From positions 320,001 through 384,000 of the forward strand of contig CBDFLE010000005.1 of assembly GCA_965248925.1 (NCBI GenBank): 64,000 nucleotides of DNA. The letters run 5' to 3'. The position numbers and the translations under genes were made by a program. The DNA comes from Candidatus Multivoradales bacterium (lineage in GTDB: Bacteria; Acidobacteriota; Thermoanaerobaculia; Multivoradales; J023). Below are positions 1 through 64,000 of the stretch, one piece after another. The notes below the pieces were generated by a model. That model made no database searches and was not told where the DNA came from. It saw only the letters and a program-made list of their open reading frames with translations. Numbering within the stretch: the first letter of the stretch is position 1; every line of letters starts with the position of its first letter.

Positions 1-350
1 CGAGCCGCTTTGATGGCGGTCTCCACGGCCTCGGCGCCGGTGTTCATCGGCAGGGATTTCTGAAAGCCGGTGAGTTCGCTGAGCATCTTGTAAAAAGGGC
101 CCAGCTTGTCGTTGCGGAAAGCGCGCGACGTCAAGGTCAGGCGTGGCGCTTGTTCGACCAATGCTTGGACCAGCTTGGGGTGGCAGTGGCCCTGATTGAC
201 CGCGGAATAGGCGGCCAGCATGTCGAGGTACTTCTTGCCTTCGACATCCCAGACCCAGATCCCCTCGGCACGCTCAATAACGACATTGAGGGGATGGTAG
301 TTGTGGGCGCCGTAGGCATCTTCCAGGGCGATGAAATCGGCGGTCTTCAT
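1..350 (-). CDS. rocD: Ornithine aminotransferase (class III PLP aminotransferase), 5' part; runs off the window edge
   Basis: Manual translation from ATG at 350 (GGAGG upstream): [58 protein letters not shown]...[10 protein letters not shown]...[17 protein letters not shown]. Not in the ORF track because it is truncated. Confidence 0.93.
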
Positions 351-490
351 GCTCAATCCTCCATCGAACGATGCTGCTGCAAGCCGGTGGGCGGGATGCT
401 CAGACGGCGGTCGCCGGGACGGCGGTTAGTGCTCTGCCGCTTCTACCACAGATTGTCGGGGAAGAGAATCGCTGCGCTGACTCTGAGGGC

Positions 491-2344
491 TCAGATGTAG
501 CCTAGGGCCCGCAGGCGGTCGAGAGTCTCATCGATGCCCTGGAGTTCAGCGGCGGGCCGCCCCGGGTCGTGCCAGGCGATGGCGCCACGCTCGGGGAGGG
601 TCATTGGGGCTTGCTGGAGGGCGGCAACAGCCGAATCGATGAGGATGATTTGCTGCGACTCGCGGGCGGGCAGTAGGAGCAGAGTGCCCGCGCCCGGCCC
701 GCTGATGCTGAATCGCAGCTGGCCACCGACTTGGGGCTCAGCGACATAGTTTGCCGGCTCGCCCCAGATCAAGGTGGCTGCCAAATCGACTCCAGAGACG
801 GTGAAAGCTAGATCGGTTTCGGCGACAAACAGAAAGAGCCCACGGCGAAGGCCCCTGAATTGGCCAGCGAGGGCGCGCAGACTGGCACGGAGGTCGTCTG
901 CGGACGGTGGGTCGATGCCGGGCAGCGTTTCGATCAACCGCCGCGGGTGGTGTTGAGCCAGCCACTCGGCCACCGGATCCTGGTGGACCGGTAGATCTTC
1001 TGCCGCTGCCTTGGGTTGTTCAAAACGCTGGGCGAACCAGGTAATCCGGCGCCCGGCCTGCAAAGCGGCCCAGCGTGGCGGACCATGGACGAAGCTCTCG
1101 TTGGTGACCAGGCGACTCGGGCGGTCAAAAAGACCGCGGTCGCCAGCGACCAGGAAGCTCTTAAGCTGGGTCTGCGATACCGGCGAGGTAATTTCAGCGG
1201 CCTCGATGCCGGTACCTTGGATCCACAGCGGCACTCGGACTACTTCATCCCACAACCCCGGACCGTGGCCGAAGCCACCGTGGTCGAGCAGTTCTTCTCC
1301 GTGGTCGGCGGTGAAGACCATCAATTCAAGGGGGCCGAGGTGTTGCAGCAAGATGTCGAGTTGTTGGCTCAAGTAGCGCGCCTCGCTGGCATAGGCGTCG
1401 CGCATTGCCGACAACTCCGCCGGCAACGGTGGGATGCTGCCCGTGGTGCGAGCCTGTACTACCTCGCCGGTCTGGTGCAGGCGATAGGGGGCGTGGGTCT
1501 CCATGTATTGCAAATAGAGAAACAAATCGAGGTCGGGGAACCACTCCGCGGCCTGAAGTGCCTGGCGATTGACCCAAGTTGCATCGGTGAGTTCAGCCCC
1601 CAGTGTTGTACTGGCATCGGGAGCGATAAACAAGCCGAATCCTTGGGCATAGCCATTTTCGTAGCTGACCGTTGGATTGGCCACCACCGCGATCGGTAGT
1701 TGGCCCTTCGCCGCCAGACCCTCGGCCAACGTGTCGAGGGCGTTGGGTAGGGAGATCAAGGTGCCTTTGGGTGCCCGCAGCTCCACTGGCGGGCGACCGG
1801 TGAACAGCGCAGCGACCGAAGGCAGAGTCCAGGCGGCGGCGCTGTAGGCCCTAGTAAAGCGCGCACTTTCGCCAAAGCGGGCATCGAGTTCGGGCATGTG
1901 GGCAGCGTTGGCGTGGTCGAAGCGCAGCGTATCGGCGACGATCAGCAGCCGACGTAAACCCCGGCGACGTGGATCGGCCCAGCGGGCCTGCAGCAGTTCG
2001 ACCGGCCGATCGCTAGCCAGAATCAACTCGCTGGCGGAGCCCGCTGGGCACTCGATGGAGGTCGGCTGGTCCAGCTGCCAGCGGTGAGCCGTGCCCGCAC
2101 CAGCCAGGCAACTCAGTTCGGCTCCCTGCGGGCCGGGTACCGCCACCGCACGAAAGACCCCTGGTGCCATCGGCACAGCAACTTCATCGACCAATGTCCA
2201 GCTGCTCGCCCAGCCCAAGCTAAGGCGCTTGGTGGTCTGTTCGCCCGCGAGGAAAGCGCTTCGACTTGGACCGGGGTCGCTGCCGCAGCTGCTGAGAAAA
2301 GAAAGTAGGAGAAACCAGGAGGCGAGCTTGCGATAGATGGCCAT
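491..2344 (-). CDS. Sulfatase-like (alkaline phosphatase superfamily) lipoprotein
   Basis: Lipobox LSSC; motifs IVADTLRFD, AYSAAAWTLPSVAALFTG, YMETHAPY, FTADHGEE, HG; C-terminal LRALGYI. Confidence 0.85.
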   Translation of the reverse strand: MAIYRKLASWFLLLSFLSSCGSDPGPSRSAFLAGEQTTKRLSLGWASSWTLVDEVAVPMAPGVFRAVAVPGPQGAELSCLAGAGTAHRWQLDQPTSIECPAGSASELILASDRPVELLQARWADPRRRGLRRLLIVADTLRFDHANAAHMPELDARFGESARFTRAYSAAAWTLPSVAALFTGRPPVELRAPKGTLISLPNALDTLAEGLAAKGQLPIAVVANPTVSYENGYAQGFGLFIAPDASTTLGAELTDATWVNRQALQAAEWFPDLDLFLYLQYMETHAPYRLHQTGEVVQARTTGSIPPLPAELSAMRDAYASEARYLSQQLDILLQHLGPLELMVFTADHGEELLDHGGFGHGPGLWDEVVRVPLWIQGTGIEAAEITSPVSQTQLKSFLVAGDRGLFDRPSRLVTNESFVHGPPRWAALQAGRRITWFAQRFEQPKAAAEDLPVHQDPVAEWLAQHHPRRLIETLPGIDPPSADDLRASLRALAGQFRGLRRGLFLFVAETDLAFTVSGVDLAATLIWGEPANYVAEPQVGGQLRFSISGPGAGTLLLLPARESQQIILIDSAVAALQQAPMTLPERGAIAWHDPGRPAAELQGIDETLDRLRALGYI

Positions 2345-2568
2345 GGCGCTGAGTCGGTGCTAGGAACGAGCAATTCTGCGTCGATCCGCGAACCGTCTTG
2401 AGGTCGCGGGGCAGTCAGGGTGGTTGGCCGGAGCTGCCGTGGGCCGGCTGAGGATACCACGGCGCTAGCTGCGAGATTACAGTTGGCCAGGGCTTGCCAG
2501 GACTGCCGCAGTAATAAAAAGGACTCTCGACCGCAGCCGAGAGCCCACCGTACACTCAACCCATCAGA

Positions 2569-4218
2569 TCAGTTGCAGATCGAGACGTCGTCGAGGCCAC
2601 CCTCGACCAAGTCGCCGGGGCCGGCGCCGTCGGAGACCTGCATCCGCAACTGGACACTGGAACCAGCCGGGATGGCCGCCGTGGCGGCGGTCCAAGCTGC
2701 CTGGTTACGGACGTCGCCGATCGACACTATGGGGGTGAAAGACGCGCCGCCGTTGGTCGAGAACTCCAGCAGGAAGAAGTCGTCGCCCGGATCGTCGCCG
2801 GTGTCGCGCTGGCCGTGGAAGTAGAAGGCTTCCAAGGTCGACGCATCGGTCACGCTCCACACTGGCGACAGCAGGATGCAGTTGCCGCCATCGACATCGG
2901 CGTTTCCGGCCGAGATGTTGGTGGCGGTGAACACCGCATCGCCATTGCCCAACGTGTTGTCGCCACCGACCTGGGTGACGACGCCGCTATTGGTTTGCTG
3001 ACTCGGCGTGTCGAGTACGAAGGCGCCGCTGGAGCAGGTGCTGCCGGCAGCGTTGGTCCAACCAGCCGCGCCGCTTTCGAAGTCGACTACCACCGAACAG
3101 CCGCCGCCGATCGCGTTGATGGTCACCTGGATCGAATCGCTATTCGATAGGCCGCCGGAGTCGGTCACCGCGGCGGCGATCGTGTGGCTGCCCACCGACA
3201 GGCTCGAAGTCGACACCGAAGCGCCGCTGCCCAAGCTGCCGTCGAGGGACGAACTCCAGGTGATCGAGCCCGAGATGTTGCCATCTTCAGCGTCGGTAGC
3301 GGTGCCGGTGAAGCTCACGTTGGCACCTTGGCTGAAGGACGAGCCGTTGGCCGGGGCGGTGATCGACACCGTCGGAGCAGTGTTGCCACCGCTGCCGTCC
3401 GAGCAGATTGAGAAGTCGTCGATACCACCTTCGACCAAATCGCCGGGGCCAGCTCCGTCAGAAGTCGACACCCGCAAAGTGACGTTGGAACCGGCGGACA
3501 CCGGCACGGTGACCTGGGTCCAGACGGCGTTTGAGGTAACATCGCCGATCGACACTGCCGAGGTGTAGCTTGAGCCGCCGTTGGTGGAGACCTCGACGCT
3601 GAAGAAGTCGCCCGTCGGATCGTCGCCAGCGTCGCGCTGGCCGTGGAAGTAGTAGAAGGTCAAGTCCGAGTTGGTATTGACCGCGAAGACCGGTGAGTCG
3701 ACCACACAGACGCCACCATCGACATCGGCATTGCCGGCCGAGATGTTGACCGCGGTGAACAGCGCATTGCCCGTGCCGCTGGTGTTGTCGCCACCGACCT
3801 GGGTGGTGACGCCACTATTGATGATCTGGGTTGGATTGCCGATCACATAGGTACCGGTCGAGCAGGTGCTCAGTCCGGCATTGTTGACCCAGCCGGCGAA
3901 ACCGTTCTCGAAGTCGGTTTCCACCGTGCAATCACCCCCGCCCACCGTGTTGATGGTGATGGCGACCGAGTCGCTATCGCTCAAGCCGCCGGAGTCGGTG
4001 ACCGCGGCGGTGATGGTGTGGCTACCGGCCGAGAGGCCGGAAGTGGAGAAGGAAGCACCGCTGCCAATGGCTCCATTGATCGACGAAGTCCAGGCCAAGT
4101 TGCCGGCGATGTTGCCATCTTCGGCATCGGTGGCGGTGCCGGCAAAGGTCACCGACGTGCCCTCGTTGAACGCCGAGCCGTTGGCCGGGGCGGTAATGTT
4201 GACGGTCGGTGCGGTATT
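2569..4218 (-). repeat. Intragenic tandem duplication of a ~278-aa (834-bp period) two-domain module
   Basis: NTAPTV starts at 4218 and again at 3384; both units end in ...GPGDLVEGG(I/L)DD(F/V)SIC. Confidence 0.85.
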
Positions 4219-5877
4219 CGCCGGGGCGCCGCAAGAGGGGAAGCTGAAGCTGCAAACCCGGGTCTTCCAAGCCACCGTTCCAGTGGTCTGGACATACTCG
4301 TTAGTCAACCAGAAGGTGCAGCCATCGACCGGGTCGACGCTGATCGACGAATAGTCGACCCAGCGGTTAGAGCCGAGCTGCGAGCCGGTACCGTCGACGC
4401 AAGCGCTTTCCGTCTGCAGCGAGCCGGCCGCATCCGTGGTCTCGTTGCCGGTGAAGTATATCGACGGGAAGGTCGAATTCGATGAGCGGGTATAGCTCAG
4501 GCCGATGTTGCCGCTGCCGTCCATCGCCACCGAGCCTCCCCAGCGGCTCTCACCATCACCGGGGGCCAAAGTGCCGGTCTGGGCGATCGAGATGCTCACT
4601 GCGCTGTTGATTGCAAATTGCGCCCAACGAATGCCGGCGATATCGCCGCCAGAGTCGACGGTGTGATTGATCACCCCGAAGTGATTGCCACCGATGAAGC
4701 GGTTCTGGAACCGATACATGGTGAACTGACCCAGGGTGTCGAGGTTCTGGGCAGTGCCGGGCTGCTGAATGCAGTCGCGGCTGAAGCCGCAGAGTTCGGC
4801 GTCAAACTCACCGGTGGTGACGTAGCTGGTCTCGGAGAAAGTCGAGGTGTTGAGATTGCCCCAGTTGGTGCAGAACTCCCAGAAGCGGTAGCCGTCCGAG
4901 CCATTGACTACTCCCCAGGTTTCCTCGTCGAGGGCCTGCACGTAGAGAGGGCAAGTGCCGGCAGGAGCCGCTGGGCCCTCGAGGTGTGCCGGTTGGATGC
5001 CGAAAGCAGTCGGGGATCCGGTCGACAGGTTAAAGCGCACGAAGTTAGCGTTGGCGCCGCTCAGCATGGCGTCGCGATCGAAAGCAGTGACCTGCACCCC
5101 GGAGAAACTAGCGCCGAAGTTGTTGGTCATCATGTGGTAGGCGCTCTGGCCGGCGCCGTCGCTCCACAGGCTGATCTTTGGGTAGTCGTTGAACTCACCG
5201 GGGCTGACGGTGAAGTCATAGAGAAAGTAAGGGCCGGCCGGGTTGGAACCCTGGCTGATGGCGAAACATTGGTGGCCATCGGTGTTGCTCGGACTGGTGA
5301 ACTGGCTGAACACCCAGCGGCCGGCGAGATGATCGTAGAGCACGATCGGGTCGCCCGCATTCTGCGAATCGCAGACGCCGCCAAAGCCCTGCCAGAAAAT
5401 ATTGCCGACGAAGGGGCCGCCGGCCACCGAGCCGTTGCTCTTGTTGAAGAACACCCAGCCCAGGTTGACGTACTGGACGTAGAAATTGACCCCGACATCG
5501 CCGTTGATGTCCGGAGGCGAGATCAGGCCGCCGATCAAGGCGCCGTTGTCGTTGTTGTCATAGCCGTCGAAAGACAGGTTGGCGGAGGGCGCGCGACTGG
5601 CCAAGAAGTCGCTCCTCAGCGGGTCCGTGCTGGTCTCGACTGCGCGGCGGCCGACCAGGAAGGCTGGAATGGTGCGGTTGGGAACTTCATGCTCGAAACC
5701 AAAGGAGGTGGGTTTAGGCACTCGCCGAGCCAGCTCGTCGATAGTCGGCGCGACGCCGAACCGGACTGCCTGGCCGGTGCCGGGGGTGGTGCTGTCGGTA
5801 CTCTGCGCCCACAGCGGGAGGCTCAGCAGTCCAAGGGCCAAGGCGGCGATCAGGAAAAAGTTAGTCTGTCGTTTCAA
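2569..5877 (-). CDS. Large secreted protein: uncharacterised N-terminal domain plus two tandem [Ig/PKD-like + jelly-roll/MAM-like] modules
   Basis: Signal peptide; PPDINGDVG/GDPIVLYD/NDYPK N-terminal region; repeated NTAPTVxITAPANG...TDSGGLS and DVDGG...YFHGQRD...STNGG...GDLVEGG. Confidence 0.8.
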   Translation of the reverse strand: MKRQTNFFLIAALALGLLSLPLWAQSTDSTTPGTGQAVRFGVAPTIDELARRVPKPTSFGFEHEVPNRTIPAFLVGRRAVETSTDPLRSDFLASRAPSANLSFDGYDNNDNGALIGGLISPPDINGDVGVNFYVQYVNLGWVFFNKSNGSVAGGPFVGNIFWQGFGGVCDSQNAGDPIVLYDHLAGRWVFSQFTSPSNTDGHQCFAISQGSNPAGPYFLYDFTVSPGEFNDYPKISLWSDGAGQSAYHMMTNNFGASFSGVQVTAFDRDAMLSGANANFVRFNLSTGSPTAFGIQPAHLEGPAAPAGTCPLYVQALDEETWGVVNGSDGYRFWEFCTNWGNLNTSTFSETSYVTTGEFDAELCGFSRDCIQQPGTAQNLDTLGQFTMYRFQNRFIGGNHFGVINHTVDSGGDIAGIRWAQFAINSAVSISIAQTGTLAPGDGESRWGGSVAMDGSGNIGLSYTRSSNSTFPSIYFTGNETTDAAGSLQTESACVDGTGSQLGSNRWVDYSSISVDPVDGCTFWLTNEYVQTTGTVAWKTRVCSFSFPSCGAPANTAPTVNITAPANGSAFNEGTSVTFAGTATDAEDGNIAGNLAWTSSINGAIGSGASFSTSGLSAGSHTITAAVTDSGGLSDSDSVAITINTVGGGDCTVETDFENGFAGWVNNAGLSTCSTGTYVIGNPTQIINSGVTTQVGGDNTSGTGNALFTAVNISAGNADVDGGVCVVDSPVFAVNTNSDLTFYYFHGQRDAGDDPTGDFFSVEVSTNGGSSYTSAVSIGDVTSNAVWTQVTVPVSAGSNVTLRVSTSDGAGPGDLVEGGIDDFSICSDGSGGNTAPTVSITAPANGSSFSQGANVSFTGTATDAEDGNISGSITWSSSLDGSLGSGASVSTSSLSVGSHTIAAAVTDSGGLSNSDSIQVTINAIGGGCSVVVDFESGAAGWTNAAGSTCSSGAFVLDTPSQQTNSGVVTQVGGDNTLGNGDAVFTATNISAGNADVDGGNCILLSPVWSVTDASTLEAFYFHGQRDTGDDPGDDFFLLEFSTNGGASFTPIVSIGDVRNQAAWTAATAAIPAGSSVQLRMQVSDGAGPGDLVEGGLDDVSICN

Positions 5878-6201
5878 AGCTTCGATCCTCCACTAGCGAT
5901 GGTTGGGGTCTCTCGGGGGACACCTAATGAAGGGATCGCTGGCGGCAGGAACGGCGGCTGCACGCCGCACCCGGACAGGCCGGCACGCCACATCTATGGC
6001 GCGCTACGCTCCCGGTCGCGCGGACAGTGAACACCTCGCAGCCTCTCCCGCGATAGGCCACACGACCGGACTATGGCAAATCCCTAGGCTAAACCATATA
6101 GGATTTCGTCAATAAGACCGAACCACTGCCGATCTGACACCGATCTGACACAAGATACAGAGATTGTTTCTGACTCCAGAACTCCTGACATACCCTTTTT
6201 C

Positions 6202-8595
6202 TCAAATGTCCGGTTGAGCCTCTCCGGAGGTGTTCCGAGGCCCTGGGAAGGCCAGGCTCCGGGGTGGCGCCTTCTTGATCGCGAACCGCATCCGTAGCTC
6301 GGTGCCGGGGAAGTGGGTGGCGGTAGCGTTGAGTTCTTCGCAGACGGCGGCGATCGCCGCCGTCTTGTGGGGAGAGCTGAGCGGGTCGATGGAAAGGAGC
6401 AGCACGGTGTCGGTAACCTCCATATCGCCGCCGGCCGCGAAAGCGCTTTGGATCAGGGTGCGTCCCTCCTGCTCGGTGCGGCGGTAGTGGGGTGATAGGA
6501 GCCGGAGAAGATCACCTTCGGCCTGGTAGGCGACCATCTTGAGAATATCGGTGAGGTGCTTGCGCTCGACGGACAGCTTGATGACATCCGCTTCGACGAC
6601 CTCTTGGACGGGGACGCGGACGGGGAGGGTCGCGCGCTGGTTCTCGAGTTCGGTGATCTGCTCTATCGCTGCCCGGACCCTGGCGGAGATGGCGGCGTTG
6701 GCGATCTTGAATCCGCGCATCGTGCGCCGCCGATCCTCGCGGTTTTCAAGAGCAGCGATCCCGATGTGGGCCCGGAGCTGCTCGAGATGTGCGTGAGCTT
6801 TGCGCAGCTCTGCATTGATCTTGCCGCGCTCGGGATTCGGCACATCGCGGGCAGCGTCCGCTGGCTCGGTGCCATAGTCCACCAGGGCATCGAGTGCGAA
6901 TTCTTCGCGCAGGTATTTGAAGAAGTTCTCTTGCCTCCAACGATCGAACATGCGGTAGGCGACCTCGAGTGTGGAGAGGTCGCGGCGGGAGGTGATGATG
7001 GACGTCTGGTGGCCGTTGTCGCAGAGGCGGGTGACCTGGCGCAGGTACAGCCGCTTGCGCTTCTTCCTCGGGCCATACTCGAGGTAGATACGCTGATCGG
7101 CGAGGAGGTACTCGAGCTTCCGCCCGTGGATCGTGTCCTTGATCTGCCCGAACTTGCTCAACGGCACCGGACGAAAGGGGGCCTTTCGGTATGTGAGGAT
7201 GTCGAACTTCTTGGCGATGAGCTTCGCAAACAGCTTCGGGCTCCAACCCCCACGGTCGAAGACGACGGTGACTCGCCGGTCTCCGAGTAGCTTTCGTACC
7301 TCTTCGAGAATGAGGGGAAGCATCGTCGCAAGCCCCTTGTTGGCCTCGGTGGGGACCACGAAGAGAGGCTCGCTCTCAGCATCGTTGACCCAGTAGTCGG
7401 TGGTGGCCGGCATCGCGATCCGCATCCGCGCTACGTGTGTCTTGGGAATCTCTCGGCCACCGTGGTAGGCGCGCACATGCCCGTCCACGTAGAGGAAGCC
7501 CATGGCATGGCCCCTGGTGGCGACCCGGCGCTGAGCGAGGGCGCGACCGAGATCCGCGGCCAGGCCATGCGCGGCCAGCCGAGCGAGCTTGTTGCGCAAG
7601 GTTTTCACTTCCGGCGCTCGGTCGAGCCCGAGAAGCTGACCCAAATGCCGGGGTGAGCGCTCCTTGAGCCCTTCGGGTCGCTTGACCCGCAACAGTGCCA
7701 TCAGCAGCAGGGTTACCAGAGTGGTGCGCAGCCCATAGAAGGCCGGCCCGATGCTGCCGTACAGCTCCTGCGCGATGGAGAGCACGCCGCTGTCCACCAG
7801 GGCGGGAATCGCCAGCAGAGCACCGGCGCCCGGTAGCTGGGTCGCCGCTCCGAAGATCGGCGCCGCATCATCGAGGAATCCCAGCCTCGCCAGCAGCCGA
7901 TCGCTGGCGCGATCCGCTGGATCGAGGTCCAGCGAGAGGGGAACCTGATCTTGCTCGGACGCAGAAGCGGACAGTTTTGGGTCCGCAGCCGCTGGGTCAC
8001 CGCCACCCTCAGCGTCGAGCGCAAGATCCGCAGTTTTCAGGGGGCCGTCGACCTGCTGCTCATCAGAGGCGGACAGTTTTGGGTCCGCACTCTCGAAGGG
8101 CATCGTCATCTGCACTACCGACCGCTCTTTCCAGCCCAGGCGCTTGGCGAGCTTGCGAACGGCCTTCTCATCGATGCCCAGCCGCCGGCCAATCTCGCGA
8201 TTCGACACACCCTCGGCCTTCCAGCCGTTGACCGCGTCCAGGCGGCCCTGCGCTACCCGAGACTGACCCCGGGGAAAACCGCGCGGCCGGCCCAGAGCAG
8301 CCAGCCCACCTTCTTCGAAGCGGCGCTGATTCCGGCGCACAGTCCGCACATCACAAGCGAACGCAAGGGCCACCTCGCGTTGCTGTGCCCAGCCCAATTC
8401 AACGAGACTCACCATCGCGTGGGCCTCGCCTGTCCTGTCGCCGGCAGCGAAGTGAGCGAGCGGCATGCCGCTGACCACCACCACCCGATAGCCGCCCCTC
8501 TGCCGGAGGCGGCAGCGGTCGTTGATCACCACAACCCCATCGGGGACCCCGGCGTGGTCTGGGAACAGGACGGTGTGCTCGCTCGTCAGTGCCAT
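6202..8595 (-). CDS. Putative DDE transposase with two N-terminal HTH regions (IS4/IS1634-superfamily-like, family uncertain)
   Basis: HTHs QREVALAFACDVRTVRR and NREIGRRLGIDEKAVRK; catalytic-type motifs FLYVDGH, VFDRGG, RWRQENFFK. Confidence 0.85.
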   Translation of the reverse strand: MALTSEHTVLFPDHAGVPDGVVVINDRCRLRQRGGYRVVVVSGMPLAHFAAGDRTGEAHAMVSLVELGWAQQREVALAFACDVRTVRRNQRRFEEGGLAALGRPRGFPRGQSRVAQGRLDAVNGWKAEGVSNREIGRRLGIDEKAVRKLAKRLGWKERSVVQMTMPFESADPKLSASDEQQVDGPLKTADLALDAEGGGDPAAADPKLSASASEQDQVPLSLDLDPADRASDRLLARLGFLDDAAPIFGAATQLPGAGALLAIPALVDSGVLSIAQELYGSIGPAFYGLRTTLVTLLLMALLRVKRPEGLKERSPRHLGQLLGLDRAPEVKTLRNKLARLAAHGLAADLGRALAQRRVATRGHAMGFLYVDGHVRAYHGGREIPKTHVARMRIAMPATTDYWVNDAESEPLFVVPTEANKGLATMLPLILEEVRKLLGDRRVTVVFDRGGWSPKLFAKLIAKKFDILTYRKAPFRPVPLSKFGQIKDTIHGRKLEYLLADQRIYLEYGPRKKRKRLYLRQVTRLCDNGHQTSIITSRRDLSTLEVAYRMFDRWRQENFFKYLREEFALDALVDYGTEPADAARDVPNPERGKINAELRKAHAHLEQLRAHIGIAALENREDRRRTMRGFKIANAAISARVRAAIEQITELENQRATLPVRVPVQEVVEADVIKLSVERKHLTDILKMVAYQAEGDLLRLLSPHYRRTEQEGRTLIQSAFAAGGDMEVTDTVLLLSIDPLSSPHKTAAIAAVCEELNATATHFPGTELRMRFAIKKAPPRSLAFPGPRNTSGEAQPDI

Positions 8596-8644
8596 GCTCG
8601 ATCATGCCTCGGCACCGAAAAAAGCGGACAGTTTTGGGTCCGCA
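7967..8644. repeat. Three identical 21-bp palindromic motifs GCGGACAGTTTTGGGTCCGCA
   Basis: Copies at 7967-7987, 8069-8089 (both inside the transposase CDS) and 8624-8644 (upstream of its ATG); GCGGAC/GTCCGC arms. Confidence 0.95.
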
Positions 8645-8759
8645 CCACCTCTGAGGGGCGGTCCTGTGTTTTCAGAGGGTTAGGAGGGGTAGGTCAGGAG
8701 GTCTGGACTCTTGTGCCAGATGTTTAGTCGCGGAGATGGCGGCGGAGATCAGAGGCGGA

Positions 8760-11471
<2,712 letters not shown>

Positions 11472-11652
11472 GGTGGATATTCCAGCAGCGTCGGTCAAAT
11501 ACGTATCGAAATCGACTGTCAGGCCACTGGAGCCTAGTGCCGAATAATCGAAAGCGAAGTGCGGGGCCACGCCGCGGCGGGCCAGAGCAAATAGTCTAGC
11601 AGGAGAGCGAGGCTTACTGAGAGGCAAGAAAAGGGCGCCAGGACAGTGCCAA

Positions 11653-11674
11653 CGGCGGCGGAGTGCCGCCGCCG
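11653..11674. terminator. GC-rich hairpin between the M23 gene and secA (possible terminator or RNA-stabilising stem)
   Basis: CGGCGGCGG-AGTG-CCGCCGCCG perfect 9-bp stem; no convincing U-tract. Confidence 0.35.
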
Positions 11675-11686
11675 AGGCTCAAAGAG

Positions 11687-12619
11687 CTACTCTGAGATGC
11701 TGTTGTGAATATAAGCCAACGGGTTGGTCGGACGGCCATCTAGGCGCACTTCATAGTGCAAATGGTAACCCGTCGAGCGGCCGGTGTTGCCGACGTGGCC
11801 GATCACTTCGCCGCGCTTGACCCGCTGCCCGGACTTTACCACGATCCGGGACATATGACCGTAGCGGGTGGTGATGCCGTAGCCATGGTTGATCTGCACG
11901 GCGATGCCTAATCCCTTGTTACGTCCAGCCATGGTCACAACGCCGTCACCGCTAGCAACCACCGGCTTGCCGGGCGGGGCGACAATGTCGAGTCCCCCAT
12001 GGCGTGCTCGACGACCGGTGAAGGGGTCACGGCGAAAACCGAAGCGGCTGGTCATCAAGCCCTTGACCGGGCTGATCGCCGGAATCGACGAGATCAATAG
12101 CCGACGTTCGGTCAGTCGCTCGTCGAGTCGCTCCATGCCGCCGCCCATCTGATCGATGCTGCTGCGCAGGGATGAGATCTGCTGCTTGAGTTCAGTCTCA
12201 CGATCGTCCGCCAACTCGCGGCCCAGGCCGTCGTTGTCGGCCCAACGCTCTTCGAACAGCGCATCGTTCGGGTCCATGCCACCGATGCCGGCTTCACTGC
12301 CGGGAGAGAGTTCAGCCAAACCGGCGACGATCGCCAGCTTGCGGATACGCTCTTCGTAGTCCTCAAGCTGATCTTGCAGCTCGCGAATGCTGGTTTCGAA
12401 GCTCTCGTTGACCTGCCGCAGATCCTCGTTCTGAGTCTCGATGCGGACTAGTTCCTGGCGATCCACCGCGGTGGTGAAGTAGGAATAGGTAGCGATCAGG
12501 CCACCGACGGTCAGAGCTAGCAGGCTGGCAAAGACCAGGCCAACCTGAAGGGAAGTGACGCGCCATTTGCGAAACTTGGCGCGTGCATGCGGGACGAAAA
12601 TGATCGTGTGCTGATTCAA
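11687..12619 (-). CDS. M23 family metallopeptidase (TM + coiled coil + LytM domain)
   Basis: HGGLD and TGYHLHYEV zinc motifs, TRYGHM; TTG start. Confidence 0.93.
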   Translation of the reverse strand: MNQHTIIFVPHARAKFRKWRVTSLQVGLVFASLLALTVGGLIATYSYFTTAVDRQELVRIETQNEDLRQVNESFETSIRELQDQLEDYEERIRKLAIVAGLAELSPGSEAGIGGMDPNDALFEERWADNDGLGRELADDRETELKQQISSLRSSIDQMGGGMERLDERLTERRLLISSIPAISPVKGLMTSRFGFRRDPFTGRRARHGGLDIVAPPGKPVVASGDGVVTMAGRNKGLGIAVQINHGYGITTRYGHMSRIVVKSGQRVKRGEVIGHVGNTGRSTGYHLHYEVRLDGRPTNPLAYIHNSISE

Positions 12620-12897
12620 AGCTCGATTGCAACCCGGTAAAAGTGGAGTGGGCAGGCATCCTTCCTTCTTACGCAGCCCACACGGCCCGGTGCCGCCCTC
12701 CTGGGAGCGCGTACCGAATAACCGAAAAAGGGCTTCGAAGAACGTACTTACCTTGTTCCTACTCCGAAGTCTTGCATTCGTTCTTGAATTCTTTTCGGGA
12801 CTCGTTGAGAGCGGGAAAGCCCTGTAAGGCGAACTCCGTCAAGAACTCCAGCTTGGCGGCCAAAGACCGGCGCAGTGTATATGAATAGCCCCTAATG

Positions 12898-13683
12898 TCA
12901 AGGCCTATCGGTACTTGGAGCGTTTTCCACAATGGCAATTTGTCTAGCCAGATGGTTCTCTAACTGCCCTCTCAGCTCAGCCAAGTGAGCGCTCTGTCCG
13001 GCCAGTCCATCGCTGATTCGGTCGACGATAGAACTCAGCTCTCGAGCTTGCTGATCGAGTTCGATCGGTTCTTCGACCGCTGCATCGAGACCGCCGCGGC
13101 GCCAGGCCCAGGGCCGTAGCAGCTTGGCTAACTGCCGGGCGGCCTGGAGCATCACCCGCCAGCTGCCGTGCAGACTTTGCCGGACTAGCTTCTCAACAGG
13201 TTGGGTATTCGCATCGGCGAGAGCCTCGTCCAGAGCTGCCCGCAACGCCAGTGGGCCGGGTTTGACCGCGGCTCCCCGCGCCAGCCCATGCCGCAGCAGG
13301 TAGGCGTCGTAGAAGGTACAGGCAACGGTCTCGACGCAATCTTTGACCATGAAGACGATCACCAGCTTGCGGATCAGCCGCTTGAGCACCTTGAACACAC
13401 CGCCGAGCAGCAGCCGGCGGAGGCAGCCCTGATGGGCCGACCGCAGGGTGCCGCTGAGCAGAGCGATCTCCATCGCGTGCAATGCGAATCCCGCCTTGGC
13501 GGCCAGATCTCGGGCCAGCCGGCGGCGTAAAACGTCGCGCACGAAATCGTCGAGTAGGGGCAGTGGAATCAGTGGGCAAAGCCCAGTCAAAAGGCTGTAG
13601 AAGACGATCCGCCGAGGAATTTTTCTAGGCTCGTAAGGGCCGTCGGAGTCGTAGCGCGCCAGGGGGTGCGGCGAGTCCGTCAT
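12898..13683 (-). CDS. Hypothetical membrane-associated protein
   Basis: Start MTDSPHP overlaps the UvrD stop (TGATG); hydrophobic GLCPLIPLPLLDD segment. Confidence 0.65.
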   Translation of the reverse strand: MTDSPHPLARYDSDGPYEPRKIPRRIVFYSLLTGLCPLIPLPLLDDFVRDVLRRRLARDLAAKAGFALHAMEIALLSGTLRSAHQGCLRRLLLGGVFKVLKRLIRKLVIVFMVKDCVETVACTFYDAYLLRHGLARGAAVKPGPLALRAALDEALADANTQPVEKLVRQSLHGSWRVMLQAARQLAKLLRPWAWRRGGLDAAVEEPIELDQQARELSSIVDRISDGLAGQSAHLAELRGQLENHLARQIAIVENAPSTDRP

Positions 13684-15725
13684 CAGCTCTCTCCAAAATA
13701 GCTTTGAATGCGGCGCATCCGCTCCTCGTCTTTGCCGTCCAGGCTTCGTTCCGTGGCTTCGCTCAACGTCGGTTCGAAGTCGCCGTGGTGGACCCTCTGC
13801 TCTACCAGCTTGGAGAAATTGGGGATCTCGGTGAGCAGCGAGCTGATTTCGAGCACGTCGCGGTAGGGGCCCCGGCCGCTGGCCTCTTCGGGCTTGAGCA
13901 GGTACAGCCGCTGTTTCGCTCGGGTTACTGCAACGTAGAGCAAACGGCGTTCTTCCTCGTAGCTGTCGCTGTCGGCCAGGGCCGCACGCGAGGGGAAATG
14001 ACCGTTGCTGAGGTGCACCACGAACACCGCCCGCCATTCCAGGCCCTTGGCCGAGTGTACGGTCGATAGGGTCAACCACTCATCTTCTGCCTGCCGCTCG
14101 GCGCGTAGGCGGCCAAAATCGGGCGGGTCGATCGCCAGGTCGGCCAGGAAAGCGTCAAGCTCGCGGTAGCGCTCAGCAATGACCTGTAGGGCCTCCAGGT
14201 CCTGTAGCCGGCGGTTGACGTCGTCGTATTTCTTGGGCATCCAGCGGCGGTAGGCGAGAATGGCGCTGGCCAGCCGTTCGGCCAAGGGCTGGCGCTCGGC
14301 GGCCAGCTGGCCCAAGACTCGTTGCAGCTCGGCGAGTTCCAGCGCAAAACGCTTCTTTGCCAGAAGGGCAGCGGTCAAGACCGCGAGATCGCCGCCGCTG
14401 TCGATCACCTGCCGGCTGATGCTTTCCGCGGTGGCTGGGCCGATCCCTTCGAGCAGCTGCAAGATTCGAAACCACGCGGGTCCGTCGAGAGGGTTGGCGG
14501 CCAACCGCAGCAAGGCCGTCACATCTTTGATGTGGGCGGTCTCGACCAGCTTGAGGCCACCGAATTTGCGGAAAGGGATGTTGCGCTTGCCGAGTTCCAA
14601 CTCCAGACCGTTGGTGTGCCAGGCGGCGCGGCAGAGCACCGCCATTTCGCCCAGCGCGACTCCTTGCTCACGCAGTTCGAGCACCTGATCACAGATGAAA
14701 TCCGCTTCTGCACGGTCGTCGGCGGTGCGCACGAAGGCGGGTAAGGTCTCACCCTCGAGTTCACTCCACAGCTGCTTGCCAAAGTGCTCGCGGGCCGGGC
14801 CGAGCACCGCGTTGCCGAGATCGAGAATTGGCTGCGTACTGCGGTAATTCTGCTCCAGCAGGAAAGTCTTGCAGTCTTTGAAGAGGGTTGGAAAGTCGAC
14901 GATGTTGCGGAAATCGGCACCGCGGAAGGAGTAGATCGACTGCGCTTCGTCGCCCACCACCATGAGATTTCCGTGGGCAGAGGCCAGCAAGGCGGCGAGG
15001 TGTGCTTGCAAGCGGTTGGTGTCTTGGAACTCGTCGACCATCACGTAGTGGTAGCTGGCGCCGAGGCGGCGGCGCACCGCGTCGTGCTCCACCAGCAAGC
15101 GGCGCAGCTCCACCAACAGGTCGTCGTAGTCCATCACCGAGAGTTCCCGCTTACGCTGGCTGTAGCGCCCGGCGAGTTCAGCGATATCGTCCAGGTCGTC
15201 GAGAAATTGCGGGTAGTCCGCGGCCACCAGCTCGGCCAAGGGGCGTTGGGTGTTGACCCGCTTGGAGGCCAGGTCGATCAGCGTGTCCTTGCGTGGAAAC
15301 CGCCGGCCGCGCTGGGCGAAGCCAGAGGCGCTGCGCAGCATGCCCATCAGGTCGGCGGCGTCGCCTCGGTCGAGGATGGTAAAGCCGTCGGCGTAGCCCA
15401 GCAGCGGAGCGTGGCGCCGCAGGACCGTATTGGCGAAAGAGTGAAAGGTGCCGCCAGCGACTCGCTGGCAACGCTCATCGAGCAAGCCGGCGGCGCGGCG
15501 TAACATCTCTTGCGCCGACCGCCGAGTGAAGGTCAGCAGTAGAATGTGCTCGGGCGCCAGGCCGCACTCGACCAATCTCGCCAGCCGCCAGACCAGGGTC
15601 CGAGTCTTGCCGGTGCCAGCGCCGGCAACCACCAGAAAGGAGCCGTCGCGGGCCTCCACGGCAGCTCGCTGGGCCGCATTGAGCTGGCCTGCCAAGTCGA
15701 GAGCTGGAGCCTCGGAACGTTGCAT
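13683..15725 (-). CDS. UvrD/Rep/PcrA family ATP-dependent helicase
   Basis: AGAGTGKT, VDEFQDTN, VGDEAQSIYSFRGA, LEQNYRS, STVHSAKGLEW, EERRLLYVAVTRAK. Confidence 0.96.
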   Translation of the reverse strand: MQRSEAPALDLAGQLNAAQRAAVEARDGSFLVVAGAGTGKTRTLVWRLARLVECGLAPEHILLLTFTRRSAQEMLRRAAGLLDERCQRVAGGTFHSFANTVLRRHAPLLGYADGFTILDRGDAADLMGMLRSASGFAQRGRRFPRKDTLIDLASKRVNTQRPLAELVAADYPQFLDDLDDIAELAGRYSQRKRELSVMDYDDLLVELRRLLVEHDAVRRRLGASYHYVMVDEFQDTNRLQAHLAALLASAHGNLMVVGDEAQSIYSFRGADFRNIVDFPTLFKDCKTFLLEQNYRSTQPILDLGNAVLGPAREHFGKQLWSELEGETLPAFVRTADDRAEADFICDQVLELREQGVALGEMAVLCRAAWHTNGLELELGKRNIPFRKFGGLKLVETAHIKDVTALLRLAANPLDGPAWFRILQLLEGIGPATAESISRQVIDSGGDLAVLTAALLAKKRFALELAELQRVLGQLAAERQPLAERLASAILAYRRWMPKKYDDVNRRLQDLEALQVIAERYRELDAFLADLAIDPPDFGRLRAERQAEDEWLTLSTVHSAKGLEWRAVFVVHLSNGHFPSRAALADSDSYEEERRLLYVAVTRAKQRLYLLKPEEASGRGPYRDVLEISSLLTEIPNFSKLVEQRVHHGDFEPTLSEATERSLDGKDEERMRRIQSYFGES

Positions 15726-15813
15726 CGCGAAGCGACTCTAACCTGTCTCTTCGCTCGCTAGGAGAAATCTCACTCACGGCCTGCTAAGGTCGCCGAAAAT
15801 TTGAGGAGAGAGC

Positions 15814-16611
15814 ATGTTTGCAGAGCCGATGAAGAATCACCAGATCGCTATTCTTTCGACCGTCTTAATCGCGGTTCTCGGCCCTGGGGCGCCGTTGGCC
15901 GGTCAGACCGAGGAAGCCCCGCCGACCCAGCACCAAGCCGAGCAGCACGGCCACGCTGGGCATCAGCAAGCGGCTCAGGGCCAGCACGCCGCAAGCGCTC
16001 CCCACGCCGCGGGTGCCGCTCACTCAGGGAGCGGGTTGCACCATGATTTCAGCGATGTGGAACGGTGGCAGGCCCGCTTCGACGATCCAGCTCGCGATGA
16101 ATGGCAGCAGCCAAGCCGTGTTGTCGAGCTGTTGCAAATCAGCTCCGGTATGACGGTGGTAGATCTCGGCGCGGGTACTGGCTACTTCATGCCCTATCTG
16201 AGTGCGGCGGTAGGCAAAGAAGGGCAGGTCTTGGCCCTCGATGTCGAGCCGACGATGGTTGAGCATTTGCAAGGCCGCGCCGCTGAAGCCGGTTTCGAGA
16301 ACGTCGAGGCCCGGCATATTCCGTTCGATGATACTCAGCTTACAGCCGGTTCCTCGGACCGGATCTTGATCGTCGACACCTGGCACCACATCGACGCCCG
16401 CTCAGCCTACAGCGCCGGTCTGGCGAAAGCGCTGAGCGCCGACGGCCGGGTTTACATCGTCGATTTCACCCGCGATAGCCCCGAGGGGCCGCCGGTCGAG
16501 CATCGGTTGACACCTGAGCAGGTGATGCGTGAGCTTCAAGATGGGGGGCTGCGCGCCGTGCTGGTGCAAGAGGACCTCCCCTGGCAGTTCGTCGTCATGG
16601 CCCAGCATTAG
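15814..16611 (+). CDS. Class I SAM-dependent methyltransferase with signal-like N-terminus and His-rich linker
   Basis: VVDLGAGTGYF, ALDVEP, DTWHHI; GAGGAG RBS. Confidence 0.88.
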   Translation: MFAEPMKNHQIAILSTVLIAVLGPGAPLAGQTEEAPPTQHQAEQHGHAGHQQAAQGQHAASAPHAAGAAHSGSGLHHDFSDVERWQARFDDPARDEWQQPSRVVELLQISSGMTVVDLGAGTGYFMPYLSAAVGKEGQVLALDVEPTMVEHLQGRAAEAGFENVEARHIPFDDTQLTAGSSDRILIVDTWHHIDARSAYSAGLAKALSADGRVYIVDFTRDSPEGPPVEHRLTPEQVMRELQDGGLRAVLVQEDLPWQFVVMAQH

Positions 16612-17045
16612 GGAGGACGGTTGGCGTCGACTTTCGACGCGACTCCTGCGTCAGGCTTATCCCACCGCAGAGTCTCCTGCTACGGAGTCCGTGGACTAGG
16701 TAGCCAGGGAGGCTTCCGTTGTCGATTCTGTCCGCGAGGATGATCGCCGAGGGCACAAGATACCCTTAGCAGCCCACCGTCTATGCCCGCCTTGGCGCGG
16801 TTCCCTCAGAGTCGTTTCCTCAGTCGGCGAAGAGACCGCGGTTGGAAGGTCGTATGCCACTGGGAGACGGCGAGATTTCGCGCCTCCGAAGATCCTTAGA
16901 TCTGAGGAGCCAACGAGAATTCGTCGAGCAGTTTATAAGCGACTTCCTAGGTCGCTTGGCGTCCGCCGCTTGCATTTTTGTACGATACGCTGGCGAGCGT
17001 CAGGTTCATTTTGCGACTAGAGTCGCAGTTCAGTGAGGTGGGTAA

Positions 17046-17590
17046 GTGATTCAAAAAATACACGAATCTAAGCAACAAAAACTACGCGAAGGCATTGGTG
17101 GAGGCGGCAGGTGGTTTGTTCCTCTAGCACCCGTTTCCATTCAAGTCATAGATGAAGAGAGAGAGCAGATTGCACACGCTGTTGAAGGCATGTCGCAAAC
17201 CTATCGGAGCCTGAAGGCACCGGAGTTTAGCTTACGCTTGCCCTAGTTGGCGGGGCAACACCTGCCGGCTCGCCTGTACCAACAACTGGCGATTTTTCGC
17301 AGCGCCTTTGGACGCGACAACTTTGGTGCGCTCATTCTCAAGAGTCTCGTTGACGTCGACCAAGTGAGTCTGGGTCCGACGCCAACACGATGGCAAGAAG
17401 TTGGTGCCGAGAGGACAACTGTATTCGACTGGACCGCAGCGTCTTTTCACTGCGCCTTGGGTGGGACATCGGTGAAGTTTCTATACCAACGCAAAGGGGG
17501 AATTTCCCACTCTCTGATTCCGGATTCGGCGATGAAAAAGACCCAAACCGGGGCGGGCGAAGTGAAGTTGGGATTGCACACGGAAGATCC
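17046..17590 (+). pseudogene. Remnant of a clavaminate synthase/AsnO/VioC-like Fe(II)/2-oxoglutarate oxygenase
   Basis: ORFs 17046-17246 and 17247- are in frame across a TAG; together they read ...GALILKSL..LGPTPTRW...YQRKGG..HSLIP...TQTG...LGLHTED (HxE iron ligand), then similarity stops. Confidence 0.6.
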
Positions 17591-17628
17591 AAACCAGCGT
17601 TTGCGCCGAGCAAGCAAGCGGCAAACTC

Positions 17629-18690
17629 TTAGTCTTGAGCGTCCTGCTGTTCGGGGTTGGTGGTCGCCCCTGCAAACTGTCGCGATCCTCCCTGCTCCGC
17701 GGTTGATGATCGCAGTCCCCGCTCGAGGTCATGCCACAAGTCGCCCGGATCTTCCAGACCGACCGCCAGGCGCAGCAGGCCACCATCGATGCCAGCGCTG
17801 GCGCGAGCCCCTGGATCCACGAGTCGGTGGGTCAGCGCCGCGGGATGTTGAATCAGGGTGTCGGTGGAGCCGAGGCTGACCGCTGGGGTGATCCAGCGGA
17901 GTGCCGCCACCAGGCGCTCAGCTGCCTGCATGCCGCCATCAATAGTGAATCCAAGGATGGCGCCAGGGCCGCGCATCTGGCGCCCTAGGAGGCTCTGCCT
18001 GTCGCCACCAGAAAGCCCCGGATAGAGCACCCGCACGACAGCCGGGTGTGCGGCCAGGCGAGTAGCCAGGTAGCGGGCGCTTTCTTGGGCGCGACGGACT
18101 CGCAGGGGCAGGGTGGCGAAGGTGTTGTCGATCAGCACCGGCACGTCGCCGGCAGCTGCTACCAGCGCTTCGATGTCGAGCAGATCGAGGGTCGGATTGG
18201 CTGGCGTCTCAGCGATCACTAACGAGGTCGAGGAAGTCACCGCCCCTACCACCTGCTCGGCGGTGACAAATCGAACATCCAAGTCCAGGAGGCCGCTGGC
18301 CAGCAGATGATCGCTGGTGCCATAGAGCGGACGTACCGCCAGGATTTGTTCCCCCCGCTGCTTGGCGACCAACAGGCAGGCGGTCAGCGCCGCCATGCCG
18401 GAGGCGAATGCCACCGCTTCGCCGGCGCCTTCGAGTTGGGCCAAGCCGCTTTCAAAGCGAGCCACTGTCGGATTGTGCAGCCGTGAGTACACCGGATTGC
18501 CCAGCACGGGACCGCCGGTGCACAGAGATTCCAGGCTTTCGCCAGCTGTACCCAGTTCTCCCAGCGGGTAAGTGGTGGAGAAGTCCAGCGGCGGGGCGTG
18601 GACACCGAGAGCAGCGAAATCCTCGCGGCCGGCGTGCACGGCGAGAGTGTCCAGGCAGGGGAAGTGGCGGTTATTTGATTCTGTGTCCAT
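17629..18690 (-). pseudogene. Cys/Met-metabolism PLP lyase (methionine gamma-lyase/cystathionine gamma-synthase-like) with an in-frame internal deletion
   Basis: YSRLHNPT, FASGMAA, ETPANPT, DNTFAT, AVSLG, LLRLAVGLED are present, but DNTFAT joins LPLRV directly, so the S(A/T)TK PLP-lysine region is missing. Confidence 0.8.
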
Positions 18691-18763
18691 GCAAATATCT
18701 TAGGAAATCTACGATAGGCGGGAATATAATCCGCAGAATATTCGTCCAGGAGGCCAAAATTCA

Positions 18764-19234
18764 ATGCTTGACCGAATTGACCGTGCCATCATCGAAGCCC
18801 TGGTGAAGAATGCTCGCTTGCCCAACAAAGTGCTTGCCGCGCGGGTGGGGGTGGCGCAGTCGACTTGCTTGGAGAGGGTTCGGCGGCTGCACCAGCGCGG
18901 CATCTTGGTGGGCTACCACGCCGAGGTCGACAAACGCTCCCTGGGGATCAGTCTGGAGGCGATGGTGGCGATTCGTCTGGCGTGGCACTCGCGGGAGCTG
19001 GTCGACTCGTTTCGCCGCCATGCGCTGGGTCTGGCCGAGGTCTTGGGTTGTTACCACATGGCCGGGGCCAACGACTTTCTGCTCCATGTAGCGGTGCGTG
19101 ATGCCGAGCATCTGCGCGACCTCACTTTGTCGTCGTTCACCACCCGTCCCGAGGTCGATCACATCGAGACCGCTTTGATTTTCGAACACGCGACGAAGGC
19201 GAGGCTGCCGATCTACCTCGAAGAGGAGGTCTGA
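18764..19234 (+). CDS. Lrp/AsnC family transcriptional regulator, divergent from the PLP lyase
   Basis: LDRIDRAIIEALVKNAR..NK.LA..VGVAQSTCLERVRRL..GI..GY; C-terminal ACT-like domain. Confidence 0.95.
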   Translation: MLDRIDRAIIEALVKNARLPNKVLAARVGVAQSTCLERVRRLHQRGILVGYHAEVDKRSLGISLEAMVAIRLAWHSRELVDSFRRHALGLAEVLGCYHMAGANDFLLHVAVRDAEHLRDLTLSSFTTRPEVDHIETALIFEHATKARLPIYLEEEV

Positions 19235-19284
19235 GGCAGGGCCGTTGGCTGGATCGCAGCTGCCGGCAGCTGATGAGGGAGTCT

Positions 19285-19836
19285 TCTATGAGTCGGACGG
19301 TTCAAATCAAGCAGAATAGTGGACCGACTTGATCAGCCTTGTGCGATTTCTCACCAGCTCGGTGCGAACCCGCAGGCGCGTCCGCAGAAGCTGTGCTGCT
19401 CTACTACGCTGATACACGCTACCCAGCAACACCCCGTCGAAGCGACTCAGCCGGGCCAGGATCTCCGCGTCGATCGTGTCGCTCTTCAGGGTGCTCTCAG
19501 CGATCAAGCGCGCCCGCCGCGGATTCACCACGACGACCTCATGGTCCCAGTTCTTCAAGAGCCGATACAACCGGGGAGTCACACTGCCACACTCCATCAC
19601 TAGCCGAGAGCGCTCCCGCTTGGCGAAGAATCGCCGCAGCGAAGTCTCGGTAATTGCGACTTGCCGGCGCTCCAGTACCCGGCCTCGGGAGGAAAGAACG
19701 CAGATCTCACTGTACTTTGTGTGAACGTCGATGCCAACAGGGTCCATGGTCGGTTTCCTTGCGGGCACCACTGCGCCCTGGGTCTTTCTCCCACGCAGGA
19801 TGTCACTGATGGGAGACCGGCCGACTCATCTCATCT
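19285..19836 (-). mobile_element. IS110-family (IS1111-type) internally deleted element retaining both subterminal inverted repeats
   Basis: 19288-19301 ATGAGTCGGACGGT vs reverse complement of 19816-19829 ATGAGTCGGCCGGT (13/14); outer limits approximate. Confidence 0.7.
19307..19747 (-). pseudogene. IS110 family transposase, N-terminal DEDD domain only
   Basis: VGIDVH, LVMECG, VVVNP, KSDTIDAEILA; C-terminal domain absent. Confidence 0.88.
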
Positions 19837-20986
19837 GGCACCTATTTCCGCCTTGAAGAGCGTGCCAGTTCTCAAAATGGAGTATCGGGTTCCGCCTGGC
19901 CGGTCATCGCCGAAAGCTTTGTTATGGCAATTGGTCGCGTCGTGGGGCCACCTACTCGCAGGCGATTCCGTATATTCCCATTTTGCTAATACTGCGAAAC
20001 TCGCCATACGCCTTCAACTTAAAATAGATCTTCTCCCCAACCCTAATCTGGCCATGATCAGTGGAACCGAGAAGTGCGCCCAGACTGCTCATCACATTCA
20101 GTGTACGGTCATTGCTATCTGAGGCGTAGCCCTCAACGATCTCACACGAGGCACTTCCAACAGGAAACTCGAAGCTTACAACCGAGGACAACTCGCCCGC
20201 TCTCTCACTGGTGAAGAACAAGTCGACCCATTCGGCGGCTCCCGCGCCCACCGAATCAAGGATATAGTCACTGACATGGTAGATATTGGAGCTGTCCGGG
20301 GTCATTGAAAACTTGTTATAAAACAGATTCTCAGAGATGTCGCTTCTCGCGTATGTAGGGCCCGAGTTCTTCTGTAAAGTAAAAGTAATATCTGACGTGT
20401 TTATAGCATTATCCACTTTACTCCGATTTCTGAAACGAAGATGGGCACTTTGGTAGCTACATAAATAGGCACTCCACTCCGGATACTCGGTGCAGCCTAG
20501 TTCCCAGTTTAGCTCGTGGTTCGGCCTGATTTCAGCGTCTGGAACACCGGAAAGACTGCCGTCAAGATCCCTGATGCTCGCAGTGTAGCTATCCGCCCAA
20601 TATTCCGTTCTGGCCTGCGCCCGGCCCATATCAATCTTGAAATACGGCTCGGCGGGGTCAAAGCTGAGTCCCCTCGTAAGGTTTACATAGCGAGCGAGTC
20701 CGCCCATCAGTTTGAATGCCGAGGGTGCGTACTCGATCCCGTCGTGGCTTAGGAGCGATTCAGAGAACCGCGCAAAGTGGACACTCTCCAAGGAAAAGGG
20801 GCCATCATAGAGGAGAACACCGATCAGATCGTCCGACAGACCAAAAGACCCGCCTGCCAAGAAGTCAAGATCTGATTCGGTCAAGCTGCTGCTGATGCCA
20901 ACAACCAGTGAATCTATGACTCTTGAATTGAAGGCAAAGAAGAGCGACGCTGCATTGTCGGCAAAAATACCGTCTCTATACGTACC

Positions 20987-22259
20987 CACTGCTGTCCCGT
21001 TAACTTCCGACGATTACCAGTTGTCTTTCGTCTAGTCCTGGGATCGGCGGCGGCTCTCGTTTCAAGAGGGCCATGAGGTCGCGGCGCTCAAAGAGGTTCA
21101 ATTGAAGGAGGCGCAAGGCCTCCCGTAAACTACTGGAAAGACGGTGCTTGTGCTTGATGAAAGCGAGCAATAGGTAGACGCACATGGCGATCCAAAGCTG
21201 AGTCAGCACGGCGTTGCGGCTGGTGCCGACGAAAGTCTTGATCTTCAGATTCTGCTTGATCCACTTGAAGAAGAGTTCAATTTGCCAACGTTCGTGGTAG
21301 ATATCGGCAATGGTCTGAGGTGACAGGCGGAACAGGTTCGTCAAGAAATAGTAGATCTTGCCGGTCTCAGGGTCGCGATAGCCTACTCTCCGCAGAGGCA
21401 TCGGGCAGTCACGACACGCCTTCACACCGGTCCATTCGATCGTTTGGTCGCTCATCAAACCCTTGGAACGATTGACTCTTCGACGTTCGGTCACGCGGTA
21501 CTTGGCCCCGCGCTTCAGACGGGTCACAAAGAAAAGACCCTTCTCGCTCAGCTGACGAAACCAGCTGTAGCTGTTGTAGCCACGATCACAAGCTACGATG
21601 CTTCCTCGTGGCAGCGTCAGGCTCTTGCAGCCCGCGATGTCACCTGTTTTTCCATCCGAGATCGCAACGAAGGCAGGCAAGTAGCCACCGTGATCCAACC
21701 CCACATGCAGCTTGATCGCTCCCTTGGTCGTACGAAACTTCGCCCACGGGAATATCGACAGACAAAGGTCTATCACCGAGGCGTCAAGCGAGAACAAGCG
21801 GTTCTTGAACCGGAACGTATGCTTGGGCGCCACTGCTTGAGCACGGCCCAGAAGTCTCCCAAATAGCTCTTCAAAAAGGAGATAGGGCTTCTCTTCGTTG
21901 ATCCGTGCCAAGTTGGATCGCGACAGGACTCGGCAGCCGAGATGGTAGAGCTTGTGCCGCTGCGCTCGTAGATTGTCAACGATGTCGCGCAAGCTAGAAC
22001 GCCCGGACAGCTGGGCCATCATCAGAGCCACCAGCTGCGACCAGCGGCTCGCAGTGCGGAACTGGCGACCGGCGTGGTGGCGTTTTGCGAGGGCCTCGAA
22101 TTCATGTCTCGAAATCAGTTGCAGTAGCTGGGCGAAGACGGTGCTATGATGTGCCAAGGCTCAGATCTCCCTTTGATTCAGCCGTTTAGCGATGACTGAT
22201 TCTATCAAGACCAGGGAGGTTTGAGCCTATTTTTCTGCGAAGTTAACGGGACAGCAGTG
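20987..22259 (-). mobile_element. IS4 family insertion sequence (1273 bp)
   Basis: Perfect 21-bp terminal IR CACTGCTGTCCCGTTAACTTC; 9-bp target duplication ATACGTACC at 20978-20986 and 22260-22268. Confidence 0.97.
21000..22157 (-). CDS. IS4 family transposase
   Basis: SLDASVI, ACDRGY, IYHERWQIELFFKWIKQNL (YREK-type motif). Confidence 0.97.
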   Translation of the reverse strand: MAHHSTVFAQLLQLISRHEFEALAKRHHAGRQFRTASRWSQLVALMMAQLSGRSSLRDIVDNLRAQRHKLYHLGCRVLSRSNLARINEEKPYLLFEELFGRLLGRAQAVAPKHTFRFKNRLFSLDASVIDLCLSIFPWAKFRTTKGAIKLHVGLDHGGYLPAFVAISDGKTGDIAGCKSLTLPRGSIVACDRGYNSYSWFRQLSEKGLFFVTRLKRGAKYRVTERRRVNRSKGLMSDQTIEWTGVKACRDCPMPLRRVGYRDPETGKIYYFLTNLFRLSPQTIADIYHERWQIELFFKWIKQNLKIKTFVGTSRNAVLTQLWIAMCVYLLLAFIKHKHRLSSSLREALRLLQLNLFERRDLMALLKREPPPIPGLDERQLVIVGS

Positions 22260-24299
22260 ATACGTACCCCTCTCGCCTCGATAGTAGACGCCAGTCTCGG
22301 AGTTCTTGTAGGCCTGCAAGTTCTCGAGGCAGGGATCCGCGGCCGGGTAGTAGTGAGTCGTGACGACTTTCCTGTCGGCGGCATTTCGGGGGTTGTCTAA
22401 GCTGGGGCCGTTGGGCCCGCCGTCGTGAGTGAAACCAACCTTTGAGGAATGCGCGACGTTTCTCTTGAATTCCAATGTATTCGTAACGACTGCCGGTCTC
22501 GCCTCCTCTCCCTCAACGGCAAGACAGTCCGTCGGATGGTTGCAGATTAGCTCCTTGTGGAACGCCATCCAGAAGCCGGTTCCGTCGGAACCAGCCGCAA
22601 TATTGTCAGTTACATAGTTGTCCGGATTGGAAATCCAGAATGTGGCAGGCCCAGGAAAGCGGGTAGCTGATACGTCCTTGCTCTCACTCTCCAAGAGTTC
22701 TCTTCCTACTGGAACTTTCTTCGAGAGAATTCCGATGTTTTCCTCCAGGCGATTCTTTCGCTCGTTGCCATCCTCGAGGAAGTATCCATGCCCAAAGTGA
22801 TCATAGCACGCATTCCCACTTACAAGCGCGAGATGGGTGCCATGGATCGTCACGCAGCGGTTGTAGGACTCGTGAATACTGGAGTCTTTGATGTACTGCC
22901 CCGTCACGATTCCGTTCTCGTGCCAGTGAAACGGATAACGCCCCAGTTCCGCCATTTGGCCAACTCGGAAGAATTCCACGTCTCTGATGAACCCTGCACT
23001 ATTCGCGCCGGAAATCATCATATGAGCTCCGATCTCCTCAGAAGAAAACATGTCATCATCGGATATAAATCGAATATTTCTCGTTAGATTGACTACTTCT
23101 GCTCGTTCATCGAGTGACCATTCAAGGCCGTTGCCATTTGAAAACGCTTCTGTTTCACCCCAATGCTGATGCGTCAGAGGCGTTGAGACGACGAATCCAA
23201 ATCCGCTGAAGAAGATCGACTCAATTACCCTTTCTTCGGCTTCCCTGGGATCGAAACCCGTCGCCGCGATGACGACGACATCGCCGACTTCCCAGCCGTA
23301 GATCGATTCGCTCACGTGGATCGTCTTGGTGTCCTTCGCCGTTCTTGATAACTTGGCCACACCGCTCTTCCCCGGTTTACCGATCAGCCGAATTGTGCCG
23401 CCATTCAGGGCAACAAACTCCTTCCCAGGCCTGTCCGAAAATGGATTCAGCGGCCTATTGCCCACCATTGTGAAGCTGATAGTTCCAGTAAACGGCACCA
23501 TCTCAGTGCCACACTCCACCATTGCGCCAGGGCCGTCAACCAAAATACTGTTCACGGCTACTGCATAGTCCTCATTGTAAGGACAAGACAACTTGCCATT
23601 GACAGTCAAGATGCCACGACTGAGGTCTTCGTCTATCCTGACCTCTAGTTGTTCGGGTATAACGAGGTCGACAGAAGCATCGTTCTCGTTCAAATATGAC
23701 AGGTCGACACAAGAGGGCACTTCAAAGAGGCCGGAGCGATTGATTAGAGGGTGCGGGCCTGGGTTCGAGATACCATGTATGTAGATCTTTCGCCCAGCGT
23801 GCTGTCTCACCTGACCATAGGTAAGCGGTATTCGAAAGCGGTGGCTGGCACCGGTGCTTTCACATTGCTCTCCGACAGCCGGCTCGGAGGTGACATCCGC
23901 CCTTGCTGCGACGAGGAACTCGCCATTTTGCCCGAAGCCTGCATCGAGATAGACATGAACATCGATGGGATCGGACTGGCCAATCTGGCATGCCCAACCA
24001 CGGACATAGTAGGTATTCTCCTGGAGAACGAGGTTATCTATGCGACCTATGACTCCGGTAGGAGGCAAAGGAGCTGTCGGGAGGGCGCTGCCTATGGTGG
24101 CTTGGCAGGCAAGGGCAACTGCCGCACAGATTCTCAGGCTGTTCAAATTGGAACTCCTAGTTGTTTCGGTTTTCGATTTTGGCGAAGAAATCCAAATTGG
24201 CGAGGCGTCGCGGATGCCGAATGCCATGGAGGTCGATGGCGATCCTTATAACGATACACTATCATGGTTGGAAGCAACCCGAAGAACCGCGATCAGAGG

Positions 24300-25873
24300 T
24301 GCCGATGGCTGTCATATCCTTGGCAGTGTGAACAAAGACCGCCTTCCAGGTCGAGTTGAAGGGCATTCCGTAGGATGCTTCCGCGTCGCTGAAGAGAACC
24401 GACTGCCGCTGCTTATCATCGAGGTTCACCTGGCGATAGAGCTGGGTGAGTTAGAGCACCACCTGCGTCCCTACTACCGGCGAGAGTCTCCAGCCAGTCT
24501 CCCACGGTTTTGCATCCATGCTCAGCAATAGAGTGCCGGCGGCTGCTTGCTGAGCGCTGAGCAAGGCTTGGCCAAACTGCGGGATGTTGTCGGTGTGGCC
24601 CCAGCCTGTGATGCCACAGAGGAGTGTCGGTGGCGAATCGCCATTTGAACACCACCGCAATGTTGCGCATTAGGTCGATGCCATCGATCTCGATGACGAA
24701 CCCCGAGTCCAGCTCTGGGCGGTAGGTTGCGGGTCGGCGCTGCGATATCGGTCTTGATACGCCCATCGTAGGTGGGACCGGAGCTGTTGCTAGGGTGAAT
24801 GTAACCGTTCACCTGAGTGTTGCCGACGATCAACGCATTCTCGGCGTTGTTCTTGATCGAGAAGTAGCCCAAGTCGAGGCCACTGTTGCCACCGGCAGCG
24901 ACGTGTGCGTGAAACCTTTCAATCGTCAGGTCGCCGACAATCGCCGCGTCCCAGTCGGTATTCGTCGGATTCGATGTGTGGACGTATGAATGGCTGCTCA
25001 CATGCGGCCTGGCGCCAACCTTTTGGTAGCAATCGTAGGTGGCTTCGGGGGCGATCCCGCGAAAGGCCAGAGGCTGCCCGCTATTCCTGGCACTTTGCCA
25101 ACCGTTGCCCAGCATGATGCCGGCGGCCATCTGGGCATGCAGCAGATAGAACGCCGGTGCGGTGGTATCGATGCACTGCTGCGGCGCCAGCGGTGTCCAG
25201 CGGGGCAGCGTAGGATTGCCTGCAAGATCATGTTCATAGAAATCCTCATGGCCGGACCCGGTGCCGATCCTCTCTCTGTTGGCCATGCGAATGCCTGCGC
25301 CAGTTAGCACCTCGCCGTTGGCTCCGAGTACCTGATCAGCATCGACGACAGCTCGGATGCCGTCCATCAGCAGCTCTTCGTGCCACGCTCCGGGGACGAT
25401 TGCCAGCACATTTGCAAAAGCCGAGATCTTGGCGATGTCGCTCGGCTCGGTGACCAGGGTCAAGCTCCTGCCGCCACTGTTGTCGACGAAAGTTCTGCCT
25501 CGGTGGTGAAACAGCTGGCGTGGCGATTGCCGAGGTAGCTGGCATGGCTCACCCCGCGGGCAGACCAGTGCCGCCACTGCGCGGCGGTGGGGAAGCTGGC
25601 AAAGCTGGCGATGACCAGGACGGGATGCTCAGCTGACCCGGCTCGGTCGGCAAGATCCGCCGCCAGGCCACGGCCGGGCTCTATCGACCTTCGCAGCAGG
25701 TGGACGCCGGGGAAGCTCCTGCGGCTCACCGTGTCGTCCTGCTCGGCGAAGATCTGCTGTAGATGATCCGGAGCATTCTCTTTGCTGCGCGTTTGCGCGA
25801 GGGGTGCGGAGTAGGCACTGCTGGCTAGGGCGAGCAGGATGAGCGGGCTGATGAATCTCGTGGATTGACGCAA
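24300..25873 (-). pseudogene. Degraded secreted S8 (subtilisin-like) peptidase
   Basis: Signal peptide from 25873; fragments in several frames: HAQMAAGI..GNG, FRGIAPEA, AAGGNSG, SSGPTYDGRIKTDIAAP and, after a TAA, MPFNSTWKAVFVHTAKD; the catalytic GTSMA region is eroded. Confidence 0.75.
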
Positions 25874-26106
25874 CGGCGTGGACTCCTTCCGTGGACGGCA
25901 AGTGAGGAAGCGGCCAGGTGGATCCTGGATCGGCCCAGCCAGCTCGCGGGCGGTTCAGCGCAGAGCTGCTGCCGTGTTCAGCGCGGCGGTGCTCTCGGCT
26001 CAAGACGCGCAAGCGGGCCCGCGAACATGCCAGGTCAAGAGAGGTTTTCTGGTCGACCGATCAGGCCTGGGGTCTTTAACAGCCCTGGCCGCGGCCGCCG
26101 CGGCGC

Positions 26107-28491
26107 CTAGATGGCTAGGGCCTGCAGGCGTTGCCAGCGCTCGGCGGCCCGCTGATGGGCCTTGGGGACTTGCTGGCGCAGCGGCACCAGGCCGGCCAGG
26201 CTCTGCCGCAGTGGCTCAGCCGCTTCGCTCAGCCGGCCCTGGCAGATCAGGGTTTCGCCGAGCAAGCTCTGGGCGTCAAAATATCGCCAGGGCTTGTCAG
26301 CACGCTGGGTGAGCCTCGCCAGGCTCAGGCGCAGCTCTTCCTCGGCCTCAGCGCAGCGGCCTTTGCTGAGCAGGAACCTGGCCAGCGAGGAGGTCGGTCG
26401 GAGAACAAAGCCGGGTGAGCTCGTCTTGCGGCCGATCTCGGCGGCCTGGCGATAGAGTTCGACAGCGCGCTCCACCTGGCCCTGCTGCTTGGCATTGATC
26501 GCCAGTCCCAGCAGGGGCTTGACCCGCTGGTAGTGGTCCGGTCCGAGGTGCTGCTCATAGAGCTGGTCGGCGAGCTCGAGCTCAGTGACCATGTCCTCGT
26601 GCCGGCCTTGATCCGCGTAGATGCGGGCCAGGTTGTTGTGCAGCATGGCGAGCTTGGGATGGCCGCCCGGGAACTGGCGCTGAAGAGTCTCTTGCGCCTC
26701 GTGATAGAGCATGGCCGCGTCCCCTGGATCGCCGACATGGCTCACCACCTGGGCGTGCTGAAGCAGTGCCTCGATGGCCTCGGCTTCTGCGGGCAGCAAC
26801 TCGGCTTGCGCCAATGCCAGAGCCTCTGAGGATGGGCCAAGCGCGGCCTGGTAGCTCTCCCGCCAGCACTCCAGATTGACCTGATGGTTGAGGCTTTGAA
26901 TCAACAGCCGGGCGCCGGCGGTGGAGTCTTGCCGCAGCACAGCCAAGGCGGCCCGGTTGGCTTGCTCCGCTGCATCGAGATTACCCAGCTCCCGCTGCGC
27001 CGCACCGACCATGTCGAGACTGGCCGCTGCCTCGCGGCTGCGCTCGCCGCGCAGCGCCAGATGCAGATCGAGAGCTTGGCGGGACCAGCGCAGCGACCTC
27101 TCCGGCTCACCCAGCTCGAGGTAGATCTCGCCGAGCACCGCGACCAGAGCAGCGTGGATCCGCGGCTCACCTGCCGGGCCAATGGCCAGATGGCTGGAAC
27201 TCCGATCAAGGGCCTCCTTGAGGGAAACATCTACCCCTTCGGCTATCCAGGGGCCGGCTTGCTCGAAAACACCAAAGAAGAAACGGGCTACTTGCAGCAG
27301 TCCGGCGCGCTCTTGCTCAATGCGGAGGTTGTTGAACCACAGTCCGCCGGAGAGGATCAGTAGAGTGATGAAGGCAGCCAGCGCCGTCGCCGCCGGCCAG
27401 CGATTGCGCCGCAGCAGCTTCAGGGCTCGGTAGGCAGGGCCGCCGCTGCGCGCATCTACGGCTAGCCCGTCGAGGTAGTGGCCCAAGTCCTGGCTGAGGC
27501 TTTCTACCGATGGGTAGCGCCGAGCTGGCTCCAGCTGCAGGGCTTTTCGCACGATGCTGTCCAGGTCACCGCGCAGGGCCCTGGCCCAGGCCGGTCGATC
27601 GGCGGCTCGCTCGCTCAGCAGCTGTTGCTGCTCAGCGCCGCTGGAGGGCAGGGTTCCGCAGAGCAGCTGGTGCAGAATCACCCCGAGGGAGAAAACGTCG
27701 CTGGCCGTCGAGACTGGCTCTCCTCGCAGCTGCTCTGGACTGGCGTAGTGCGGGGTCAGCGGTCGAGCTCGGCTTGCTTTGCAGTCGTCGTCCAGCTGCA
27801 CACTTGGATCGAGGAGGCTGGCAATGCCGAAGTCCAACAGCTTCGGCTGACCATCGTCGCGGACCAGGATATTGCTCGGTTTGAGGTCGCTATGCACGAT
27901 CAGCCGCTGGTGGCAAGCGGAAACCCCCTGGCAGATCCGGCGCAGCAGAGCGACCCGCTCGGTCACCGAGAGGCTGCGCTGCTCACAATACTGATCGAGG
28001 GGCTGCCCTGGAACATACTCGAGAATCAGGTAGGGAAATCCCTCCTCGGTCGTGCCACCGGCGAAGATCCGGGCCACCGCCGGGTGGTCCACCCTGCCCA
28101 GGGCCTGCTGCTCAATTTGAAAGCGGCGTCGCGCCGATTCGCCAAAGGGCCGCCAGCTGAGCACCTTGACGGCTACTTTCCGGTCGAAGATCTGGTCGGC
28201 CTGATGGGCGAGATAGACCGTGCCCATGCCACCTTGGCCAAGGCGAGCGGTGATCCGGCAGGTGCCCAATCGGCGCCCGAGCAGGTCGGGAGCGGCCAGC
28301 ACCTCGCGGGCCAGCCAACCGTCTTCGAGAAAATCTGCCGAGTCCGCATCGGCCCGTAGCCACCGCCCTACCGATCGCTGGGTCTCTTCATCTGCGTCGC
28401 CGCTGGTCAACAGCTCTTGGCGCTGTTCGGGCGGCAGGTCCAGGGCCTGGTCGAAGAGGTTCCAGGCTCGTTGCCAGCGGCTAGAGGTCAT
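26107..28491 (-). CDS. Ser/Thr protein kinase with TM segment and C-terminal TPR region (ECF-associated type)
   Basis: GQGGMG, VAVK, HSDLKPSN, DFG, TPHYASPEQ, GDLDSIVRKAL, TPR-like helices. Confidence 0.95.
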   Translation of the reverse strand: MTSSRWQRAWNLFDQALDLPPEQRQELLTSGDADEETQRSVGRWLRADADSADFLEDGWLAREVLAAPDLLGRRLGTCRITARLGQGGMGTVYLAHQADQIFDRKVAVKVLSWRPFGESARRRFQIEQQALGRVDHPAVARIFAGGTTEEGFPYLILEYVPGQPLDQYCEQRSLSVTERVALLRRICQGVSACHQRLIVHSDLKPSNILVRDDGQPKLLDFGIASLLDPSVQLDDDCKASRARPLTPHYASPEQLRGEPVSTASDVFSLGVILHQLLCGTLPSSGAEQQQLLSERAADRPAWARALRGDLDSIVRKALQLEPARRYPSVESLSQDLGHYLDGLAVDARSGGPAYRALKLLRRNRWPAATALAAFITLLILSGGLWFNNLRIEQERAGLLQVARFFFGVFEQAGPWIAEGVDVSLKEALDRSSSHLAIGPAGEPRIHAALVAVLGEIYLELGEPERSLRWSRQALDLHLALRGERSREAAASLDMVGAAQRELGNLDAAEQANRAALAVLRQDSTAGARLLIQSLNHQVNLECWRESYQAALGPSSEALALAQAELLPAEAEAIEALLQHAQVVSHVGDPGDAAMLYHEAQETLQRQFPGGHPKLAMLHNNLARIYADQGRHEDMVTELELADQLYEQHLGPDHYQRVKPLLGLAINAKQQGQVERAVELYRQAAEIGRKTSSPGFVLRPTSSLARFLLSKGRCAEAEEELRLSLARLTQRADKPWRYFDAQSLLGETLICQGRLSEAAEPLRQSLAGLVPLRQQVPKAHQRAAERWQRLQALAI

Positions 28492-29077
28492 CGTCGGCGC
28501 CCTCCGCGATGCGGGCGAAGAGCCAGGCCTTGGCCCGCCGCCACGACCGCGCCACGGTGCGCAGCGAGACGCCGAGGCTCGCCGCAGCCTCTTGCTGGGT
28601 CAGCCCCGCGAACACCCGCAGCAGGACGACTTGGCCGAGCAGTGAATCCTGCTGCTCGAGCTCTTCGAGAGCGCGGTGCAAGTCGAGCAGGTCGGGGGTG
28701 CCGCGGACCGCGGTGGTGAGCCCTTCTGAGGCACCCACCAGCACCTGCTGGCCGCCCCGCTTCAGGCTGCTGCTGCGACGGGCGTGGTCGACCAGGATGC
28801 GGCGCATGATGCGGGCCGAGATGCTGAAGAAGTGGGCACGGTCCTGCCAGCGTACTCGCCGCTGGTCGACCAGCCGTAAGAATGCTTCATGCACCAGATC
28901 CCGGGTCTCGAGGGTCAGCCCCCTCTTCTCCCCGCGCAGCCGGTTCGCCGCCATCTGGCTGAGCTGAGTGTAGACCCGCTCGAAGAGCTGCTCCCTGGCG
29001 CTGGCGTCACCATCACTCCAGGCGCGCAGATAGCGGGTGATCGTGCTCTGTGCTCCGTCCGCAACCTCGTGCTTCAC
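28481..29077 (-). CDS. ECF RNA polymerase sigma factor, kinase-associated (ECF43-like)
   Basis: ITRYLRAWSDGD..AREQL, LVHEAFLRL, WQDRAHFF..SARIMRRILVDHAR, VSLRTVARSWRRAKAWL; overlaps the kinase start. Confidence 0.93.
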   Translation of the reverse strand: MKHEVADGAQSTITRYLRAWSDGDASAREQLFERVYTQLSQMAANRLRGEKRGLTLETRDLVHEAFLRLVDQRRVRWQDRAHFFSISARIMRRILVDHARRSSSLKRGGQQVLVGASEGLTTAVRGTPDLLDLHRALEELEQQDSLLGQVVLLRVFAGLTQQEAAASLGVSLRTVARSWRRAKAWLFARIAEGADDDL

Positions 29078-29266
29078 GCTGCCATCCGCTCTCTAGACCG
29101 CTGCCTGTATTTAGTTGAAAACGCACACCGTAGAAGAGGAGAATAGCAGCGGGCAGGTAACTTTGCGGCCACTGGTTGGCACGATTCTCGGCGCCCTTGC
29201 GCGTCGAGAAGCAGAAACTCGCTAGCCGAGAGTGGGGAGAAGTGTCGAATCGACAAGGAGAGACTG

Positions 29267-29551
29267 GTGAATAAATGGAGCATTGGGATTCTCGTGCTGG
29301 TGGTCGGTCTGGGCTCCTCAGCGCTACCCGCGGGTGATTCGCAGGCCATCGGACTGCTCTACAACGAGCCATCCGGCTATTGGGCGAATCCGACCCTCAG
29401 CGACCTGTGTCTGGACACCGAGCGCTGTGTCGAGTGGCATGACGACGGGCCCGGCGGCAGACCGCGGATACTGTGCTGTGTGGAAGTGGCGAGGATCCCC
29501 TACAACCTGCTGAAAGACTGCCGGCAACGTTTCGTGTGGTATCCACGGTAG
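29267..29551 (+). CDS. Small secreted Cys-containing hypothetical protein
   Basis: AAGGAG RBS, GTG start, signal peptide, five Cys. Confidence 0.55.
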   Translation: MNKWSIGILVLVVGLGSSALPAGDSQAIGLLYNEPSGYWANPTLSDLCLDTERCVEWHDDGPGGRPRILCCVEVARIPYNLLKDCRQRFVWYPR

Positions 29552-29634
29552 GGCGCTGAAGGCCTGTCCAGCAGGCGGCGGCCGCTGTCCGAAGCGCCGC
29601 CGCGGGAGTACGGCGAGAGCCCTGCCGGGGGCTC

Positions 29635-30867
29635 TTAGCCGCGCAGGTTCTTGAGGATCTCGAGGCCGCCGATCCAGGTGCCGATCAAGCTACCGATGCC
29701 GGGTAGGGTGAACGCCAGGAAGACCTTCAGCAAGCGATTCTGCCACCAGCGGGACAGCACCCCAACATCGTCGGCGACGTTCTGGATTTCCAGGACCGTC
29801 GGTGGCCGCACCCAGGCCTGGACGAAGGCGCAGACGTAGCCGGCCCCGATCACCGGCGTTAGGCTGGTGATCGGGGCGCCGAAGAAGGCCGCCGCGATGG
29901 TTAGCGGATGGGCCAGGCCGGCGATCGCGCCAATCGACGCCGGGATGGCGTTGGCGAAGAACCAGTAGCTCAGGTTGGCGCCAGCCTCGGCAAACCCTTG
30001 GCGGTAGCCGATGTAGCCAATCGAGCCCAAGATCAGCGCCGGCACCGCCCAGCCAACGATCTTCCACAGCGGTGATATTGGGGGGATGACGTCGAGGGCT
30101 GCGAGATCGCCGCGTTGTTCGGTCTCGAGCGCCCGGCGGATGCCCTCCAAGTGGCCGGCGCCTACCACCGCCACTACCTTGTCGCCGGTAGAATCCAGGA
30201 TCCGCGTTGACAGGTAAGTGTCGCGTTCGTCGATCAGCACCCGCTTGAGTGCCGGCATCTGCTTGCCCAGTTCGCCCATCAACTCGTTGAGCACGTCCTG
30301 CTGCCGCAACTCGGCCATTTGCTCTTCGGTGATATCGGGTTTCTCGAACACCGTCGCTAGCAGAAACGACAGCAGGTAGATTTTGCGCCACAGGGAGGTC
30401 TCGCGGGCCGCTCGCCGCAGGGTCACCCTGACATCGCGATCGCAGAGCTCGACTGGGAGGCCGAGTTCCTCGGCGACTCGGGTTGCCTCCAACAATTCAG
30501 TGCCGGGTTCGACGCCCAATTCCAAACCGAGTCGTTTCTGATAGGAGGACAACAGCAGGTTGACCAGCAGGGTGGAGAGCTGCTTCTTGCGGATCACTTG
30601 CTTGATGTCGAGCTGCTCCCAAGACTTTTTCTTTTTCAGCGACTCGAAGCGCTGCGGGTCGAGTTCTACGCAGATGCAGTCTGGGCGCTCGCTCTCGATC
30701 ACCTCGCGCACTAGATCGACCGACTCGCGGGAGACGTGGGCGGTGCCGATGAGGATGAATTGACGCCCGCCTTGCTCGACCAGCTGTACTTCGCCAGGGT
30801 AGTCGGCGAGGGATCTGGGTGCCGTTTCGTCGGCGCCGTCGGGTGGATTGTCGGGGTCGGTGCTCAT
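29635..30867 (-). CDS. TraB/PrgY/GumN family protein
   Basis: LIGTAHVSRES, CVELD, PGTEL, LCDRD, LIDERD, VVGAGH; C-terminal TM helices. Confidence 0.92.
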   Translation of the reverse strand: MSTDPDNPPDGADETAPRSLADYPGEVQLVEQGGRQFILIGTAHVSRESVDLVREVIESERPDCICVELDPQRFESLKKKKSWEQLDIKQVIRKKQLSTLLVNLLLSSYQKRLGLELGVEPGTELLEATRVAEELGLPVELCDRDVRVTLRRAARETSLWRKIYLLSFLLATVFEKPDITEEQMAELRQQDVLNELMGELGKQMPALKRVLIDERDTYLSTRILDSTGDKVVAVVGAGHLEGIRRALETEQRGDLAALDVIPPISPLWKIVGWAVPALILGSIGYIGYRQGFAEAGANLSYWFFANAIPASIGAIAGLAHPLTIAAAFFGAPITSLTPVIGAGYVCAFVQAWVRPPTVLEIQNVADDVGVLSRWWQNRLLKVFLAFTLPGIGSLIGTWIGGLEILKNLRG

Positions 30868-31694
30868 GGGTTGTCGTCCGGGTTTGAGCGGTGCCCTTGC
30901 CAGTCGTCCATACTGGTGGAGGCGCCGAAAGCATCACTCAAGAAGTCGGCTATGCCGGTGGGCAGGCCATTGCGTAGCAGCGGGGTGATTTTGACGATCC
31001 ACGGCTCCAATAACCAGACCTTACGTTGGCGCACCGCCTCGACGATCTTCGCGGCCAGATTCTGCGGATCGAGCATGGCGGCGGTCTTGGGCGGCTTGGC
31101 GCCAGCGAACATTCCGGTTGCGATGAAGGTCGGGCAGACAGTGGTCACCCCGACGTTCTTGTGGCCACTTTTCTTGAGTTCCAAGCGGATCGACTCCGCC
31201 AAGCCGATGGTCGCCCATTTGCTGGCGGCGTAGGTGGCGCCGTTGGGCAGGCCGACGAAGCCCGAGGCGCTGGCCATGAACACCAGCTGGCCCCACGGTG
31301 CGGCGATCAGATCTGGCAGGAAAGCGTGGGTCATGGCGATCATGCCTTCGACATTGACCCGGAAGGTCGTCCGATGCTTGGCCATCGGCACCGCCAAGAA
31401 AGGGCCGCCGAAAACCACCCCGGCGTTGTTAACCAGCATGTCGATACGGCCGGCCTGGTCGTGCAACTGCTGCCGTGTCTGGCTGATCGAGGCGTCGTCG
31501 GTGACATCGAGCAAATAGGTTCGGCAGCGGCCGCCGGCGGCTTCGATCGACTCACGGGCAGTGCTCAGACCGGCCTCGTCGATGTCGGTCAAGACCACTT
31601 CGGCGCCGGCAGCAGCGAACCGCTCCGCCATCGCTCGACCCATGCCTTGGGCGGCGCCAGTGATCAGAATCCGCTTCAGCCTCAACGATCTCAT
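30864..31694 (-). CDS. Short-chain dehydrogenase/reductase
   Basis: TGAAQGMG, NNAG, YAASK. Confidence 0.95.
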   Translation of the reverse strand: MRSLRLKRILITGAAQGMGRAMAERFAAAGAEVVLTDIDEAGLSTARESIEAAGGRCRTYLLDVTDDASISQTRQQLHDQAGRIDMLVNNAGVVFGGPFLAVPMAKHRTTFRVNVEGMIAMTHAFLPDLIAAPWGQLVFMASASGFVGLPNGATYAASKWATIGLAESIRLELKKSGHKNVGVTTVCPTFIATGMFAGAKPPKTAAMLDPQNLAAKIVEAVRQRKVWLLEPWIVKITPLLRNGLPTGIADFLSDAFGASTSMDDWQGHRSNPDDNP

Positions 31695-31836
31695 CGCTTG
31701 AACCTCATGCTTCGATTGGCCTGGTGCAGTCGGTGGTGCTACTCTGCCACCGGCCGGCGACGTTATGCTACCGGCGTCTACACCGCAAGGCCCACCGTCT
31801 CGTGGATCCCCATAGCTACCATCCGGAGTCAGCCTG

Positions 31837-32445
31837 TTGAGTGATCCCTTTCAGCTGCCGAAGATCGTCCGCCAGGGTGATGAGCCGCAGCCCTTCGCGA
31901 CCCTCGCTCGCGGCCCGGTGGCCGATTTCGGGGTGTTCACTGTCGAGAGCTTGGAGCGGCGTTCGCCGCGCACCGGCAAGACAGGCACCTACCATGTGAT
32001 TCATGCCGCCGAGTGGGCCAACGTGATTGCGCTGACCGTGGATCGCCGGGTTGTGCTGGTCGAGCAGTTTCGCCATGGGGTTGAGCAGGTGACCTTGGAG
32101 ATTCCTGGTGGCATGGTCGAGCCGGGGGAGGATCCAGAGCTGGCGGCGGCGCGAGAGCTGCGAGAGGAAACCGGATACGCCGGTTCCAGGCCGCGTTGGC
32201 TGGGTACCGTGCGACCTAATCCGGCGCTGCAATCAAACGCCTGTAGCAGCTGGTTGATCGAGGATGCCAGAAGGGTGGGCGAGTTGCAGCAAGATCCTGG
32301 GGAGGACCTAACCGTGGTCACCGTGGAGCTGGACGATATTCCAGATCTGCTGCGAAGCGGCCTGATCGATCATTCATTGGTGGTTGCTGCTTTTCATTGG
32401 CTAGAGCTGCGCGGTGGCGATCGCCAGAGCCTGCTAGAATCCTAG
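31837..32445 (+). CDS. NUDIX hydrolase (ADP-ribose pyrophosphatase-like)
   Basis: EQFRHG; Nudix box GGMVEPGEDPELAAARELREETGY. Confidence 0.93.
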   Translation: MSDPFQLPKIVRQGDEPQPFATLARGPVADFGVFTVESLERRSPRTGKTGTYHVIHAAEWANVIALTVDRRVVLVEQFRHGVEQVTLEIPGGMVEPGEDPELAAARELREETGYAGSRPRWLGTVRPNPALQSNACSSWLIEDARRVGELQQDPGEDLTVVTVELDDIPDLLRSGLIDHSLVVAAFHWLELRGGDRQSLLES

Positions 32446-32528
32446 CCACCATCCATCTCGGTTCATCACCCGATCTAGGGGGGTGCCGAACCGGGTCTCG
32501 ACTGCGAGTGAAAAGCGGGACAAAAGAC

Positions 32529-34595
32529 GTGGACCAGTTCGAGAAAATCGGCAAATACGAGGTCTTGAGTGAAATCGGCGAAGGCAACTTTGGCCGCACC
32601 TACCGCGGCCGTGACCCAGATGGTGATTTCGAGGTCGCGATCAAGACTTGTACCGTAGACGACGAGAACGTCCGGCGGAAATTCGCTTTTCAGGCCGAGG
32701 AAGCCGGCAAACTGCACCACCAGAATATTGCCGCTGTGCTCGCTTCAGGACAGGAGGGAGATATTCCCTACGTGGTTCATGAGCAACTCTCCGGCCAGGG
32801 GCTCGATCAGGTGATTCGCGGCCAGGCTCCGCTGACCCCCCTGGAGAAGCTCGACCAGCTTCTTCCCATTGCCGAGGCCTTGGCCTACGCCCATCAGCAA
32901 GGAGTCTTCCACAGCGATCTCAAGCCTGACAACGTGCGTTTGCTGGAAAGCGGCGAAGTCAAGATTCTCGATTTCGGCATCGCTCGCCTGACCAGCAGTG
33001 AAAACCAGCTGACCCAAGAGGGGGTCACCATGGGCGCCGCCAGCTACCTGCCGCCAGAGCAAGTACGCGGCGGCGTTGTCGATCACCGCTCAGATGTTTT
33101 CTCGTTCGGCGTCCTAGCGTACGAGCTACTGACCTTCGAGCGTCCTTTCCGCGGCAACACTCTGTCGGCGTTGGTCTACCAAATTCTCTACAAGGTGCCG
33201 CTGCCGCTGACCGCGGTGTGGGGCGAGTGCCCGGAGGCCTTGTCGGACCTGATCTCCCGCTGTCTCGACAAAAAGCCGAGTCGACGGTTTCAAGACTTTG
33301 CCGAGTTGACCCCACTTCTGCGTGATCTGCGCAATCGACTGGCGGCCGGTGAGTGGCCAGACATGCAAGCAGCCCTGCCGCCGGATCAAGGGCACAGCAC
33401 CCAACAGATCGTTTTGAAGGTGGCCGACGACGATTTGGTGGTGTCCCAAGAAGAACTCTCCCGCACCGCCCTGAGCTTTAGCCAACAGGGTTCCGCCGAA
33501 GTAGAGCGAGATCAGCCGGTGGGCGAGTACACCTTGGCTCCGGGCGATGCCGAAAATCTGCTCGGCACACCGCTTGAGCTGGGCGATCCGGACTCCACCC
33601 AGCCGGTAGAGCCGATCCTCGACCCGGCCCACGACGCACGTTCGTTGGTGGGCCTCGACCCTGATGACAGCATGATTCTGGCCAGCCGCGGCCAAGCGAT
33701 TGGCAACTTGGTGGCCGAAGGCAAGTTGGACGAGGCTTTGCAGCAGCTGGAAGAGACCGTCACGCTGCACCGCGACGGCACTTTGGCTGGCGAGCTGGCG
33801 GCGATCGACTTGCCCGACCCGGAGGCGACCTTTGACCCCCCGCCGCCGACCGATTCGGCCCCGTCCGAACCCACCAAGCCGGAGGCGCTCAAAGCGGACC
33901 CGGGGGGGCGACTCGACTTCTTGCGCGCGCGGGTGGCCAGCGCAGAAGCGAAGAGCAAACTGAGCGAGCAAGAGCTGCCGGAGTGGGCGCTTAAGGCCGG
34001 ACCGATCGAAACCACCAAGCCTCTCAGCGCCCCTGGCAAACCGCGCCAGGAACTCGACTTCCAGAAACTCTCCGCCAAGGGAGTGGCCAGTCCACCACCG
34101 CCCGCGCCGGTAGAGCCTAAACTCAGCTCGTCGGCGGGTTGGTTGAAGATGGCGGCTGCGGCGGCCTTGCTGCTGGCGGTGGTGGCGGTGGTGGCGCTGA
34201 TCTGGTTCTTGTTACCAGACAAAGAGCAAAACCAGAACACCCAGCCGGCGGTGGCTGAGTCGCTGCCCCAGCCCGAGCTGGTGCCAGCCGAGCCTGATCA
34301 GGCGTTAGGAGCTGCCGAGCTCGGCGCGGTGGTGATCAATGCCGTGCCTTGGGCGCGGGTGACGGAGATCACCGACGCGGCCGGCGTCGCCCAGGAATTG
34401 CCGGAGGAGTCCTACACGCCGCTGTATGTCGAGTTGTCGCCTGGCTCCTATGCCATCACTCTGCAACATCCAGATGTAGAGGAACTCTTTACTTGCACCA
34501 TAGAGATCGAGTCCGGGTTCATCGAAAGCTGCGAAACCGAATTTCACCGGCTTGATCCGACCGAGTACTTCAAGAGCAGTGGCTGGTGGAGCTGA
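32529..34595 (+). CDS. Membrane-anchored Ser/Thr protein kinase with C-terminal PEGA-like domain
   Basis: Probable GTG start; GEGNFG, VAIK, HSDLKPDN, DFG, SYLPPEQ; Pro/acidic linker, TM, INAVPWARV...TPLYVELSPGSY. Confidence 0.9.
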   Translation: MDQFEKIGKYEVLSEIGEGNFGRTYRGRDPDGDFEVAIKTCTVDDENVRRKFAFQAEEAGKLHHQNIAAVLASGQEGDIPYVVHEQLSGQGLDQVIRGQAPLTPLEKLDQLLPIAEALAYAHQQGVFHSDLKPDNVRLLESGEVKILDFGIARLTSSENQLTQEGVTMGAASYLPPEQVRGGVVDHRSDVFSFGVLAYELLTFERPFRGNTLSALVYQILYKVPLPLTAVWGECPEALSDLISRCLDKKPSRRFQDFAELTPLLRDLRNRLAAGEWPDMQAALPPDQGHSTQQIVLKVADDDLVVSQEELSRTALSFSQQGSAEVERDQPVGEYTLAPGDAENLLGTPLELGDPDSTQPVEPILDPAHDARSLVGLDPDDSMILASRGQAIGNLVAEGKLDEALQQLEETVTLHRDGTLAGELAAIDLPDPEATFDPPPPTDSAPSEPTKPEALKADPGGRLDFLRARVASAEAKSKLSEQELPEWALKAGPIETTKPLSAPGKPRQELDFQKLSAKGVASPPPPAPVEPKLSSSAGWLKMAAAAALLLAVVAVVALIWFLLPDKEQNQNTQPAVAESLPQPELVPAEPDQALGAAELGAVVINAVPWARVTEITDAAGVAQELPEESYTPLYVELSPGSYAITLQHPDVEELFTCTIEIESGFIESCETEFHRLDPTEYFKSSGWWS

Positions 34596-35929
34596 TGGAG
34601 AGCAGAACGATGGTCCGTCGACCGACTCCGAGGTCCTTTCCCACCTTCTTTGCAACCCTGTTGTTGGCGACCCTGCTGCTGGCGGCACCCTTGACTGCCG
34701 CAACCGATTATCGCGAAAACTACCGCGACGGCATCGCGGCGGTGGAAGCCGGCGACTACGAGCCAGCGATTCGGCTGCTGCGTCAGGCGATCAGTGGTCG
34801 CCAAGAGGCCCGCAGCGGATTTCGTCGCTACACCCCTTACTACTACTTGGGAGTGGCCCAGATGCAGACCGGCGACTGCCGTGCGGCGCTGCTCACCTGG
34901 GCCGAGGCGGAAAATCAGGGGCACATCCAAAAGAGCCGTGAGCATGCCGATATGGTGGCTCGCGAGCAGCGCTGCGAAAATCAATTGGGAGAGCTCGATC
35001 AAGCTCTGGCGAGTGCCCGTGCCGCCATCGCTTTGGCCGAGCAAACGGTTGGCGAGGTGAAGCTCTTGAGCAGCGATCTCAACTTGGTGGCTGATTGGTC
35101 ACAGGGCGCTTCGTCCTTCGGCGCGCGCCAACTCCGGGCCGAGTCGCTGTTGCGCGATGCGGAGCAGAAGTTGGGCAGCGGCGAGGCAGCCGTAGATCTG
35201 AGTCAGATTGCCGAAGGCGAGGAGTTGGCGGTACGAGCACGTTCAGCACTCCAGGCCATCGACAGTGAGGCCCGGCAGCAACTCAGCGCCTTTGACCAAG
35301 CAGTGAGAGAGGCCTCAGGCAAGCTAGAAGATGTCGAAGCCGGGGCCCGGCGCGTGCTCCGCTCGCTCGGCGACCTCAAGCCATATCCGCCCCAATTGGC
35401 CCAGCGGGTGGCCGCCATGGAGGAGGATCTAGAGGCGGCAACAGATGCTCTGGACAATGCCGACCCGGAAGAGTTGGTCGAGCTGCAAGACCGCCTGACG
35501 GTTTCCCTGTCACAGCTCAAGCGCGCCGCTCAACGACCGCCGCTGAAGCTGGTCGAGGCCTTTCAAGCCTACAGCGTTGGCGAGTTCGAGGCGGTGATCG
35601 AAATTCTCGACACCGGACGCTGGCGGCCCCGAGCGGCGTCTCATGCCTGCTTGCTGAAGGCCGCCGCTCGCCACGCTCTTTTCTTACTCGAGGGTGAGCA
35701 GCAGAGAGAGTTGTTGGTCGCTGCCCGCAGCGATATCGCCCAATGCCAGGAGGGCTCAGCACCGCTTGAGCCTTCCGCGGATTACTTCTCGCCTCGCTTT
35801 CTGTCCTTTCACCTGCGCACCCTTGAGCGGCTCGCTGCCGGTAAAGGAGTAGGAGATGGCGCAGGCGAAATCCCGGCGACCGCCGCTGCTGACCAAGCGG
35901 CGAGCGGCCCGGCCGACTCAGCTGGCTAG
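34586..35929 (+). CDS. Secreted TPR/coiled-coil hypothetical protein
   Basis: Signal-like segment; YRDGIAAVEAGDY and PYYYLGVAQ TPR-like helices; overlaps the kinase stop. Confidence 0.7.
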   Translation: MELMESRTMVRRPTPRSFPTFFATLLLATLLLAAPLTAATDYRENYRDGIAAVEAGDYEPAIRLLRQAISGRQEARSGFRRYTPYYYLGVAQMQTGDCRAALLTWAEAENQGHIQKSREHADMVAREQRCENQLGELDQALASARAAIALAEQTVGEVKLLSSDLNLVADWSQGASSFGARQLRAESLLRDAEQKLGSGEAAVDLSQIAEGEELAVRARSALQAIDSEARQQLSAFDQAVREASGKLEDVEAGARRVLRSLGDLKPYPPQLAQRVAAMEEDLEAATDALDNADPEELVELQDRLTVSLSQLKRAAQRPPLKLVEAFQAYSVGEFEAVIEILDTGRWRPRAASHACLLKAAARHALFLLEGEQQRELLVAARSDIAQCQEGSAPLEPSADYFSPRFLSFHLRTLERLAAGKGVGDGAGEIPATAAADQAASGPADSAG

Positions 35930-35933
35930 ACTC

Positions 35934-36956
35934 ATGGCTAGAGCTAAGAGCAAACGGCCGAGTCGTCCTGCACACCGCCGCCGGGGAAACTTCTGGAGCC
36001 TGATCGGCCTTGGTGCCCTCGGCCTAGTGTTAGGACTGTCCCTGCGGCGGCGCAAGCAGGGACCAACCGGCAAGCAGGGTGAGTCGCACCGCCCAGCGCC
36101 ACACCAGCGGCCCCGAGCAACCGCGCCTGCGCCCCTCGGCGCCTTGCCGGAAGGTGCCTCGACCAGTTGGATTCCCGGTCCTGGCGGCGCCTTGCGAATC
36201 TGCGAAGTCTTCTCGCCAGGCGCGCTGCCGGTGATTTTCTTGCACGATATCGGTGGCCGTTTGGAACATTGGAGCAGCCAGCTAAGCCTTTTGGGGCCGC
36301 TGCGTCGCGGTATCGCCGTCGACTTGCCAGGCCATGGCGAGTCCGATCGCTCAGGACCCGGCAGCTACACGGTGGAGGCATTTGCCGACAATGTCGGAGC
36401 GGTGGCCGACGCCCTACGCCTGCGTCGATTTGTTTTGGTCGGTCATGGTTTGGGCGCTGCTGTGGCGGTGGACTACGCCGCTCGCCATGCCGATCGCGTG
36501 GTGGGATTGATGTTGATCGACCCGGCTGGCGACCAGACTCGCATTCCTGAGCACCAGCTAGCGCAGCTGCGGCAAGGGTTGGCCGAGGACAGCCATGCGG
36601 TACTGGGTTGGTACTATCGTCAATACTTGAGCGGTTCTAGTGCGGCGATCAATGAGCGGGTGCTGGGTGATCTGGCGGCGACCGCCAGCGAAGCCCTGGC
36701 TGGAGCCACCGAGGGCTCGCTGAGCTACAACCCGCTGCCCAGCCTGGAGCGCTATGTCGGGCCGCTGGCGAGTGTGGTTAGCGACCTCAACGATCTACCC
36801 CACAGCCTGCACAACTTGCTGCCCGAGCTGCCGGTCGAGCGCCTAGCGGGTGCTGGCCATTGGATGATGTTCGATCGGCCGAGCGAACTCAACGAGCTGA
36901 TCTCAAGCTTCTTGGACCTCGTACCCGATCAGCTGCGGCCGGCAACTGTGCACTGA
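35934..36956 (+). CDS. Membrane-anchored alpha/beta-fold hydrolase homologue lacking the nucleophilic Ser
   Basis: VDLPGHGES, LVGHGLG (for GHSxG), GAGHW. Confidence 0.82.
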   Translation: MARAKSKRPSRPAHRRRGNFWSLIGLGALGLVLGLSLRRRKQGPTGKQGESHRPAPHQRPRATAPAPLGALPEGASTSWIPGPGGALRICEVFSPGALPVIFLHDIGGRLEHWSSQLSLLGPLRRGIAVDLPGHGESDRSGPGSYTVEAFADNVGAVADALRLRRFVLVGHGLGAAVAVDYAARHADRVVGLMLIDPAGDQTRIPEHQLAQLRQGLAEDSHAVLGWYYRQYLSGSSAAINERVLGDLAATASEALAGATEGSLSYNPLPSLERYVGPLASVVSDLNDLPHSLHNLLPELPVERLAGAGHWMMFDRPSELNELISSFLDLVPDQLRPATVH

Positions 36957-37010
36957 CCTTGGGGCCTCGGCTTGGCCCCGCTCGGCATCAAATCGACTTG
37001 CTGAGGGGCC

Positions 37011-38162
37011 TCAGTAGGGTGCCGGGCTTTGGCCGTCGTAGTAGCCATAGAGACGGGGCAGGCGGTCACCGCCATCTATCGCGGTAAAGGGCGACTGGCG
37101 GTCAGCGGGTGCCCGCAGGTATTCGTCGAGGCCGCGAAGATAGTGCAGGTTGAGGCAGTGCCCCCAGCGACCACGGCCTTCGAACTTCTCACCATCGATA
37201 ACTATGGCGTGCTTATCCGGATTGGGCGCCAGCATGCCGAGGCGCGCCACCACATCGTACTGATTGCCGATGTTCTCGATAAATGGAACCGGGGCTCCGC
37301 TAGCGGAGGTTTGCGCCGGGGCATGACGCATGACGTCGGCGGCGTTGGCGAAAGCGTAAATCTCGAGCTTTGCCAAATGGTCCGGATCGTTCAATGGCGC
37401 AGGCTCATCGGCTTCGTGTTTGCCTTCCAGCGTGGGAGCTCGGCGCTGGTGCAATGCTTGGCGGAAATCGTCTGAAATCAGCGCCCGCAGGACGTTGGCC
37501 ATGATGATCGTGCCCTGCGAATGGCAAATCACCACCACCCGCTTCTTGGTGGGCTCGTTGAGCGCTTGCAGAATCACCGGATAGGCGCGCAAGGAGGCTT
37601 CCGTCATCACCTGCCAGGCTTTGCCGAGACTGGCCTCGATCAAGTCCAAGCCGATTGAGTCGGAAGCGTTCTGGACGATCGTCAGGGGACGGCGGAAGAT
37701 CTGCGCCAAGTAGCGAGCATTGATCTCAGCCAACGAATCATTGGTGGCGATGCCGTTGATGAAAAACCAGGCTTCTTCCGGGAAAGAGTAAGGATTGTCC
37801 TGGGGATCGGGCTGGAAGAGAATCCGCGTCGGCCGCCAAAAAAAAGGATCGAGACCGCCCGGCAGATTGTCCGGTACCTTGATTGGCAAAGCTGGCAGCG
37901 TGATTTCCGCCAGGTATTTCAGCGAGCGGACGATCGACAGCGGGCTGACGATCGAAAACTCGGAGTACCACGGGTGGGGCGGCAGCCATGTCCAGGGGTG
38001 GCCGAGAATCGCATTCACCCACAACGGCGGAGTAAAGCGCAGAGCATCGCCGACAATCTCCAGTAACTGGGTGAAGTCGCGCTCGTCTTCGAGATAGGGA
38101 TCGAGGCGCTGGTGCAGCTCGTGTTCGAGTTTATCGCTCGGCGATTCGGCAACATCGGCCAT
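37011..38162 (-). CDS. Hypothetical lipase-like alpha/beta hydrolase
   Basis: FFINGI, VICHSQG elbow, IYAFANAA, DVVARLG, GHCLN; start uncertain. Confidence 0.7.
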   Translation of the reverse strand: MADVAESPSDKLEHELHQRLDPYLEDERDFTQLLEIVGDALRFTPPLWVNAILGHPWTWLPPHPWYSEFSIVSPLSIVRSLKYLAEITLPALPIKVPDNLPGGLDPFFWRPTRILFQPDPQDNPYSFPEEAWFFINGIATNDSLAEINARYLAQIFRRPLTIVQNASDSIGLDLIEASLGKAWQVMTEASLRAYPVILQALNEPTKKRVVVICHSQGTIIMANVLRALISDDFRQALHQRRAPTLEGKHEADEPAPLNDPDHLAKLEIYAFANAADVMRHAPAQTSASGAPVPFIENIGNQYDVVARLGMLAPNPDKHAIVIDGEKFEGRGRWGHCLNLHYLRGLDEYLRAPADRQSPFTAIDGGDRLPRLYGYYDGQSPAPY

Positions 38163-38304
38163 GACATGCCCCTCGGTAGCCGCCGCCTGGCTCGCTAGCT
38201 GGCCGGCAGGCGGCCGAATGATCTGAGATGGTGAGAACGCGAAGAGCATAGCAGGCCTCTCACCCGCCAACGCCAGAGACTCTGACCCTGCCCAGGATTC
38301 TACC

Positions 38305-39297
38305 TCAATCGTACCGCTGCCCAAGCACTTCGCTGTGCAGCGTGGAGACTGACTTGGCAACCTCGGCTGCGGCGTAGTAGTCCGTCAACACTGCCAGCGC
38401 CGGCTTGCCCTGTGGGGTGAACAAGATGTTGCTGGCAGGTGCTGTTGCTTTGGCGACCGGATGCCACTTCCAGAAGTATGCACCTGCGAACCACGGTTGG
38501 GTCCAAACTGCCCGGAAGAAGGCCCGGTAGGCGTTGGCCTGCGCTTCGAGATCCACTTTCTTCGAGGATCCACGCTGGGGCCAGACCCAGGGCTCGACGG
38601 CGGTGTCGGCGGTCGACTTGTAGCCGATTTATGTGAAGAGCACCGGGCGGTCTGCCTTCTTGTGTACGGCTTCGATAACCCGCAAGTGATGCTGCCAGCC
38701 ACGCTCCAGGGTCGCCAACGTCGGCTTGCTCTCGGAACTCAGCGGAAAGTAGGCTTGGATACCAATGTAGTCGAGATCAGCCCAGAACGGCACTTCCTCG
38801 AACTCGCGATACCAGTTCGCGGAGTAGGTCAGCTTGCCGCCATAAACCTGGCGAATCTCACGGATCACTCGGTACCACTCTTGCGGCTTCTCGACCACCG
38901 TCTGGTGCAGTTCGGTGCCGATTGCCAAGGCCTCGATGTCCAGTCGCTCGGCCAGCTTGGCATAGTGCAGAATGAAGACGCGGTAAGCGGCGAACCAGGC
39001 CTGCCAGTCGGCGTCGCTACCCATGGCGATATCGCCGCGCCAGCCACCGCCGCGCAGCCAAATATGAGGCTTGAGCAACGTCTTGATGCTCAATTCGCGT
39101 GCCAGGAGAGTGGTCACCCCGAGCCCCTCGTCGCGCTCGCCCCAATAAATGCGGCCACCAGTAGTCAGTCGAATCTCGGGACTGTTCGCCGCGCTTTGCC
39201 AGCCGAATGGCGTCTGCACGATCCAATCGACATGGTGCTGGGCGAGGGCGGCAAGCTCTTCAGTGCCAATCTCCTTGCCCCAGCTCAGGGTACCACC
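38305..39297 (-). pseudogene. GH113-like glycoside hydrolase, 5'-truncated with an internal TAA
   Basis: HVDWIVQTPFGWQ, LKPHIW, WRGDI, IGTEL, LTYSANW, YIGIQAYFPL, VLFT*IGY (TAA at 38629-38631), AGAYFWKW. Confidence 0.85.
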
Positions 39298-40563
39298 CTA
39301 ATCGTACTCACCTGTTTTCAATAGCTTAGGCCAGTCAGAGTTCGTCATGCCGGCTCTCCCTACGTTCATGCTGAGCGATTCGTCGGATCGTTGCCACGGG
39401 CAGATCAAGACTTCGGACCGGCGCAGCTGGCCCACTACCAACAAGTCCTTGACCTTGACCGCCACCGAGGCGCCCGACAGAACTCGGCCTTGGTTGTCGT
39501 CCCGGTCGTCTTCTAGGAGCAGCTGCCGGGACTTGCGTCCCATGCCGCAGTCCGCCGGCAGCACATGGCCGCGCCGCCGACGCTCGAGGATCGGCTGGTG
39601 GTCGACCTGCCAGACCGCGGCGGGCGTATCGTGTCGCTTGATCGCCAGATGCGCCAGCGCGCCGAGGAAGCTCTTGAACGAACCGATCAGGAGCTTGTCT
39701 GCTGAGCCCTCGACCAGGTGAATGTTGTCCGGGTGATCGAAGGTCCGAAAAGCACATTGCCAGACCAACTCGTCGTCGGCCTCCTCGAAGACGTGGATCC
39801 GCTGGCGCCAGAAGTCTGCAACCAGCGCCAGAGAAACCGAGTTCCCTCTGCGATCTTCGAGGTGGGTGAAGGCAACGCCGTTGGCAAAGCCGAAAGAGGG
39901 CTGATAGAGCGGTTTCCAGTAGCGCGGCTCACCCTTCGGCTCGGGGCTGTAGGCGATCGGCGGCTTCTTTTTGGCGTTGGTGGCCACCAGCATTCCGTGC
40001 GGCGAGACTGCCAGTCCGTTGACCTTGCCGGTGAGAAACTCGCAGGCTCGTCGAGCCCGATGCTCGTCGTCCGGTCCGCAGAGGCGCAGCTCGCCGGGCC
40101 AGGTCAGTGCTTGGCGGCTGAGGCCGCGGACAACACCGTCCGAACTGCTGTCGGCGACCCACACCCGCTGGTTGTCTTTCGACACGGTCAGACCGACCGG
40201 CGCGAACTCCTCCGGCCCGCCGGTGCTCGGGAACAAGGTCTCCGGCTCGCCGGCGCAACCCTTGGCGAGGGGCGGGATGCAGTCCGACAGATCAAGCTGC
40301 TGCATTCGACCTCTGGGCTTGCCAGCACCCAGGCCGCGGCGCGCCGTCGACGTCAGGATGCCTTTGTTCAGCCACGGGCTGCGGATCAGGTCTTCAGGGC
40401 CGCCCGAATCTTCCGCGCCGACGGCGGCGCTGATGCACTGACCGAGATTGATGGCCGGTGGGCCGGTCTGCCAGCTACCCGCCGCGGCAGCGGGCCCGGG
40501 CAGGGCTTCCAGGATCCCTAGCAGGGTGGCAAAGAGCACCGCCAGGAGCGAGCTACTCTTCAT
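39298..40563 (-). CDS. Secreted beta-propeller, paraoxonase/SMP-30/strictosidine synthase-like
   Basis: Signal peptide; GPEDL, NGLAV, FANGVA, HPDNI, SGASVAV. Confidence 0.7.
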   Translation of the reverse strand: MKSSSLLAVLFATLLGILEALPGPAAAAGSWQTGPPAINLGQCISAAVGAEDSGGPEDLIRSPWLNKGILTSTARRGLGAGKPRGRMQQLDLSDCIPPLAKGCAGEPETLFPSTGGPEEFAPVGLTVSKDNQRVWVADSSSDGVVRGLSRQALTWPGELRLCGPDDEHRARRACEFLTGKVNGLAVSPHGMLVATNAKKKPPIAYSPEPKGEPRYWKPLYQPSFGFANGVAFTHLEDRRGNSVSLALVADFWRQRIHVFEEADDELVWQCAFRTFDHPDNIHLVEGSADKLLIGSFKSFLGALAHLAIKRHDTPAAVWQVDHQPILERRRRGHVLPADCGMGRKSRQLLLEDDRDDNQGRVLSGASVAVKVKDLLVVGQLRRSEVLICPWQRSDESLSMNVGRAGMTNSDWPKLLKTGEYD

Positions 40564-41152
40564 CGCTTCTCTCCTTACCGGTTTTCTCCAGATCGGCCCT
40601 CTTCAGACGGGCCGCGAGCCGCAGCGTGTTGCCGATCGCAATGTCGCCCAACCACTCGTCAAAGATGTCGAAGAACGCCAGCCGGGTCTCGAGCTCGATC
40701 ACCAGGTCGCCGTTCTTGGTGACCTCGAAGTCTTCCACTCCTTGCAAGGCGCTGCGCCGGTTGCCCAAGGCCATGGCGTGAAACTCGAGGTCCGATGGCC
40801 GGTGGAGGAGTTCCAGGCTCAGCACCGGAAAGGAGTCCGCACTCAACAAGCGAAGGCGAAGCAGCTCTTCCAGTACCGGCGATTCGCAGTCCAGCTGGCC
40901 CACTTGAGCCTGGACTAGCACCAGCCGGGAGTCGGGCTTTTGCTCAGCGCTGGCGGCTGCAGTGCAAGTCAGCGGCGCGCCGTCGGCCTCGAAGGTTAAG
41001 CTCAGCCGGCCATGCCAACGAAATGGGTCTTGGGCCGCCCGCTCCGGCTCTGGCTTGGGCGGCGGCGGGTGGTTCGGCGGGCAGATCAAGGCCACGCCGA
41101 GCCAGGTCAAGGCGCCGACCAGTACCACCCCCACGAGTAGCAGCCGCATCAT
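40553..41152 (-). CDS. Hypothetical protein with N-terminal membrane anchor
   Basis: MMRLLLVGVVLVGALTWLG then a Pro-rich linker; overlaps both neighbouring genes. Confidence 0.6.
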   Translation of the reverse strand: MMRLLLVGVVLVGALTWLGVALICPPNHPPPPKPEPERAAQDPFRWHGRLSLTFEADGAPLTCTAAASAEQKPDSRLVLVQAQVGQLDCESPVLEELLRLRLLSADSFPVLSLELLHRPSDLEFHAMALGNRRSALQGVEDFEVTKNGDLVIELETRLAFFDIFDEWLGDIAIGNTLRLAARLKRADLEKTGKERSDEE

Positions 41153-43768
41153 GGCGCCACCGCCTGGGCCGGCGAGACGCCCCCGCACTGGGCCGGCGGC
41201 GGGTCATTTGCGAGCACGGCTTGGATGCTCACGTCAGAGCAGTTGGGCCGGCGGTCCCGCAGTTCGGCAAATGCCGGCTCGGTACCGAAGGTGGTGGCGT
41301 TGCCGAGCAGGCCGATGAGCACCTTCATCATGCCCTTCGAGAGCGCGTCGGAGTGGCCGCGGATCAAACCAGCTTTCTCTTCGATGATCCAGTAGGGCCC
41401 GACACCGCTGCCGGTGAGGCAGTAGGATCTCTCCTCTGACTCCTCCTCGGGCGGCTCGGGCTTGGCGCGAAAGAGGATGTCCGACGGGTCGGGACAACCC
41501 GAGTCCCGAAGCTCCATGTTGACCAGCTCGGGATGGTGGGGCGCGGCGGTGCGCAGGTTGCGCAGTCACTCGCCTTGCGGCAGCTTCAGCTTGGCGAGCT
41601 GGCCGACGGTTTGTCCGAGGGGAAACAGCGTGCGGGTCGCCCAGTCCTTTTTCGACGAGATCGCTACCAAGAGGGGCTTGGCCTTGTTTCCCCATTGACG
41701 TTGCCGGAGATCGCCCAGAGCCTCCAGCGAATCGCGCAGATTCATGGCCCGCAGGGCCGGCGCGGCGGGGTTGACCAACAGGATCAGATCGAAGGGAATA
41801 GGCAGCACGCCGTCGACGTGCTCGATGGCCTGGCGGAACGCTTGGTTGCTCTTTTTCTCGTGCTGATCGATCCTGTCCTCGAGTTCCGAGATGGAACTCT
41901 GGTAGTGAGCAGCCGCGGCTGTGGCTTTGGCGAACTCTGACCGAAGCCCGGCGAGTTCTTCCATGTCGCGTCGGAACTGTTCATTCCGTGACTCGATCTG
42001 CCCGCGTTGTGTTTTCAACGTCCCGATCGTGGTTTGTAGTCTGGCAAGGCGGTTCTGCTTCATTTCGAGCTCTTTCTCCATCCGATCAACAGAGATCTTC
42101 TTGCTCCGCGAGACCACCTGCAGCCGCTTGAGCGGCTTGACCTGGTCCTTGAGTTTTTGTTTGATCTCAGCGCCGAGGGCAGAACTCCGATGTGGTGACG
42201 AGGGGCTGGCGCAGTGGTCGATCTCGGAGCAAGCTTTGGGGTCGGTAGCTTTCGCCAACACCCCTTCAACGTCGTTCTGGCAACCGATGTAGGTAGCGGC
42301 TAGGTTGGCATAGCCCCGGTCCGGATTGCCCGGTCGGGAGGCACAGTCCGGCAGCTCAGTCTTGGAGTCTGCAACCTCGGCATTGACCAGGGCGGACAGC
42401 AGGTTGAACGCCGCGGTTCGGTAGGCTCTGGCTTCTGCCCGCAGACCCTGCCGGCCTTCGAGCGCGGTATTGAGCTTGCGCCTCAGCTCGGGCATCGCCT
42501 TGGTCTGCAAGTTGTCGCGACTACCCTCGGCGACATCTAGCTCCGCCTTGTTCGTGATCAGTTGATCTGCAATCAGCTGGCGTTCCGCCTCTGGCCTGGA
42601 GGTTAGACGGGTCGGGAATTGGATGATGTCCTCAAGCAAGCGTTCGAGTTTACGCTCGTGCTCGTTTGCGGTTTTCTGGCATTTCACCAGCGGATCTTTG
42701 AGCCTTCGAGCCCGGCATTCCTCCTGCTGGCCGAGGGAATGAGCATTCTCGGCTTGGTCGAGTTCGTCGAAGGCATGCGCCGACTGGCCCTTGGTGGCGG
42801 CGATCAGACCTTTGCCGAGGCTCTGCTCGACGATCTTACCGCCGAAGCTGTGGCCGATGGCGGCGATCGAAAGCGGTGAGATTCGGGCCTTGTGATGAGG
42901 GTCGCAATCGAGGGTCGCAATCGAGGGTCGAGGAGGTCACGTCCTGGTTGATCTCGGCTGCGTCATCTCGCTGCTTCTCCAGCTGCCGGGCGACCTCGCA
43001 GGGTACGGTGATCGGGCGGCGGGCTTCGTTGGAGATGGCGTAGATCGTGTCCATGTAGTCGGTGCCGATGCCGCCGATGTTGCTGGCAGTCCGCGAGCGA
43101 CCCCAGAACGAAAGGAAGTTCGGCAGGCCGCCGATCTTTTGCATGAAGCTGTTGTCGCGTCGCACGACCGCTCCTCGCCAGGTCAGAAAGACGCCGACGA
43201 TGTGGGATTTCGTTAGCAGCTTTCGCGCGCGGTCGTAGTGGGTCGCCGGCTGGGTGATGTTCTCTGCGGCGGCGACGTCCTCGGTCATGGTCTTAAGGAA
43301 GATCCGAAATCGCTCTAGATCGGAACGACATTCTGCCGGTTTGTCGATGGTTTCCGGGCGACACTCGATGTTGTTGGCGTAGTGCTTCCAACCGTGGGTG
43401 AAGAACACCAGGGTCAGGTGGTCCTTGGTGGCCGCCGTTCCCATAGAATCGAATTCAGTTTCCAGCTTTTGCTTGACGTCCTGGATCAGCCGCACCGCGT
43501 CGTCGCGCTGGCCGGGATCGCGCAGCTGGCCGTCGCTGTCGAACTCGACGATCGCCAGGTGATAGTCATTGCCGCAGCTCTGCCGTTTCCTACCGAGCCT
43601 TGACTTATGCTTGCTGCAGGTCTCGGGATACTGCAAGCTGGGTTCGGGATCGTGCGAGTACTCGCCGTCCCAGAACACCGGCTTGGAGCCGGTGAAGAAC
43701 GTCCGATCAGTGACGCAACCCCCGCACAGCAGGGCGGTGGTGAGCAAGCACAGGATTTTGTAGCGCAT
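41149..43768 (-). pseudogene. Lipoprotein alpha/beta hydrolase with a long coiled-coil insertion; one frameshift and one nonsense codon
   Basis: Lipobox LCGGC; FFTHGWKH, GVFLTWRG, IGHSFGG, DLILLVNPA, PYWII...GHSD; 13-bp duplication at 42897-42922 and in-frame TGA at 41566-41568. Confidence 0.8.
42897..42930. repeat. 13-bp tandem repeat GAGGGTCGCAATC x2.6
   Basis: Read directly; removing one unit joins ORFs 42836-43795 and 41566-42687 in frame. Confidence 0.92.
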
Positions 43769-43949
43769 TGAGGCTCCCCGCTGGCAAGTGGACAAAGATG
43801 ATCACCGGCCCTGGGGTACCCAGGACGGTGATCCGCTCGGTACAGTACAGCGCAAAGCGGCTCGCCACTCACCCACGCCACCCTCTGTGCCAATGTAAGT
43901 GAGACACTCCCGTACCGATAAATTAGTGAGGGCGTGGAGAGCAAACACC

Positions 43950-44363
43950 ATGGCGAGTCCAAGCCACGAGCTGCGAGATATGAGTGCTGACCGACCAGAT
44001 CCCGAGGTAACTGAGAAGGCGAAGCGGCGGCGGTACAGCGCGTCGTACAAGCTGAGCATCGTCCAGGCCGCCGACGCGTGTAGCAAGCCCGGCGAGATTG
44101 GCGCCCTGCTTCGCCGGGAGGGTCTGTATTCATCTCTACTATCGAATTGGCGCCAACAACGCGATGCCAGTGCTCTGGCCGGTTTGTCGAAGAAGCGCGG
44201 TCGTAAGCGTCGGTCGGTCTCTGCTGAGGCCCGCCGCGTCGCGGAGCTTGAGCGTGAGATTGCCCGGCTCAAGCATCAGCTGTACAAAGCCGAGACGATC
44301 ATCGATGTCCAAAAAAAACTTTCCCGACTGCTAGGGATCGAGCCGAGCGAGAGCCAGTCATGA
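43950..44363 (+). CDS. IS3-family transposase OrfA
   Basis: RRRYSASYK..., GALLRREGLYSS.L.NWR; A8 run in DVQKKL (possible frameshift site). Confidence 0.9.
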   Translation: MASPSHELRDMSADRPDPEVTEKAKRRRYSASYKLSIVQAADACSKPGEIGALLRREGLYSSLLSNWRQQRDASALAGLSKKRGRKRRSVSAEARRVAELEREIARLKHQLYKAETIIDVQKKLSRLLGIEPSESQS

Positions 44364-45481
44364 GCGCTGTGGCGCCGCTGGCATTGACGGTGGGGGTGCA
44401 AGCAGCCTGCGTCGCCTTGGCGGTCCCCAGAGCCACTTTCTATCGCCGCCGTCGGCAGCAGAGCGCAGGGCCGAGACTATTGACGCGGCGTCGACCGCCG
44501 CTGGCATTGACGCCCGCTGAACGCCAGGAGGTCCTCGATGTGTTGCACTCGGAGCGCTTCGTCGACCGCTCGCCGCGTCAAGTCTGGGCGGCGCTGCTGG
44601 ACGAGGACCAGCGCCATATCTGCTCGGTGCGCACCATGTACCGGGTCCTGGAGTCTGAGGGCGAGCTGCGCGAGCGACGCCGTCAGCGGCGTCATCCCAA
44701 CTACACCAAGCCCGAACTGCTGGCCACAGGGCCGAACGAGGTGTGGTCGTGGGACATCACCAAGCTCAAGGGCCCGGTGAAGTGGACCTACTACTACCTT
44801 TACGTAATTCTGGACGTCTTCAGCCGCTACATCGTCGGCTGGATGCTCGCCTCCCGCGAGTCCGGAGGACTCGCGAAGCGGTTGATCGCCGACAGTGTTG
44901 AGAAGCAAGGTGTTGAGCGAGATCGACTTACCTTGCACTCGGACCGCGGTTCGAGCATGACATCCAAGCCAGTGGCTCTACTGCTGGCCGATCTCGGGAT
45001 GACACGGTCGCTGAACCGGCCCTACACGAGCAACGACAATCCGTTCTCTGAGGCCCAGTTCAAGACGCTCAAGTACCATCCGAGCTTTCCCGACCGCTTC
45101 GGATCACTGGAAGATGCACGAGCGTTCTGCCGCTCGTTCCTCGGCTGGTACAACACGCAGCACTACCACACAGGACTCGGTTTGTTGACGCCAGAGACCG
45201 TCCACTACGGCCTCACGGCCTCAGTGCTGGAGCAACGTCGAGAAGTCCTCGCCGCCGCCTCAGCCGCTCATCCGAGCCGCTTCAAGCGGCGAACGCCGGC
45301 TTTGCCGGAGCCCAGTGGCGAGGTCTGGATCAACCCGCCGATCACCACCACCAGCACTGACCCAGCCGATACCGAGAACGAGGTGACACACCGCGTAGAC
45401 GACGACGCACCAGGCGAGACACCTGCCTGCGCGCCCTCGTTGAAAGCGATGGTGCCGGAGCCACTACCGATTCCGTACTAA
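44360..45481 (+). CDS. IS3-family transposase OrfB (integrase core)
   Basis: WSWDIT, LHSDRG, NDNPFSEAQFKTLKY; ATGA overlap with OrfA. Confidence 0.93.
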   Translation: MSAVAPLALTVGVQAACVALAVPRATFYRRRRQQSAGPRLLTRRRPPLALTPAERQEVLDVLHSERFVDRSPRQVWAALLDEDQRHICSVRTMYRVLESEGELRERRRQRRHPNYTKPELLATGPNEVWSWDITKLKGPVKWTYYYLYVILDVFSRYIVGWMLASRESGGLAKRLIADSVEKQGVERDRLTLHSDRGSSMTSKPVALLLADLGMTRSLNRPYTSNDNPFSEAQFKTLKYHPSFPDRFGSLEDARAFCRSFLGWYNTQHYHTGLGLLTPETVHYGLTASVLEQRREVLAAASAAHPSRFKRRTPALPEPSGEVWINPPITTTSTDPADTENEVTHRVDDDAPGETPACAPSLKAMVPEPLPIPY

Positions 45482-45705
45482 TTCCCAGAAGAAAGTGTCT
45501 CATTCTCATTGACACATTCCGCCAGGCGCCCTAGCACCAGTCGCCACAACACGGGCCGCGCAGGTGCACAGGAATCCTTGGATCAGGCGCATCACCTTGC
45601 ACCCGCGGTACTGGTGTCAAGAGTTCGGAAGCGTAGAAGCAGGACTCTACAGAGAATTGGTCGGCGCTGAGAACTCTTGAATTACGCCTTGGTTACGCTT
45701 TCAAT

Positions 45706-45741
45706 TTAGACTTTCAATATAGAAAGTGATAGATTCTAACA
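45706..45741 (+). promoter_or_regulatory. Sigma70-type promoter with palindromic operator; probably leaderless transcript
   Basis: TTAGAC (45706-45711), extended -10 TG-A-TAGATT (45727-45735), ATG at 45742; palindrome ACTTTC-N6-GAAAGT (45710-45727). Confidence 0.55.
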
Positions 45742-46137
45742 ATGGCTGACATCCACCAAGTTCTAGGTGCTCGGCTGCCCGCGGGGACGTTCCAGATTAC
45801 TGTGTTCATCCCGAGCGTAGACCGGGAGTGCCGGCCGATTGGTCAAGAAGTCTGGGCTGAGGAGTGCCTCACGACCCTGGGAACATTATTCCGTGGTGCG
45901 ACAGCCTTTCCCCCAGGGCGGGGAGTGTGGAGGGACGATAGCCAGGGAGGGCGCTTGGTCTTCGACGATACCGTGCTGGTGAACTCGTACGTCAATCCCG
46001 ATGCACTGACCGACGATTCTCTCGCTCTACTGCGGGAATTCCTGCACCGGTTGGGCCGCGAGGCAAACCAAGGCGAGGCGGGTGCCGTGATCGGCGGTAG
46101 CTATTACGGGATTACCGAATTCGACGCTCCCGAGTAG
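45742..46137 (+). CDS. Hypothetical small alpha/beta protein (possibly ferredoxin-like/DUF3574-like fold)
   Basis: Clean 131-aa ORF behind an AT-rich promoter; FRGATAFPPGRGVWRDD. Confidence 0.65.
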   Translation: MADIHQVLGARLPAGTFQITVFIPSVDRECRPIGQEVWAEECLTTLGTLFRGATAFPPGRGVWRDDSQGGRLVFDDTVLVNSYVNPDALTDDSLALLREFLHRLGREANQGEAGAVIGGSYYGITEFDAPE

Positions 46138-46182
46138 AGGACAGCGGTTCCACTTTCAAAGCGAGCACAGGGAGATAAGACG

Positions 46183-46509
46183 ATGGCAGATAAGCTGAGT
46201 ACCTTCGAACAGCGCGTCGCTAGCGCTCTGGGAGCGCAACGCTCGGTACCACTCGATGGGCTACCGAGCCAGGGGCCCTTGGATCTGTTACAGCTTCGTA
46301 CAGAGCTCGGGAGGCGCCTACGTTCGACAGGCGGTCGTCCAACCGATCCCGATTGGTCGCTCCGCCGGGTTATTCCGTTCAAGAAGCTAGGCTGGCAGGA
46401 GCTTGAGCAGCTAGCTGCCCGTTGCAGCGAGGAAGGGCAGACGGTGAGCCCGAGTCAATTGGCGGCTTTGTTGATCGAGCGCGGACTGAAGGCACTCAAG
46501 CAGGCTTAG
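46183..46509 (+). CDS. Hypothetical protein with possible C-terminal ribbon-helix-helix DNA-binding region
   Basis: GGAG RBS; STGGRPTDP..RRVIPF...W.ELEQLA...VSPSQLAALLIERGL. Confidence 0.6.
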   Translation: MADKLSTFEQRVASALGAQRSVPLDGLPSQGPLDLLQLRTELGRRLRSTGGRPTDPDWSLRRVIPFKKLGWQELEQLAARCSEEGQTVSPSQLAALLIERGLKALKQA

Positions 46510-46549
46510 CCTCAGAACTGCGACGCACAAGCTGGCTGCCGAGCGGTGG

Positions 46550-49480
46550 TCAAGAATCGGGCAATCCTGCGCCGGCCGTCAGCGGCAACTTGTACCCCTC
46601 GCGCACCGGTTTAACCGGTCGCATCAGCCAATGAGGTCGCCGGGTGCCGTCGGGCGAGTGCTCGACTGGCGAGCGGGTCTTGGCCAGCCAATTGTCGAAG
46701 GCTTGGCGTGACTTGGCGGTGTCGACGGCGATGTCGCCGTTGGCGTCGTCGGCAGCGGCTTTGACCACCCGGACCGCCTGATGCCAGCAGTGCATGCCGG
46801 AGATCGGGTCGGGTTGGACGGGGAAGGTGAGGTTCTGATGTACCCCCACGTCGGTCCACCAGATGCGTCGGGTGTCGGGGTCTTTGGAATCGTAGGGTCG
46901 GGCACCGTGGTGGCGGCGGATGGCCCATTGGCTGCCCTGATTCTCAAGCCCCACGGTGGCCACCATTTGGTTCTGGCTCTCGCTTCGATGGCCGGCCAAC
47001 TTCCAGCGCCCCATGTGATGGCTGCACGCCACTACCCCCGGGCGGATACCCTCGGTGACCCACGCCTTGAGCACGAAATGGCCGATCTCGGTTTCCACTC
47101 GCACCAGATCGCCGGTCTCTACGCCGACTCTGGCGGCGTGGCGAGGATGTAACCACAGGGGATTAGTGTGGGCGATCTCATCGAGCCACTTGGCGTTGGC
47201 GCTGCGGGTGTGGATCTGCACCGGCAAGCGGAATGTGGAGATCAAGACGTGCTGATCTGGGTCCATGTTGTGCGGGTGTACATGGCTCTTGATGTAAGTC
47301 GGAACGGAGTATTCCTGCCATCCCCATGCGGCCAAAGTGGAGGAGTAGAACTCCAATTTTCCGCTGGGAGTGGGGAAGCCCTGCAATACCTGATCGCCAG
47401 TGCGGACGCCGACCGCGCGGCGGCCCTCGGCGTCACCATCAGGCGCTCCGGTGGGAGCCATGTTGACCACTGGCGGAGCCGCGGCCCGAGTGTAGACGCG
47501 GCCGAATTCATCTTCCGCCAAGTCCTCTAGCTCGGCGTCTGGAACTTCCCGCTCGTAAACCTGGCCAATGTTGCTCTCGATCTGGAAGGCACCGTAGCGG
47601 CGCATGTATTGCAAAGGTGAAAGCCCCTCTGCCGCAGCTTTCTCGGGTAGGCCGGGAATGGAGTTGTCGAAGATCCAGCCGTAATATTCGTCGACACCGA
47701 GTTTCTCCCCTGGCTTCGCCTTGGACTCGACGAAGGAGCGAATGCCGAGGGCGCCGTCCGGGTCGATGCGCCAGGTGAGTTCGATCCAGAACTCATTCTC
47801 CTCCCAAACCTCGCCAGGATTTACTTGCCGGGTGTCGACTATTACTTCGCCACGGCGCTCTGCGGCGGCGCGCAGCACTGGCTGGCGAAAGCCGATCCAT
47901 TGGCCGTCGTGGGTTTCATAGGAGTGAATGTCGTGGCGCTCCGGCGCGTGGCCCATCGGCAGTACGAAGTCGGCGAAGTAGGCGCTTTCGTTCCAGGTAG
48001 GAGTGAGGGCTATGTACTGGCCGACCTTGCTTTCGTCGCTCAGCATCTCGATCCAGGAGAAGCCGTCTGGGTTGGTCCACACCGGGTTGTAGACCCGAGT
48101 GAAGTAGGTGTCGATGTGACCCCGTCCCTCGCGCACTAAGTGGGGGAGAAGGATCGATAGTTCGTACATCGACAGCGAGTACTCGATGGGCCAGTTGAGT
48201 TCATTCCACTTCTTGGGATGGGTCGGCAGATGGATCGGCCGGGCGACGAACTTGTTCCAGGCGTTGGGATAAGTGCCACCAGGGGTAGCTACCGCGCCGA
48301 GTAGGCAGTTTAGCATGAATAGGGTGCGAGCGACCTGCCAGCCGCCTTCGTTGCCGGCCGCCGCGCTGCGCCAATTGTGGCTGGCGAAGCGGGTGCCGCC
48401 AGTCGCCACCACCCGCGCGATCTCGGCCAGGGTCTGGGCATCGATGCCCGACTCGGCGGCGGCGAAATCGAAAGTGTAGTCCTCGTATTCCGCTTCGAGC
48501 ATGCGCTCAAAGTTCTCGAACGTAACCTCGAGACCAGGATGCACTTGCTTCAGGTACTGCTGCCAATTCCACCAACGCTCGACAAAGGTGCGGTTGTAAA
48601 GTCGCCGACGAATCAAATAGCTGGCGATCGCCAGGTGAATCGCCGCTTCCGAGCCAGGCTGCGGCGCCAGCCAGTAGTCGGCGTGGGTGGCGGTGTTCGA
48701 CAGCCGAGTGTCGAGCACGATCAGTTTGGCGCCGTTCTTCTTGGCTTCGACGATGCGCTGAGCGTGGGGATTGAAGTAGTGCCCGGTTTCGAGGTGCGAG
48801 CTGACCAGGAAGATCACTTTGGCGCGGGCATAGTCCGGGCTCGGCCGGTCGATACCGGACCAGAACTGATAGCCCGCACGGGCGCCTGAGGAGCAAATAT
48901 TGGTGTGAGAGTTGTGGCCGTCGACCCCCCAAGCGGCTAGCAACCGCTCGGTGAACCCGTCCTCACCCGGCCGGCCGACGTGGTACATGATCTCGTTGCG
49001 GCGGTCTTCTTGCATCGCCTTACGGATGCGCCCGGCGATGGTGTCCAGAGCCTCGTCCCAACTTACCCGCTGCCATTTGCCCTCGCCGCGCTCGCCGACT
49101 CGCTTGAGGGGGTAAAGGATGCGGTCCGGGTCCGTAGTCTGGTTGATCGTTGCCGGACCCTTGGCGCAGTTGCGGCCCCGCGAACCAGGATGTTCCGGGT
49201 TGCCCTCGAACTTGCGCACCTCGCCGCTGTCCTGATCGACATAGGCGAGCAAGCCGCAAGCAGATTCACAATTGAAGCAAGTAGTCGGCACCAGGCTGTA
49301 GCGCTTTTCCACCCGCTTGGGCCAAGCGCGCGAGTCCAATTCGACCCAATCGTCCCAGCGTTCTTTGGGCGGAAACGAGGCCAGATGAATCCGGCTGGGG
49401 CCGGGATAGAAGGTTTCGCCACGGGCTTCGGTGGCGGTTCGCGCGGCGCTGACTCGGTCGTTGAGCTTTTTCAGGTTCAT
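46550..49480 (-). CDS. Molybdopterin oxidoreductase catalytic subunit (DMSO reductase family, Psr/Soe/Sre-like), no Tat signal
   Basis: TTCFNCESACG..CAKG [4Fe-4S] motif, SHTNICSS probable Mo-Cys ligand, C-terminal MGD-binding QIHTRS...LWLHP; probable start MNLKKL. Confidence 0.92.
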   Translation of the reverse strand: MNLKKLNDRVSAARTATEARGETFYPGPSRIHLASFPPKERWDDWVELDSRAWPKRVEKRYSLVPTTCFNCESACGLLAYVDQDSGEVRKFEGNPEHPGSRGRNCAKGPATINQTTDPDRILYPLKRVGERGEGKWQRVSWDEALDTIAGRIRKAMQEDRRNEIMYHVGRPGEDGFTERLLAAWGVDGHNSHTNICSSGARAGYQFWSGIDRPSPDYARAKVIFLVSSHLETGHYFNPHAQRIVEAKKNGAKLIVLDTRLSNTATHADYWLAPQPGSEAAIHLAIASYLIRRRLYNRTFVERWWNWQQYLKQVHPGLEVTFENFERMLEAEYEDYTFDFAAAESGIDAQTLAEIARVVATGGTRFASHNWRSAAAGNEGGWQVARTLFMLNCLLGAVATPGGTYPNAWNKFVARPIHLPTHPKKWNELNWPIEYSLSMYELSILLPHLVREGRGHIDTYFTRVYNPVWTNPDGFSWIEMLSDESKVGQYIALTPTWNESAYFADFVLPMGHAPERHDIHSYETHDGQWIGFRQPVLRAAAERRGEVIVDTRQVNPGEVWEENEFWIELTWRIDPDGALGIRSFVESKAKPGEKLGVDEYYGWIFDNSIPGLPEKAAAEGLSPLQYMRRYGAFQIESNIGQVYEREVPDAELEDLAEDEFGRVYTRAAAPPVVNMAPTGAPDGDAEGRRAVGVRTGDQVLQGFPTPSGKLEFYSSTLAAWGWQEYSVPTYIKSHVHPHNMDPDQHVLISTFRLPVQIHTRSANAKWLDEIAHTNPLWLHPRHAARVGVETGDLVRVETEIGHFVLKAWVTEGIRPGVVACSHHMGRWKLAGHRSESQNQMVATVGLENQGSQWAIRRHHGARPYDSKDPDTRRIWWTDVGVHQNLTFPVQPDPISGMHCWHQAVRVVKAAADDANGDIAVDTAKSRQAFDNWLAKTRSPVEHSPDGTRRPHWLMRPVKPVREGYKLPLTAGAGLPDS

Positions 49481-49517
49481 CGATGATCCCGTGGCGTTTT
49501 TCAAGCCGTGGTGCCCC

Positions 49518-51074
49518 TCAAGCCAGCGGCACTGCTTGGCCGGCCTGAACGTAGGCATGCTCGAAGGCGAACAGGCCGAGCAGAGCAGCAAAGGCACTCG
49601 GTATCGGCCCGATCCACGGCGCAGCAACCGCCACAACGGTCAACGCCATGCCGATGCCAAAGAAGTTCTTGAAGCGGCCGGCGATCATCTCATGAGTGGC
49701 CAGCTGAGCGTGGGCGGTGCCGTGGACCAGGGTCACTTCTCCGAGCACCATTAGTAGGTGCACGGCGCTGGCTCCGGCAACTGTCAGCAGCAGGGGCCGC
49801 ACGGCTGCTAGCTCCAGCCATGCCGCCACCGGCAACAGGGCGGCGGCACCGGCGAGCAGTGCTTGCACCAGCAGGTGAGGTGGTAAGAGAGGGTTCTGCC
49901 ACAGATCCCGCGCTTTGGCCTGGGCGAAGAGATAGGCGGTGTAAATCGAGGTCAGCACCGCCAGCGGCAGGCCGACCCAAGCAAGCTGGTTCAGCAGGCC
50001 GCCAAAATCTTGCCAGCTGGCAAGGGCATGCAGGCTCAGCACCGCGCCATAGCCGGTGATGATGTAAGCGCCCTTGACCAACCAACTCTGCCAGTTGCCG
50101 CGGGTGAAGATCATGTAGAAGCGCTCGGGGTGTTCGAGGTCCCACAGCAGCAGACCGCCGGTGAGCCCCAAGAACACGAGGGCGACGACCGGTGCAACGC
50201 AGGTCCAGAGGGTGCTTTCCGGGCTGACAAAGCCGCCAAGCAGCAGCAGCAGCGGCACCAAGTAGGCGCCGGCGGCGACCCCCTTGGTCAGGGTGTAAAG
50301 GCTGACCCGCCAATCCCAGGGTGCTTGGTGCGGCACGTCGTAGGACAACACCGCGGCGACGGAGGAGTTGTTGGACAGCGGTTGCCCAGCGCCGCCTGGA
50401 TGTCCGGAGACGACGCTTGAGCCACCCTGCTTTTGCTCGCTCCACATAAACATGCCGCCACTCGGACGGCGCGCCGCCAGCGGATCGAGAGTCGCCTGGT
50501 GCGCACCGCGGTAGAACAGCTTGGGCCGGGTTTCCTTCTCCGGTCGCCGCACCGCCACCGGTTCGCGGTGAACCTGCCGCGCCACCTTGGAGGTTGGATC
50601 GTTGAGATCCCCCACCAGAATGGCCTCGGTGGGACAGACCACCACGCAAGCCGGTTCCAAGCCGACATCGAGGCGGTGAGCGCAGAAATTGCATTTCTCG
50701 GCCGAGTGATCCTCGGGATTGATGAAGATAGCGTCGTAGGGACAGGCCGCCATGCATGCTTTGCAGCCGAAGCAGGCCGACTTGTCGAAATCAACAATGC
50801 CATCGTCTCGCCGGTACATCGCTCGGGTCGGGCAGGCAATCGTACAAGGCGAGTCTTCGCATTGGTTGCAGCGAGTGACCTGAAAGGCCCGCCGCGCCTG
50901 TGGAAAGGTGCCTACATCGACGTATTTGACATAGGTCCGGTGGACGCCGAGGGGAACGTCATTCTCTGACTTGCAGGCTGTCGAGCAGGCGTGACACCCG
51001 ATGCATTGGGTGTGATCGATCAGCTTCGCCCACTTGACCGGCAAGGCAGCTGGTTGAGCCGCGTCAAGGGGCAT
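49518..51074 (-). CDS. Fused four-cluster Fe-S subunit and NrfD/PsrC membrane anchor
   Basis: CIGCHACSTAC, CNQCEDSPCTIACP, CFGCKACMAACP, KCNFC..CVVVCP; then PWDWRVSLY, DLEHPERF, SWLVKG, YTAYLF..AKARDLW and several TM helices. Confidence 0.92.
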   Translation of the reverse strand: MPLDAAQPAALPVKWAKLIDHTQCIGCHACSTACKSENDVPLGVHRTYVKYVDVGTFPQARRAFQVTRCNQCEDSPCTIACPTRAMYRRDDGIVDFDKSACFGCKACMAACPYDAIFINPEDHSAEKCNFCAHRLDVGLEPACVVVCPTEAILVGDLNDPTSKVARQVHREPVAVRRPEKETRPKLFYRGAHQATLDPLAARRPSGGMFMWSEQKQGGSSVVSGHPGGAGQPLSNNSSVAAVLSYDVPHQAPWDWRVSLYTLTKGVAAGAYLVPLLLLLGGFVSPESTLWTCVAPVVALVFLGLTGGLLLWDLEHPERFYMIFTRGNWQSWLVKGAYIITGYGAVLSLHALASWQDFGGLLNQLAWVGLPLAVLTSIYTAYLFAQAKARDLWQNPLLPPHLLVQALLAGAAALLPVAAWLELAAVRPLLLTVAGASAVHLLMVLGEVTLVHGTAHAQLATHEMIAGRFKNFFGIGMALTVVAVAAPWIGPIPSAFAALLGLFAFEHAYVQAGQAVPLA

Positions 51075-51097
51075 CGGCGACTCATTCTGCGGCACGC

Positions 51098-52369
51098 TCA
51101 GAATCCCCAGGAGTAGCCGATCTCGAGATCCCATTGGCTCATCTCGAGCTCGATCGTTTGGGCACCGGGGAGATCGAGCGGATTGGGACCGACAACGCTG
51201 GTCGAAGGCGCGTGCATCACCGCCAGGCTGAGGGCGCGGCCGCTCTTGAGCTGCTTGGTGAAGCCCACCGTGAAGTGATCTTCCACCACGCCGGGGGCGA
51301 GGATGTTGAAGAGCACTTCGCTAGACCGGATGGGCTGATCGGTGGTCGAGAATCCAAAGCGCCAGGTGCAGGTGTCGCGCTGCCACTGCAAGCCCGCTTT
51401 GTAGATCGTTATGTCCTCCCAGCCGAAGCCGGCACCGCCATCATCCCCAAGTCGAGTGGTGACCAGGTTGGGCAAGAGTGGATTGCTCACCGCCCTACTA
51501 TCGGTGTAGAAGATCTCTTGAATATCGAAGACGAGAGTCAGCTGTTCGGTGAGACCGGCCGCTATGCCCGCGGTCCAAGAGGACGGGATATCGAAGCCGC
51601 CCTGCTCAGCGAACAGTCCGGCGTAGTCGTCGAACTCGCCCATCTTGGTCTCGGTCTGGTACGAGGCTCCGACCGAAAAACGCTCGGTGAGCTGACCCAG
51701 ATAGCCAATCCTGAAACCGAATCCGGTGCTGGTGTCGTGGCCGTTGTTGCTCAGGTTGGCGGTGTCGCTGGAGAACATCCCGAAGGTCTGGATTCCCTGA
51801 ATCTCGAAGCTCTGGTAGGCGAGCAGCGCGGTGAGGCCAAGGGCGTGCTTGCCCCCCCCGAAACGGAAGGCATAGGTCGGCGCGACGAATAGCTGGGCGA
51901 GGTCGACACCTGTTGGCGAGCTGCCGAAGAAGGTGCGGGTCGGATAGTCCGTGTTCATCCCGCCGTTACCGTAAAGACTGAAACCGAAGGTGGAGTTGGT
52001 GCCAACCTGCCAGTTGCCGCCGAAATATGGGATGGCGAAAAACTCCGAGTCGCTGTCCACCTTTCCCTGGGCTAGCCCGAAGGTACCTAGAAAGCCGGTC
52101 GGTGCACCACGCACGGTGTAGCTGCGGCTGGGGCTGAAAGTCGCCAGGCCGGCGTCCCAACGCTTGCCGAGGAAGGCCATCCCCGCCGGATTGGTCGCCG
52201 CCGCCAGCGCGTCTTGGGGTAGCGCCACGCCAGCGCCAGCCAGGCCCTTATTGGCGGTGCCGTAGCCATGAGCGAAGTAGCCGTTGGTCGCCAGGGCATG
52301 GGGAACCCAGCCGAGCGCGCACAGTGTAAGGGTGACGGTTCCTCGGACGATGAGGGCTTTTTTACCCAT
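51098..52369 (-). CDS. FadL/OmpP1/TodX family outer-membrane channel
   Basis: Signal peptide, ATNGYFAHGYG..KGLAGAGVA, NPAGM hatch motif, C-terminal Phe. Confidence 0.9.
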   Translation of the reverse strand: MGKKALIVRGTVTLTLCALGWVPHALATNGYFAHGYGTANKGLAGAGVALPQDALAAATNPAGMAFLGKRWDAGLATFSPSRSYTVRGAPTGFLGTFGLAQGKVDSDSEFFAIPYFGGNWQVGTNSTFGFSLYGNGGMNTDYPTRTFFGSSPTGVDLAQLFVAPTYAFRFGGGKHALGLTALLAYQSFEIQGIQTFGMFSSDTANLSNNGHDTSTGFGFRIGYLGQLTERFSVGASYQTETKMGEFDDYAGLFAEQGGFDIPSSWTAGIAAGLTEQLTLVFDIQEIFYTDSRAVSNPLLPNLVTTRLGDDGGAGFGWEDITIYKAGLQWQRDTCTWRFGFSTTDQPIRSSEVLFNILAPGVVEDHFTVGFTKQLKSGRALSLAVMHAPSTSVVGPNPLDLPGAQTIELEMSQWDLEIGYSWGF

Positions 52370-52546
52370 TGCATGACCTCCTGGGGCGGCTTACTGTCTC
52401 GTGCTTGGCGTGGAGCTGAGTCCTGCCGCCGCTTCCGCGTCAGCCGGTTCATCTCCAGGGCCTTGTTTCACCATATTCGCACCTAGCGATTCGAGGGTAG
52501 ACCGCTCTCTTGGCCCTGTCAAGAGAAGGCGCGGCGGCTGGGAACG

Positions 52547-52924
52547 CTAGCTCTTACTTTTCTCCACTGGCTGCGGGCTGCCGACCAGCATGCTCTGGCG
52601 GACATCAGAAATCAATTTGACATCGGCAGCGGCGCGGTCCAAGAGGGAGTCGCAGACTGCTTGGCAGATACCAAAGACGGTGGTGTCGCCGATCGAATAA
52701 AGGGCGTTGGCACCATCGCGCCGGCGCTCGACCAGGTTGACGGAGCGTAGGATATTGAGGTGTTTTGAAACGTTTGCTTGGCTGCCACCGACCTCGGCGA
52801 GGATTTCGGACACCGATCTCTCCCCCATGTGGAGGGTGTGTAGAATCTTCAAGCGAAAGGGGTTTCCCATCGCCTTGAGTCGCACCGCGATGCGTTCGAG
52901 AATTTCGTCTTGAAGCTCTTGCAC
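52547..52924 (-). CDS. ArsR/SmtB family transcriptional regulator with C-terminal CxxxC
   Basis: LKAMGNPFRLKIL..L..GERSVSEI...SQANVSKHL..L...LV.RRRDG; GICQAVC. Confidence 0.93.
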   Translation of the reverse strand: MQELQDEILERIAVRLKAMGNPFRLKILHTLHMGERSVSEILAEVGGSQANVSKHLNILRSVNLVERRRDGANALYSIGDTTVFGICQAVCDSLLDRAAADVKLISDVRQSMLVGSPQPVEKSKS

Positions 52925-52959
52925 TCGTCAGTCCTCATGCTTTCGGTGTCCGGACACGG

Positions 52960-53053
52960 GCTATCCTAGCACCTCTTCTCAGAGCTGCCGCCAATACCCT
53001 GAGACGGTTGCCCGGAGGTGAAAATTGACCTAGGTTTAGGATAGCGCTATAGT
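52960..53053. promoter_or_regulatory. Divergent promoter region between arsR and tusA
   Basis: Plus strand TTGACC (53025-53030), 17 bp, TATAGT (53048-53053); palindrome ATAGCGCTAT (53041-53050); minus strand TG-C-TAGGAT near 52963-52971. Confidence 0.65.
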
Positions 53054-53135
53054 CGCATACAGTGATGAAGGCAGATGTGGGCCGGCCCGAGGCGGTTCGA
53101 ATGTGCGGTCTTTCGCAGGCTAGCAAGGAGTTCCT

Positions 53136-53372
53136 ATGTCTCAAGTAACAGCTGACCAAGAGATCGACTGTCGCGGCATGAACTGCCCGCTGCCGGTGCT
53201 CAAGACTAAGAAAGCGCTGGTGCCGATGAACGGCGGCCAAGTGCTGAAGGTGACATCGACGGATCCGGGCTCGGTTGCCGACATGGCCGCTTTCAGTCGC
53301 CGTACCGGCCACGAGCTGCTCGACCAGAGTGCCGGCGATGGCGAGTACGTTTTCTTTTTCCGGCGCAAATAA
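53136..53372 (+). CDS. tusA: Sulfur carrier protein TusA
   Basis: IDCRGMNCPLPVLKTKKAL (CPxP motif), STDPGS; AAGGAG RBS. Confidence 0.95.
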   Translation: MSQVTADQEIDCRGMNCPLPVLKTKKALVPMNGGQVLKVTSTDPGSVADMAAFSRRTGHELLDQSAGDGEYVFFFRRK

Positions 53373-53383
53373 AGGAGGGGAAA

Positions 53384-53899
53384 GTGGCTGAAGAACGTCC
53401 CAAACGCCTTGCCCTCATCGCCTCTCAAGGAACTCTCGACTGGGCTTATCCTCCCTTCATTCTGGCCTCGACCGCCGCGGCTCTCGATATGGAAGTGGCG
53501 GTTTTCTTCACTTTCTACGGCCTGCCCCTGCTGTGTAAGGACTTGAAGGCGAAGGTCTCGCCGCACAGCAATCCGGCGATGCCGATGAAGATGCCCTTCG
53601 GTTCCCAGGGTTTCCAGGGTATCGAGTGGAACATCCCCAACGCCATCTCCGGCAACGTGCCGGGCTTCGATACCTTCGCCACCTCGATGATGAAGAAGAG
53701 CTTCGCCAACAAAGGGGTCGCCACTATCGAGGAGCTGCGCGAGGCCTGCGTCGATCTCGACGTCAAGTTGATCGCCTGCCAAATGACCATGGATGTCTTC
53801 GGCTTCTCCCGCGATGAATTCATCGATGGTATCGAACTCGGCGGTGCCGCTACTTTCCTCGAGTTCGCTGCCGACTCCGACATCAGTCTGTTCGTCTAA
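53384..53899 (+). CDS. dsrE2: DsrE2-type sulfurtransferase
   Basis: GTLDWAYPPFILASTAAALD..V.VFFTFYGL, ACQMTMD. Confidence 0.88.
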   Translation: MAEERPKRLALIASQGTLDWAYPPFILASTAAALDMEVAVFFTFYGLPLLCKDLKAKVSPHSNPAMPMKMPFGSQGFQGIEWNIPNAISGNVPGFDTFATSMMKKSFANKGVATIEELREACVDLDVKLIACQMTMDVFGFSRDEFIDGIELGGAATFLEFAADSDISLFV

Positions 53900-53914
53900 C
53901 CGGCCAAGTCGACA

Positions 53915-54688
53915 GTGAGCGGAAGAGAGAACCGAGCGCGCCTGCTAGACCTTGGCGAGGTCAGCGCGCTGCGTTCTCAGAGTCTCTTTCACGCCGTTGC
54001 CGCGGTGATGCAGCCACAGGACGACCCCGCGCTTATTCTGCTGCGCCCCGGCGCGGCGCTGGTCACCATCGGCCGCGACTATGCCGAAGATACCCTTGGC
54101 GGTGCATTGATCACAGCTGAAGGATTGCCGGTGTTTCGCTCCCTGGCGCCCGGCGAGTTGGCCTTTCACGACTCGGGTCAACTCTCCTTCTACCTTCTGG
54201 TCGGGGCAGGGCGGATTGACGAATTCGGACTTGGCTCGCCGCCCGCCAACTCAGTAGAGGCCGTGGCTCGGGCGCCGATCAGCGCTTGCCGCGCGCTGGG
54301 ATTCGAAGCGCAGGCAAGCCCGCCGAACAAGATCGTAGTGGCGGGTCGAGCGATTGGTACCGTCGAGCTAGTGAGGGTCGACGAGGTTTCGCTGCTCCGC
54401 GGCCGGCTGTGGCTGGAGGTGGATGGCGACAGGCTCGGACGGATCGAGGAGCAATTCACCACCGACTCAACCACCTCTTTCAGTCAGCATTTGGCGCCCG
54501 GAAAAGGATTTCCGGAAGTCGCCGATGCTCTGGTGGCGGCGATCGAGAAAGAACACCAGCTCGATTTGATTCCCTCGATGCCGACGCCAGCCGAACTCGA
54601 CGCGCTGCTCGACTGGGACACTCGGCTGGCCGGTAGTGGATTGCGAACAGGTTTTTCGAGCAGTGAAACGGACCGGATTCCCGCTTAG
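53915..54688 (+). CDS. Lipoate-protein ligase-like protein with degenerate catalytic motifs
   Basis: LLDLG.V...RSQ..FHAVA N-terminus and xxHD..QL; RRxxGGG replaced by RSLAPGE and NDI..GxKI by NKI..GRAI. Confidence 0.7.
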   Translation: MSGRENRARLLDLGEVSALRSQSLFHAVAAVMQPQDDPALILLRPGAALVTIGRDYAEDTLGGALITAEGLPVFRSLAPGELAFHDSGQLSFYLLVGAGRIDEFGLGSPPANSVEAVARAPISACRALGFEAQASPPNKIVVAGRAIGTVELVRVDEVSLLRGRLWLEVDGDRLGRIEEQFTTDSTTSFSQHLAPGKGFPEVADALVAAIEKEHQLDLIPSMPTPAELDALLDWDTRLAGSGLRTGFSSSETDRIPA

Positions 54689-54696
54689 GAGATCGC

Positions 54697-55068
54697 ATGG
54701 ACGAAGGAAGTGTAGTGATTTTTGTGACCTCGGGTCCCGACACCCCGCAGCGTTGCGCGACGCCGTTCTACATGGCCAACATTGCCACTGCGATGGACAA
54801 CGAGGCTGAGTTGATATTCCAGATCGATGGTGTGCTGCTGATGAAAAAGGGGGTCGCCGAGGAACTTTACGCCAAAGAAGGTGGCAAGAAAGTCATCGAC
54901 TTTATTCGCGAGGCCAAGGAATCCGGGGCGACCATGAGCGTTTGCTCGGCGGCGCTCCAGCTGCACGACATGACCGAGGACGATCTGATCGAAGAATGCG
55001 ACGGGGTGGTCGGCGCCGCCTACATGACGGATCAAGGACTCGACGCCGATATGGTGCTGTGTTACTGA
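54697..55068 (+). CDS. DsrE family sulfur-transfer protein
   Basis: VTSGPDTPQRCATPF..A..A.AMD, DGV.L, MSVCSAAL, VGAA. Confidence 0.85.
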   Translation: MDEGSVVIFVTSGPDTPQRCATPFYMANIATAMDNEAELIFQIDGVLLMKKGVAEELYAKEGGKKVIDFIREAKESGATMSVCSAALQLHDMTEDDLIEECDGVVGAAYMTDQGLDADMVLCY

Positions 55069-55090
55069 TCCGCTCACTCTTTGGAGTTCG

Positions 55091-55555
55091 ATGATGGCTG
55101 AGGTGAAGAACTGTCTCCTGCCCGATGACTTGCGCTATCACGTCAAGTTCAATGTTTGGCTGCGCGACAACAGCGATGGAACCTACGACCTGGGAATGAC
55201 CGACATCGCCCAGACGATGGCCGGCGCGATCATCCATTGCCGGCCGAAAAAAGTTGGCAAGACGGTCAAAGCGGGACGCAGCGTGGCCACCGTCGAGAGC
55301 GGCAAGTGGGTAGGGCCGGTGAAGACCCCTTTCGCCGGCAAGATCGTCGCTCGCAACGAACTCACCGAGAGCGAGCCGACGGTGCTCAACAAGAGCCCTT
55401 ATCAACAAGGCTGGATCGTGCGCATTGAGCCCAGCGATGGCGCGGCGGTCTTCGAGGCGCTGCTAGAGGCTGAGCTAGCGAGTGGAGAGTTCGCCACCTA
55501 CATGGCCGAGAACGAGCTGGGCGAGTGCATCCACTGCGAAGGGTTCGATGGGTGA
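55091..55555 (+). CDS. lbpA: Lipoate-binding protein (GcvH-like) of the sHdr system
   Basis: SVATVESGKWVGP lipoyl-Lys motif, CLLPDDL.Y, GMTDIAQ, PY..GWI; position within the sHdr cluster. Confidence 0.88.
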   Translation: MMAEVKNCLLPDDLRYHVKFNVWLRDNSDGTYDLGMTDIAQTMAGAIIHCRPKKVGKTVKAGRSVATVESGKWVGPVKTPFAGKIVARNELTESEPTVLNKSPYQQGWIVRIEPSDGAAVFEALLEAELASGEFATYMAENELGECIHCEGFDG

Positions 55556-55829
55556 GCTGCTCATGAGGGTCTTCACCCATCCTGCTTGTTCAGGCTGTTC
55601 GGCGGCGGTGCGCCGGGCCTGGGAGCTGAACCAGGCGCAACCTGAGATCGAGCTGCGGACGGTTAGCTCGGTGGAGAAGGCGGGGCTTGCAGAAGCGCAG
55701 CGAGAGGGCATCAAGACCATCCCGACGATCATCTTCTCGTCGCCAGCGGGCGAGCAGCGGCGCTTCGTGGGCACGCCCCAAGCCGGTGCTCTCGCATCCT
55801 TCGCCAGTACCCTTTCATCCCCGGTCTAA
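55548..55829 (+). CDS. Thioredoxin/glutaredoxin-like protein
   Basis: FTHPACSGC (CxxC), IKTIPT cis-Pro loop, RFVGTP. Confidence 0.85.
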   Translation: MGELLMRVFTHPACSGCSAAVRRAWELNQAQPEIELRTVSSVEKAGLAEAQREGIKTIPTIIFSSPAGEQRRFVGTPQAGALASFASTLSSPV

Positions 55830-55842
55830 AGGAACAGCAGCG

Positions 55843-56562
55843 ATGGATCCGATATACGCCGACGCCAAGTTTCAGGATGTCCCCTACGAAGAGAAGAAGG
55901 CCCTCTTCGATGAAGTCAAGGCCGACATGCGCTGGGAAACGACCCTCTACGGCTGCTACGAATGCGGTATTTGCGTCGCCGCCTGCCCGTCGGCTCGTTT
56001 CTACGATTTCAGCCCGCGAGTCTACGCCCAAGTCATGGCGCGAGAAGATGTTCACACCTTCTATGAGCTGCTCAATGAGTCGGTCTGGGATTGCTCGCAG
56101 TGCTTCTCCTGCACCCGCTGCCCGCGACAGAACAACCCCGGTGGAATCATCACCATCATGCGCGAGGTGGCGGTCAACCATGGCTTGGAGACCGCGAAAG
56201 ACGCCCTCAAGGCATACAGCCGCATTATCTACAAGATCATGTCGACCGGCACCCAGGTGGCGCCCGACATGCTGCAACCCGACTTCTTCCCCGATTGGGG
56301 GCCCGACGTGCAGCAGGTCTCCGACAATCTGGATGTGTGGCGGCGGGCGATTCCCCCTGAGACCTTGCACACCACCGAGCTGGCCTGGGATGTGGCCGAG
56401 AAGACTAGAGTCGAGCTATTCATGATCTGGAAGCTCACTGGCAACCTGGAAATGATCGAGCAGATCGATGAAGGCATCTTCATGATTCTCGAAGAGGTTA
56501 TGGAAGAGCTACTCGACGAACATGGCTTCGACATCGACGACTTCGACTCTGTCATTGACTGA
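55843..56562 (+). CDS. shdrC1: sHdr heterodisulfide reductase-like subunit C1
   Basis: CYECGICVAACP, WDCSQCFSCTRCPRQNNPGG, FPDWG. Confidence 0.9.
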   Translation: MDPIYADAKFQDVPYEEKKALFDEVKADMRWETTLYGCYECGICVAACPSARFYDFSPRVYAQVMAREDVHTFYELLNESVWDCSQCFSCTRCPRQNNPGGIITIMREVAVNHGLETAKDALKAYSRIIYKIMSTGTQVAPDMLQPDFFPDWGPDVQQVSDNLDVWRRAIPPETLHTTELAWDVAEKTRVELFMIWKLTGNLEMIEQIDEGIFMILEEVMEELLDEHGFDIDDFDSVID

Positions 56563-56588
56563 CTATGTGATCGACTGAGGTAACCACC

Positions 56589-57791
56589 ATGAGCATCTTG
56601 CCGATTGTCGGTGCTGGCGGCCCGACCAAGGCCAAAGACCGAGTCTTCGACCGCAAAGGTCATATGCCCGAGGAGTACTACAAAGATCAGCTCTTCGAGC
56701 TCGAAGCCAAGGGGGAGTTGATCATTCATCGGATCAGCGAAGCCCAGGCCCCGGTGGAACTCGACAACAAGTTCGGGCGCAAGAAGAAGATCGCCATCGA
56801 CAACACCTGGCACCATAAAAGCTGTGGCCAGTGCGGTCATATTCCAGGCTATTCGACCTCGATCTTCTGGCTCATCCGCGAGCTTGGCTTGACCTATCAC
56901 GATCCCAAGGAGCAGACCTCCTGCACGGCTTGGAACTACTACGCTTCCTCGACCTCCAACCCCGCCGCCCAAGCGGCGGTGGCGCTGCGCAATTTTGCCC
57001 AAGCCTACGAACACGGCTTCTATCCGATCATCCACTGCGGCACCAGCTATGGCCACTACAAAGAGGTGCGTGAAGAGCTGATCCATCATCCGGAGCTGCG
57101 GGACCAGACCCGGCGGGTGATGGAGAAGCTCGGTAAGCCGATGGTCTTTCCCGAGGAGATCGTCCATTACTCAGAGTGGGTGCATGCGATGCGCCACCGG
57201 ATCCACGAGCGCCAGACTCTCGATCTGAGCAATGTCACGGTGACCGTGCATCCGGCCTGCCACTACCACAAGCTGGTGGCCGAGGACGCGATCTACGACC
57301 GTGAACTCTACGACGGTCAGCGCACCGCGGTGGTCAGCGCCCTGGTCAATGCCCTGGGCGCCAACCTGGCCGACTATTCGACTTTCCACGATTGCTGCGG
57401 TTTCGGCTTCCGCCACATCCTGGTGAGCCGCGATTTCTCCCGCTCTTTCGCCACCCTGCGCAAGATCGAGAAGATGAAAGAAGAAGCCAATCCCGATGTC
57501 ACTCTGACCCACGACACCGGCTGTGTGACCACCCTGGATAAGAGCCAGTTTGCCGCTCAGGCCCACAACCGCAATGTCGGCATCCCGGTGATGTCCGATG
57601 CTCAATTCGCCGCGTTGGCGATGGGCGCGCACCCCTACAAGGTCTGCCAGCTGCACTGGCACGGAGTCGACATGAAGCCGTTGCTCGAGAAAATGGGCAT
57701 CGACCACGCCGCCGCTTGGGCTGAGTTCGAAGAGGTGGCGGCAAAGATCAAAGCTGGCGACATGGATTTCATGTCGTGGGAGGACTGCTGA
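56589..57791 (+). CDS. shdrB1: sHdr subunit B1 (CCG domains)
   Basis: HHKSCGQCGHIPGY, QTSCTAWNY, IHCGTSYG, HPACH, DCCGFGFRH, HDTGC. Confidence 0.92.
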   Translation: MSILPIVGAGGPTKAKDRVFDRKGHMPEEYYKDQLFELEAKGELIIHRISEAQAPVELDNKFGRKKKIAIDNTWHHKSCGQCGHIPGYSTSIFWLIRELGLTYHDPKEQTSCTAWNYYASSTSNPAAQAAVALRNFAQAYEHGFYPIIHCGTSYGHYKEVREELIHHPELRDQTRRVMEKLGKPMVFPEEIVHYSEWVHAMRHRIHERQTLDLSNVTVTVHPACHYHKLVAEDAIYDRELYDGQRTAVVSALVNALGANLADYSTFHDCCGFGFRHILVSRDFSRSFATLRKIEKMKEEANPDVTLTHDTGCVTTLDKSQFAAQAHNRNVGIPVMSDAQFAALAMGAHPYKVCQLHWHGVDMKPLLEKMGIDHAAAWAEFEEVAAKIKAGDMDFMSWEDC

Positions 57792-58858
57792 TGGAGCACC
57801 ATCCGATTCTCATCATTGGCGCCGGACCGGCGGGCCTGGAAGCGGCGCGAGGGGCGGCGGAACTGGGCTACCCGGTGTTGCTGGTGGAGAAAGAGACCCT
57901 CCTCGGCGGTTCACCGATCCTCTCCTCCTATGCCGCCTTGACGCCCAATATGGAAGACGCCGAGACGGCAATGAAACGCATGGCCGATGGCGCCAGCGGC
58001 GAGTCGTTGGTCGACGTCCGCATCGAGACCACGGTCATCGCCGCCAGTGGCGACGCCCCTGAGATCAGCGTCACCCTGGCGGGACCCGGCGGTGAGGAGC
58101 AAGTCACCGTTGGCGCAGTGATCGTCTGCACCGGCTTCCAGCATTTCGATCCCGGCCGCGAAACCCAGATGTACGGCTACTACGAGTACGACGACGTCAT
58201 CACCCTGGTCGATGTCGAGAAGATGCTCAAAGCCGGCAAGTTTGTGCGCCCCTCGACCGGCGAGACGCCGAAACGAGTGTGCTTCATCCAATGCGTTGGC
58301 AGCCGCGACCGGCAGATCGGCAACTTCTGGTGCTCCAAGGTCTGCTGCGGCATTGCCTGTAAGGAAGCCATCGAGATCCGCGAGCATGTGCCCGACTGCC
58401 AGGTCTTCGTCTTCTACATTGACATGCGGATGTACAGTTTCTGGGAAGACCAGCTCTATTGGAAAGCGCAAGAGAAGCACAAAGTGCAGTTCATACGCGG
58501 CATCGTTACCGAGATCACCCGCCGCGGCGACACGGTGGTGATCAAGGGCGAGGATACAACCATGGGCCGGCCGGTCGAGGTCGCCATGGACGTGGTGGTG
58601 CTGTCGGTCGGCATGGAACCCAGCGAGGGCACCACCGAGATGGCCAAGATGTTCGAGCTACCGCTCGAATCGCACCGTTTCATCGAGACCACCGGCGGGG
58701 CGCTCAACACCGTCTCGACCACGCGGCCGGGGATCTATGTCGCCGGCTGCGCCTCCGGTCCCGCTGATCTCGAAGATTCGGTGTCGGCGGCTGGTGCGGC
58801 GGTAATGAAAGCCGCTGGTTTCTTGCGCAAGCATGCGCTCACCGCCGAAACCGTCTGA
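57791..58858 (+). CDS. shdrA: sHdr flavoprotein subunit A (short HdrA)
   Basis: GAGPAG, GFQHFDPG, FIQCVGSRD..IGN.WCSKVCC, FYIDMR, GPAD; TGATG coupling to B1. Confidence 0.93.
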   Translation: MEHHPILIIGAGPAGLEAARGAAELGYPVLLVEKETLLGGSPILSSYAALTPNMEDAETAMKRMADGASGESLVDVRIETTVIAASGDAPEISVTLAGPGGEEQVTVGAVIVCTGFQHFDPGRETQMYGYYEYDDVITLVDVEKMLKAGKFVRPSTGETPKRVCFIQCVGSRDRQIGNFWCSKVCCGIACKEAIEIREHVPDCQVFVFYIDMRMYSFWEDQLYWKAQEKHKVQFIRGIVTEITRRGDTVVIKGEDTTMGRPVEVAMDVVVLSVGMEPSEGTTEMAKMFELPLESHRFIETTGGALNTVSTTRPGIYVAGCASGPADLEDSVSAAGAAVMKAAGFLRKHALTAETV

Positions 58859-58876
58859 GCGAGGCAGAAACCAGCT

Positions 58877-59725
58877 GTGCTGCACACTCCCGTCAACATT
58901 GGTCAATCGGCCGCCGGTCCGGCCGCTAGGGTGGTCGATGCCGAGGCCGCCCTCGAGTTCATGAAAGAGGCCACCAAAGTGGCCACCGGTACTGAACTCG
59001 AAGACATCGGCCAACGGCTCGAGCTGAAGAGCGCCTTGTTCGGTGAGTTGCTAGCCGAGGAGCGCCTGGAGACCTTCGACGAGGAGGATCTGAAGTGTCT
59101 GCTACGCCATATCTTCACCCTCAAACGCAAGGCCAAGCGCCTGCTGCGGCGCAACGATTTGGTCACGATACGGCAGGGTTTCCAAGATTTGCTCTACGGC
59201 AGCGATGCGATTGCTGAGCGTTTCGATCGGTTCACCGCCGGTATCCAGGGTTTCGAGCCGGCGATGAAAGTTTCGTTGGCCAGCGAGGTGTTGCATTTCA
59301 CCGATCCCGGCAGCCACTGGCTGTGGACCTATTGGATTTGGAACCCCAAGACCAGCACCGGTGCTTTGCCCCTAGTGACTCACCAAGAGGGCGTCGACCT
59401 GTCCGGCACCAGTGCTGGGGTGATTTACGACCAGGTCGGCCAGGCCCTGGTGCAAGTCAATCAAGCGGGCCATGAGGTCGGCTACTCGCGGTCGGGCAGA
59501 GGCTTATTCGGCACCGATGTGTTCCTTGCCTGCGTCTACGCGGTTTACATGTTCACCGTTTTCAAAGTGAAGCTGTCGCAGGAATTCAACCGCATTTTGC
59601 CAGAGCTGCCGCAGCTCGTCGAACGGGTGTTGGGAGTCCACGCCATGGGAGAAGCCGATGCCGGAGAGACCAATGCCGGAGAGACCAATGCCGGAGAGAC
59701 CCATGCCGGAGAGACCAATGCCTGA
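58877..59725 (+). CDS. shdrH: Conserved hypothetical protein in the sHdrH position
   Basis: Directly follows shdrA; EVLHF..P..WLWT.WIW.P.T.TGALPL, DVFLACVYAVY. Confidence 0.8.
   Translation: MLHTPVNIGQSAAGPAARVVDAEAALEFMKEATKVATGTELEDIGQRLELKSALFGELLAEERLETFDEEDLKCLLRHIFTLKRKAKRLLRRNDLVTIRQGFQDLLYGSDAIAERFDRFTAGIQGFEPAMKVSLASEVLHFTDPGSHWLWTYWIWNPKTSTGALPLVTHQEGVDLSGTSAGVIYDQVGQALVQVNQAGHEVGYSRSGRGLFGTDVFLACVYAVYMFTVFKVKLSQEFNRILPELPQLVERVLGVHAMGEADAGETNAGETNAGETHAGETNA
59658..59722 (+). repeat. 15-bp tandem repeat ATGCCGGAGAGACC(A/C) x4 plus partial copy at the shdrH/shdrB3 junction
   Basis: Units start at 59658, 59673, 59688, 59703 and 59718 (partial); they encode (AGETN)n in shdrH and (MPERP)n in shdrB3. 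Confidence 0.95.
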
Positions 59726-61043
59726 GAATCCGACCTATAAGACCACCGCCACCCCCACACGGGACAAGGATCAGAGCTTTGTCGAAAAGTCGCAGGCGGT
59801 GGTCGAGGGGATTGACATCTCTGGCCATTGGAACCGCATGTATGAGCCGCGGGAGATCCAGGACTACGATACGACCTTCCTCGACAAGCTGACCGATCTG
59901 CCCGGCGGCGAGTCGATGGGTTGGTGTTACCAATGCGCCCAATGCGTGCCCGCCTGCCCGGTCGACAACGTCGGCGGCGATTATGCGCCGCGCAAGATCT
60001 ACCGCCGCCTGCAGATGGGTAACGACATCTTCAATCATCGCGACCTGTGGCTGTGTACCACCTGCCAAAACTGCTTGCGGGTGTGTCCCAAAGAAGTCGA
60101 CATGATGCAGATCATGCCCGCCGCGCGGGCCCAGGCGGTGCTCGAGGGCAATGCCCCCGAAGAGCTGATGGAGATGTTCCAGAACGTTGCCGAATATGGC
60201 AACCCGATGGGCCAATCGCCACGCAAGCGAGCTCGCTGGACGCGCAAGGCCGACAGCCCAGTGCGGGTACTGCCCAAGGATCCGGCGCCGGTCGAGGTGT
60301 TGTGGTTCGTTGGCGATTACTATGCCTACCACGGCCGCGGAGTCGACGCCGCCAACGCCATGAGTCGGGTGTTCAACCGCCTGGGGGTCGATTTCGGCAT
60401 TCTCGGCGCCGACGAGCGCTCCGATGGCGATTCACAGCGCCTGGCCGGCGAGCCTGGGCTGTTCGCAGAACTGGCCGAGCACAACATGGCGCAGTTCAGG
60501 AAGTACGAGTTCGACAAGATCGTCGTCTCCGGCCCCCACGCCTACAACGCGATCAAGAACGAGTACCCGAAGCTCGGCGGCGAAGACTCAGACACCACCT
60601 TTCCGGTCGAGCACTACACCCAGTTCTTGAGTGCCCAGCTGGACGCTCTGAAGCCCTTGCTGAGCAAATCGTTCGATCGCAAGGTGACTTTCCACGATCC
60701 CTGCTACTTGGGTCGCCACAATGGAGAGTACGACGCCCCGCGCAATCTGCTGCAAGCAGTGCCAGGGCTCGAGTTCACCGAGATGTACCGCTGCAAGGCG
60801 CAGGGCTACTGCTGTGGTGGTGGCGGTGGCGGTATGTGGATGGATGGCTATGCTTCGCTGCATCAGGCCGAGAGGCTGTCCGAGAATCGGGTCAAAGAGG
60901 CGGTCGAAGTCGGTGCCGAGGTGTTGGCGGTGTGCTGCCCCTACGAAGTATCGCGTTTCGAAGACGCGGTCAAATCAACTGATAACGATGGCAAGCTCGA
61001 AGTTCTCGACATCATCGAGATCCTCGACCGGTGCATGGAGTAG
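59718..61043 (+). CDS. HdrD-like fused Fe-S/CCG protein (sHdrB3; C2-B2-type fusion)
   Basis: CYQCAQCVPACP, CTTCQNCLRVCP, HDPCYLGR, CCGGGGG, CCPYE; in-frame alternative starts from 59658. Confidence 0.88.
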   Translation: MPENPTYKTTATPTRDKDQSFVEKSQAVVEGIDISGHWNRMYEPREIQDYDTTFLDKLTDLPGGESMGWCYQCAQCVPACPVDNVGGDYAPRKIYRRLQMGNDIFNHRDLWLCTTCQNCLRVCPKEVDMMQIMPAARAQAVLEGNAPEELMEMFQNVAEYGNPMGQSPRKRARWTRKADSPVRVLPKDPAPVEVLWFVGDYYAYHGRGVDAANAMSRVFNRLGVDFGILGADERSDGDSQRLAGEPGLFAELAEHNMAQFRKYEFDKIVVSGPHAYNAIKNEYPKLGGEDSDTTFPVEHYTQFLSAQLDALKPLLSKSFDRKVTFHDPCYLGRHNGEYDAPRNLLQAVPGLEFTEMYRCKAQGYCCGGGGGGMWMDGYASLHQAERLSENRVKEAVEVGAEVLAVCCPYEVSRFEDAVKSTDNDGKLEVLDIIEILDRCME

Positions 61044-61052
61044 AGAAGCAGG

Positions 61053-61796
61053 ATGGATATTACGGTGCTCTTGAAGCGAGTTCCTGACCTGGTCGAAGAT
61101 CTCGAAGTCGACGCCAGTGGCAAGGCGCTCGACCCCGATTGCGTGAGCCTGAAGCTCAATGAATTCGACGACCACGCCCTCGAAGAGGCCTTGCTGCTCA
61201 AAGAGAGTGGCGGCGGCAGCGTCACCGCCGTGGCGATCGACGGCGAGGGGGTCGACAAGCTGCTCTTCACCGCCCTGGCCAAGGGGGCTGATCGGGCACT
61301 CAAGGTCACTGGCGCCGCCGACGGTGACTCCAATCTGGCCCTGGCCCGCCTGTTCAGCGAGGTCATCGGCGGTGCCCCCGCCGACCTGATCCTCACCGGC
61401 GTCCAGGCCGCGGACGACCGTGATGGCCAGCTCGGGCCGATGGTGGCGGCCATTCTTGACCGACCCTGCGTCGAGGTAGTCACCAGCGTTGCCGCTAGCG
61501 ACGGCATGGTGACAGTGCAGAAGGAGTATTCGGGGGGCATGATGGCCGAATTCGAGGTCGATCTGCCGGCGGTCCTCGGTATCCAAGCCGCCGCCCAGAC
61601 GCCACGTTACGCGCCGGTGTCCAAGGTGCGGCAGATTCAACAATCAGCCACCCTCGAAGTGGTCACGGCAAGCAGCGCCGATGGATCCGGCATGACCGTG
61701 GTGGCGATGACCCCGCCCGAGACTGGCGCCGGTGCGCAGATGCTCGGTGGAGTGGATGAACTGGTCGAAGTGCTAGCCAGCAAAGGAGTGATCTGA
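61053..61796 (+). CDS. etfB: Electron transfer flavoprotein beta subunit
   Basis: LLKRVPD, LNEFDDHALEEAL, ALAKGADRA, LILTGVQAAD..DGQLG, PRY. Confidence 0.95.
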   Translation: MDITVLLKRVPDLVEDLEVDASGKALDPDCVSLKLNEFDDHALEEALLLKESGGGSVTAVAIDGEGVDKLLFTALAKGADRALKVTGAADGDSNLALARLFSEVIGGAPADLILTGVQAADDRDGQLGPMVAAILDRPCVEVVTSVAASDGMVTVQKEYSGGMMAEFEVDLPAVLGIQAAAQTPRYAPVSKVRQIQQSATLEVVTASSADGSGMTVVAMTPPETGAGAQMLGGVDELVEVLASKGVI

Positions 61797-62755
61797 TGGC
61801 CAACGACGTGATGGTGGTGGCAGAACACCTGGGCGGCAAGCTGGCCGACGTGACTTTTGAGCTTTTGGCCACTGGCAAGGAGCTAGCCGGCCAGTTGGGC
61901 GGTTCCTTGATGGTCGCCCTGATCGGTGGCGACGACGTGATGGTGGGCGAACTCGGTGCCGCCGACCTGGTGCTATGTCTCGGAGCTAGCGAACTCGCCG
62001 ACTTCAATCCCGAGAGTCACGCTGTGGCGCTCGAAGCGGCGGTAGTGGCCAAAGCGCCGCGGGCGGTGCTGATCGGTTATACCTCGATGGGCATGGACCT
62101 GGCCTCGACCCTGGCGGTGCGCAGCGGTCGTGCCCACGCGGCATCCTGCGTGCGCATCGACGGCGGCGCGTCGATCACCGCCACCAGTCAGCTCTACGGC
62201 GGTAAGATCGATGTCACCAGTGATTTAGGCACTGATCCCTGTGTGCTGAGCCTGGTGGCGGGTGCCGCCTCGGCCGCTGCCGGACGGGTCGCGGGTAGTC
62301 CGTCGGTGGAGGAACTCGAAGCGCCAGATACCGCCGGTCGAGTGCGCTTCAAGCGCTTGATCGAGCCCGAAGCTGGCGATGTCGACATCACCACCAAAGA
62401 CGTGCTGGTGGCGATCGGTCGTGGCATCGGCTCGAAGGATGATATCGAAGTCGCCGAAGAACTGGCCGAAGCCCTCGATGCCGCCGTCGCCGCCTCGCGA
62501 CCGCTGATCGATTCCGGCTGGCTGCCCAAGAGCCGGCAGGTGGGGAAGTCGGGGCTCAAAGTGCAGCCCAAGGTCTACCTCGCTCTCGGTATCTCGGGTG
62601 CCCCGGAGCATCTCGAAGGGATGAAAGGCTCGGCCACCATCATTGCCGTCAACACCGACAAGAACGCGCCGATCTTCGGCGTCGCTCACTACGGCTTGGC
62701 CGCAGATTTGTTCGACGTCTGTGAAGAACTGACCGCAGCGATCGAGGATCGGTAG
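61796..62755 (+). CDS. etfA: Electron transfer flavoprotein alpha subunit
   Basis: GRGIG, AASRPLID.GW, QVGKSG..V.PK.Y.A.GISGAPEHL.GM, AVNTD.NAPIF. Confidence 0.96.
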   Translation: MANDVMVVAEHLGGKLADVTFELLATGKELAGQLGGSLMVALIGGDDVMVGELGAADLVLCLGASELADFNPESHAVALEAAVVAKAPRAVLIGYTSMGMDLASTLAVRSGRAHAASCVRIDGGASITATSQLYGGKIDVTSDLGTDPCVLSLVAGAASAAAGRVAGSPSVEELEAPDTAGRVRFKRLIEPEAGDVDITTKDVLVAIGRGIGSKDDIEVAEELAEALDAAVAASRPLIDSGWLPKSRQVGKSGLKVQPKVYLALGISGAPEHLEGMKGSATIIAVNTDKNAPIFGVAHYGLAADLFDVCEELTAAIEDR

Positions 62756-62760
62756 CTCCA

Positions 62761-64000
62761 GTGCTCAACTCAGCCGAACGCCTAATCTTCACTGCCCTGG
62801 TGCTGGTCTGTGGCGCATTGGCGGCACGAGGCTTCGCCCAACTGGTCAAGGTCGTCCGCCGGGGCCGCGAGGCAGAGCGGACTGACGGCTGGGTCGGCCG
62901 ATTCACCAAGGCGTTATTGGATATCGGCTTGCAGCGGCCCCTATTCAAGATTCGGCCGGTGGCGAGCGTCTTCCACGCCTTCATCTTCTTTGGCTTTAGC
63001 TTCTATGTACTGGTTAACGCCAATGACCTGTTAGAAGCCTACATCGACGGCTGGTCGACGATCGGCGGCGGTCCGTTGGCCAGCGTCTTCAACCTGGCCT
63101 CCGATCTGCTCAGCGTGCTAGTCCTCGTCGGCATGGTGTTTTTTCTTGTGCGCCGATTCTTGGTTAAGCCCAAGGTACTCGACTTCAATCGCAACGTGCT
63201 CCTGCACCCCAAGGTCAGCGCCGGTGGGGTCAAGCGTGATTCGCTGATCGTCGGCGTGTTCATCTTGCTGCACGTCGGCTCGCGCTGGCTGGGGACCGTC
63301 CTGCATCTGGCGGAGAATGGCCACGGTGATCCCTGGCTACCCACCGCCAGCGCCGCTTCGCACCTCTTTGCCGGCCTGACGCCCAGCACTCTCGACTTCG
63401 GCGTCCATCTCTGCTGGTGGTTGGCGATGGGCTTGATCGTGCTTTTCTTGCCCTACTTTCCGCGCAGCAAGCATCTGCACCTGATGGTGGCGCCAGTCAA
63501 TCTGGCGCTGGATCGGCGGACTCCGCGGGGCTTGCTTGATCCAGTTGCCGATGCCGCCGCACCGGGCGCCAAGACCCTCACTGACCTGTCCTGGCCGCAG
63601 CTGCTCGACAGCTACTCTTGCATCATGTGCAACCGTTGCCAGGAGGTCTGCCCGGCGCACACCGCCGGCACGCCCCTGTCACCGGCGGCGCTGGAGATCA
63701 ACAAACGCTTCACGATGAATGAGTGCGGCAAGGAGCTGGCGGCCGGCGCCGATGCCCCCGACTTGCTCGGTGTCGCTACCACCATCGATGCGGTGTGGTC
63801 TTGCACCACCTGTTACGCCTGCGTGCGGGTCTGCCCGGTGGGCAACGAGCCGATGATGGACCTTATGGACCTGCGGCGCGGCCTGGTGTTCGACGGCGCT
63901 GCCCCCGGCGAACTGGCCGAAGTTCTGCGCCACCTCGATGAGAAAGGCAACAGCTTCGGCGACTCGCCGCGCAAACGTGCCCGTTGGGCCAAGAAAGGGC
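62761..64000 (+). CDS. Membrane-bound Fe-S oxidoreductase (EMO/FadF/HdrF-like ETF:menaquinone oxidoreductase), partial
   Basis: Manual translation from GTG at 62761: TM domain with FHAFIFFGF and PYFPRSKHLH, then CIMCNRCQEVCP and WSCTTCYACVRVCP; runs off the window. Confidence 0.9.
   Translation, partial: MLNSAERLIFTALVLVCGALAARGFAQLVKVVRRGREAERTDGWVGRFTKALLDIGLQRPLFKIRPVASVFHAFIFFGFSFYVLVNANDLLEAYIDGWSTIGGGPLASVFNLASDLLSVLVLVGMVFFLVRRFLVKPKVLDFNRNVLLHPKVSAGGVKRDSLIVGVFILLHVGSRWLGTVLHLAENGHGDPWLPTASAASHLFAGLTPSTLDFGVHLCWWLAMGLIVLFLPYFPRSKHLHLMVAPVNLALDRRTPRGLLDPVADAAAPGAKTLTDLSWPQLLDSYSCIMCNRCQEVCPAHTAGTPLSPAALEINKRFTMNECGKELAAGADAPDLLGVATTIDAVWSCTTCYACVRVCPVGNEPMMDLMDLRRGLVFDGAAPGELAEVLRHLDEKGNSFGDSPRKRARWAKKG

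What the first reader, a model, noticed from the sequence alone, without database searches (positions are those of the whole stretch)
46550..52924. Divergent FadL channel + Fe-S/NrfD fusion + Tat-less Mo enzyme: candidate uptake and terminal module for the sHdr system
Seen: arsR, a fadL-like gene, a fused PsrB/PsrC-type gene and a ~976-aa Mo-bisPGD subunit share a strand and face away from tusA. The Mo subunit has no twin-arginine leader. Known: FadL channels pass hydrophobic solutes, and Tat-less Psr-family enzymes such as SoeABC face the cytoplasm and oxidise sulfite using quinone. Inferred: a self-contained pathway in which hydrophobic sulfur (S8, organic polysulfide or thiol) enters via FadL, passes TusA/DsrE to sHdr, and the Mo enzyme handles sulfite or polysulfide. 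I do not recognise this combined island as a described unit.
Basis: partly seen in the sequence, partly recalled or inferred. Interest (0 to 1): 0.78.

Follow-up and report, generated by a model that had tools for sequence, protein, structure and literature searches.

The report
Sulfur-oxidation island with outer-membrane channel
The four genes are real and belong to a sulfur-oxidation island: the inward-facing molybdenum enzyme is a widespread, already described but never assayed type that probably turns sulfite into sulfate, and the fresh lead is an outer-membrane channel that keeps turning up beside sulfur genes.

Summary
On the minus strand lie arsR, a FadL-fold outer-membrane channel, a 4x[4Fe-4S]/NrfD fusion and a 976-aa Mo-bisPGD subunit with no Tat leader. 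They face away from tusA-dsrE2-lplA-dsrE3-lbpA and a type II sHdr set with etfAB.

The molybdoenzyme is not new. The fused, Tat-less, two-gene format is in print as PSRLC3 / psrBC-psrA, proposed to oxidise sulfite but never assayed in what I read. This scan has noted it at least 21 times. It is 70-78% identical across Acidobacteriota, Gemmatimonadota, Actinomycetota and Chloroflexota. Its neighbours are sulfite-making systems: a persulfide dioxygenase-rhodanese fusion in 22 of 80 loci and TusA in 16 of 80. From the other side, 9 of 80 type II sHdr loci carry it.

The pathway is modular, not one fixed unit. Among 200 genomes of the same class, 31 had the enzyme, 18 had the channel, none had both, and none had sHdr.

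The best lead is the channel. In 12 of 15 relatives its orthologue ends a periplasmic psrABC-YeeE-type operon. Three other FadL copies in this genome sit by lipases instead.

I could not obtain a canonical SoeA sequence, so that phylogeny remains undone.

The parts
52547..52924 (-). ArsR/SmtB-family regulator, divergent from tusA, with a C-terminal CxxxC pair
   Evidence: Pfam HTH_5; NCBIfam HTH_metalloreg 77 bits against cut-off 55; the BigR equivalog scores only 45.6 against 155. The CxxxC pair is kept in orthologues beside sHdr loci.
51098..52369 (-). FadL/TodX-family outer-membrane channel with a signal peptide; mature N-terminus TNGYF
   Evidence: Toluene_X 60.4 bits. AlphaFold model pLDDT 85.6; Foldseek top hits are E. 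coli FadL 3pgs and TodX 3bs0, TM 0.70. N60-P61-A62 is invariant in 21 orthologues.
49518..51134 (-). Fusion of a four-cluster ferredoxin (PsrB/SoeB-like) with an NrfD/PsrC-type quinone-site membrane anchor; probable start at 51074
   Evidence: Fer4_11 plus NrfD. Four Cys motifs and about 8 hydrophobic segments by a crude hydropathy scan. Orthologue N-termini. Adjacent to the A gene in 68 of 80 loci.
46550..49480 (-). Mo-bisPGD catalytic subunit, 976 aa, no Tat leader, N-terminal [4Fe-4S] site (PSRLC3/Soe-like)
   Evidence: 70-78% identical relatives in several phyla. Sits in a 31-row clade apart from Tat-bearing Psr/Phs-like proteins.
53025..53053 (+). Sigma-70-like promoter match upstream of tusA
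   Evidence: 10 of 12 hexamer matches. The count of such sites in the region is not above chance, so this is a lead only.
53136..53372 (+). tusA (CPLP motif)
   Evidence: ORF translation. Orthologues at 66-74% identity head related sHdr loci.
53384..53899 (+). dsrE2 sulfur carrier
   Evidence: NCBIfam SulfCarrDsrE2 214 bits against cut-off 210.
53915..54688 (+). Lipoate-protein ligase-like gene
   Evidence: Pfam LplA-B_cat 4.7e-10.
54697..55555 (+). DsrE3-type carrier (54697-55068) and lipoate-binding protein LbpA (55091-55555)
   Evidence: Pfam DsrE and GCV_H.
55687..61043 (+). sHdrC1 (55687-56562), sHdrB1 (56589-57791), sHdrA (57776-58858), sHdrH-position gene (58877-59725), sHdrB3 (59658-61043; ferredoxin and CCG domains fused)
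   Evidence: Domain content and order. They match the type II definition quoted in PMC11094781.
61053..63999 (+). etfB, etfA and the start of the Fe-S oxidoreductase in the emo position; it runs off the window
   Evidence: Pfam ETF and ETF_alpha; Fer4 families.

Best explanation
The locus is a modular island for oxidising sulfane sulfur in the cytoplasm.

The plus-strand genes (TusA, DsrE2, DsrE3, LbpA and type II sHdr with EtfAB) oxidise carrier-bound sulfane sulfur to sulfite. This function is known for the system from the literature.

The minus-strand pair is a PSRLC3-type enzyme: a fused Fe-S/NrfD subunit plus a Tat-less Mo-bisPGD subunit. It sits on the cytoplasmic face of the membrane. 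It most likely oxidises that sulfite to sulfate and passes the two electrons through five [4Fe-4S] clusters to the quinone site of the NrfD domain. It would thus work like SoeABC. This step is inferred.

The FadL-fold protein most likely lets a poorly soluble sulfur compound (elemental sulfur or an organic polysulfane) through the outer membrane. This is inferred from context only.

The ArsR-type protein probably controls the divergent promoters. This is also inferred.

The modules are combined differently in different lineages, so the island is an assembly of known parts and not one fixed system.
For: Anatomy.

Enzyme family and context:
- The BC fusion lies next to A in 68 of 80 genome loci.
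- Neighbours over those 80 loci are a TorD/NarJ-like chaperone in 29, an MBL-rhodanese (persulfide dioxygenase type) fusion in 22, TusA in 16, DsrE2 in 17, and a SulP sulfate-type permease in 6.
- On Rhodococcus jostii pRHL3 the order is DsrE-TusA-fusion-A, divergent from MBL hydrolases and ArsR. On the Thermomicrobium roseum megaplasmid a CsoR-family regulator precedes the pair.
- Seen from the sHdr side, the enzyme is within 10 kb in 9 of 80 type II loci. It occurs in three arrangements: divergent upstream, downstream on the same strand, and downstream on the opposite strand. The sHdr-adjacent copies fall in at least five subclades of the enzyme tree.

Literature:
- sHdr-LbpA oxidises sulfane sulfur to sulfite (PMC11094781, passages).
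- The fused psrBC-psrA format is cytoplasmic in green sulfur bacteria and is proposed to oxidise sulfite (PMC3906813, passages; PMC9324843, figure legend; PMC5473276, passage).

FadL:
- The fold is confirmed.
- Orthologues lie beside arsR/tusA-sHdr in L002, L054, L144, L145, L146 and L148. They lie in tusA-dsrE2-fadL-BC-A strings in L006 and L008.
- In 12 of 15 loci from genomes of the same class the orthologue ends a psrA(Tat)-psrB-psrC-Sulf_transp-Sulf_transp/rhodanese-fadL operon. All 15 have a Sulf_transp gene nearby.
- Control: the genome's three other FadL paralogues have no sulfur genes within 8 kb and sit by lipase and hydrolase genes.
- A FadL-family protein of Chlorobaculum tepidum (CT2230) was proposed in a preprint to carry hydrophobic sulfur chains (10.1101/172254, passage).
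Against: - No member of the fused family has been assayed in anything I could read. The substrate rests on gene context alone.
- In 71 of the 80 sHdr loci no enzyme gene was seen, although many contigs are short. In 14 of the 20 loci with full flanks it is absent within 10 kb.
- In the sample of 200 genomes of the same class, the enzyme (31 genomes) and the FadL orthologue (18 genomes) never occur together, and sHdrB1 was found in none.
- In L146 the FadL gene sits by arsR/tusA-sHdr with no enzyme next to it.
- This genome has no Sulf_transp (YeeE-type) gene, so the step across the inner membrane is unexplained.
- PDO-rhodanese fusions can yield thiosulfate as well as sulfite (recalled from work on CstB, not checked here), so thiosulfate is not excluded as the substrate.
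- The characterised relative from Aquifex was first isolated as a sulfur reductase (bSreA in PMC10100899), so the direction of the reaction is not fixed by family.
- No canonical SoeA or green-sulfur PSRLC3 sequence could be placed in my tree.
Confidence: 0.58

Rival explanations
1. The Mo enzyme works in the reductive direction or on another sulfur species. It would be a cytoplasm-facing sulfur, polysulfide, thiosulfate or tetrathionate oxidoreductase (bSreA-like) that takes electrons from quinol, not a sulfite dehydrogenase.
For: - The nearest scoring NCBIfam model is thiosulfate reductase PhsA (207.7 bits), and the nearest solved structure is the Thermus Psr-type enzyme 2vpw.
- PMC10100899 (passages) groups the bacterial sulfur reductase bSreA with SoeA in one lineage.
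- The TusA/DsrE2 neighbours carry sulfane sulfur, not sulfite.
- PDO-rhodanese fusions may give thiosulfate (recalled).
Against: - The PhsA score is far below that model's cut-off of 694.
- In the tree the protein is separated (SH-aLRT 97) from Salmonella PhsA and from the Tat-bearing Psr-like proteins.
- Both recurrent partners, sHdr and PDO, are oxidative and release sulfite in the cytoplasm (PMC11094781).
- SulP-type permeases next to the pair in 6 loci suit sulfate as the product.
Confidence: 0.2
2. The FadL channel has no role in sulfur uptake. It would import a fatty acid such as octanoate, or lipoate, for the lipoate-binding protein of the sHdr system. Alternatively it is a hitch-hiking neighbour.
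For: - Solved FadL-family members carry fatty acids or aromatic hydrocarbons.
- The island encodes a lipoate-protein ligase-like gene and LbpA.
- In L002 a fatty-acid-hydroxylase-family gene lies between fadL and the fusion gene.
Against: - In 12 of 15 loci from relatives, the orthologue ends a psrABC/Sulf_transp operon. None of this island's genes, LbpA and the lipoate ligase among them, matched in 13 of those 15 loci; the two other matches were unrelated.
- The channel is kept in two unrelated sulfur contexts.
- The genome's three other FadL paralogues are the ones that sit by lipases.
Confidence: 0.22
3. The adjacency of the minus-strand genes and the sHdr cluster is an accident of horizontal transfer, with no functional coupling.
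For: - sHdrB1 was found in none of 200 other genomes of the class.
- An rve-family integrase lies 1 kb beyond the Mo gene, at 44360-45481.
- The enzyme tree mixes phyla.
- The modules occur apart in most genomes.
Against: - The same arsR-fadL / tusA-sHdr layout recurs in L002, L054, L144, L145, L146 and L148.
- The enzyme lies beside type II sHdr in three different gene orders and in at least five enzyme subclades. Chance does not easily explain that.
Confidence: 0.1

Closest known systems
PSRLC3 / psrBC-psrA 'cytoplasmic PSR' of green sulfur bacteria, Marine Group A, Marine Group II, Haladaptatus and Caldilinea (Frigaard & Bryant 2008 and Gregersen 2011 as cited; Wright et al. 2013, PMC3906813)
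   Same: Two-gene format, PsrB-PsrC fusion, BC-before-A order, no Tat signal, and a proposed role oxidising sulfite made by a cytoplasmic sulfur-oxidising system. My relatives match the taxa in that paper: haloarchaea and Chloroflexi with the fusion, and a Campylobacterota relative with a separate NrfD gene.
   Different: Here the sulfite source would be type II sHdr, not reverse Dsr. The host is an acidobacterium. No green-sulfur sequence could be aligned, so orthology is inferred from architecture and taxon set, not tested.
SoeABC sulfite:quinone oxidoreductase (Allochromatium vinosum, Aquifex aeolicus, Ruegeria pomeroyi)
   Same: A cytoplasm-facing Mo-bisPGD enzyme with an N-terminal Fe-S site, a four-cluster subunit and an NrfD-type anchor in inverted orientation (PMC8076601, passages). 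The proposed reaction is the same.
   Different: SoeB and SoeC are separate proteins. The NrfD review lists SoeC only in Proteobacteria, Clostridia and Aquificae. A sediment study reported SoeABC as not detected (PMC12345210), although Gemmatimonadota genomes named like its bins carry this family at 70-74% identity. The sequence relation to SoeA was not tested.
Type II sHdr cluster (shdrC1B1AHB3-etfAB-emo) with TusA and DsrE carriers (PMC11094781)
   Same: Gene content and order on the plus strand.
   Different: The passages I read do not mention a FadL channel or a linked molybdoenzyme.
FadL / TodX / TbuX / CymD outer-membrane channels; CT2230 of Chlorobaculum tepidum
   Same: Same Pfam family and fold, a signal peptide, and the NPA motif of the hatch domain (motif recalled for FadL; invariant here). 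CT2230 was proposed to move hydrophobic sulfur chains (10.1101/172254).
   Different: Only 14-18% identical to the solved members. The substrate is unknown. Its genomic partners are sulfur enzymes, not fatty-acid or aromatic catabolism genes.
Periplasmic PsrABC / PhsABC polysulfide and thiosulfate reductases
   Same: Same enzyme superfamily and subunit logic. Relatives in the same class carry a Tat-bearing PsrABC next to the FadL orthologue.
   Different: The window's enzyme lacks Tat, has the B and C subunits fused, and falls in a separate clade.

Membership tests
PSRLC3 / psrBC-psrA cytoplasmic PSR | PsrB and PsrC fused in one gene, giving a two-gene complex | tested here: met
   Fer4_11 plus NrfD in one 538-aa ORF. 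The same fusion lies next to A in 68 of 80 loci.
PSRLC3 / psrBC-psrA cytoplasmic PSR | Catalytic subunit without a Tat signal; BC gene upstream of A | tested here: met
   N-terminus read directly and compared with Tat-bearing relatives. No signal-prediction program was run.
PSRLC3 / psrBC-psrA cytoplasmic PSR | Groups in a tree with the green-sulfur PSRLC3 catalytic subunit | not testable with these tools
   No green-sulfur sequence could be fetched by name. Only the overlap of taxa with PMC3906813 was seen.
SoeABC | Three separate subunits SoeA, SoeB and SoeC | tested here: not met
   The B and C parts are fused.
SoeABC | Groups in a tree with A. vinosum SoeA (D3RNN8) | not testable with these tools
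My tree holds no SoeA.
SoeABC | Sulfite-dependent quinone reduction | not testable with these tools
   Needs an enzyme assay.
PhsA, TtrA, ArrA, DmsA/YnfE, NapA, NarG and FdhA equivalogs (NCBIfam) | Score at or above the curated cut-off | tested here: not met
   The best is PhsA, 207.7 bits against 694. All 24 listed models are far below their cut-offs.
FadL/TodX (PF03349) | Profile score above cut-off, and a beta-barrel with an N-terminal hatch | tested here: met
   60.4 bits against 29.7. Model pLDDT 85.6; FadL and TodX are the top Foldseek hits at TM 0.70.
Type II sHdr | shdrC1B1AHB3 and etfAB in one syntenic cluster (definition in PMC11094781) | tested here: met
   Domain content and order at 55687-62755. 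The same order occurs in related loci.
BigR-type sulfite or persulfide-sensing ArsR repressor | NCBIfam equivalog score | tested here: not met
   45.6 bits against cut-off 155. Only the generic ArsR/SmtB model passes.

The most novel reading that the evidence does not exclude
This FadL subfamily is a dedicated outer-membrane gate for water-insoluble zero-valent sulfur (S8 or organic polysulfanes). It would serve both a periplasmic Psr-type reductase route with YeeE-type importers and a cytoplasmic TusA/DsrE2-sHdr-PSRLC3 oxidative route. That would answer how Gram-negative cells get solid sulfur across the outer membrane.
Probability: 0.35. Interest if true: 0.72.

Novelty: new variant of a known kind. 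Interest (0 to 1): 0.48.

Why it matters
Two points matter.

First, the fused inward-facing molybdoenzyme is very common. It was found in 122 of 301 sampled Gemmatimonadetes-class genomes and in 31 of 200 genomes of this acidobacterial class. Routine annotation names it only 'molybdopterin-dependent oxidoreductase', and one sediment survey reported SoeABC as not detected (PMC12345210). If it is a sulfite dehydrogenase, sulfite oxidation is under-counted in soil and sediment surveys. One assay in a culturable carrier such as Rhodococcus jostii RHA1 or Thermomicrobium roseum would settle this.

Second, how insoluble sulfur crosses the outer membrane is an open question. A FadL-type channel that recurs in two unrelated sulfur gene contexts is a concrete candidate that can be tested by knockout.

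Tried and rejected
- Canonical SoeA for the phylogeny could not be obtained. The top 120 homologues carried only generic names. Cluster look-ups gave no useful names. The ESM Atlas gave generic names. Plasmid records gave no proteobacterial SoeA: Agrobacterium and Thioclava hits are a different ferredoxin/FAD-linked enzyme, and Azoarcus KH32C is a Tat-bearing BCA-TorD set in an arsenic context.
- A class-level search centred on a record titled 'Gammaproteobacteria' turned out to sample the same class as a Palauibacter (Gemmatimonadota) genome.
- Plasmid records cannot serve as centres for searches of relatives.
- The search for shorter proteins with the fusion returned mostly contig-end fragments. 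A few short hits on long contigs (P0162, P0181, P0203) may be genuine split forms; I did not follow them up.
- P0243 and P0274, first taken for possible SoeA-like sister groups, are a divergent member and a partly matching protein of the same family.
- No inverted repeat was found in the arsR-tusA spacer.
- Terminator-like sites in the operon all lie inside genes and are no more frequent than in shuffles.
- Gregersen et al. 2011 is not held in the library.
None turned up an assay of the fused enzyme, or a paper describing the FadL link with sHdr or Psr beyond the C. tepidum preprint. These are narrow searches of an open-access library only.
- Supplementary tables were closed, for example Table S1 of PMC11094781, which may list which type II sHdr genomes carry Soe-like genes.
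- Complex prediction was not used; no binding claim is made.


Full report
**What is there.** The window is G000:C5:320001-384000 of a 7.98-Mb, 6-contig genome that is 96.9% complete. Four genes lie on the minus strand:
- an ArsR/SmtB regulator (52547-52924);
- a FadL/TodX-family gene (51098-52369);
- a gene fusing a four-cluster ferredoxin to an NrfD/PsrC membrane anchor (49518-51134);
- a 976-aa Mo-bisPGD subunit (46550-49480).

Across a 211-bp spacer, the plus strand carries tusA, dsrE2, a lipoate-ligase-like gene, a DsrE3-type gene, lbpA and then sHdrC1, B1, A, an H-position gene and B3 (ferredoxin and CCG fused). etfB, etfA and an Fe-S oxidoreductase that runs off the window follow. This is the type II sHdr layout as defined in PMC11094781.

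**No export signals.** The catalytic subunit begins MNLKKLNDRVSAAR...ETFYPGPSRIHLASFPPKERWDDW. This N-terminus has no twin arginine and no hydrophobic core, and relatives from several phyla share it. More distant relatives carry textbook RRxFLK leaders. So does the 745-aa PsrA-like protein of genomes in the same class (MAFTRREFIRIGG...). The fusion protein probably starts at Met21. Its orthologues begin 10-25 residues before the KWAKVIDH..C motif and have no signal. With an N-terminal cytoplasmic ferredoxin domain and about eight hydrophobic segments (a crude hydropathy scan), the complex should face the cytoplasm. I ran no dedicated signal or topology predictor.

**The enzyme family.**
- The A subunit has thousands of relatives. 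The best 120 are 73-86% identical and carry only generic names.
- In species-representative genomes, more than 541 stretches matched. The best 80 (69-78% identical) are titled Thermoanaerobaculia, Pyrinomonadaceae, Gemmatimonadota, Actinomycetota, Chloroflexota and Binatia.
- The fusion gene is next to A in 68 of these 80 loci. Most of the other 12 lack upstream sequence.
- The family occurs in 122 of 301 genomes of a Gemmatimonadetes-type class and in 31 of 200 other genomes of the window's own class. One of the 31, G477, is flagged as unpublished.
- At 50% clustering the family collapses to a handful of full-length representatives. The next relatives are 32-38% identical, and most that I inspected bear Tat signals.
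- No NCBIfam equivalog is reached: PhsA scores 207.7 against 694, TtrA 102.7 against 1750, and ArrA 107.3 against 1600.
- In a 51-row tree the window's protein sits in a 31-row clade (SH-aLRT 97). That clade is apart from Salmonella PhsA, E. coli YnfE, an Azoarcus Tat-bearing enzyme and the class's own Tat-bearing PsrA. Inside it, a tight 12-row clade (support 100) mixes four phyla, which points to horizontal spread. The tree used a quick search with LG+G4, and several long branches were flagged. It contains no SoeA.

**Is the enzyme new? No.** A lead from earlier notes of this scan sent me to the literature.
- Wright et al. 2013 (PMC3906813, passages read) describe psrBC fusions with a downstream psrA in green sulfur bacteria, Marine Group A, Marine Group II, Haladaptatus and Caldilinea, with split forms in Sulfurimonas. 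They state that the cytoplasmic PSR of green sulfur bacteria was proposed to oxidise sulfite made by Dsr (citing Gregersen 2011).
- PMC5473276 speaks of '2 genes encoding PSRLC3'.
- PMC9324843 (figure legend) and PMC6338057 (passage) call PSRLC3 an inferred sulfite oxidase.
- My plasmid hits mirror that taxon set: Thermomicrobium roseum (60%), Rhodococcus jostii pRHL3 (57%), Natrinema and other haloarchaea with the fusion (50-53%), and Sulfurovum with a separate NrfD gene (37%).
- Wells et al. 2023 (PMC10100899, passages) describe a large bSreA/SoeA lineage of low sequence diversity, which fits this family's behaviour.

I could not align a green-sulfur or a canonical SoeA sequence. Membership is therefore inferred from architecture and taxon overlap, not shown.

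Routine surveys may miss this family. PMC12345210 reports SoeABC as not detected in Bohai Sea sediment. Yet Gemmatimonadota genomes whose isolate names match that study's stations (L026, L043, L046, L056, L067, L074) carry the family at 70-74% identity.

**What the enzyme probably does.** I clustered the neighbours over the 80 enzyme-centred loci. This gave:
- a TorD/NarJ-like chaperone in 29;
- a metallo-beta-lactamase-rhodanese fusion (persulfide dioxygenase type), usually directly downstream, in 22;
- TusA in 16 and DsrE2 in 17;
- a DUF445 protein in 13;
- a SulP permease in 6 and a single rhodanese in 6.

R. jostii pRHL3 shows DsrE-TusA-fusion-A-Mrp/NBP35, divergent from two MBL hydrolases, DUF202 genes, ArsR and thioredoxin. 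T. roseum has a CsoR-family regulator in front.

From the sHdr side, I scanned metagenomes with sHdrB1 and kept 80 loci, 45 of which show etf genes. The enzyme is within reach in 9 of them (L148, L151, L180, L197, L205, L208, L210, L220, L222), and in 6 of the 20 loci with full 10-kb flanks. It occurs in three different arrangements. Those copies fall in at least five subclades of the tree.

Both recurrent partners, sHdr and persulfide dioxygenase, release sulfite in the cytoplasm. A quinone-reducing sulfite dehydrogenase is therefore the most economical reading. It remains an inference. A reductive or thiosulfate-directed role is not excluded.

**The island is modular.** In 200 other genomes of the class:
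- the enzyme was found in 31;
- the FadL orthologue (49-56% identical) in 18;
- both together in none;
- sHdrB1 in none.

The nearest full copies of the island are L002 and L054 (both titled Thermoanaerobaculia) and the metagenome contig L148. In L146 fadL-arsR faces tusA-sHdr with no enzyme beside it. An rve integrase (44360-45481) and a small RHH pair lie just beyond the Mo gene. The sHdr island was probably acquired horizontally.

This genome's TorD-like chaperone (49% identical to the usual neighbour) lies about 670 kb away. A PDO-rhodanese-like gene (34%) lies on another contig.

**The FadL channel.** This is the part I find most interesting.
- The protein has a signal peptide ending A-T-N-G-Y, and N60-P61-A62 is invariant in 21 orthologues.
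- The model (pLDDT 85.6) matches E. coli FadL and P. putida TodX at TM 0.70.
- Orthologues at 56-61% identity sit beside arsR/tusA-sHdr (L002, L054, L144, L145, L146, L148) or inside tusA-dsrE2-fadL-fusion-A strings (L006, L008).
- In 15 loci from genomes of the class that lack the enzyme, 12 show one same-strand operon: psrA(Tat)-psrB-psrC-Sulf_transp-Sulf_transp/rhodanese-fadL. All 15 have a Sulf_transp (YeeE/YedE-type) gene nearby.
- As a control, the genome's three other FadL paralogues have none of the 24 sulfur-gene queries within 8 kb. Their neighbours include a GDSL lipase and an alpha/beta hydrolase.

The subfamily is thus tied to sulfur enzymes in two unrelated contexts, one periplasmic and reductive, the other cytoplasmic and oxidative.

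A 2017 preprint proposed the same idea for CT2230 of Chlorobaculum tepidum (10.1101/172254, passage). Earlier notes of this scan report FadL-type channels beside sulfur-carrier genes in other phyla. I found no experimental test.

How the compound would cross the inner membrane here is open, because the genome has no Sulf_transp gene.

**The regulator.** The ArsR protein passes only the generic ArsR/SmtB model and fails the BigR equivalog. It lacks the usual helix-2 cysteine; that position is recalled for BigR, not tested. It keeps a C-terminal CxxxC pair shared by regulators next to many type II sHdr loci. I found no palindrome in the spacer.

**Verdict.** The Mo enzyme is a cytoplasm-facing terminal enzyme, probably for sulfite, and it is recurrently but facultatively linked to type II sHdr. 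The FadL idea gains independent support. The enzyme itself is a described, widespread type, and the island is an assembly of movable modules.

Noticed in passing
window 44360-45481 (+), 45742-46137 (+), 46183-46509 (+): An rve-family integrase/transposase and a small two-gene pair (an unknown 131-aa protein plus a 108-aa protein with a weak RHH_5 match, below its cut-off) lie directly beyond the 3' end of the Mo gene. This may mark an edge of a horizontally acquired island.
   Followed up: partly
L002:7490-8335 (+): In the closest full copy of the island, a fatty-acid-hydroxylase-family (PF04116) membrane protein gene lies between fadL and the Fe-S/NrfD fusion gene. It is absent from the window.
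   Followed up: partly
L012, L014, L015, L027-L031, L073 (Pyrinomonadaceae-type loci): The fusion gene and the A gene are separated by 1.3-3.4 kb of variable inserts. In L031 these are GNAT, DinB-family and unknown ORFs. Elsewhere the two genes abut.
   Followed up: partly
P0249 and P0305: Two relatives, 46% and 36% identical to the A subunit and over 1100 aa long, carry clear Tat leaders and form the sister group of the Tat-less clade. The family may therefore have both orientations.
   Followed up: no
L082 (R. jostii pRHL3) and L085 (Natrinema halophilum plasmid): An Mrp/NBP35 Fe-S carrier ATPase gene directly follows the A gene in an actinobacterium and in a haloarchaeon. It stands in the place where a TorD-like chaperone gene lies in 29 of the 80 loci.
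   Followed up: no
window 52547-52924 and the ArsR orthologues: ArsR-type regulators beside type II sHdr loci share a C-terminal CxxxC (or single Cys) motif. This is a possible redox or persulfide-sensing site, placed differently from that of BigR-type sensors.
   Followed up: partly
L006:772-2040 and 182-658: A second, distant FadL-like gene (27% identical) follows a second DsrE2-like gene a few kb upstream of the tusA-dsrE2-fadL-BC-A string.
   Followed up: no
G000:C5:1038097-1038927: The TorD/NarJ-like chaperone that usually sits beside this enzyme is encoded about 670 kb away in this genome.
   Followed up: no

Follow-up and report, generated by a model that had tools for sequence, protein, structure and literature searches.

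The window (the whole 64,000-nucleotide stretch of DNA analysed here) carries at 53136–64000, on a single strand, a tightly packed run of genes, all with open frames, in the order tusA-dsrE2-(LplA-like)-dsrE3-lbpA-trx-shdrC1-B1-A-H-B3-etfB-etfA-emo:

53136–53372, +: tusA, sulfur carrier (PF01206, 3.8e-23)
53384–53899, +: dsrE2, sulfur carrier (NF047629, 214.1 bits against a cut-off of 210)
53915–54688, +: divergent LplA-like protein, 257 aa (PF21948, 4.7e-10; without NCBIfam match)
54697–55068, +: DsrE3-type sulfur transferase, 123 aa (PF02635, 1.9e-15)
55091–55555, +: lbpA1, lipoate-binding GcvH paralogue (PF01597, 7.9e-34)
about 55548–55829, +: thioredoxin-like protein with CSGC motif (weak thioredoxin-family matches, all below cut-off)
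probably 55843–56562, +: shdrC1, two [4Fe-4S] motifs (Fer4_8, 1e-8; HdrC models below cut-off)
56589–57791, +: shdrB1, CCG-domain subunit, 400 aa (PF02754, 1.5e-11; HdrB model 128 bits, below cut-off)
57776–58858, +: shdrA, short HdrA-like FeS flavoprotein, 360 aa (solved-structure match 6TJR)
58877–59725, +: shdrH, conserved protein (no real Pfam or NCBIfam family; a GETHR match is the terminal repeat)
59658–61043, +: shdrB3, HdrC-like/HdrB-like fusion, 461 aa (Fer4 motifs at residues 90–147, CCG at 343–428)
61053–61796, +: etfB (PF01012, 1.8e-26; best solved structure Methylophilus ETF 1O94, 117.6 bits)
61796–62755, +: etfA (PF00766, 1.6e-32, and PF01012; best solved structure 1O94 chain D, 184.9 bits)
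62761–64000 and on to 64776, +: emo-like membrane FeS/CCG oxidoreductase, 671 aa (Fer4 at residues 283–361, CCG at 554–636)

Intergenic gaps, taken from ORF coordinates, are 5–26 nt, and genes overlap at four junctions: lbpA/trx (8 nt, if trx starts at the ATG at 55548), shdrB1/shdrA (16 nt), shdrH/shdrB3 (68 nt) and etfB/etfA (1 nt). The intact, tightly packed run from tusA to an EMO-like gene that had been proposed in a sequence-only reading of this DNA is thus present, in content and in order. Each of the 14 products can be aligned almost end to end (coverage between 91 of 93 and 400 of 400 query residues, identity 49–96%) with its counterpart at a locus, L010, in a MAG titled Thermoanaerobaculia, so no frame is broken in the part of the operon that lies within the window. 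At the shdrH/shdrB3 junction the alignments are shortened at their ends by a 15-nt tandem repeat (59658–59727, +; 4.7 copies, Tandem Repeats Finder score 126, 94% matches), which is found in the window only, being absent from every aligned relative, and which leaves both frames open. Contigs from three of four public runs (all of one sample, probably the source) span 52500–64000 without any difference. The operon extends further: emo ends at 64776, and beyond it lie sLpl(AB), a second lbpA, lipS1 (228.3 bits, cut-off 230), lipS2 (187.4 bits, cut-off 270) and more genes, and the suggestion that lipS1 and lipS2 should be sought beyond base 64000 was therefore a fruitful one.

Residues likely to bind cofactors or sulfur are strongly conserved. 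Eight cysteines are kept in sHdrC1 (13/13 orthologues) and eight in sHdrB1 (12/12), the latter giving only 54 bits against methanogen HdrB. The best solved structure for sHdrA is the Hyphomicrobium denitrificans protein 6TJR (291 bits, 8.4e-86, residues 10–349), whereas the match to methanogen HdrA does not exceed 195.6 bits and covers residues 107–348 only; the cluster cysteines C173, C186, C190 and C191 are invariant in 13/13 orthologues. Clustering with methanogen-type HdrABC, which the sequence-only reading had named as evidence against itself, is thus not what this end-to-end match shows. In sHdrB3, eight ferredoxin cysteines together with C349, C385, C386 and C427 are kept in all 15 orthologues; the first CCG-like half has no conserved cysteines. 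A search of the genome with the B3 query found no separate shdrC2 or shdrB2. The nearest structural relative of EtfAB, the Methylophilus ETF, is one that we take to be non-bifurcating and to receive electrons from a dehydrogenase, and the occurrence elsewhere in the genome of a second, unlinked EtfAB implies that the pair in the operon is dedicated. The EMO-like protein has five hydrophobic segments within residues 1–234, a membrane part in which only two histidines are invariant among 13 shdr-linked orthologues, whereas the characterized EMO of Syntrophus aciditrophicus (PMC8805022) has two haems b. The two proteins are alike in domain order, with FeS and CCG domains coming after a membrane domain, and in their position beside etfAB.

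As to the sulfur-handling proteins, 13 of the 14 orthologues aligned with TusA have its CPLP-motif cysteine (C17); C122 and C132 of DsrE2 are kept in 9/9, and C83 of the DsrE3-type protein in 13/13. LbpA1 keeps its lipoyl lysine (K72, in ESGKW), C8 and C146 in 11/11 orthologues and stays short of what the two GcvH models require (111.1 where the cut-off is 117, 85.7 where it is 115.85); the second LbpA is likewise below the GcvH cut-offs and retains the lipoyl lysine, and the genome has a canonical gcvH at another site (167.7 bits). Orthologues of the 257-aa LplA-like protein occur at L010 (49%) and L018 (31%), and both cysteines of the CSGC protein are kept in 4/4 orthologues, the gene being present in only four clusters.

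In their survey, Tanabe et al. (2024, Protein Sci 33:e5014; PMC11094781) define a type II sHdr system by the presence of shdrC1B1AHB3 and etfAB together in a single syntenic cluster, citing Justice 2014, Cao 2018 and Kümpel 2024 for the system. Judged by its genes, the locus is an intact type II sHdr–LbpA system that corresponds to this definition, and identification as an ETF-coupled type II system is supported. It shares with those surveyed the core genes and their order, the lipoate assembly genes and an sHdrB3 with one CCG cysteine set (the survey describes two ferredoxin motifs and a single such set only), and its TusA, DsrE2 and DsrE3-type transferases match the one acidobacterial row of Table S1. 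A search of genome contigs located 16 loci, spread over many phyla, of which 12 to 15 have this gene order: shdrC1B1AH is directly upstream of shdrB3 in 12/16, shdrH lies between shdrA and shdrB3 in 12/16, etfB is near shdrB3 in 15/16 (the sixteenth being cut by a contig end), and an emo orthologue is downstream of etfA in 11/16, as it is in the two additional acidobacterial genomes retrieved. From the type I system (shdrC1B1AHC2B2 of H. denitrificans and Aquifex aeolicus), with which it has in common an end-to-end homologous sHdrA (6TJR) and the logic of C1, B1, H, LbpA, TusA and DsrE, the locus differs in having a fused B3 instead of C2 and B2, and EtfAB and EMO as an added electron outlet. 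To what the surveyed type II systems have, this locus adds the LplA-like and CSGC genes within the operon, the repeat expansion and a third radical SAM gene.

This is therefore a known and surveyed kind of system, found here in an acidobacterial group that seldom has it. RpoB (82%) and SecA (70%) relate the host to the Thermoanaerobaculia MAG, in agreement with the earlier suggestion of a probable Acidobacteriota genome; the sole acidobacterial entry among the 130 assemblies with a type II system belongs to class UBA6911 (PMC11094781). Among 401 sampled acidobacterial genomes only two, the window's own included, had the cluster. To describe the lineage as one not usually credited with sulfur redox metabolism was an overstatement, since Acidobacteriota, including Thermoanaerobaculia, have been credited with dissimilatory sulfur metabolism of the Dsr type in two reports (PMC8528874; PMC6018796).

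What is new, if minor, lies in the surroundings of the cluster: a Soe-like molybdoenzyme with an FeS–NrfD partner, a conserved candidate promoter and operator at tusA, and flanking IS elements. The features upstream are:

43881–45521, +: 1.64-kb IS element, upstream limit of the block (rve-type integrase ORF 44360–45481; PF00665 rve, 1.6e-23)
46550–49480, −: Mo-bisPGD oxidoreductase catalytic subunit, 976 aa, candidate Soe-like (PF00384, PF01568, PF04879)
49518–51134, −: fusion of a four-cluster FeS protein and an NrfD anchor, 538 aa (PF13247, 6.5e-23, residues 84–176; PF03916 NrfD, 3.8e-16, residues 269–503)
51098–52369, −: FadL/TodX-family outer-membrane channel, 423 aa (PF03349, 1.5e-16)
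52547–52924, −: ArsR/SmtB-family regulator, divergent from tusA (NF033788, 77 bits, cut-off 55)
53025–53068, +: promoter-like TTGACC-17-TATAGT (10/12 consensus matches) with a 24-nt block (CTATA-N6-TACAG), candidate operator

The best NCBIfam model for the molybdoenzyme is PhsA (207.7 bits, far below the cut-off of 694), the best solved structure is the Thermus Psr/thiosulfate reductase 2VPW (137 bits), and no curated model or source searched gives it the name SoeA. Its N-terminus has no RRxFLK twin-arginine motif, nor was a canonical one found in the fusion protein (matched below cut-off by TtrB, NrfC and DsrO models), which suggests that the enzyme faces the cytoplasm. In this, and in combining a Mo-bisPGD subunit, an FeS subunit and an NrfD-type anchor next to a pathway expected to produce sulfite, it is like SoeABC of Allochromatium vinosum and A. 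aeolicus, a likeness of architecture; the FeS and anchor subunits are here fused. SoeA itself is presumably of comparable size (about 976 aa). In 6 of 19 genomes the Soe-like molybdoenzyme adjoins the type II shdr genes, placed in one of three ways, and relatives with 73–86% identity are very common in Acidobacteriota, far commoner than sHdr, so the adjacency is only suggestive. The FadL/TodX channel has orthologues at the equivalent position at L010 (75%) and L024 (61%). The ArsR-type regulator, with a CxxxC pair only, matches the BigR and TsoR models below their cut-offs (BigR far below); orthologues adjoin tusA in L010, L024 and G008, and weaker ones occur in five further loci and G216. Because a promoter scan returned two sites against 1.9 expected, the consensus match is weak by itself; the 24-nt block upstream of tusA shows no difference when aligned to L010 and L024.

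How might such a system work? Drawing on the literature and on genome context for substrate, product, electron path, direction and regulation, we think it likely that it oxidizes sulfur to sulfite and delivers the electrons to the quinone pool. Sulfane sulfur would be passed as a protein persulfide along TusA, DsrE2 and the DsrE3-type transferase to lipoylated LbpA and an sHdrC1–B1–A–H–B3 complex, and there be oxidized in the cytoplasm to sulfite. Electrons would leave through sHdrB3 to the dedicated EtfAB, presumably of the non-bifurcating kind, and continue through the EMO-like protein to menaquinone (a route from EtfAB onwards put forward in PMC11094781) and a haem-copper oxidase. The downstream sLpl(AB), second LbpA, LipS1 and LipS2 would provide the cofactor line; the divergent ArsR-type protein probably represses the operon at the conserved promoter block, and the signal-less molybdoenzyme with its fused anchor probably oxidizes sulfite to sulfate.

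The direction is read as oxidative because the genome (96.9% complete) has a haem-copper oxidase (COX1, 454 bits) and yielded to profile models no dsrA, aprA or soxY and only a sub-cut-off match for soxB. The Methylophilus-like EtfAB and the neighbouring Soe-like molybdoenzyme are further evidence on direction. Of the sox and dsrAB check recommended earlier, dsrA and soxY gave a negative and soxB a sub-cut-off match; YeeE, an FCSD-type domain and methanethiol oxidase were not found either with the models used, and these searches, with the SoxY and SoxB results, identified no sulfane-sulfur source. It is very unlikely, in our view, that the system is reversed or two-way, with electrons from menaquinol going through EMO and EtfAB into the reduction or disproportionation of sulfur compounds. 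Some published observations do speak for this idea: EMO runs in both directions in vivo in Syntrophus (PMC8805022), so that the gene set does not fix direction, the type II direction is without experimental test in the literature (PMC11094781), and TusA and DsrE2 have been proposed as the means by which marine Thermoanaerobaculia reduce or disproportionate sulfur (PMC8528874). Against it stand the oxidase, the missing dsrA and aprA, the likeness to dehydrogenase-fed ETF, and the cultured type II hosts, which are known sulfur oxidizers (PMC11094781). Rather unlikely, though less so, is a role mainly in detoxifying or balancing reactive sulfane sulfur in a heterotroph, with supplementary electrons at most and no lithotrophic growth. 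The large genome (7.98 Mb), a window rich in hydrolase, kinase and sulfatase genes, the failure to find Sox, Dsr and Apr pathways in the genome and the ArsR type of the regulator would all suit such a role, as would the sHdr model H. denitrificans, which is described as an obligate chemoorganoheterotroph with thiosulfate as supplemental donor. However, the EtfAB/EMO outlet to quinone and the adjacent quinone-linked molybdoenzyme better suit energy conservation, and the core sHdr proteins (91–96% identical to those of L010) are far better kept than housekeeping SecA and RpoB.

That EtfAB and EMO serve fatty-acid oxidation and adjoin an Hdr-like operon by chance, or that the Hdr-like proteins are of the methanogen or Flx-Hdr kind, is extremely improbable. 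In favour of this reading, EMO was first characterized in fatty-acid and benzoate syntrophy (PMC8805022), and the HdrA, HdrB and HdrC NCBIfam models are the top named matches, though all fall far below cut-offs. Against it, sHdrA matches only the core of the approximately 650-aa methanogen HdrA, no acyl-CoA dehydrogenase was found in the block, and the recurrent linkage of etfB to shdrB3 and the separate EtfAB tell against chance. Compared with these readings, oxidation to sulfite by a type II system remains the best explanation. There is just as little reason to regard the operon as a decaying relic in an IS-overrun genome. The 1.64-kb IS element has at least 28 near-full copies (96–100% identity), there are several IS66 copies, one COX1 copy has a stop, the junction repeat has expanded, and the final ORF (70900–71727) ends in 98 nt of IS66 sequence; yet the frames are open and nearly full length relative to L010, all cofactor ligands are kept, and the repeat has closed neither frame. 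The description of the operon as next to a region full of pseudogenes was half right: the genome is IS-rich and the window has gene fragments (a GH113 piece at 38629–39219 and an N-terminal IS110 piece at 19307–19771), but no damage is apparent in the genes that immediately precede the operon. IS elements occur on both flanks of the block, the downstream one being an IS66 element at 71630–74079, outside the window.

Fourteen genes follow one another on the + strand in 53136–64000, spaced 5–26 nt apart and with four overlaps. The host genome comprises 7.98 Mb in six contigs and is 96.9% complete, the window being positions 320001–384000 of contig C5. Names were assigned from Pfam and NCBIfam searches with curated cut-offs.

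Genes of the operon, in order
+ strand: tusA; PF01206, 3.8e-23, CPLP motif present
+ strand: dsrE2; NF047629, 214.1 bits, exceeding the cut-off of 210
53915–54688, + strand: divergent LplA-like gene, 257 aa; PF21948 at only 4.7e-10, no NCBIfam match
+ strand: DsrE3-type gene of the DsrE family, 123 aa; one invariant Cys
+ strand: lbpA, GcvH-like; PF01597, 7.9e-34, under both GcvH cut-offs
55548–55829, + strand: small thioredoxin-like gene with a CSGC motif, between lbpA and shdrC1
from 55843, + strand: shdrC1; HdrC-like two-cluster ferredoxin
+ strand: shdrB1, 400 aa; CCG domain
+ strand: shdrA, 360 aa; HdrA-like flavoprotein
+ strand: shdrH, 282 aa; without a real Pfam or NCBIfam family match
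to 61043, + strand: shdrB3, 461 aa; fusion of ferredoxin and CCG domain
from 61053, + strand: etfB, directly after shdrB3
from 61796, + strand: etfA, after etfB
62761–64776, + strand: emo, an EMO-like gene, 671 aa; membrane protein with ferredoxin motifs and a CCG domain, crossing the end of the window

In the part of Tanabe et al. (2024; PMC11094781) that deals with the two cluster types, type I is shdrC1B1AHC2B2 and type II is shdrC1B1AHB3-etfAB-emo, the latter being recognized by shdrC1B1AHB3 and etfAB within one syntenic cluster. The sequence-only reading had taken the operon for an ETF-coupled type II sHdr-LbpA system, and the published definition bears this out: shdrC1-B1-A-H-B3 are consecutive (55843–61043) and encode the expected domains, and etfAB and emo follow directly. 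Such systems are already defined and surveyed (type II was counted in 130 assemblies belonging to one phylum of archaea and twelve of bacteria in the survey portion of PMC11094781), and the window is one more case. The small extras here are the fused-anchor molybdoenzyme neighbour, a conserved promoter block, the LplA-like, thioredoxin-like and radical SAM genes, and the expansion of a 15-nt repeat.

Might the proteins instead be of the methanogen-type HdrABC or Flx-Hdr kind? HdrA of those systems has about 650 aa, with extra ferredoxin and thioredoxin-reductase-like domains, whereas the protein here has 360 aa and matches only the stretch at about 313–570 of HdrA chains and models, and this identity was rejected. 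sHdrA aligns end to end (residues 10–349, 291 bits) with the solved sHdrA of Hyphomicrobium denitrificans (6TJR), as against at most 195.6 bits, confined to the core (residues 107–348), with methanogen HdrA. Its cysteines C173, C186, C190 and C191 are kept in all 13 aligned orthologues; likewise, among orthologues from related loci, eight Cys residues are invariant in sHdrC1 (13/13) and eight in sHdrB1 (12/12). sHdrB3 has two CxxCxxCxxxCP ferredoxin motifs and a single CCG set (C349, C385, C386 and C427), all kept in 15/15. This single set fits the statement in the relevant section of PMC11094781 that sHdrB3 is able to bind only one non-cubane cluster, and the protein would then be a fused C2/B2 carrying one such cluster.

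The sulfur transferases alongside sHdr are TusA, with its CPLP motif, DsrE2, above the curated cut-off, and a DsrE3-type protein in which one Cys is invariant. Beyond emo come genes for an LplA-type ligase of 341 aa and a second GcvH-like protein, then a lipS1 candidate, a radical SAM gene of 415 aa, another LplA-type ligase (394 aa), a lipS2 candidate and a 275-aa ORF. The two LbpA copies, both with the lipoyl Lys, reach 85.5 and 56.7 bits where the GcvH cut-off is 115.85, and the true gcvH, at 167.7 bits, is found on a different contig, C6; LbpA thus conforms, by score and residue, to a lipoate-binding paralogue of GcvH that is separate from GcvH itself. The two LplA-type ligase genes of the block may serve lipoate assembly. 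The sequence-only reading had pointed beyond position 64000 for lipS1, lipS2 and lipT: candidates for the first two are there, although both fall short of their cut-offs (LipS1, NF053742, 228.3 bits against 230; LipS2, NF053743, 187.4 against 270), and no LipT-like flavoprotein was seen among the downstream genes.

The 257-aa LplA-like gene is a third ligase-like gene of the block, lying inside its sulfur-carrier part, and has orthologues in the related loci L010, from a MAG titled Thermoanaerobaculia (49%), and L018 (31%). The CSGC thioredoxin-like gene is present in only four of the compared clusters (the window, L010, L018 and the archaeal locus L012). The 415-aa radical SAM protein (L001:5294–6541, in window numbering 67294–68541), between lipS1 and a ligase gene, gives weak SPASM-type matches, and its orthologues adjoin lip genes in locus L015 (57%) and genome G216 (63%). 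At the shdrH/shdrB3 junction (59658–59727), 4.7 copies of a 15-nt tandem repeat (94% matches) extend both proteins, sHdrH by five GETNA units at its end and sHdrB3 by five MPERP units at its start, every one of the latter with an ATG. No such repeat occurs in any aligned relative; in contigs from the source sample it is unchanged.

Upstream of the operon and divergent from it are four genes, encoding an ArsR/SmtB regulator, a FadL/TodX-type outer-membrane protein, an FeS-NrfD fusion and a molybdopterin oxidoreductase.

Features of the divergent arm and the intergenic region
− strand: ArsR/SmtB regulator; NF033788, 77 bits (cut-off 55)
53025–53053: promoter-like TTGACC-17-TATAGT, between the regulator gene and tusA
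− strand: four-cluster FeS part and NrfD-type anchor in one 538-aa protein; domain matches
46550–51134, − strand: molybdopterin oxidoreductase, 976 aa, with its FeS-NrfD partner; domain matches, signal-less

As the promoter scan returned two sites where 1.9 were expected, the match on its own is weak; the promoter-like site lies inside a block (53025–53068) that is invariant across the window, L010 and L024 (a further related locus). The divergent ArsR-type regulator may use this block as its operator. The repeat finder (seed 6) revealed no inverted repeat in 52900–53150 that could serve as an operator; a short CTATA-N6-TACAG symmetry was seen in the alignment, by eye only.

What might the molybdoenzyme do? 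Of named proteins, it is matched best by PhsA (207.7 bits against a cut-off of 694) and by PsrA of the Thermus Psr/thiosulfate reductase (2VPW, 137 bits). Relatives at 73–86% identity are very numerous in Acidobacteriota, with generic names in all 120 listed, and the Atlas clusters of its homologue P0009 are also generically named. A twin-arginine motif is absent from the N-termini of both the 976-aa oxidoreductase and the 538-aa fusion, and the enzyme is accordingly expected on the cytoplasmic side. In this it resembles SoeABC, a Mo-bisPGD enzyme that faces the cytoplasm (lacking a Tat signal) and has an NrfD-type anchor, although in SoeABC the A, B and C subunits are separate, whereas here the FeS and NrfD parts form one protein. 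Among the 19 genomes with flanking sequence of the shdr cluster, the molybdoenzyme adjoins type II clusters in six, in three arrangements. In the window and L010 it is upstream and divergent; in genome G008 it is also upstream, but shares the strand of the cluster and has the gene order the other way; in locus L020 it is upstream, and in the archaeal loci L011 and L012 it is downstream of emo. The fused-anchor enzyme is a candidate sulfite:quinone oxidoreductase, and the recurring adjacency makes it a testable candidate for the sulfite-oxidizing step.

The ETF of Methylophilus is non-bifurcating, and it is to this ETF that EtfA and EtfB are nearest; a second EtfAB, unlinked to the operon, is also encoded in the genome, as is a haem-copper oxidase (454 bits). 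The sequence-only reading had named dsrAB and sox among the genes to look for beyond position 64000. dsrA and soxY were not found in this 96.9% complete genome with the models used; nor were aprA and YeeE/YedE, and the genome search gave only a sub-cut-off match (48.5 bits) for soxB. Taken together, the oxidase, the lack of matches for dsrA, aprA, soxY and YeeE, the type of ETF, the second EtfAB and the quinone-linked molybdoenzyme favour an oxidative direction, in which sulfane sulfur would be converted to sulfite and then sulfate, with electrons passing to menaquinone and oxygen. Other considerations weigh against a firm call on direction. EMO (ETF:(methyl)menaquinone oxidoreductase) is reversible in Syntrophus, according to the pertinent part of PMC8805022. 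As for how sulfane sulfur is made or imported, the models used for YeeE/YedE, the FCSD central domain, SoxY and methanethiol oxidase gave no match in the genome. Finally, EMO is characterized by a membrane dihaem b domain with FeS and CCG domains and by its place beside etfAB; the domains and position agree here, but only H72 and H240 of the membrane part are invariant (13/13), so that two haems b cannot be affirmed. A second COX1-type gene (G000:C6:2425235–2426272, in the same genome) is probably a broken copy, giving a two-piece match with a TAG inside one piece.

Relatives of sHdrB3, sought in one genome per species, defined 16 loci. By genome title, these include a Thermoanaerobaculia MAG (89%), two archaeal MAGs titled Methanobacteriota (68–71%) and a Calditrichota MAG (70%), the others coming from MAGs titled Acidimicrobiia, other Actinomycetota, Planctomycetota, Brocadiaceae, Gemmatimonadota, Anaerolineales, Chloroflexia and Neomarinimicrobiota. 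etfB is near shdrB3 in 15 of the 16 (the other locus stops inside shdrB3), and shdrC1B1AH are immediately upstream in 12. L021 (Anaerolineales) has no shdrC1B1AH within 10 kb, L014 has a 3.7-kb gap before shdrB3, and L022 and L025 are short contigs. L010 has all 14 genes in identical order (49–96% identity). In a midpoint-rooted tree of sHdrC1, B1 and A (15 rows, 992 columns, type II clusters only), the five acidobacterial rows group together (support 92/93), with the Calditrichota row nearest (98/98) and two archaeal rows next (100/100), and Actinomycetota, Planctomycetota and Gemmatimonadota fall on the opposite side. The core sHdr proteins of L011 and L012 are 69–81% identical to the acidobacterial ones, which, with their grouping in the tree, points to transfer of the sHdr core between archaea and bacteria.

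RpoB, compared over its C-terminal half, shares 82% identity with its counterpart in the L010 genome, 85% with that of the L024 genome and 57% with that of the Calditrichota genome, the corresponding values for SecA (encoded in the window) being 70%, 72% and about 50%. The host is therefore placed, by these identities and the titles of the genomes, near the Thermoanaerobaculia (Acidobacteriota). sHdrB3 orthologues were found in two of 40 relatives from the same family or order and, at E below 1e-100, in one of 400 other genomes sampled evenly from the phylum. Table S1 of PMC11094781, in which the columns may be displaced as taken from the PDF, has one acidobacterial row, of class UBA6911, positive for DsrE2, TusA, DsrE3A and type II. 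Published dissimilatory sulfur metabolism in Acidobacteriota is of the Dsr type in the portions of PMC6018796 and PMC10564751 on this subject, which describe TusA, DsrE2 and SoeABC as missing from the peatland members they cover; marine Thermoanaerobaculia are ascribed Dsr, TusA and DsrE2 in the corresponding portion of PMC8528874. No description of an sHdr cluster in Thermoanaerobaculia was found in the literature searched on sHdr and Acidobacteriota or Thermoanaerobaculia. The hosts of type II sHdr gain a near-complete genome (six contigs, 96.9%) of a Thermoanaerobaculia relative. Its full block, with a regulator, putative genes for cofactor assembly and a candidate oxidoreductase for sulfite, would lend itself well to tests of which way type II sHdr runs and where its electrons leave.

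The block lies between insertion sequences of different kinds, in a genome rich in such elements.

Insertion sequences on either side of the block
43881–45521: rve-type IS, 1.64 kb; 28 or more near-full copies genome-wide
71630–74079 (C5:391630–394079): IS66, 2.45 kb; three full copies in the genome

The final ORF (70900–71727) may be truncated, since IS66 supplies its last 98 nt. A composite transposon carrying the block is not supported, since 43000–46600 and 71600–78000 have no repeat above 13 nt in common, direct or inverted.

A single reading that would join these observations is that the approximately 25 kb from 46550 to about 71630 form a self-contained module, moving between lineages, that takes sulfane sulfur to sulfate and feeds quinone. 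Type II sHdr would have its missing partner, a sulfite:quinone oxidoreductase, in the cytoplasm-facing, fused-anchor molybdoenzyme. The FadL channel would import the hydrophobic substrate or else octanoate from which the cofactor is made, both arms would be under an ArsR-type repressor that binds at a conserved block of 24 nt, and transfer would have crossed domains (Acidobacteriota with Calditrichota and the two archaeal MAGs, at about 70–80% protein identity). We offer this combination tentatively, and consider it rather likelier to fail in some part than to hold as a whole.

In three of four public runs, contigs cover 52500–64000 and are identical to the window throughout. The four runs with 55843–62755 represent one sample and are stored as contigs, no RNA runs with this stretch being listed; that sample is probably the source of the window's DNA. 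Elsewhere in the window, a region of lower G+C (0.53) at 19307–26000 encodes an N-terminal fragment of an IS110 transposase, a DDE transposase and a CEMIP/G8 beta-helix protein; it is probably of foreign origin or in decay.
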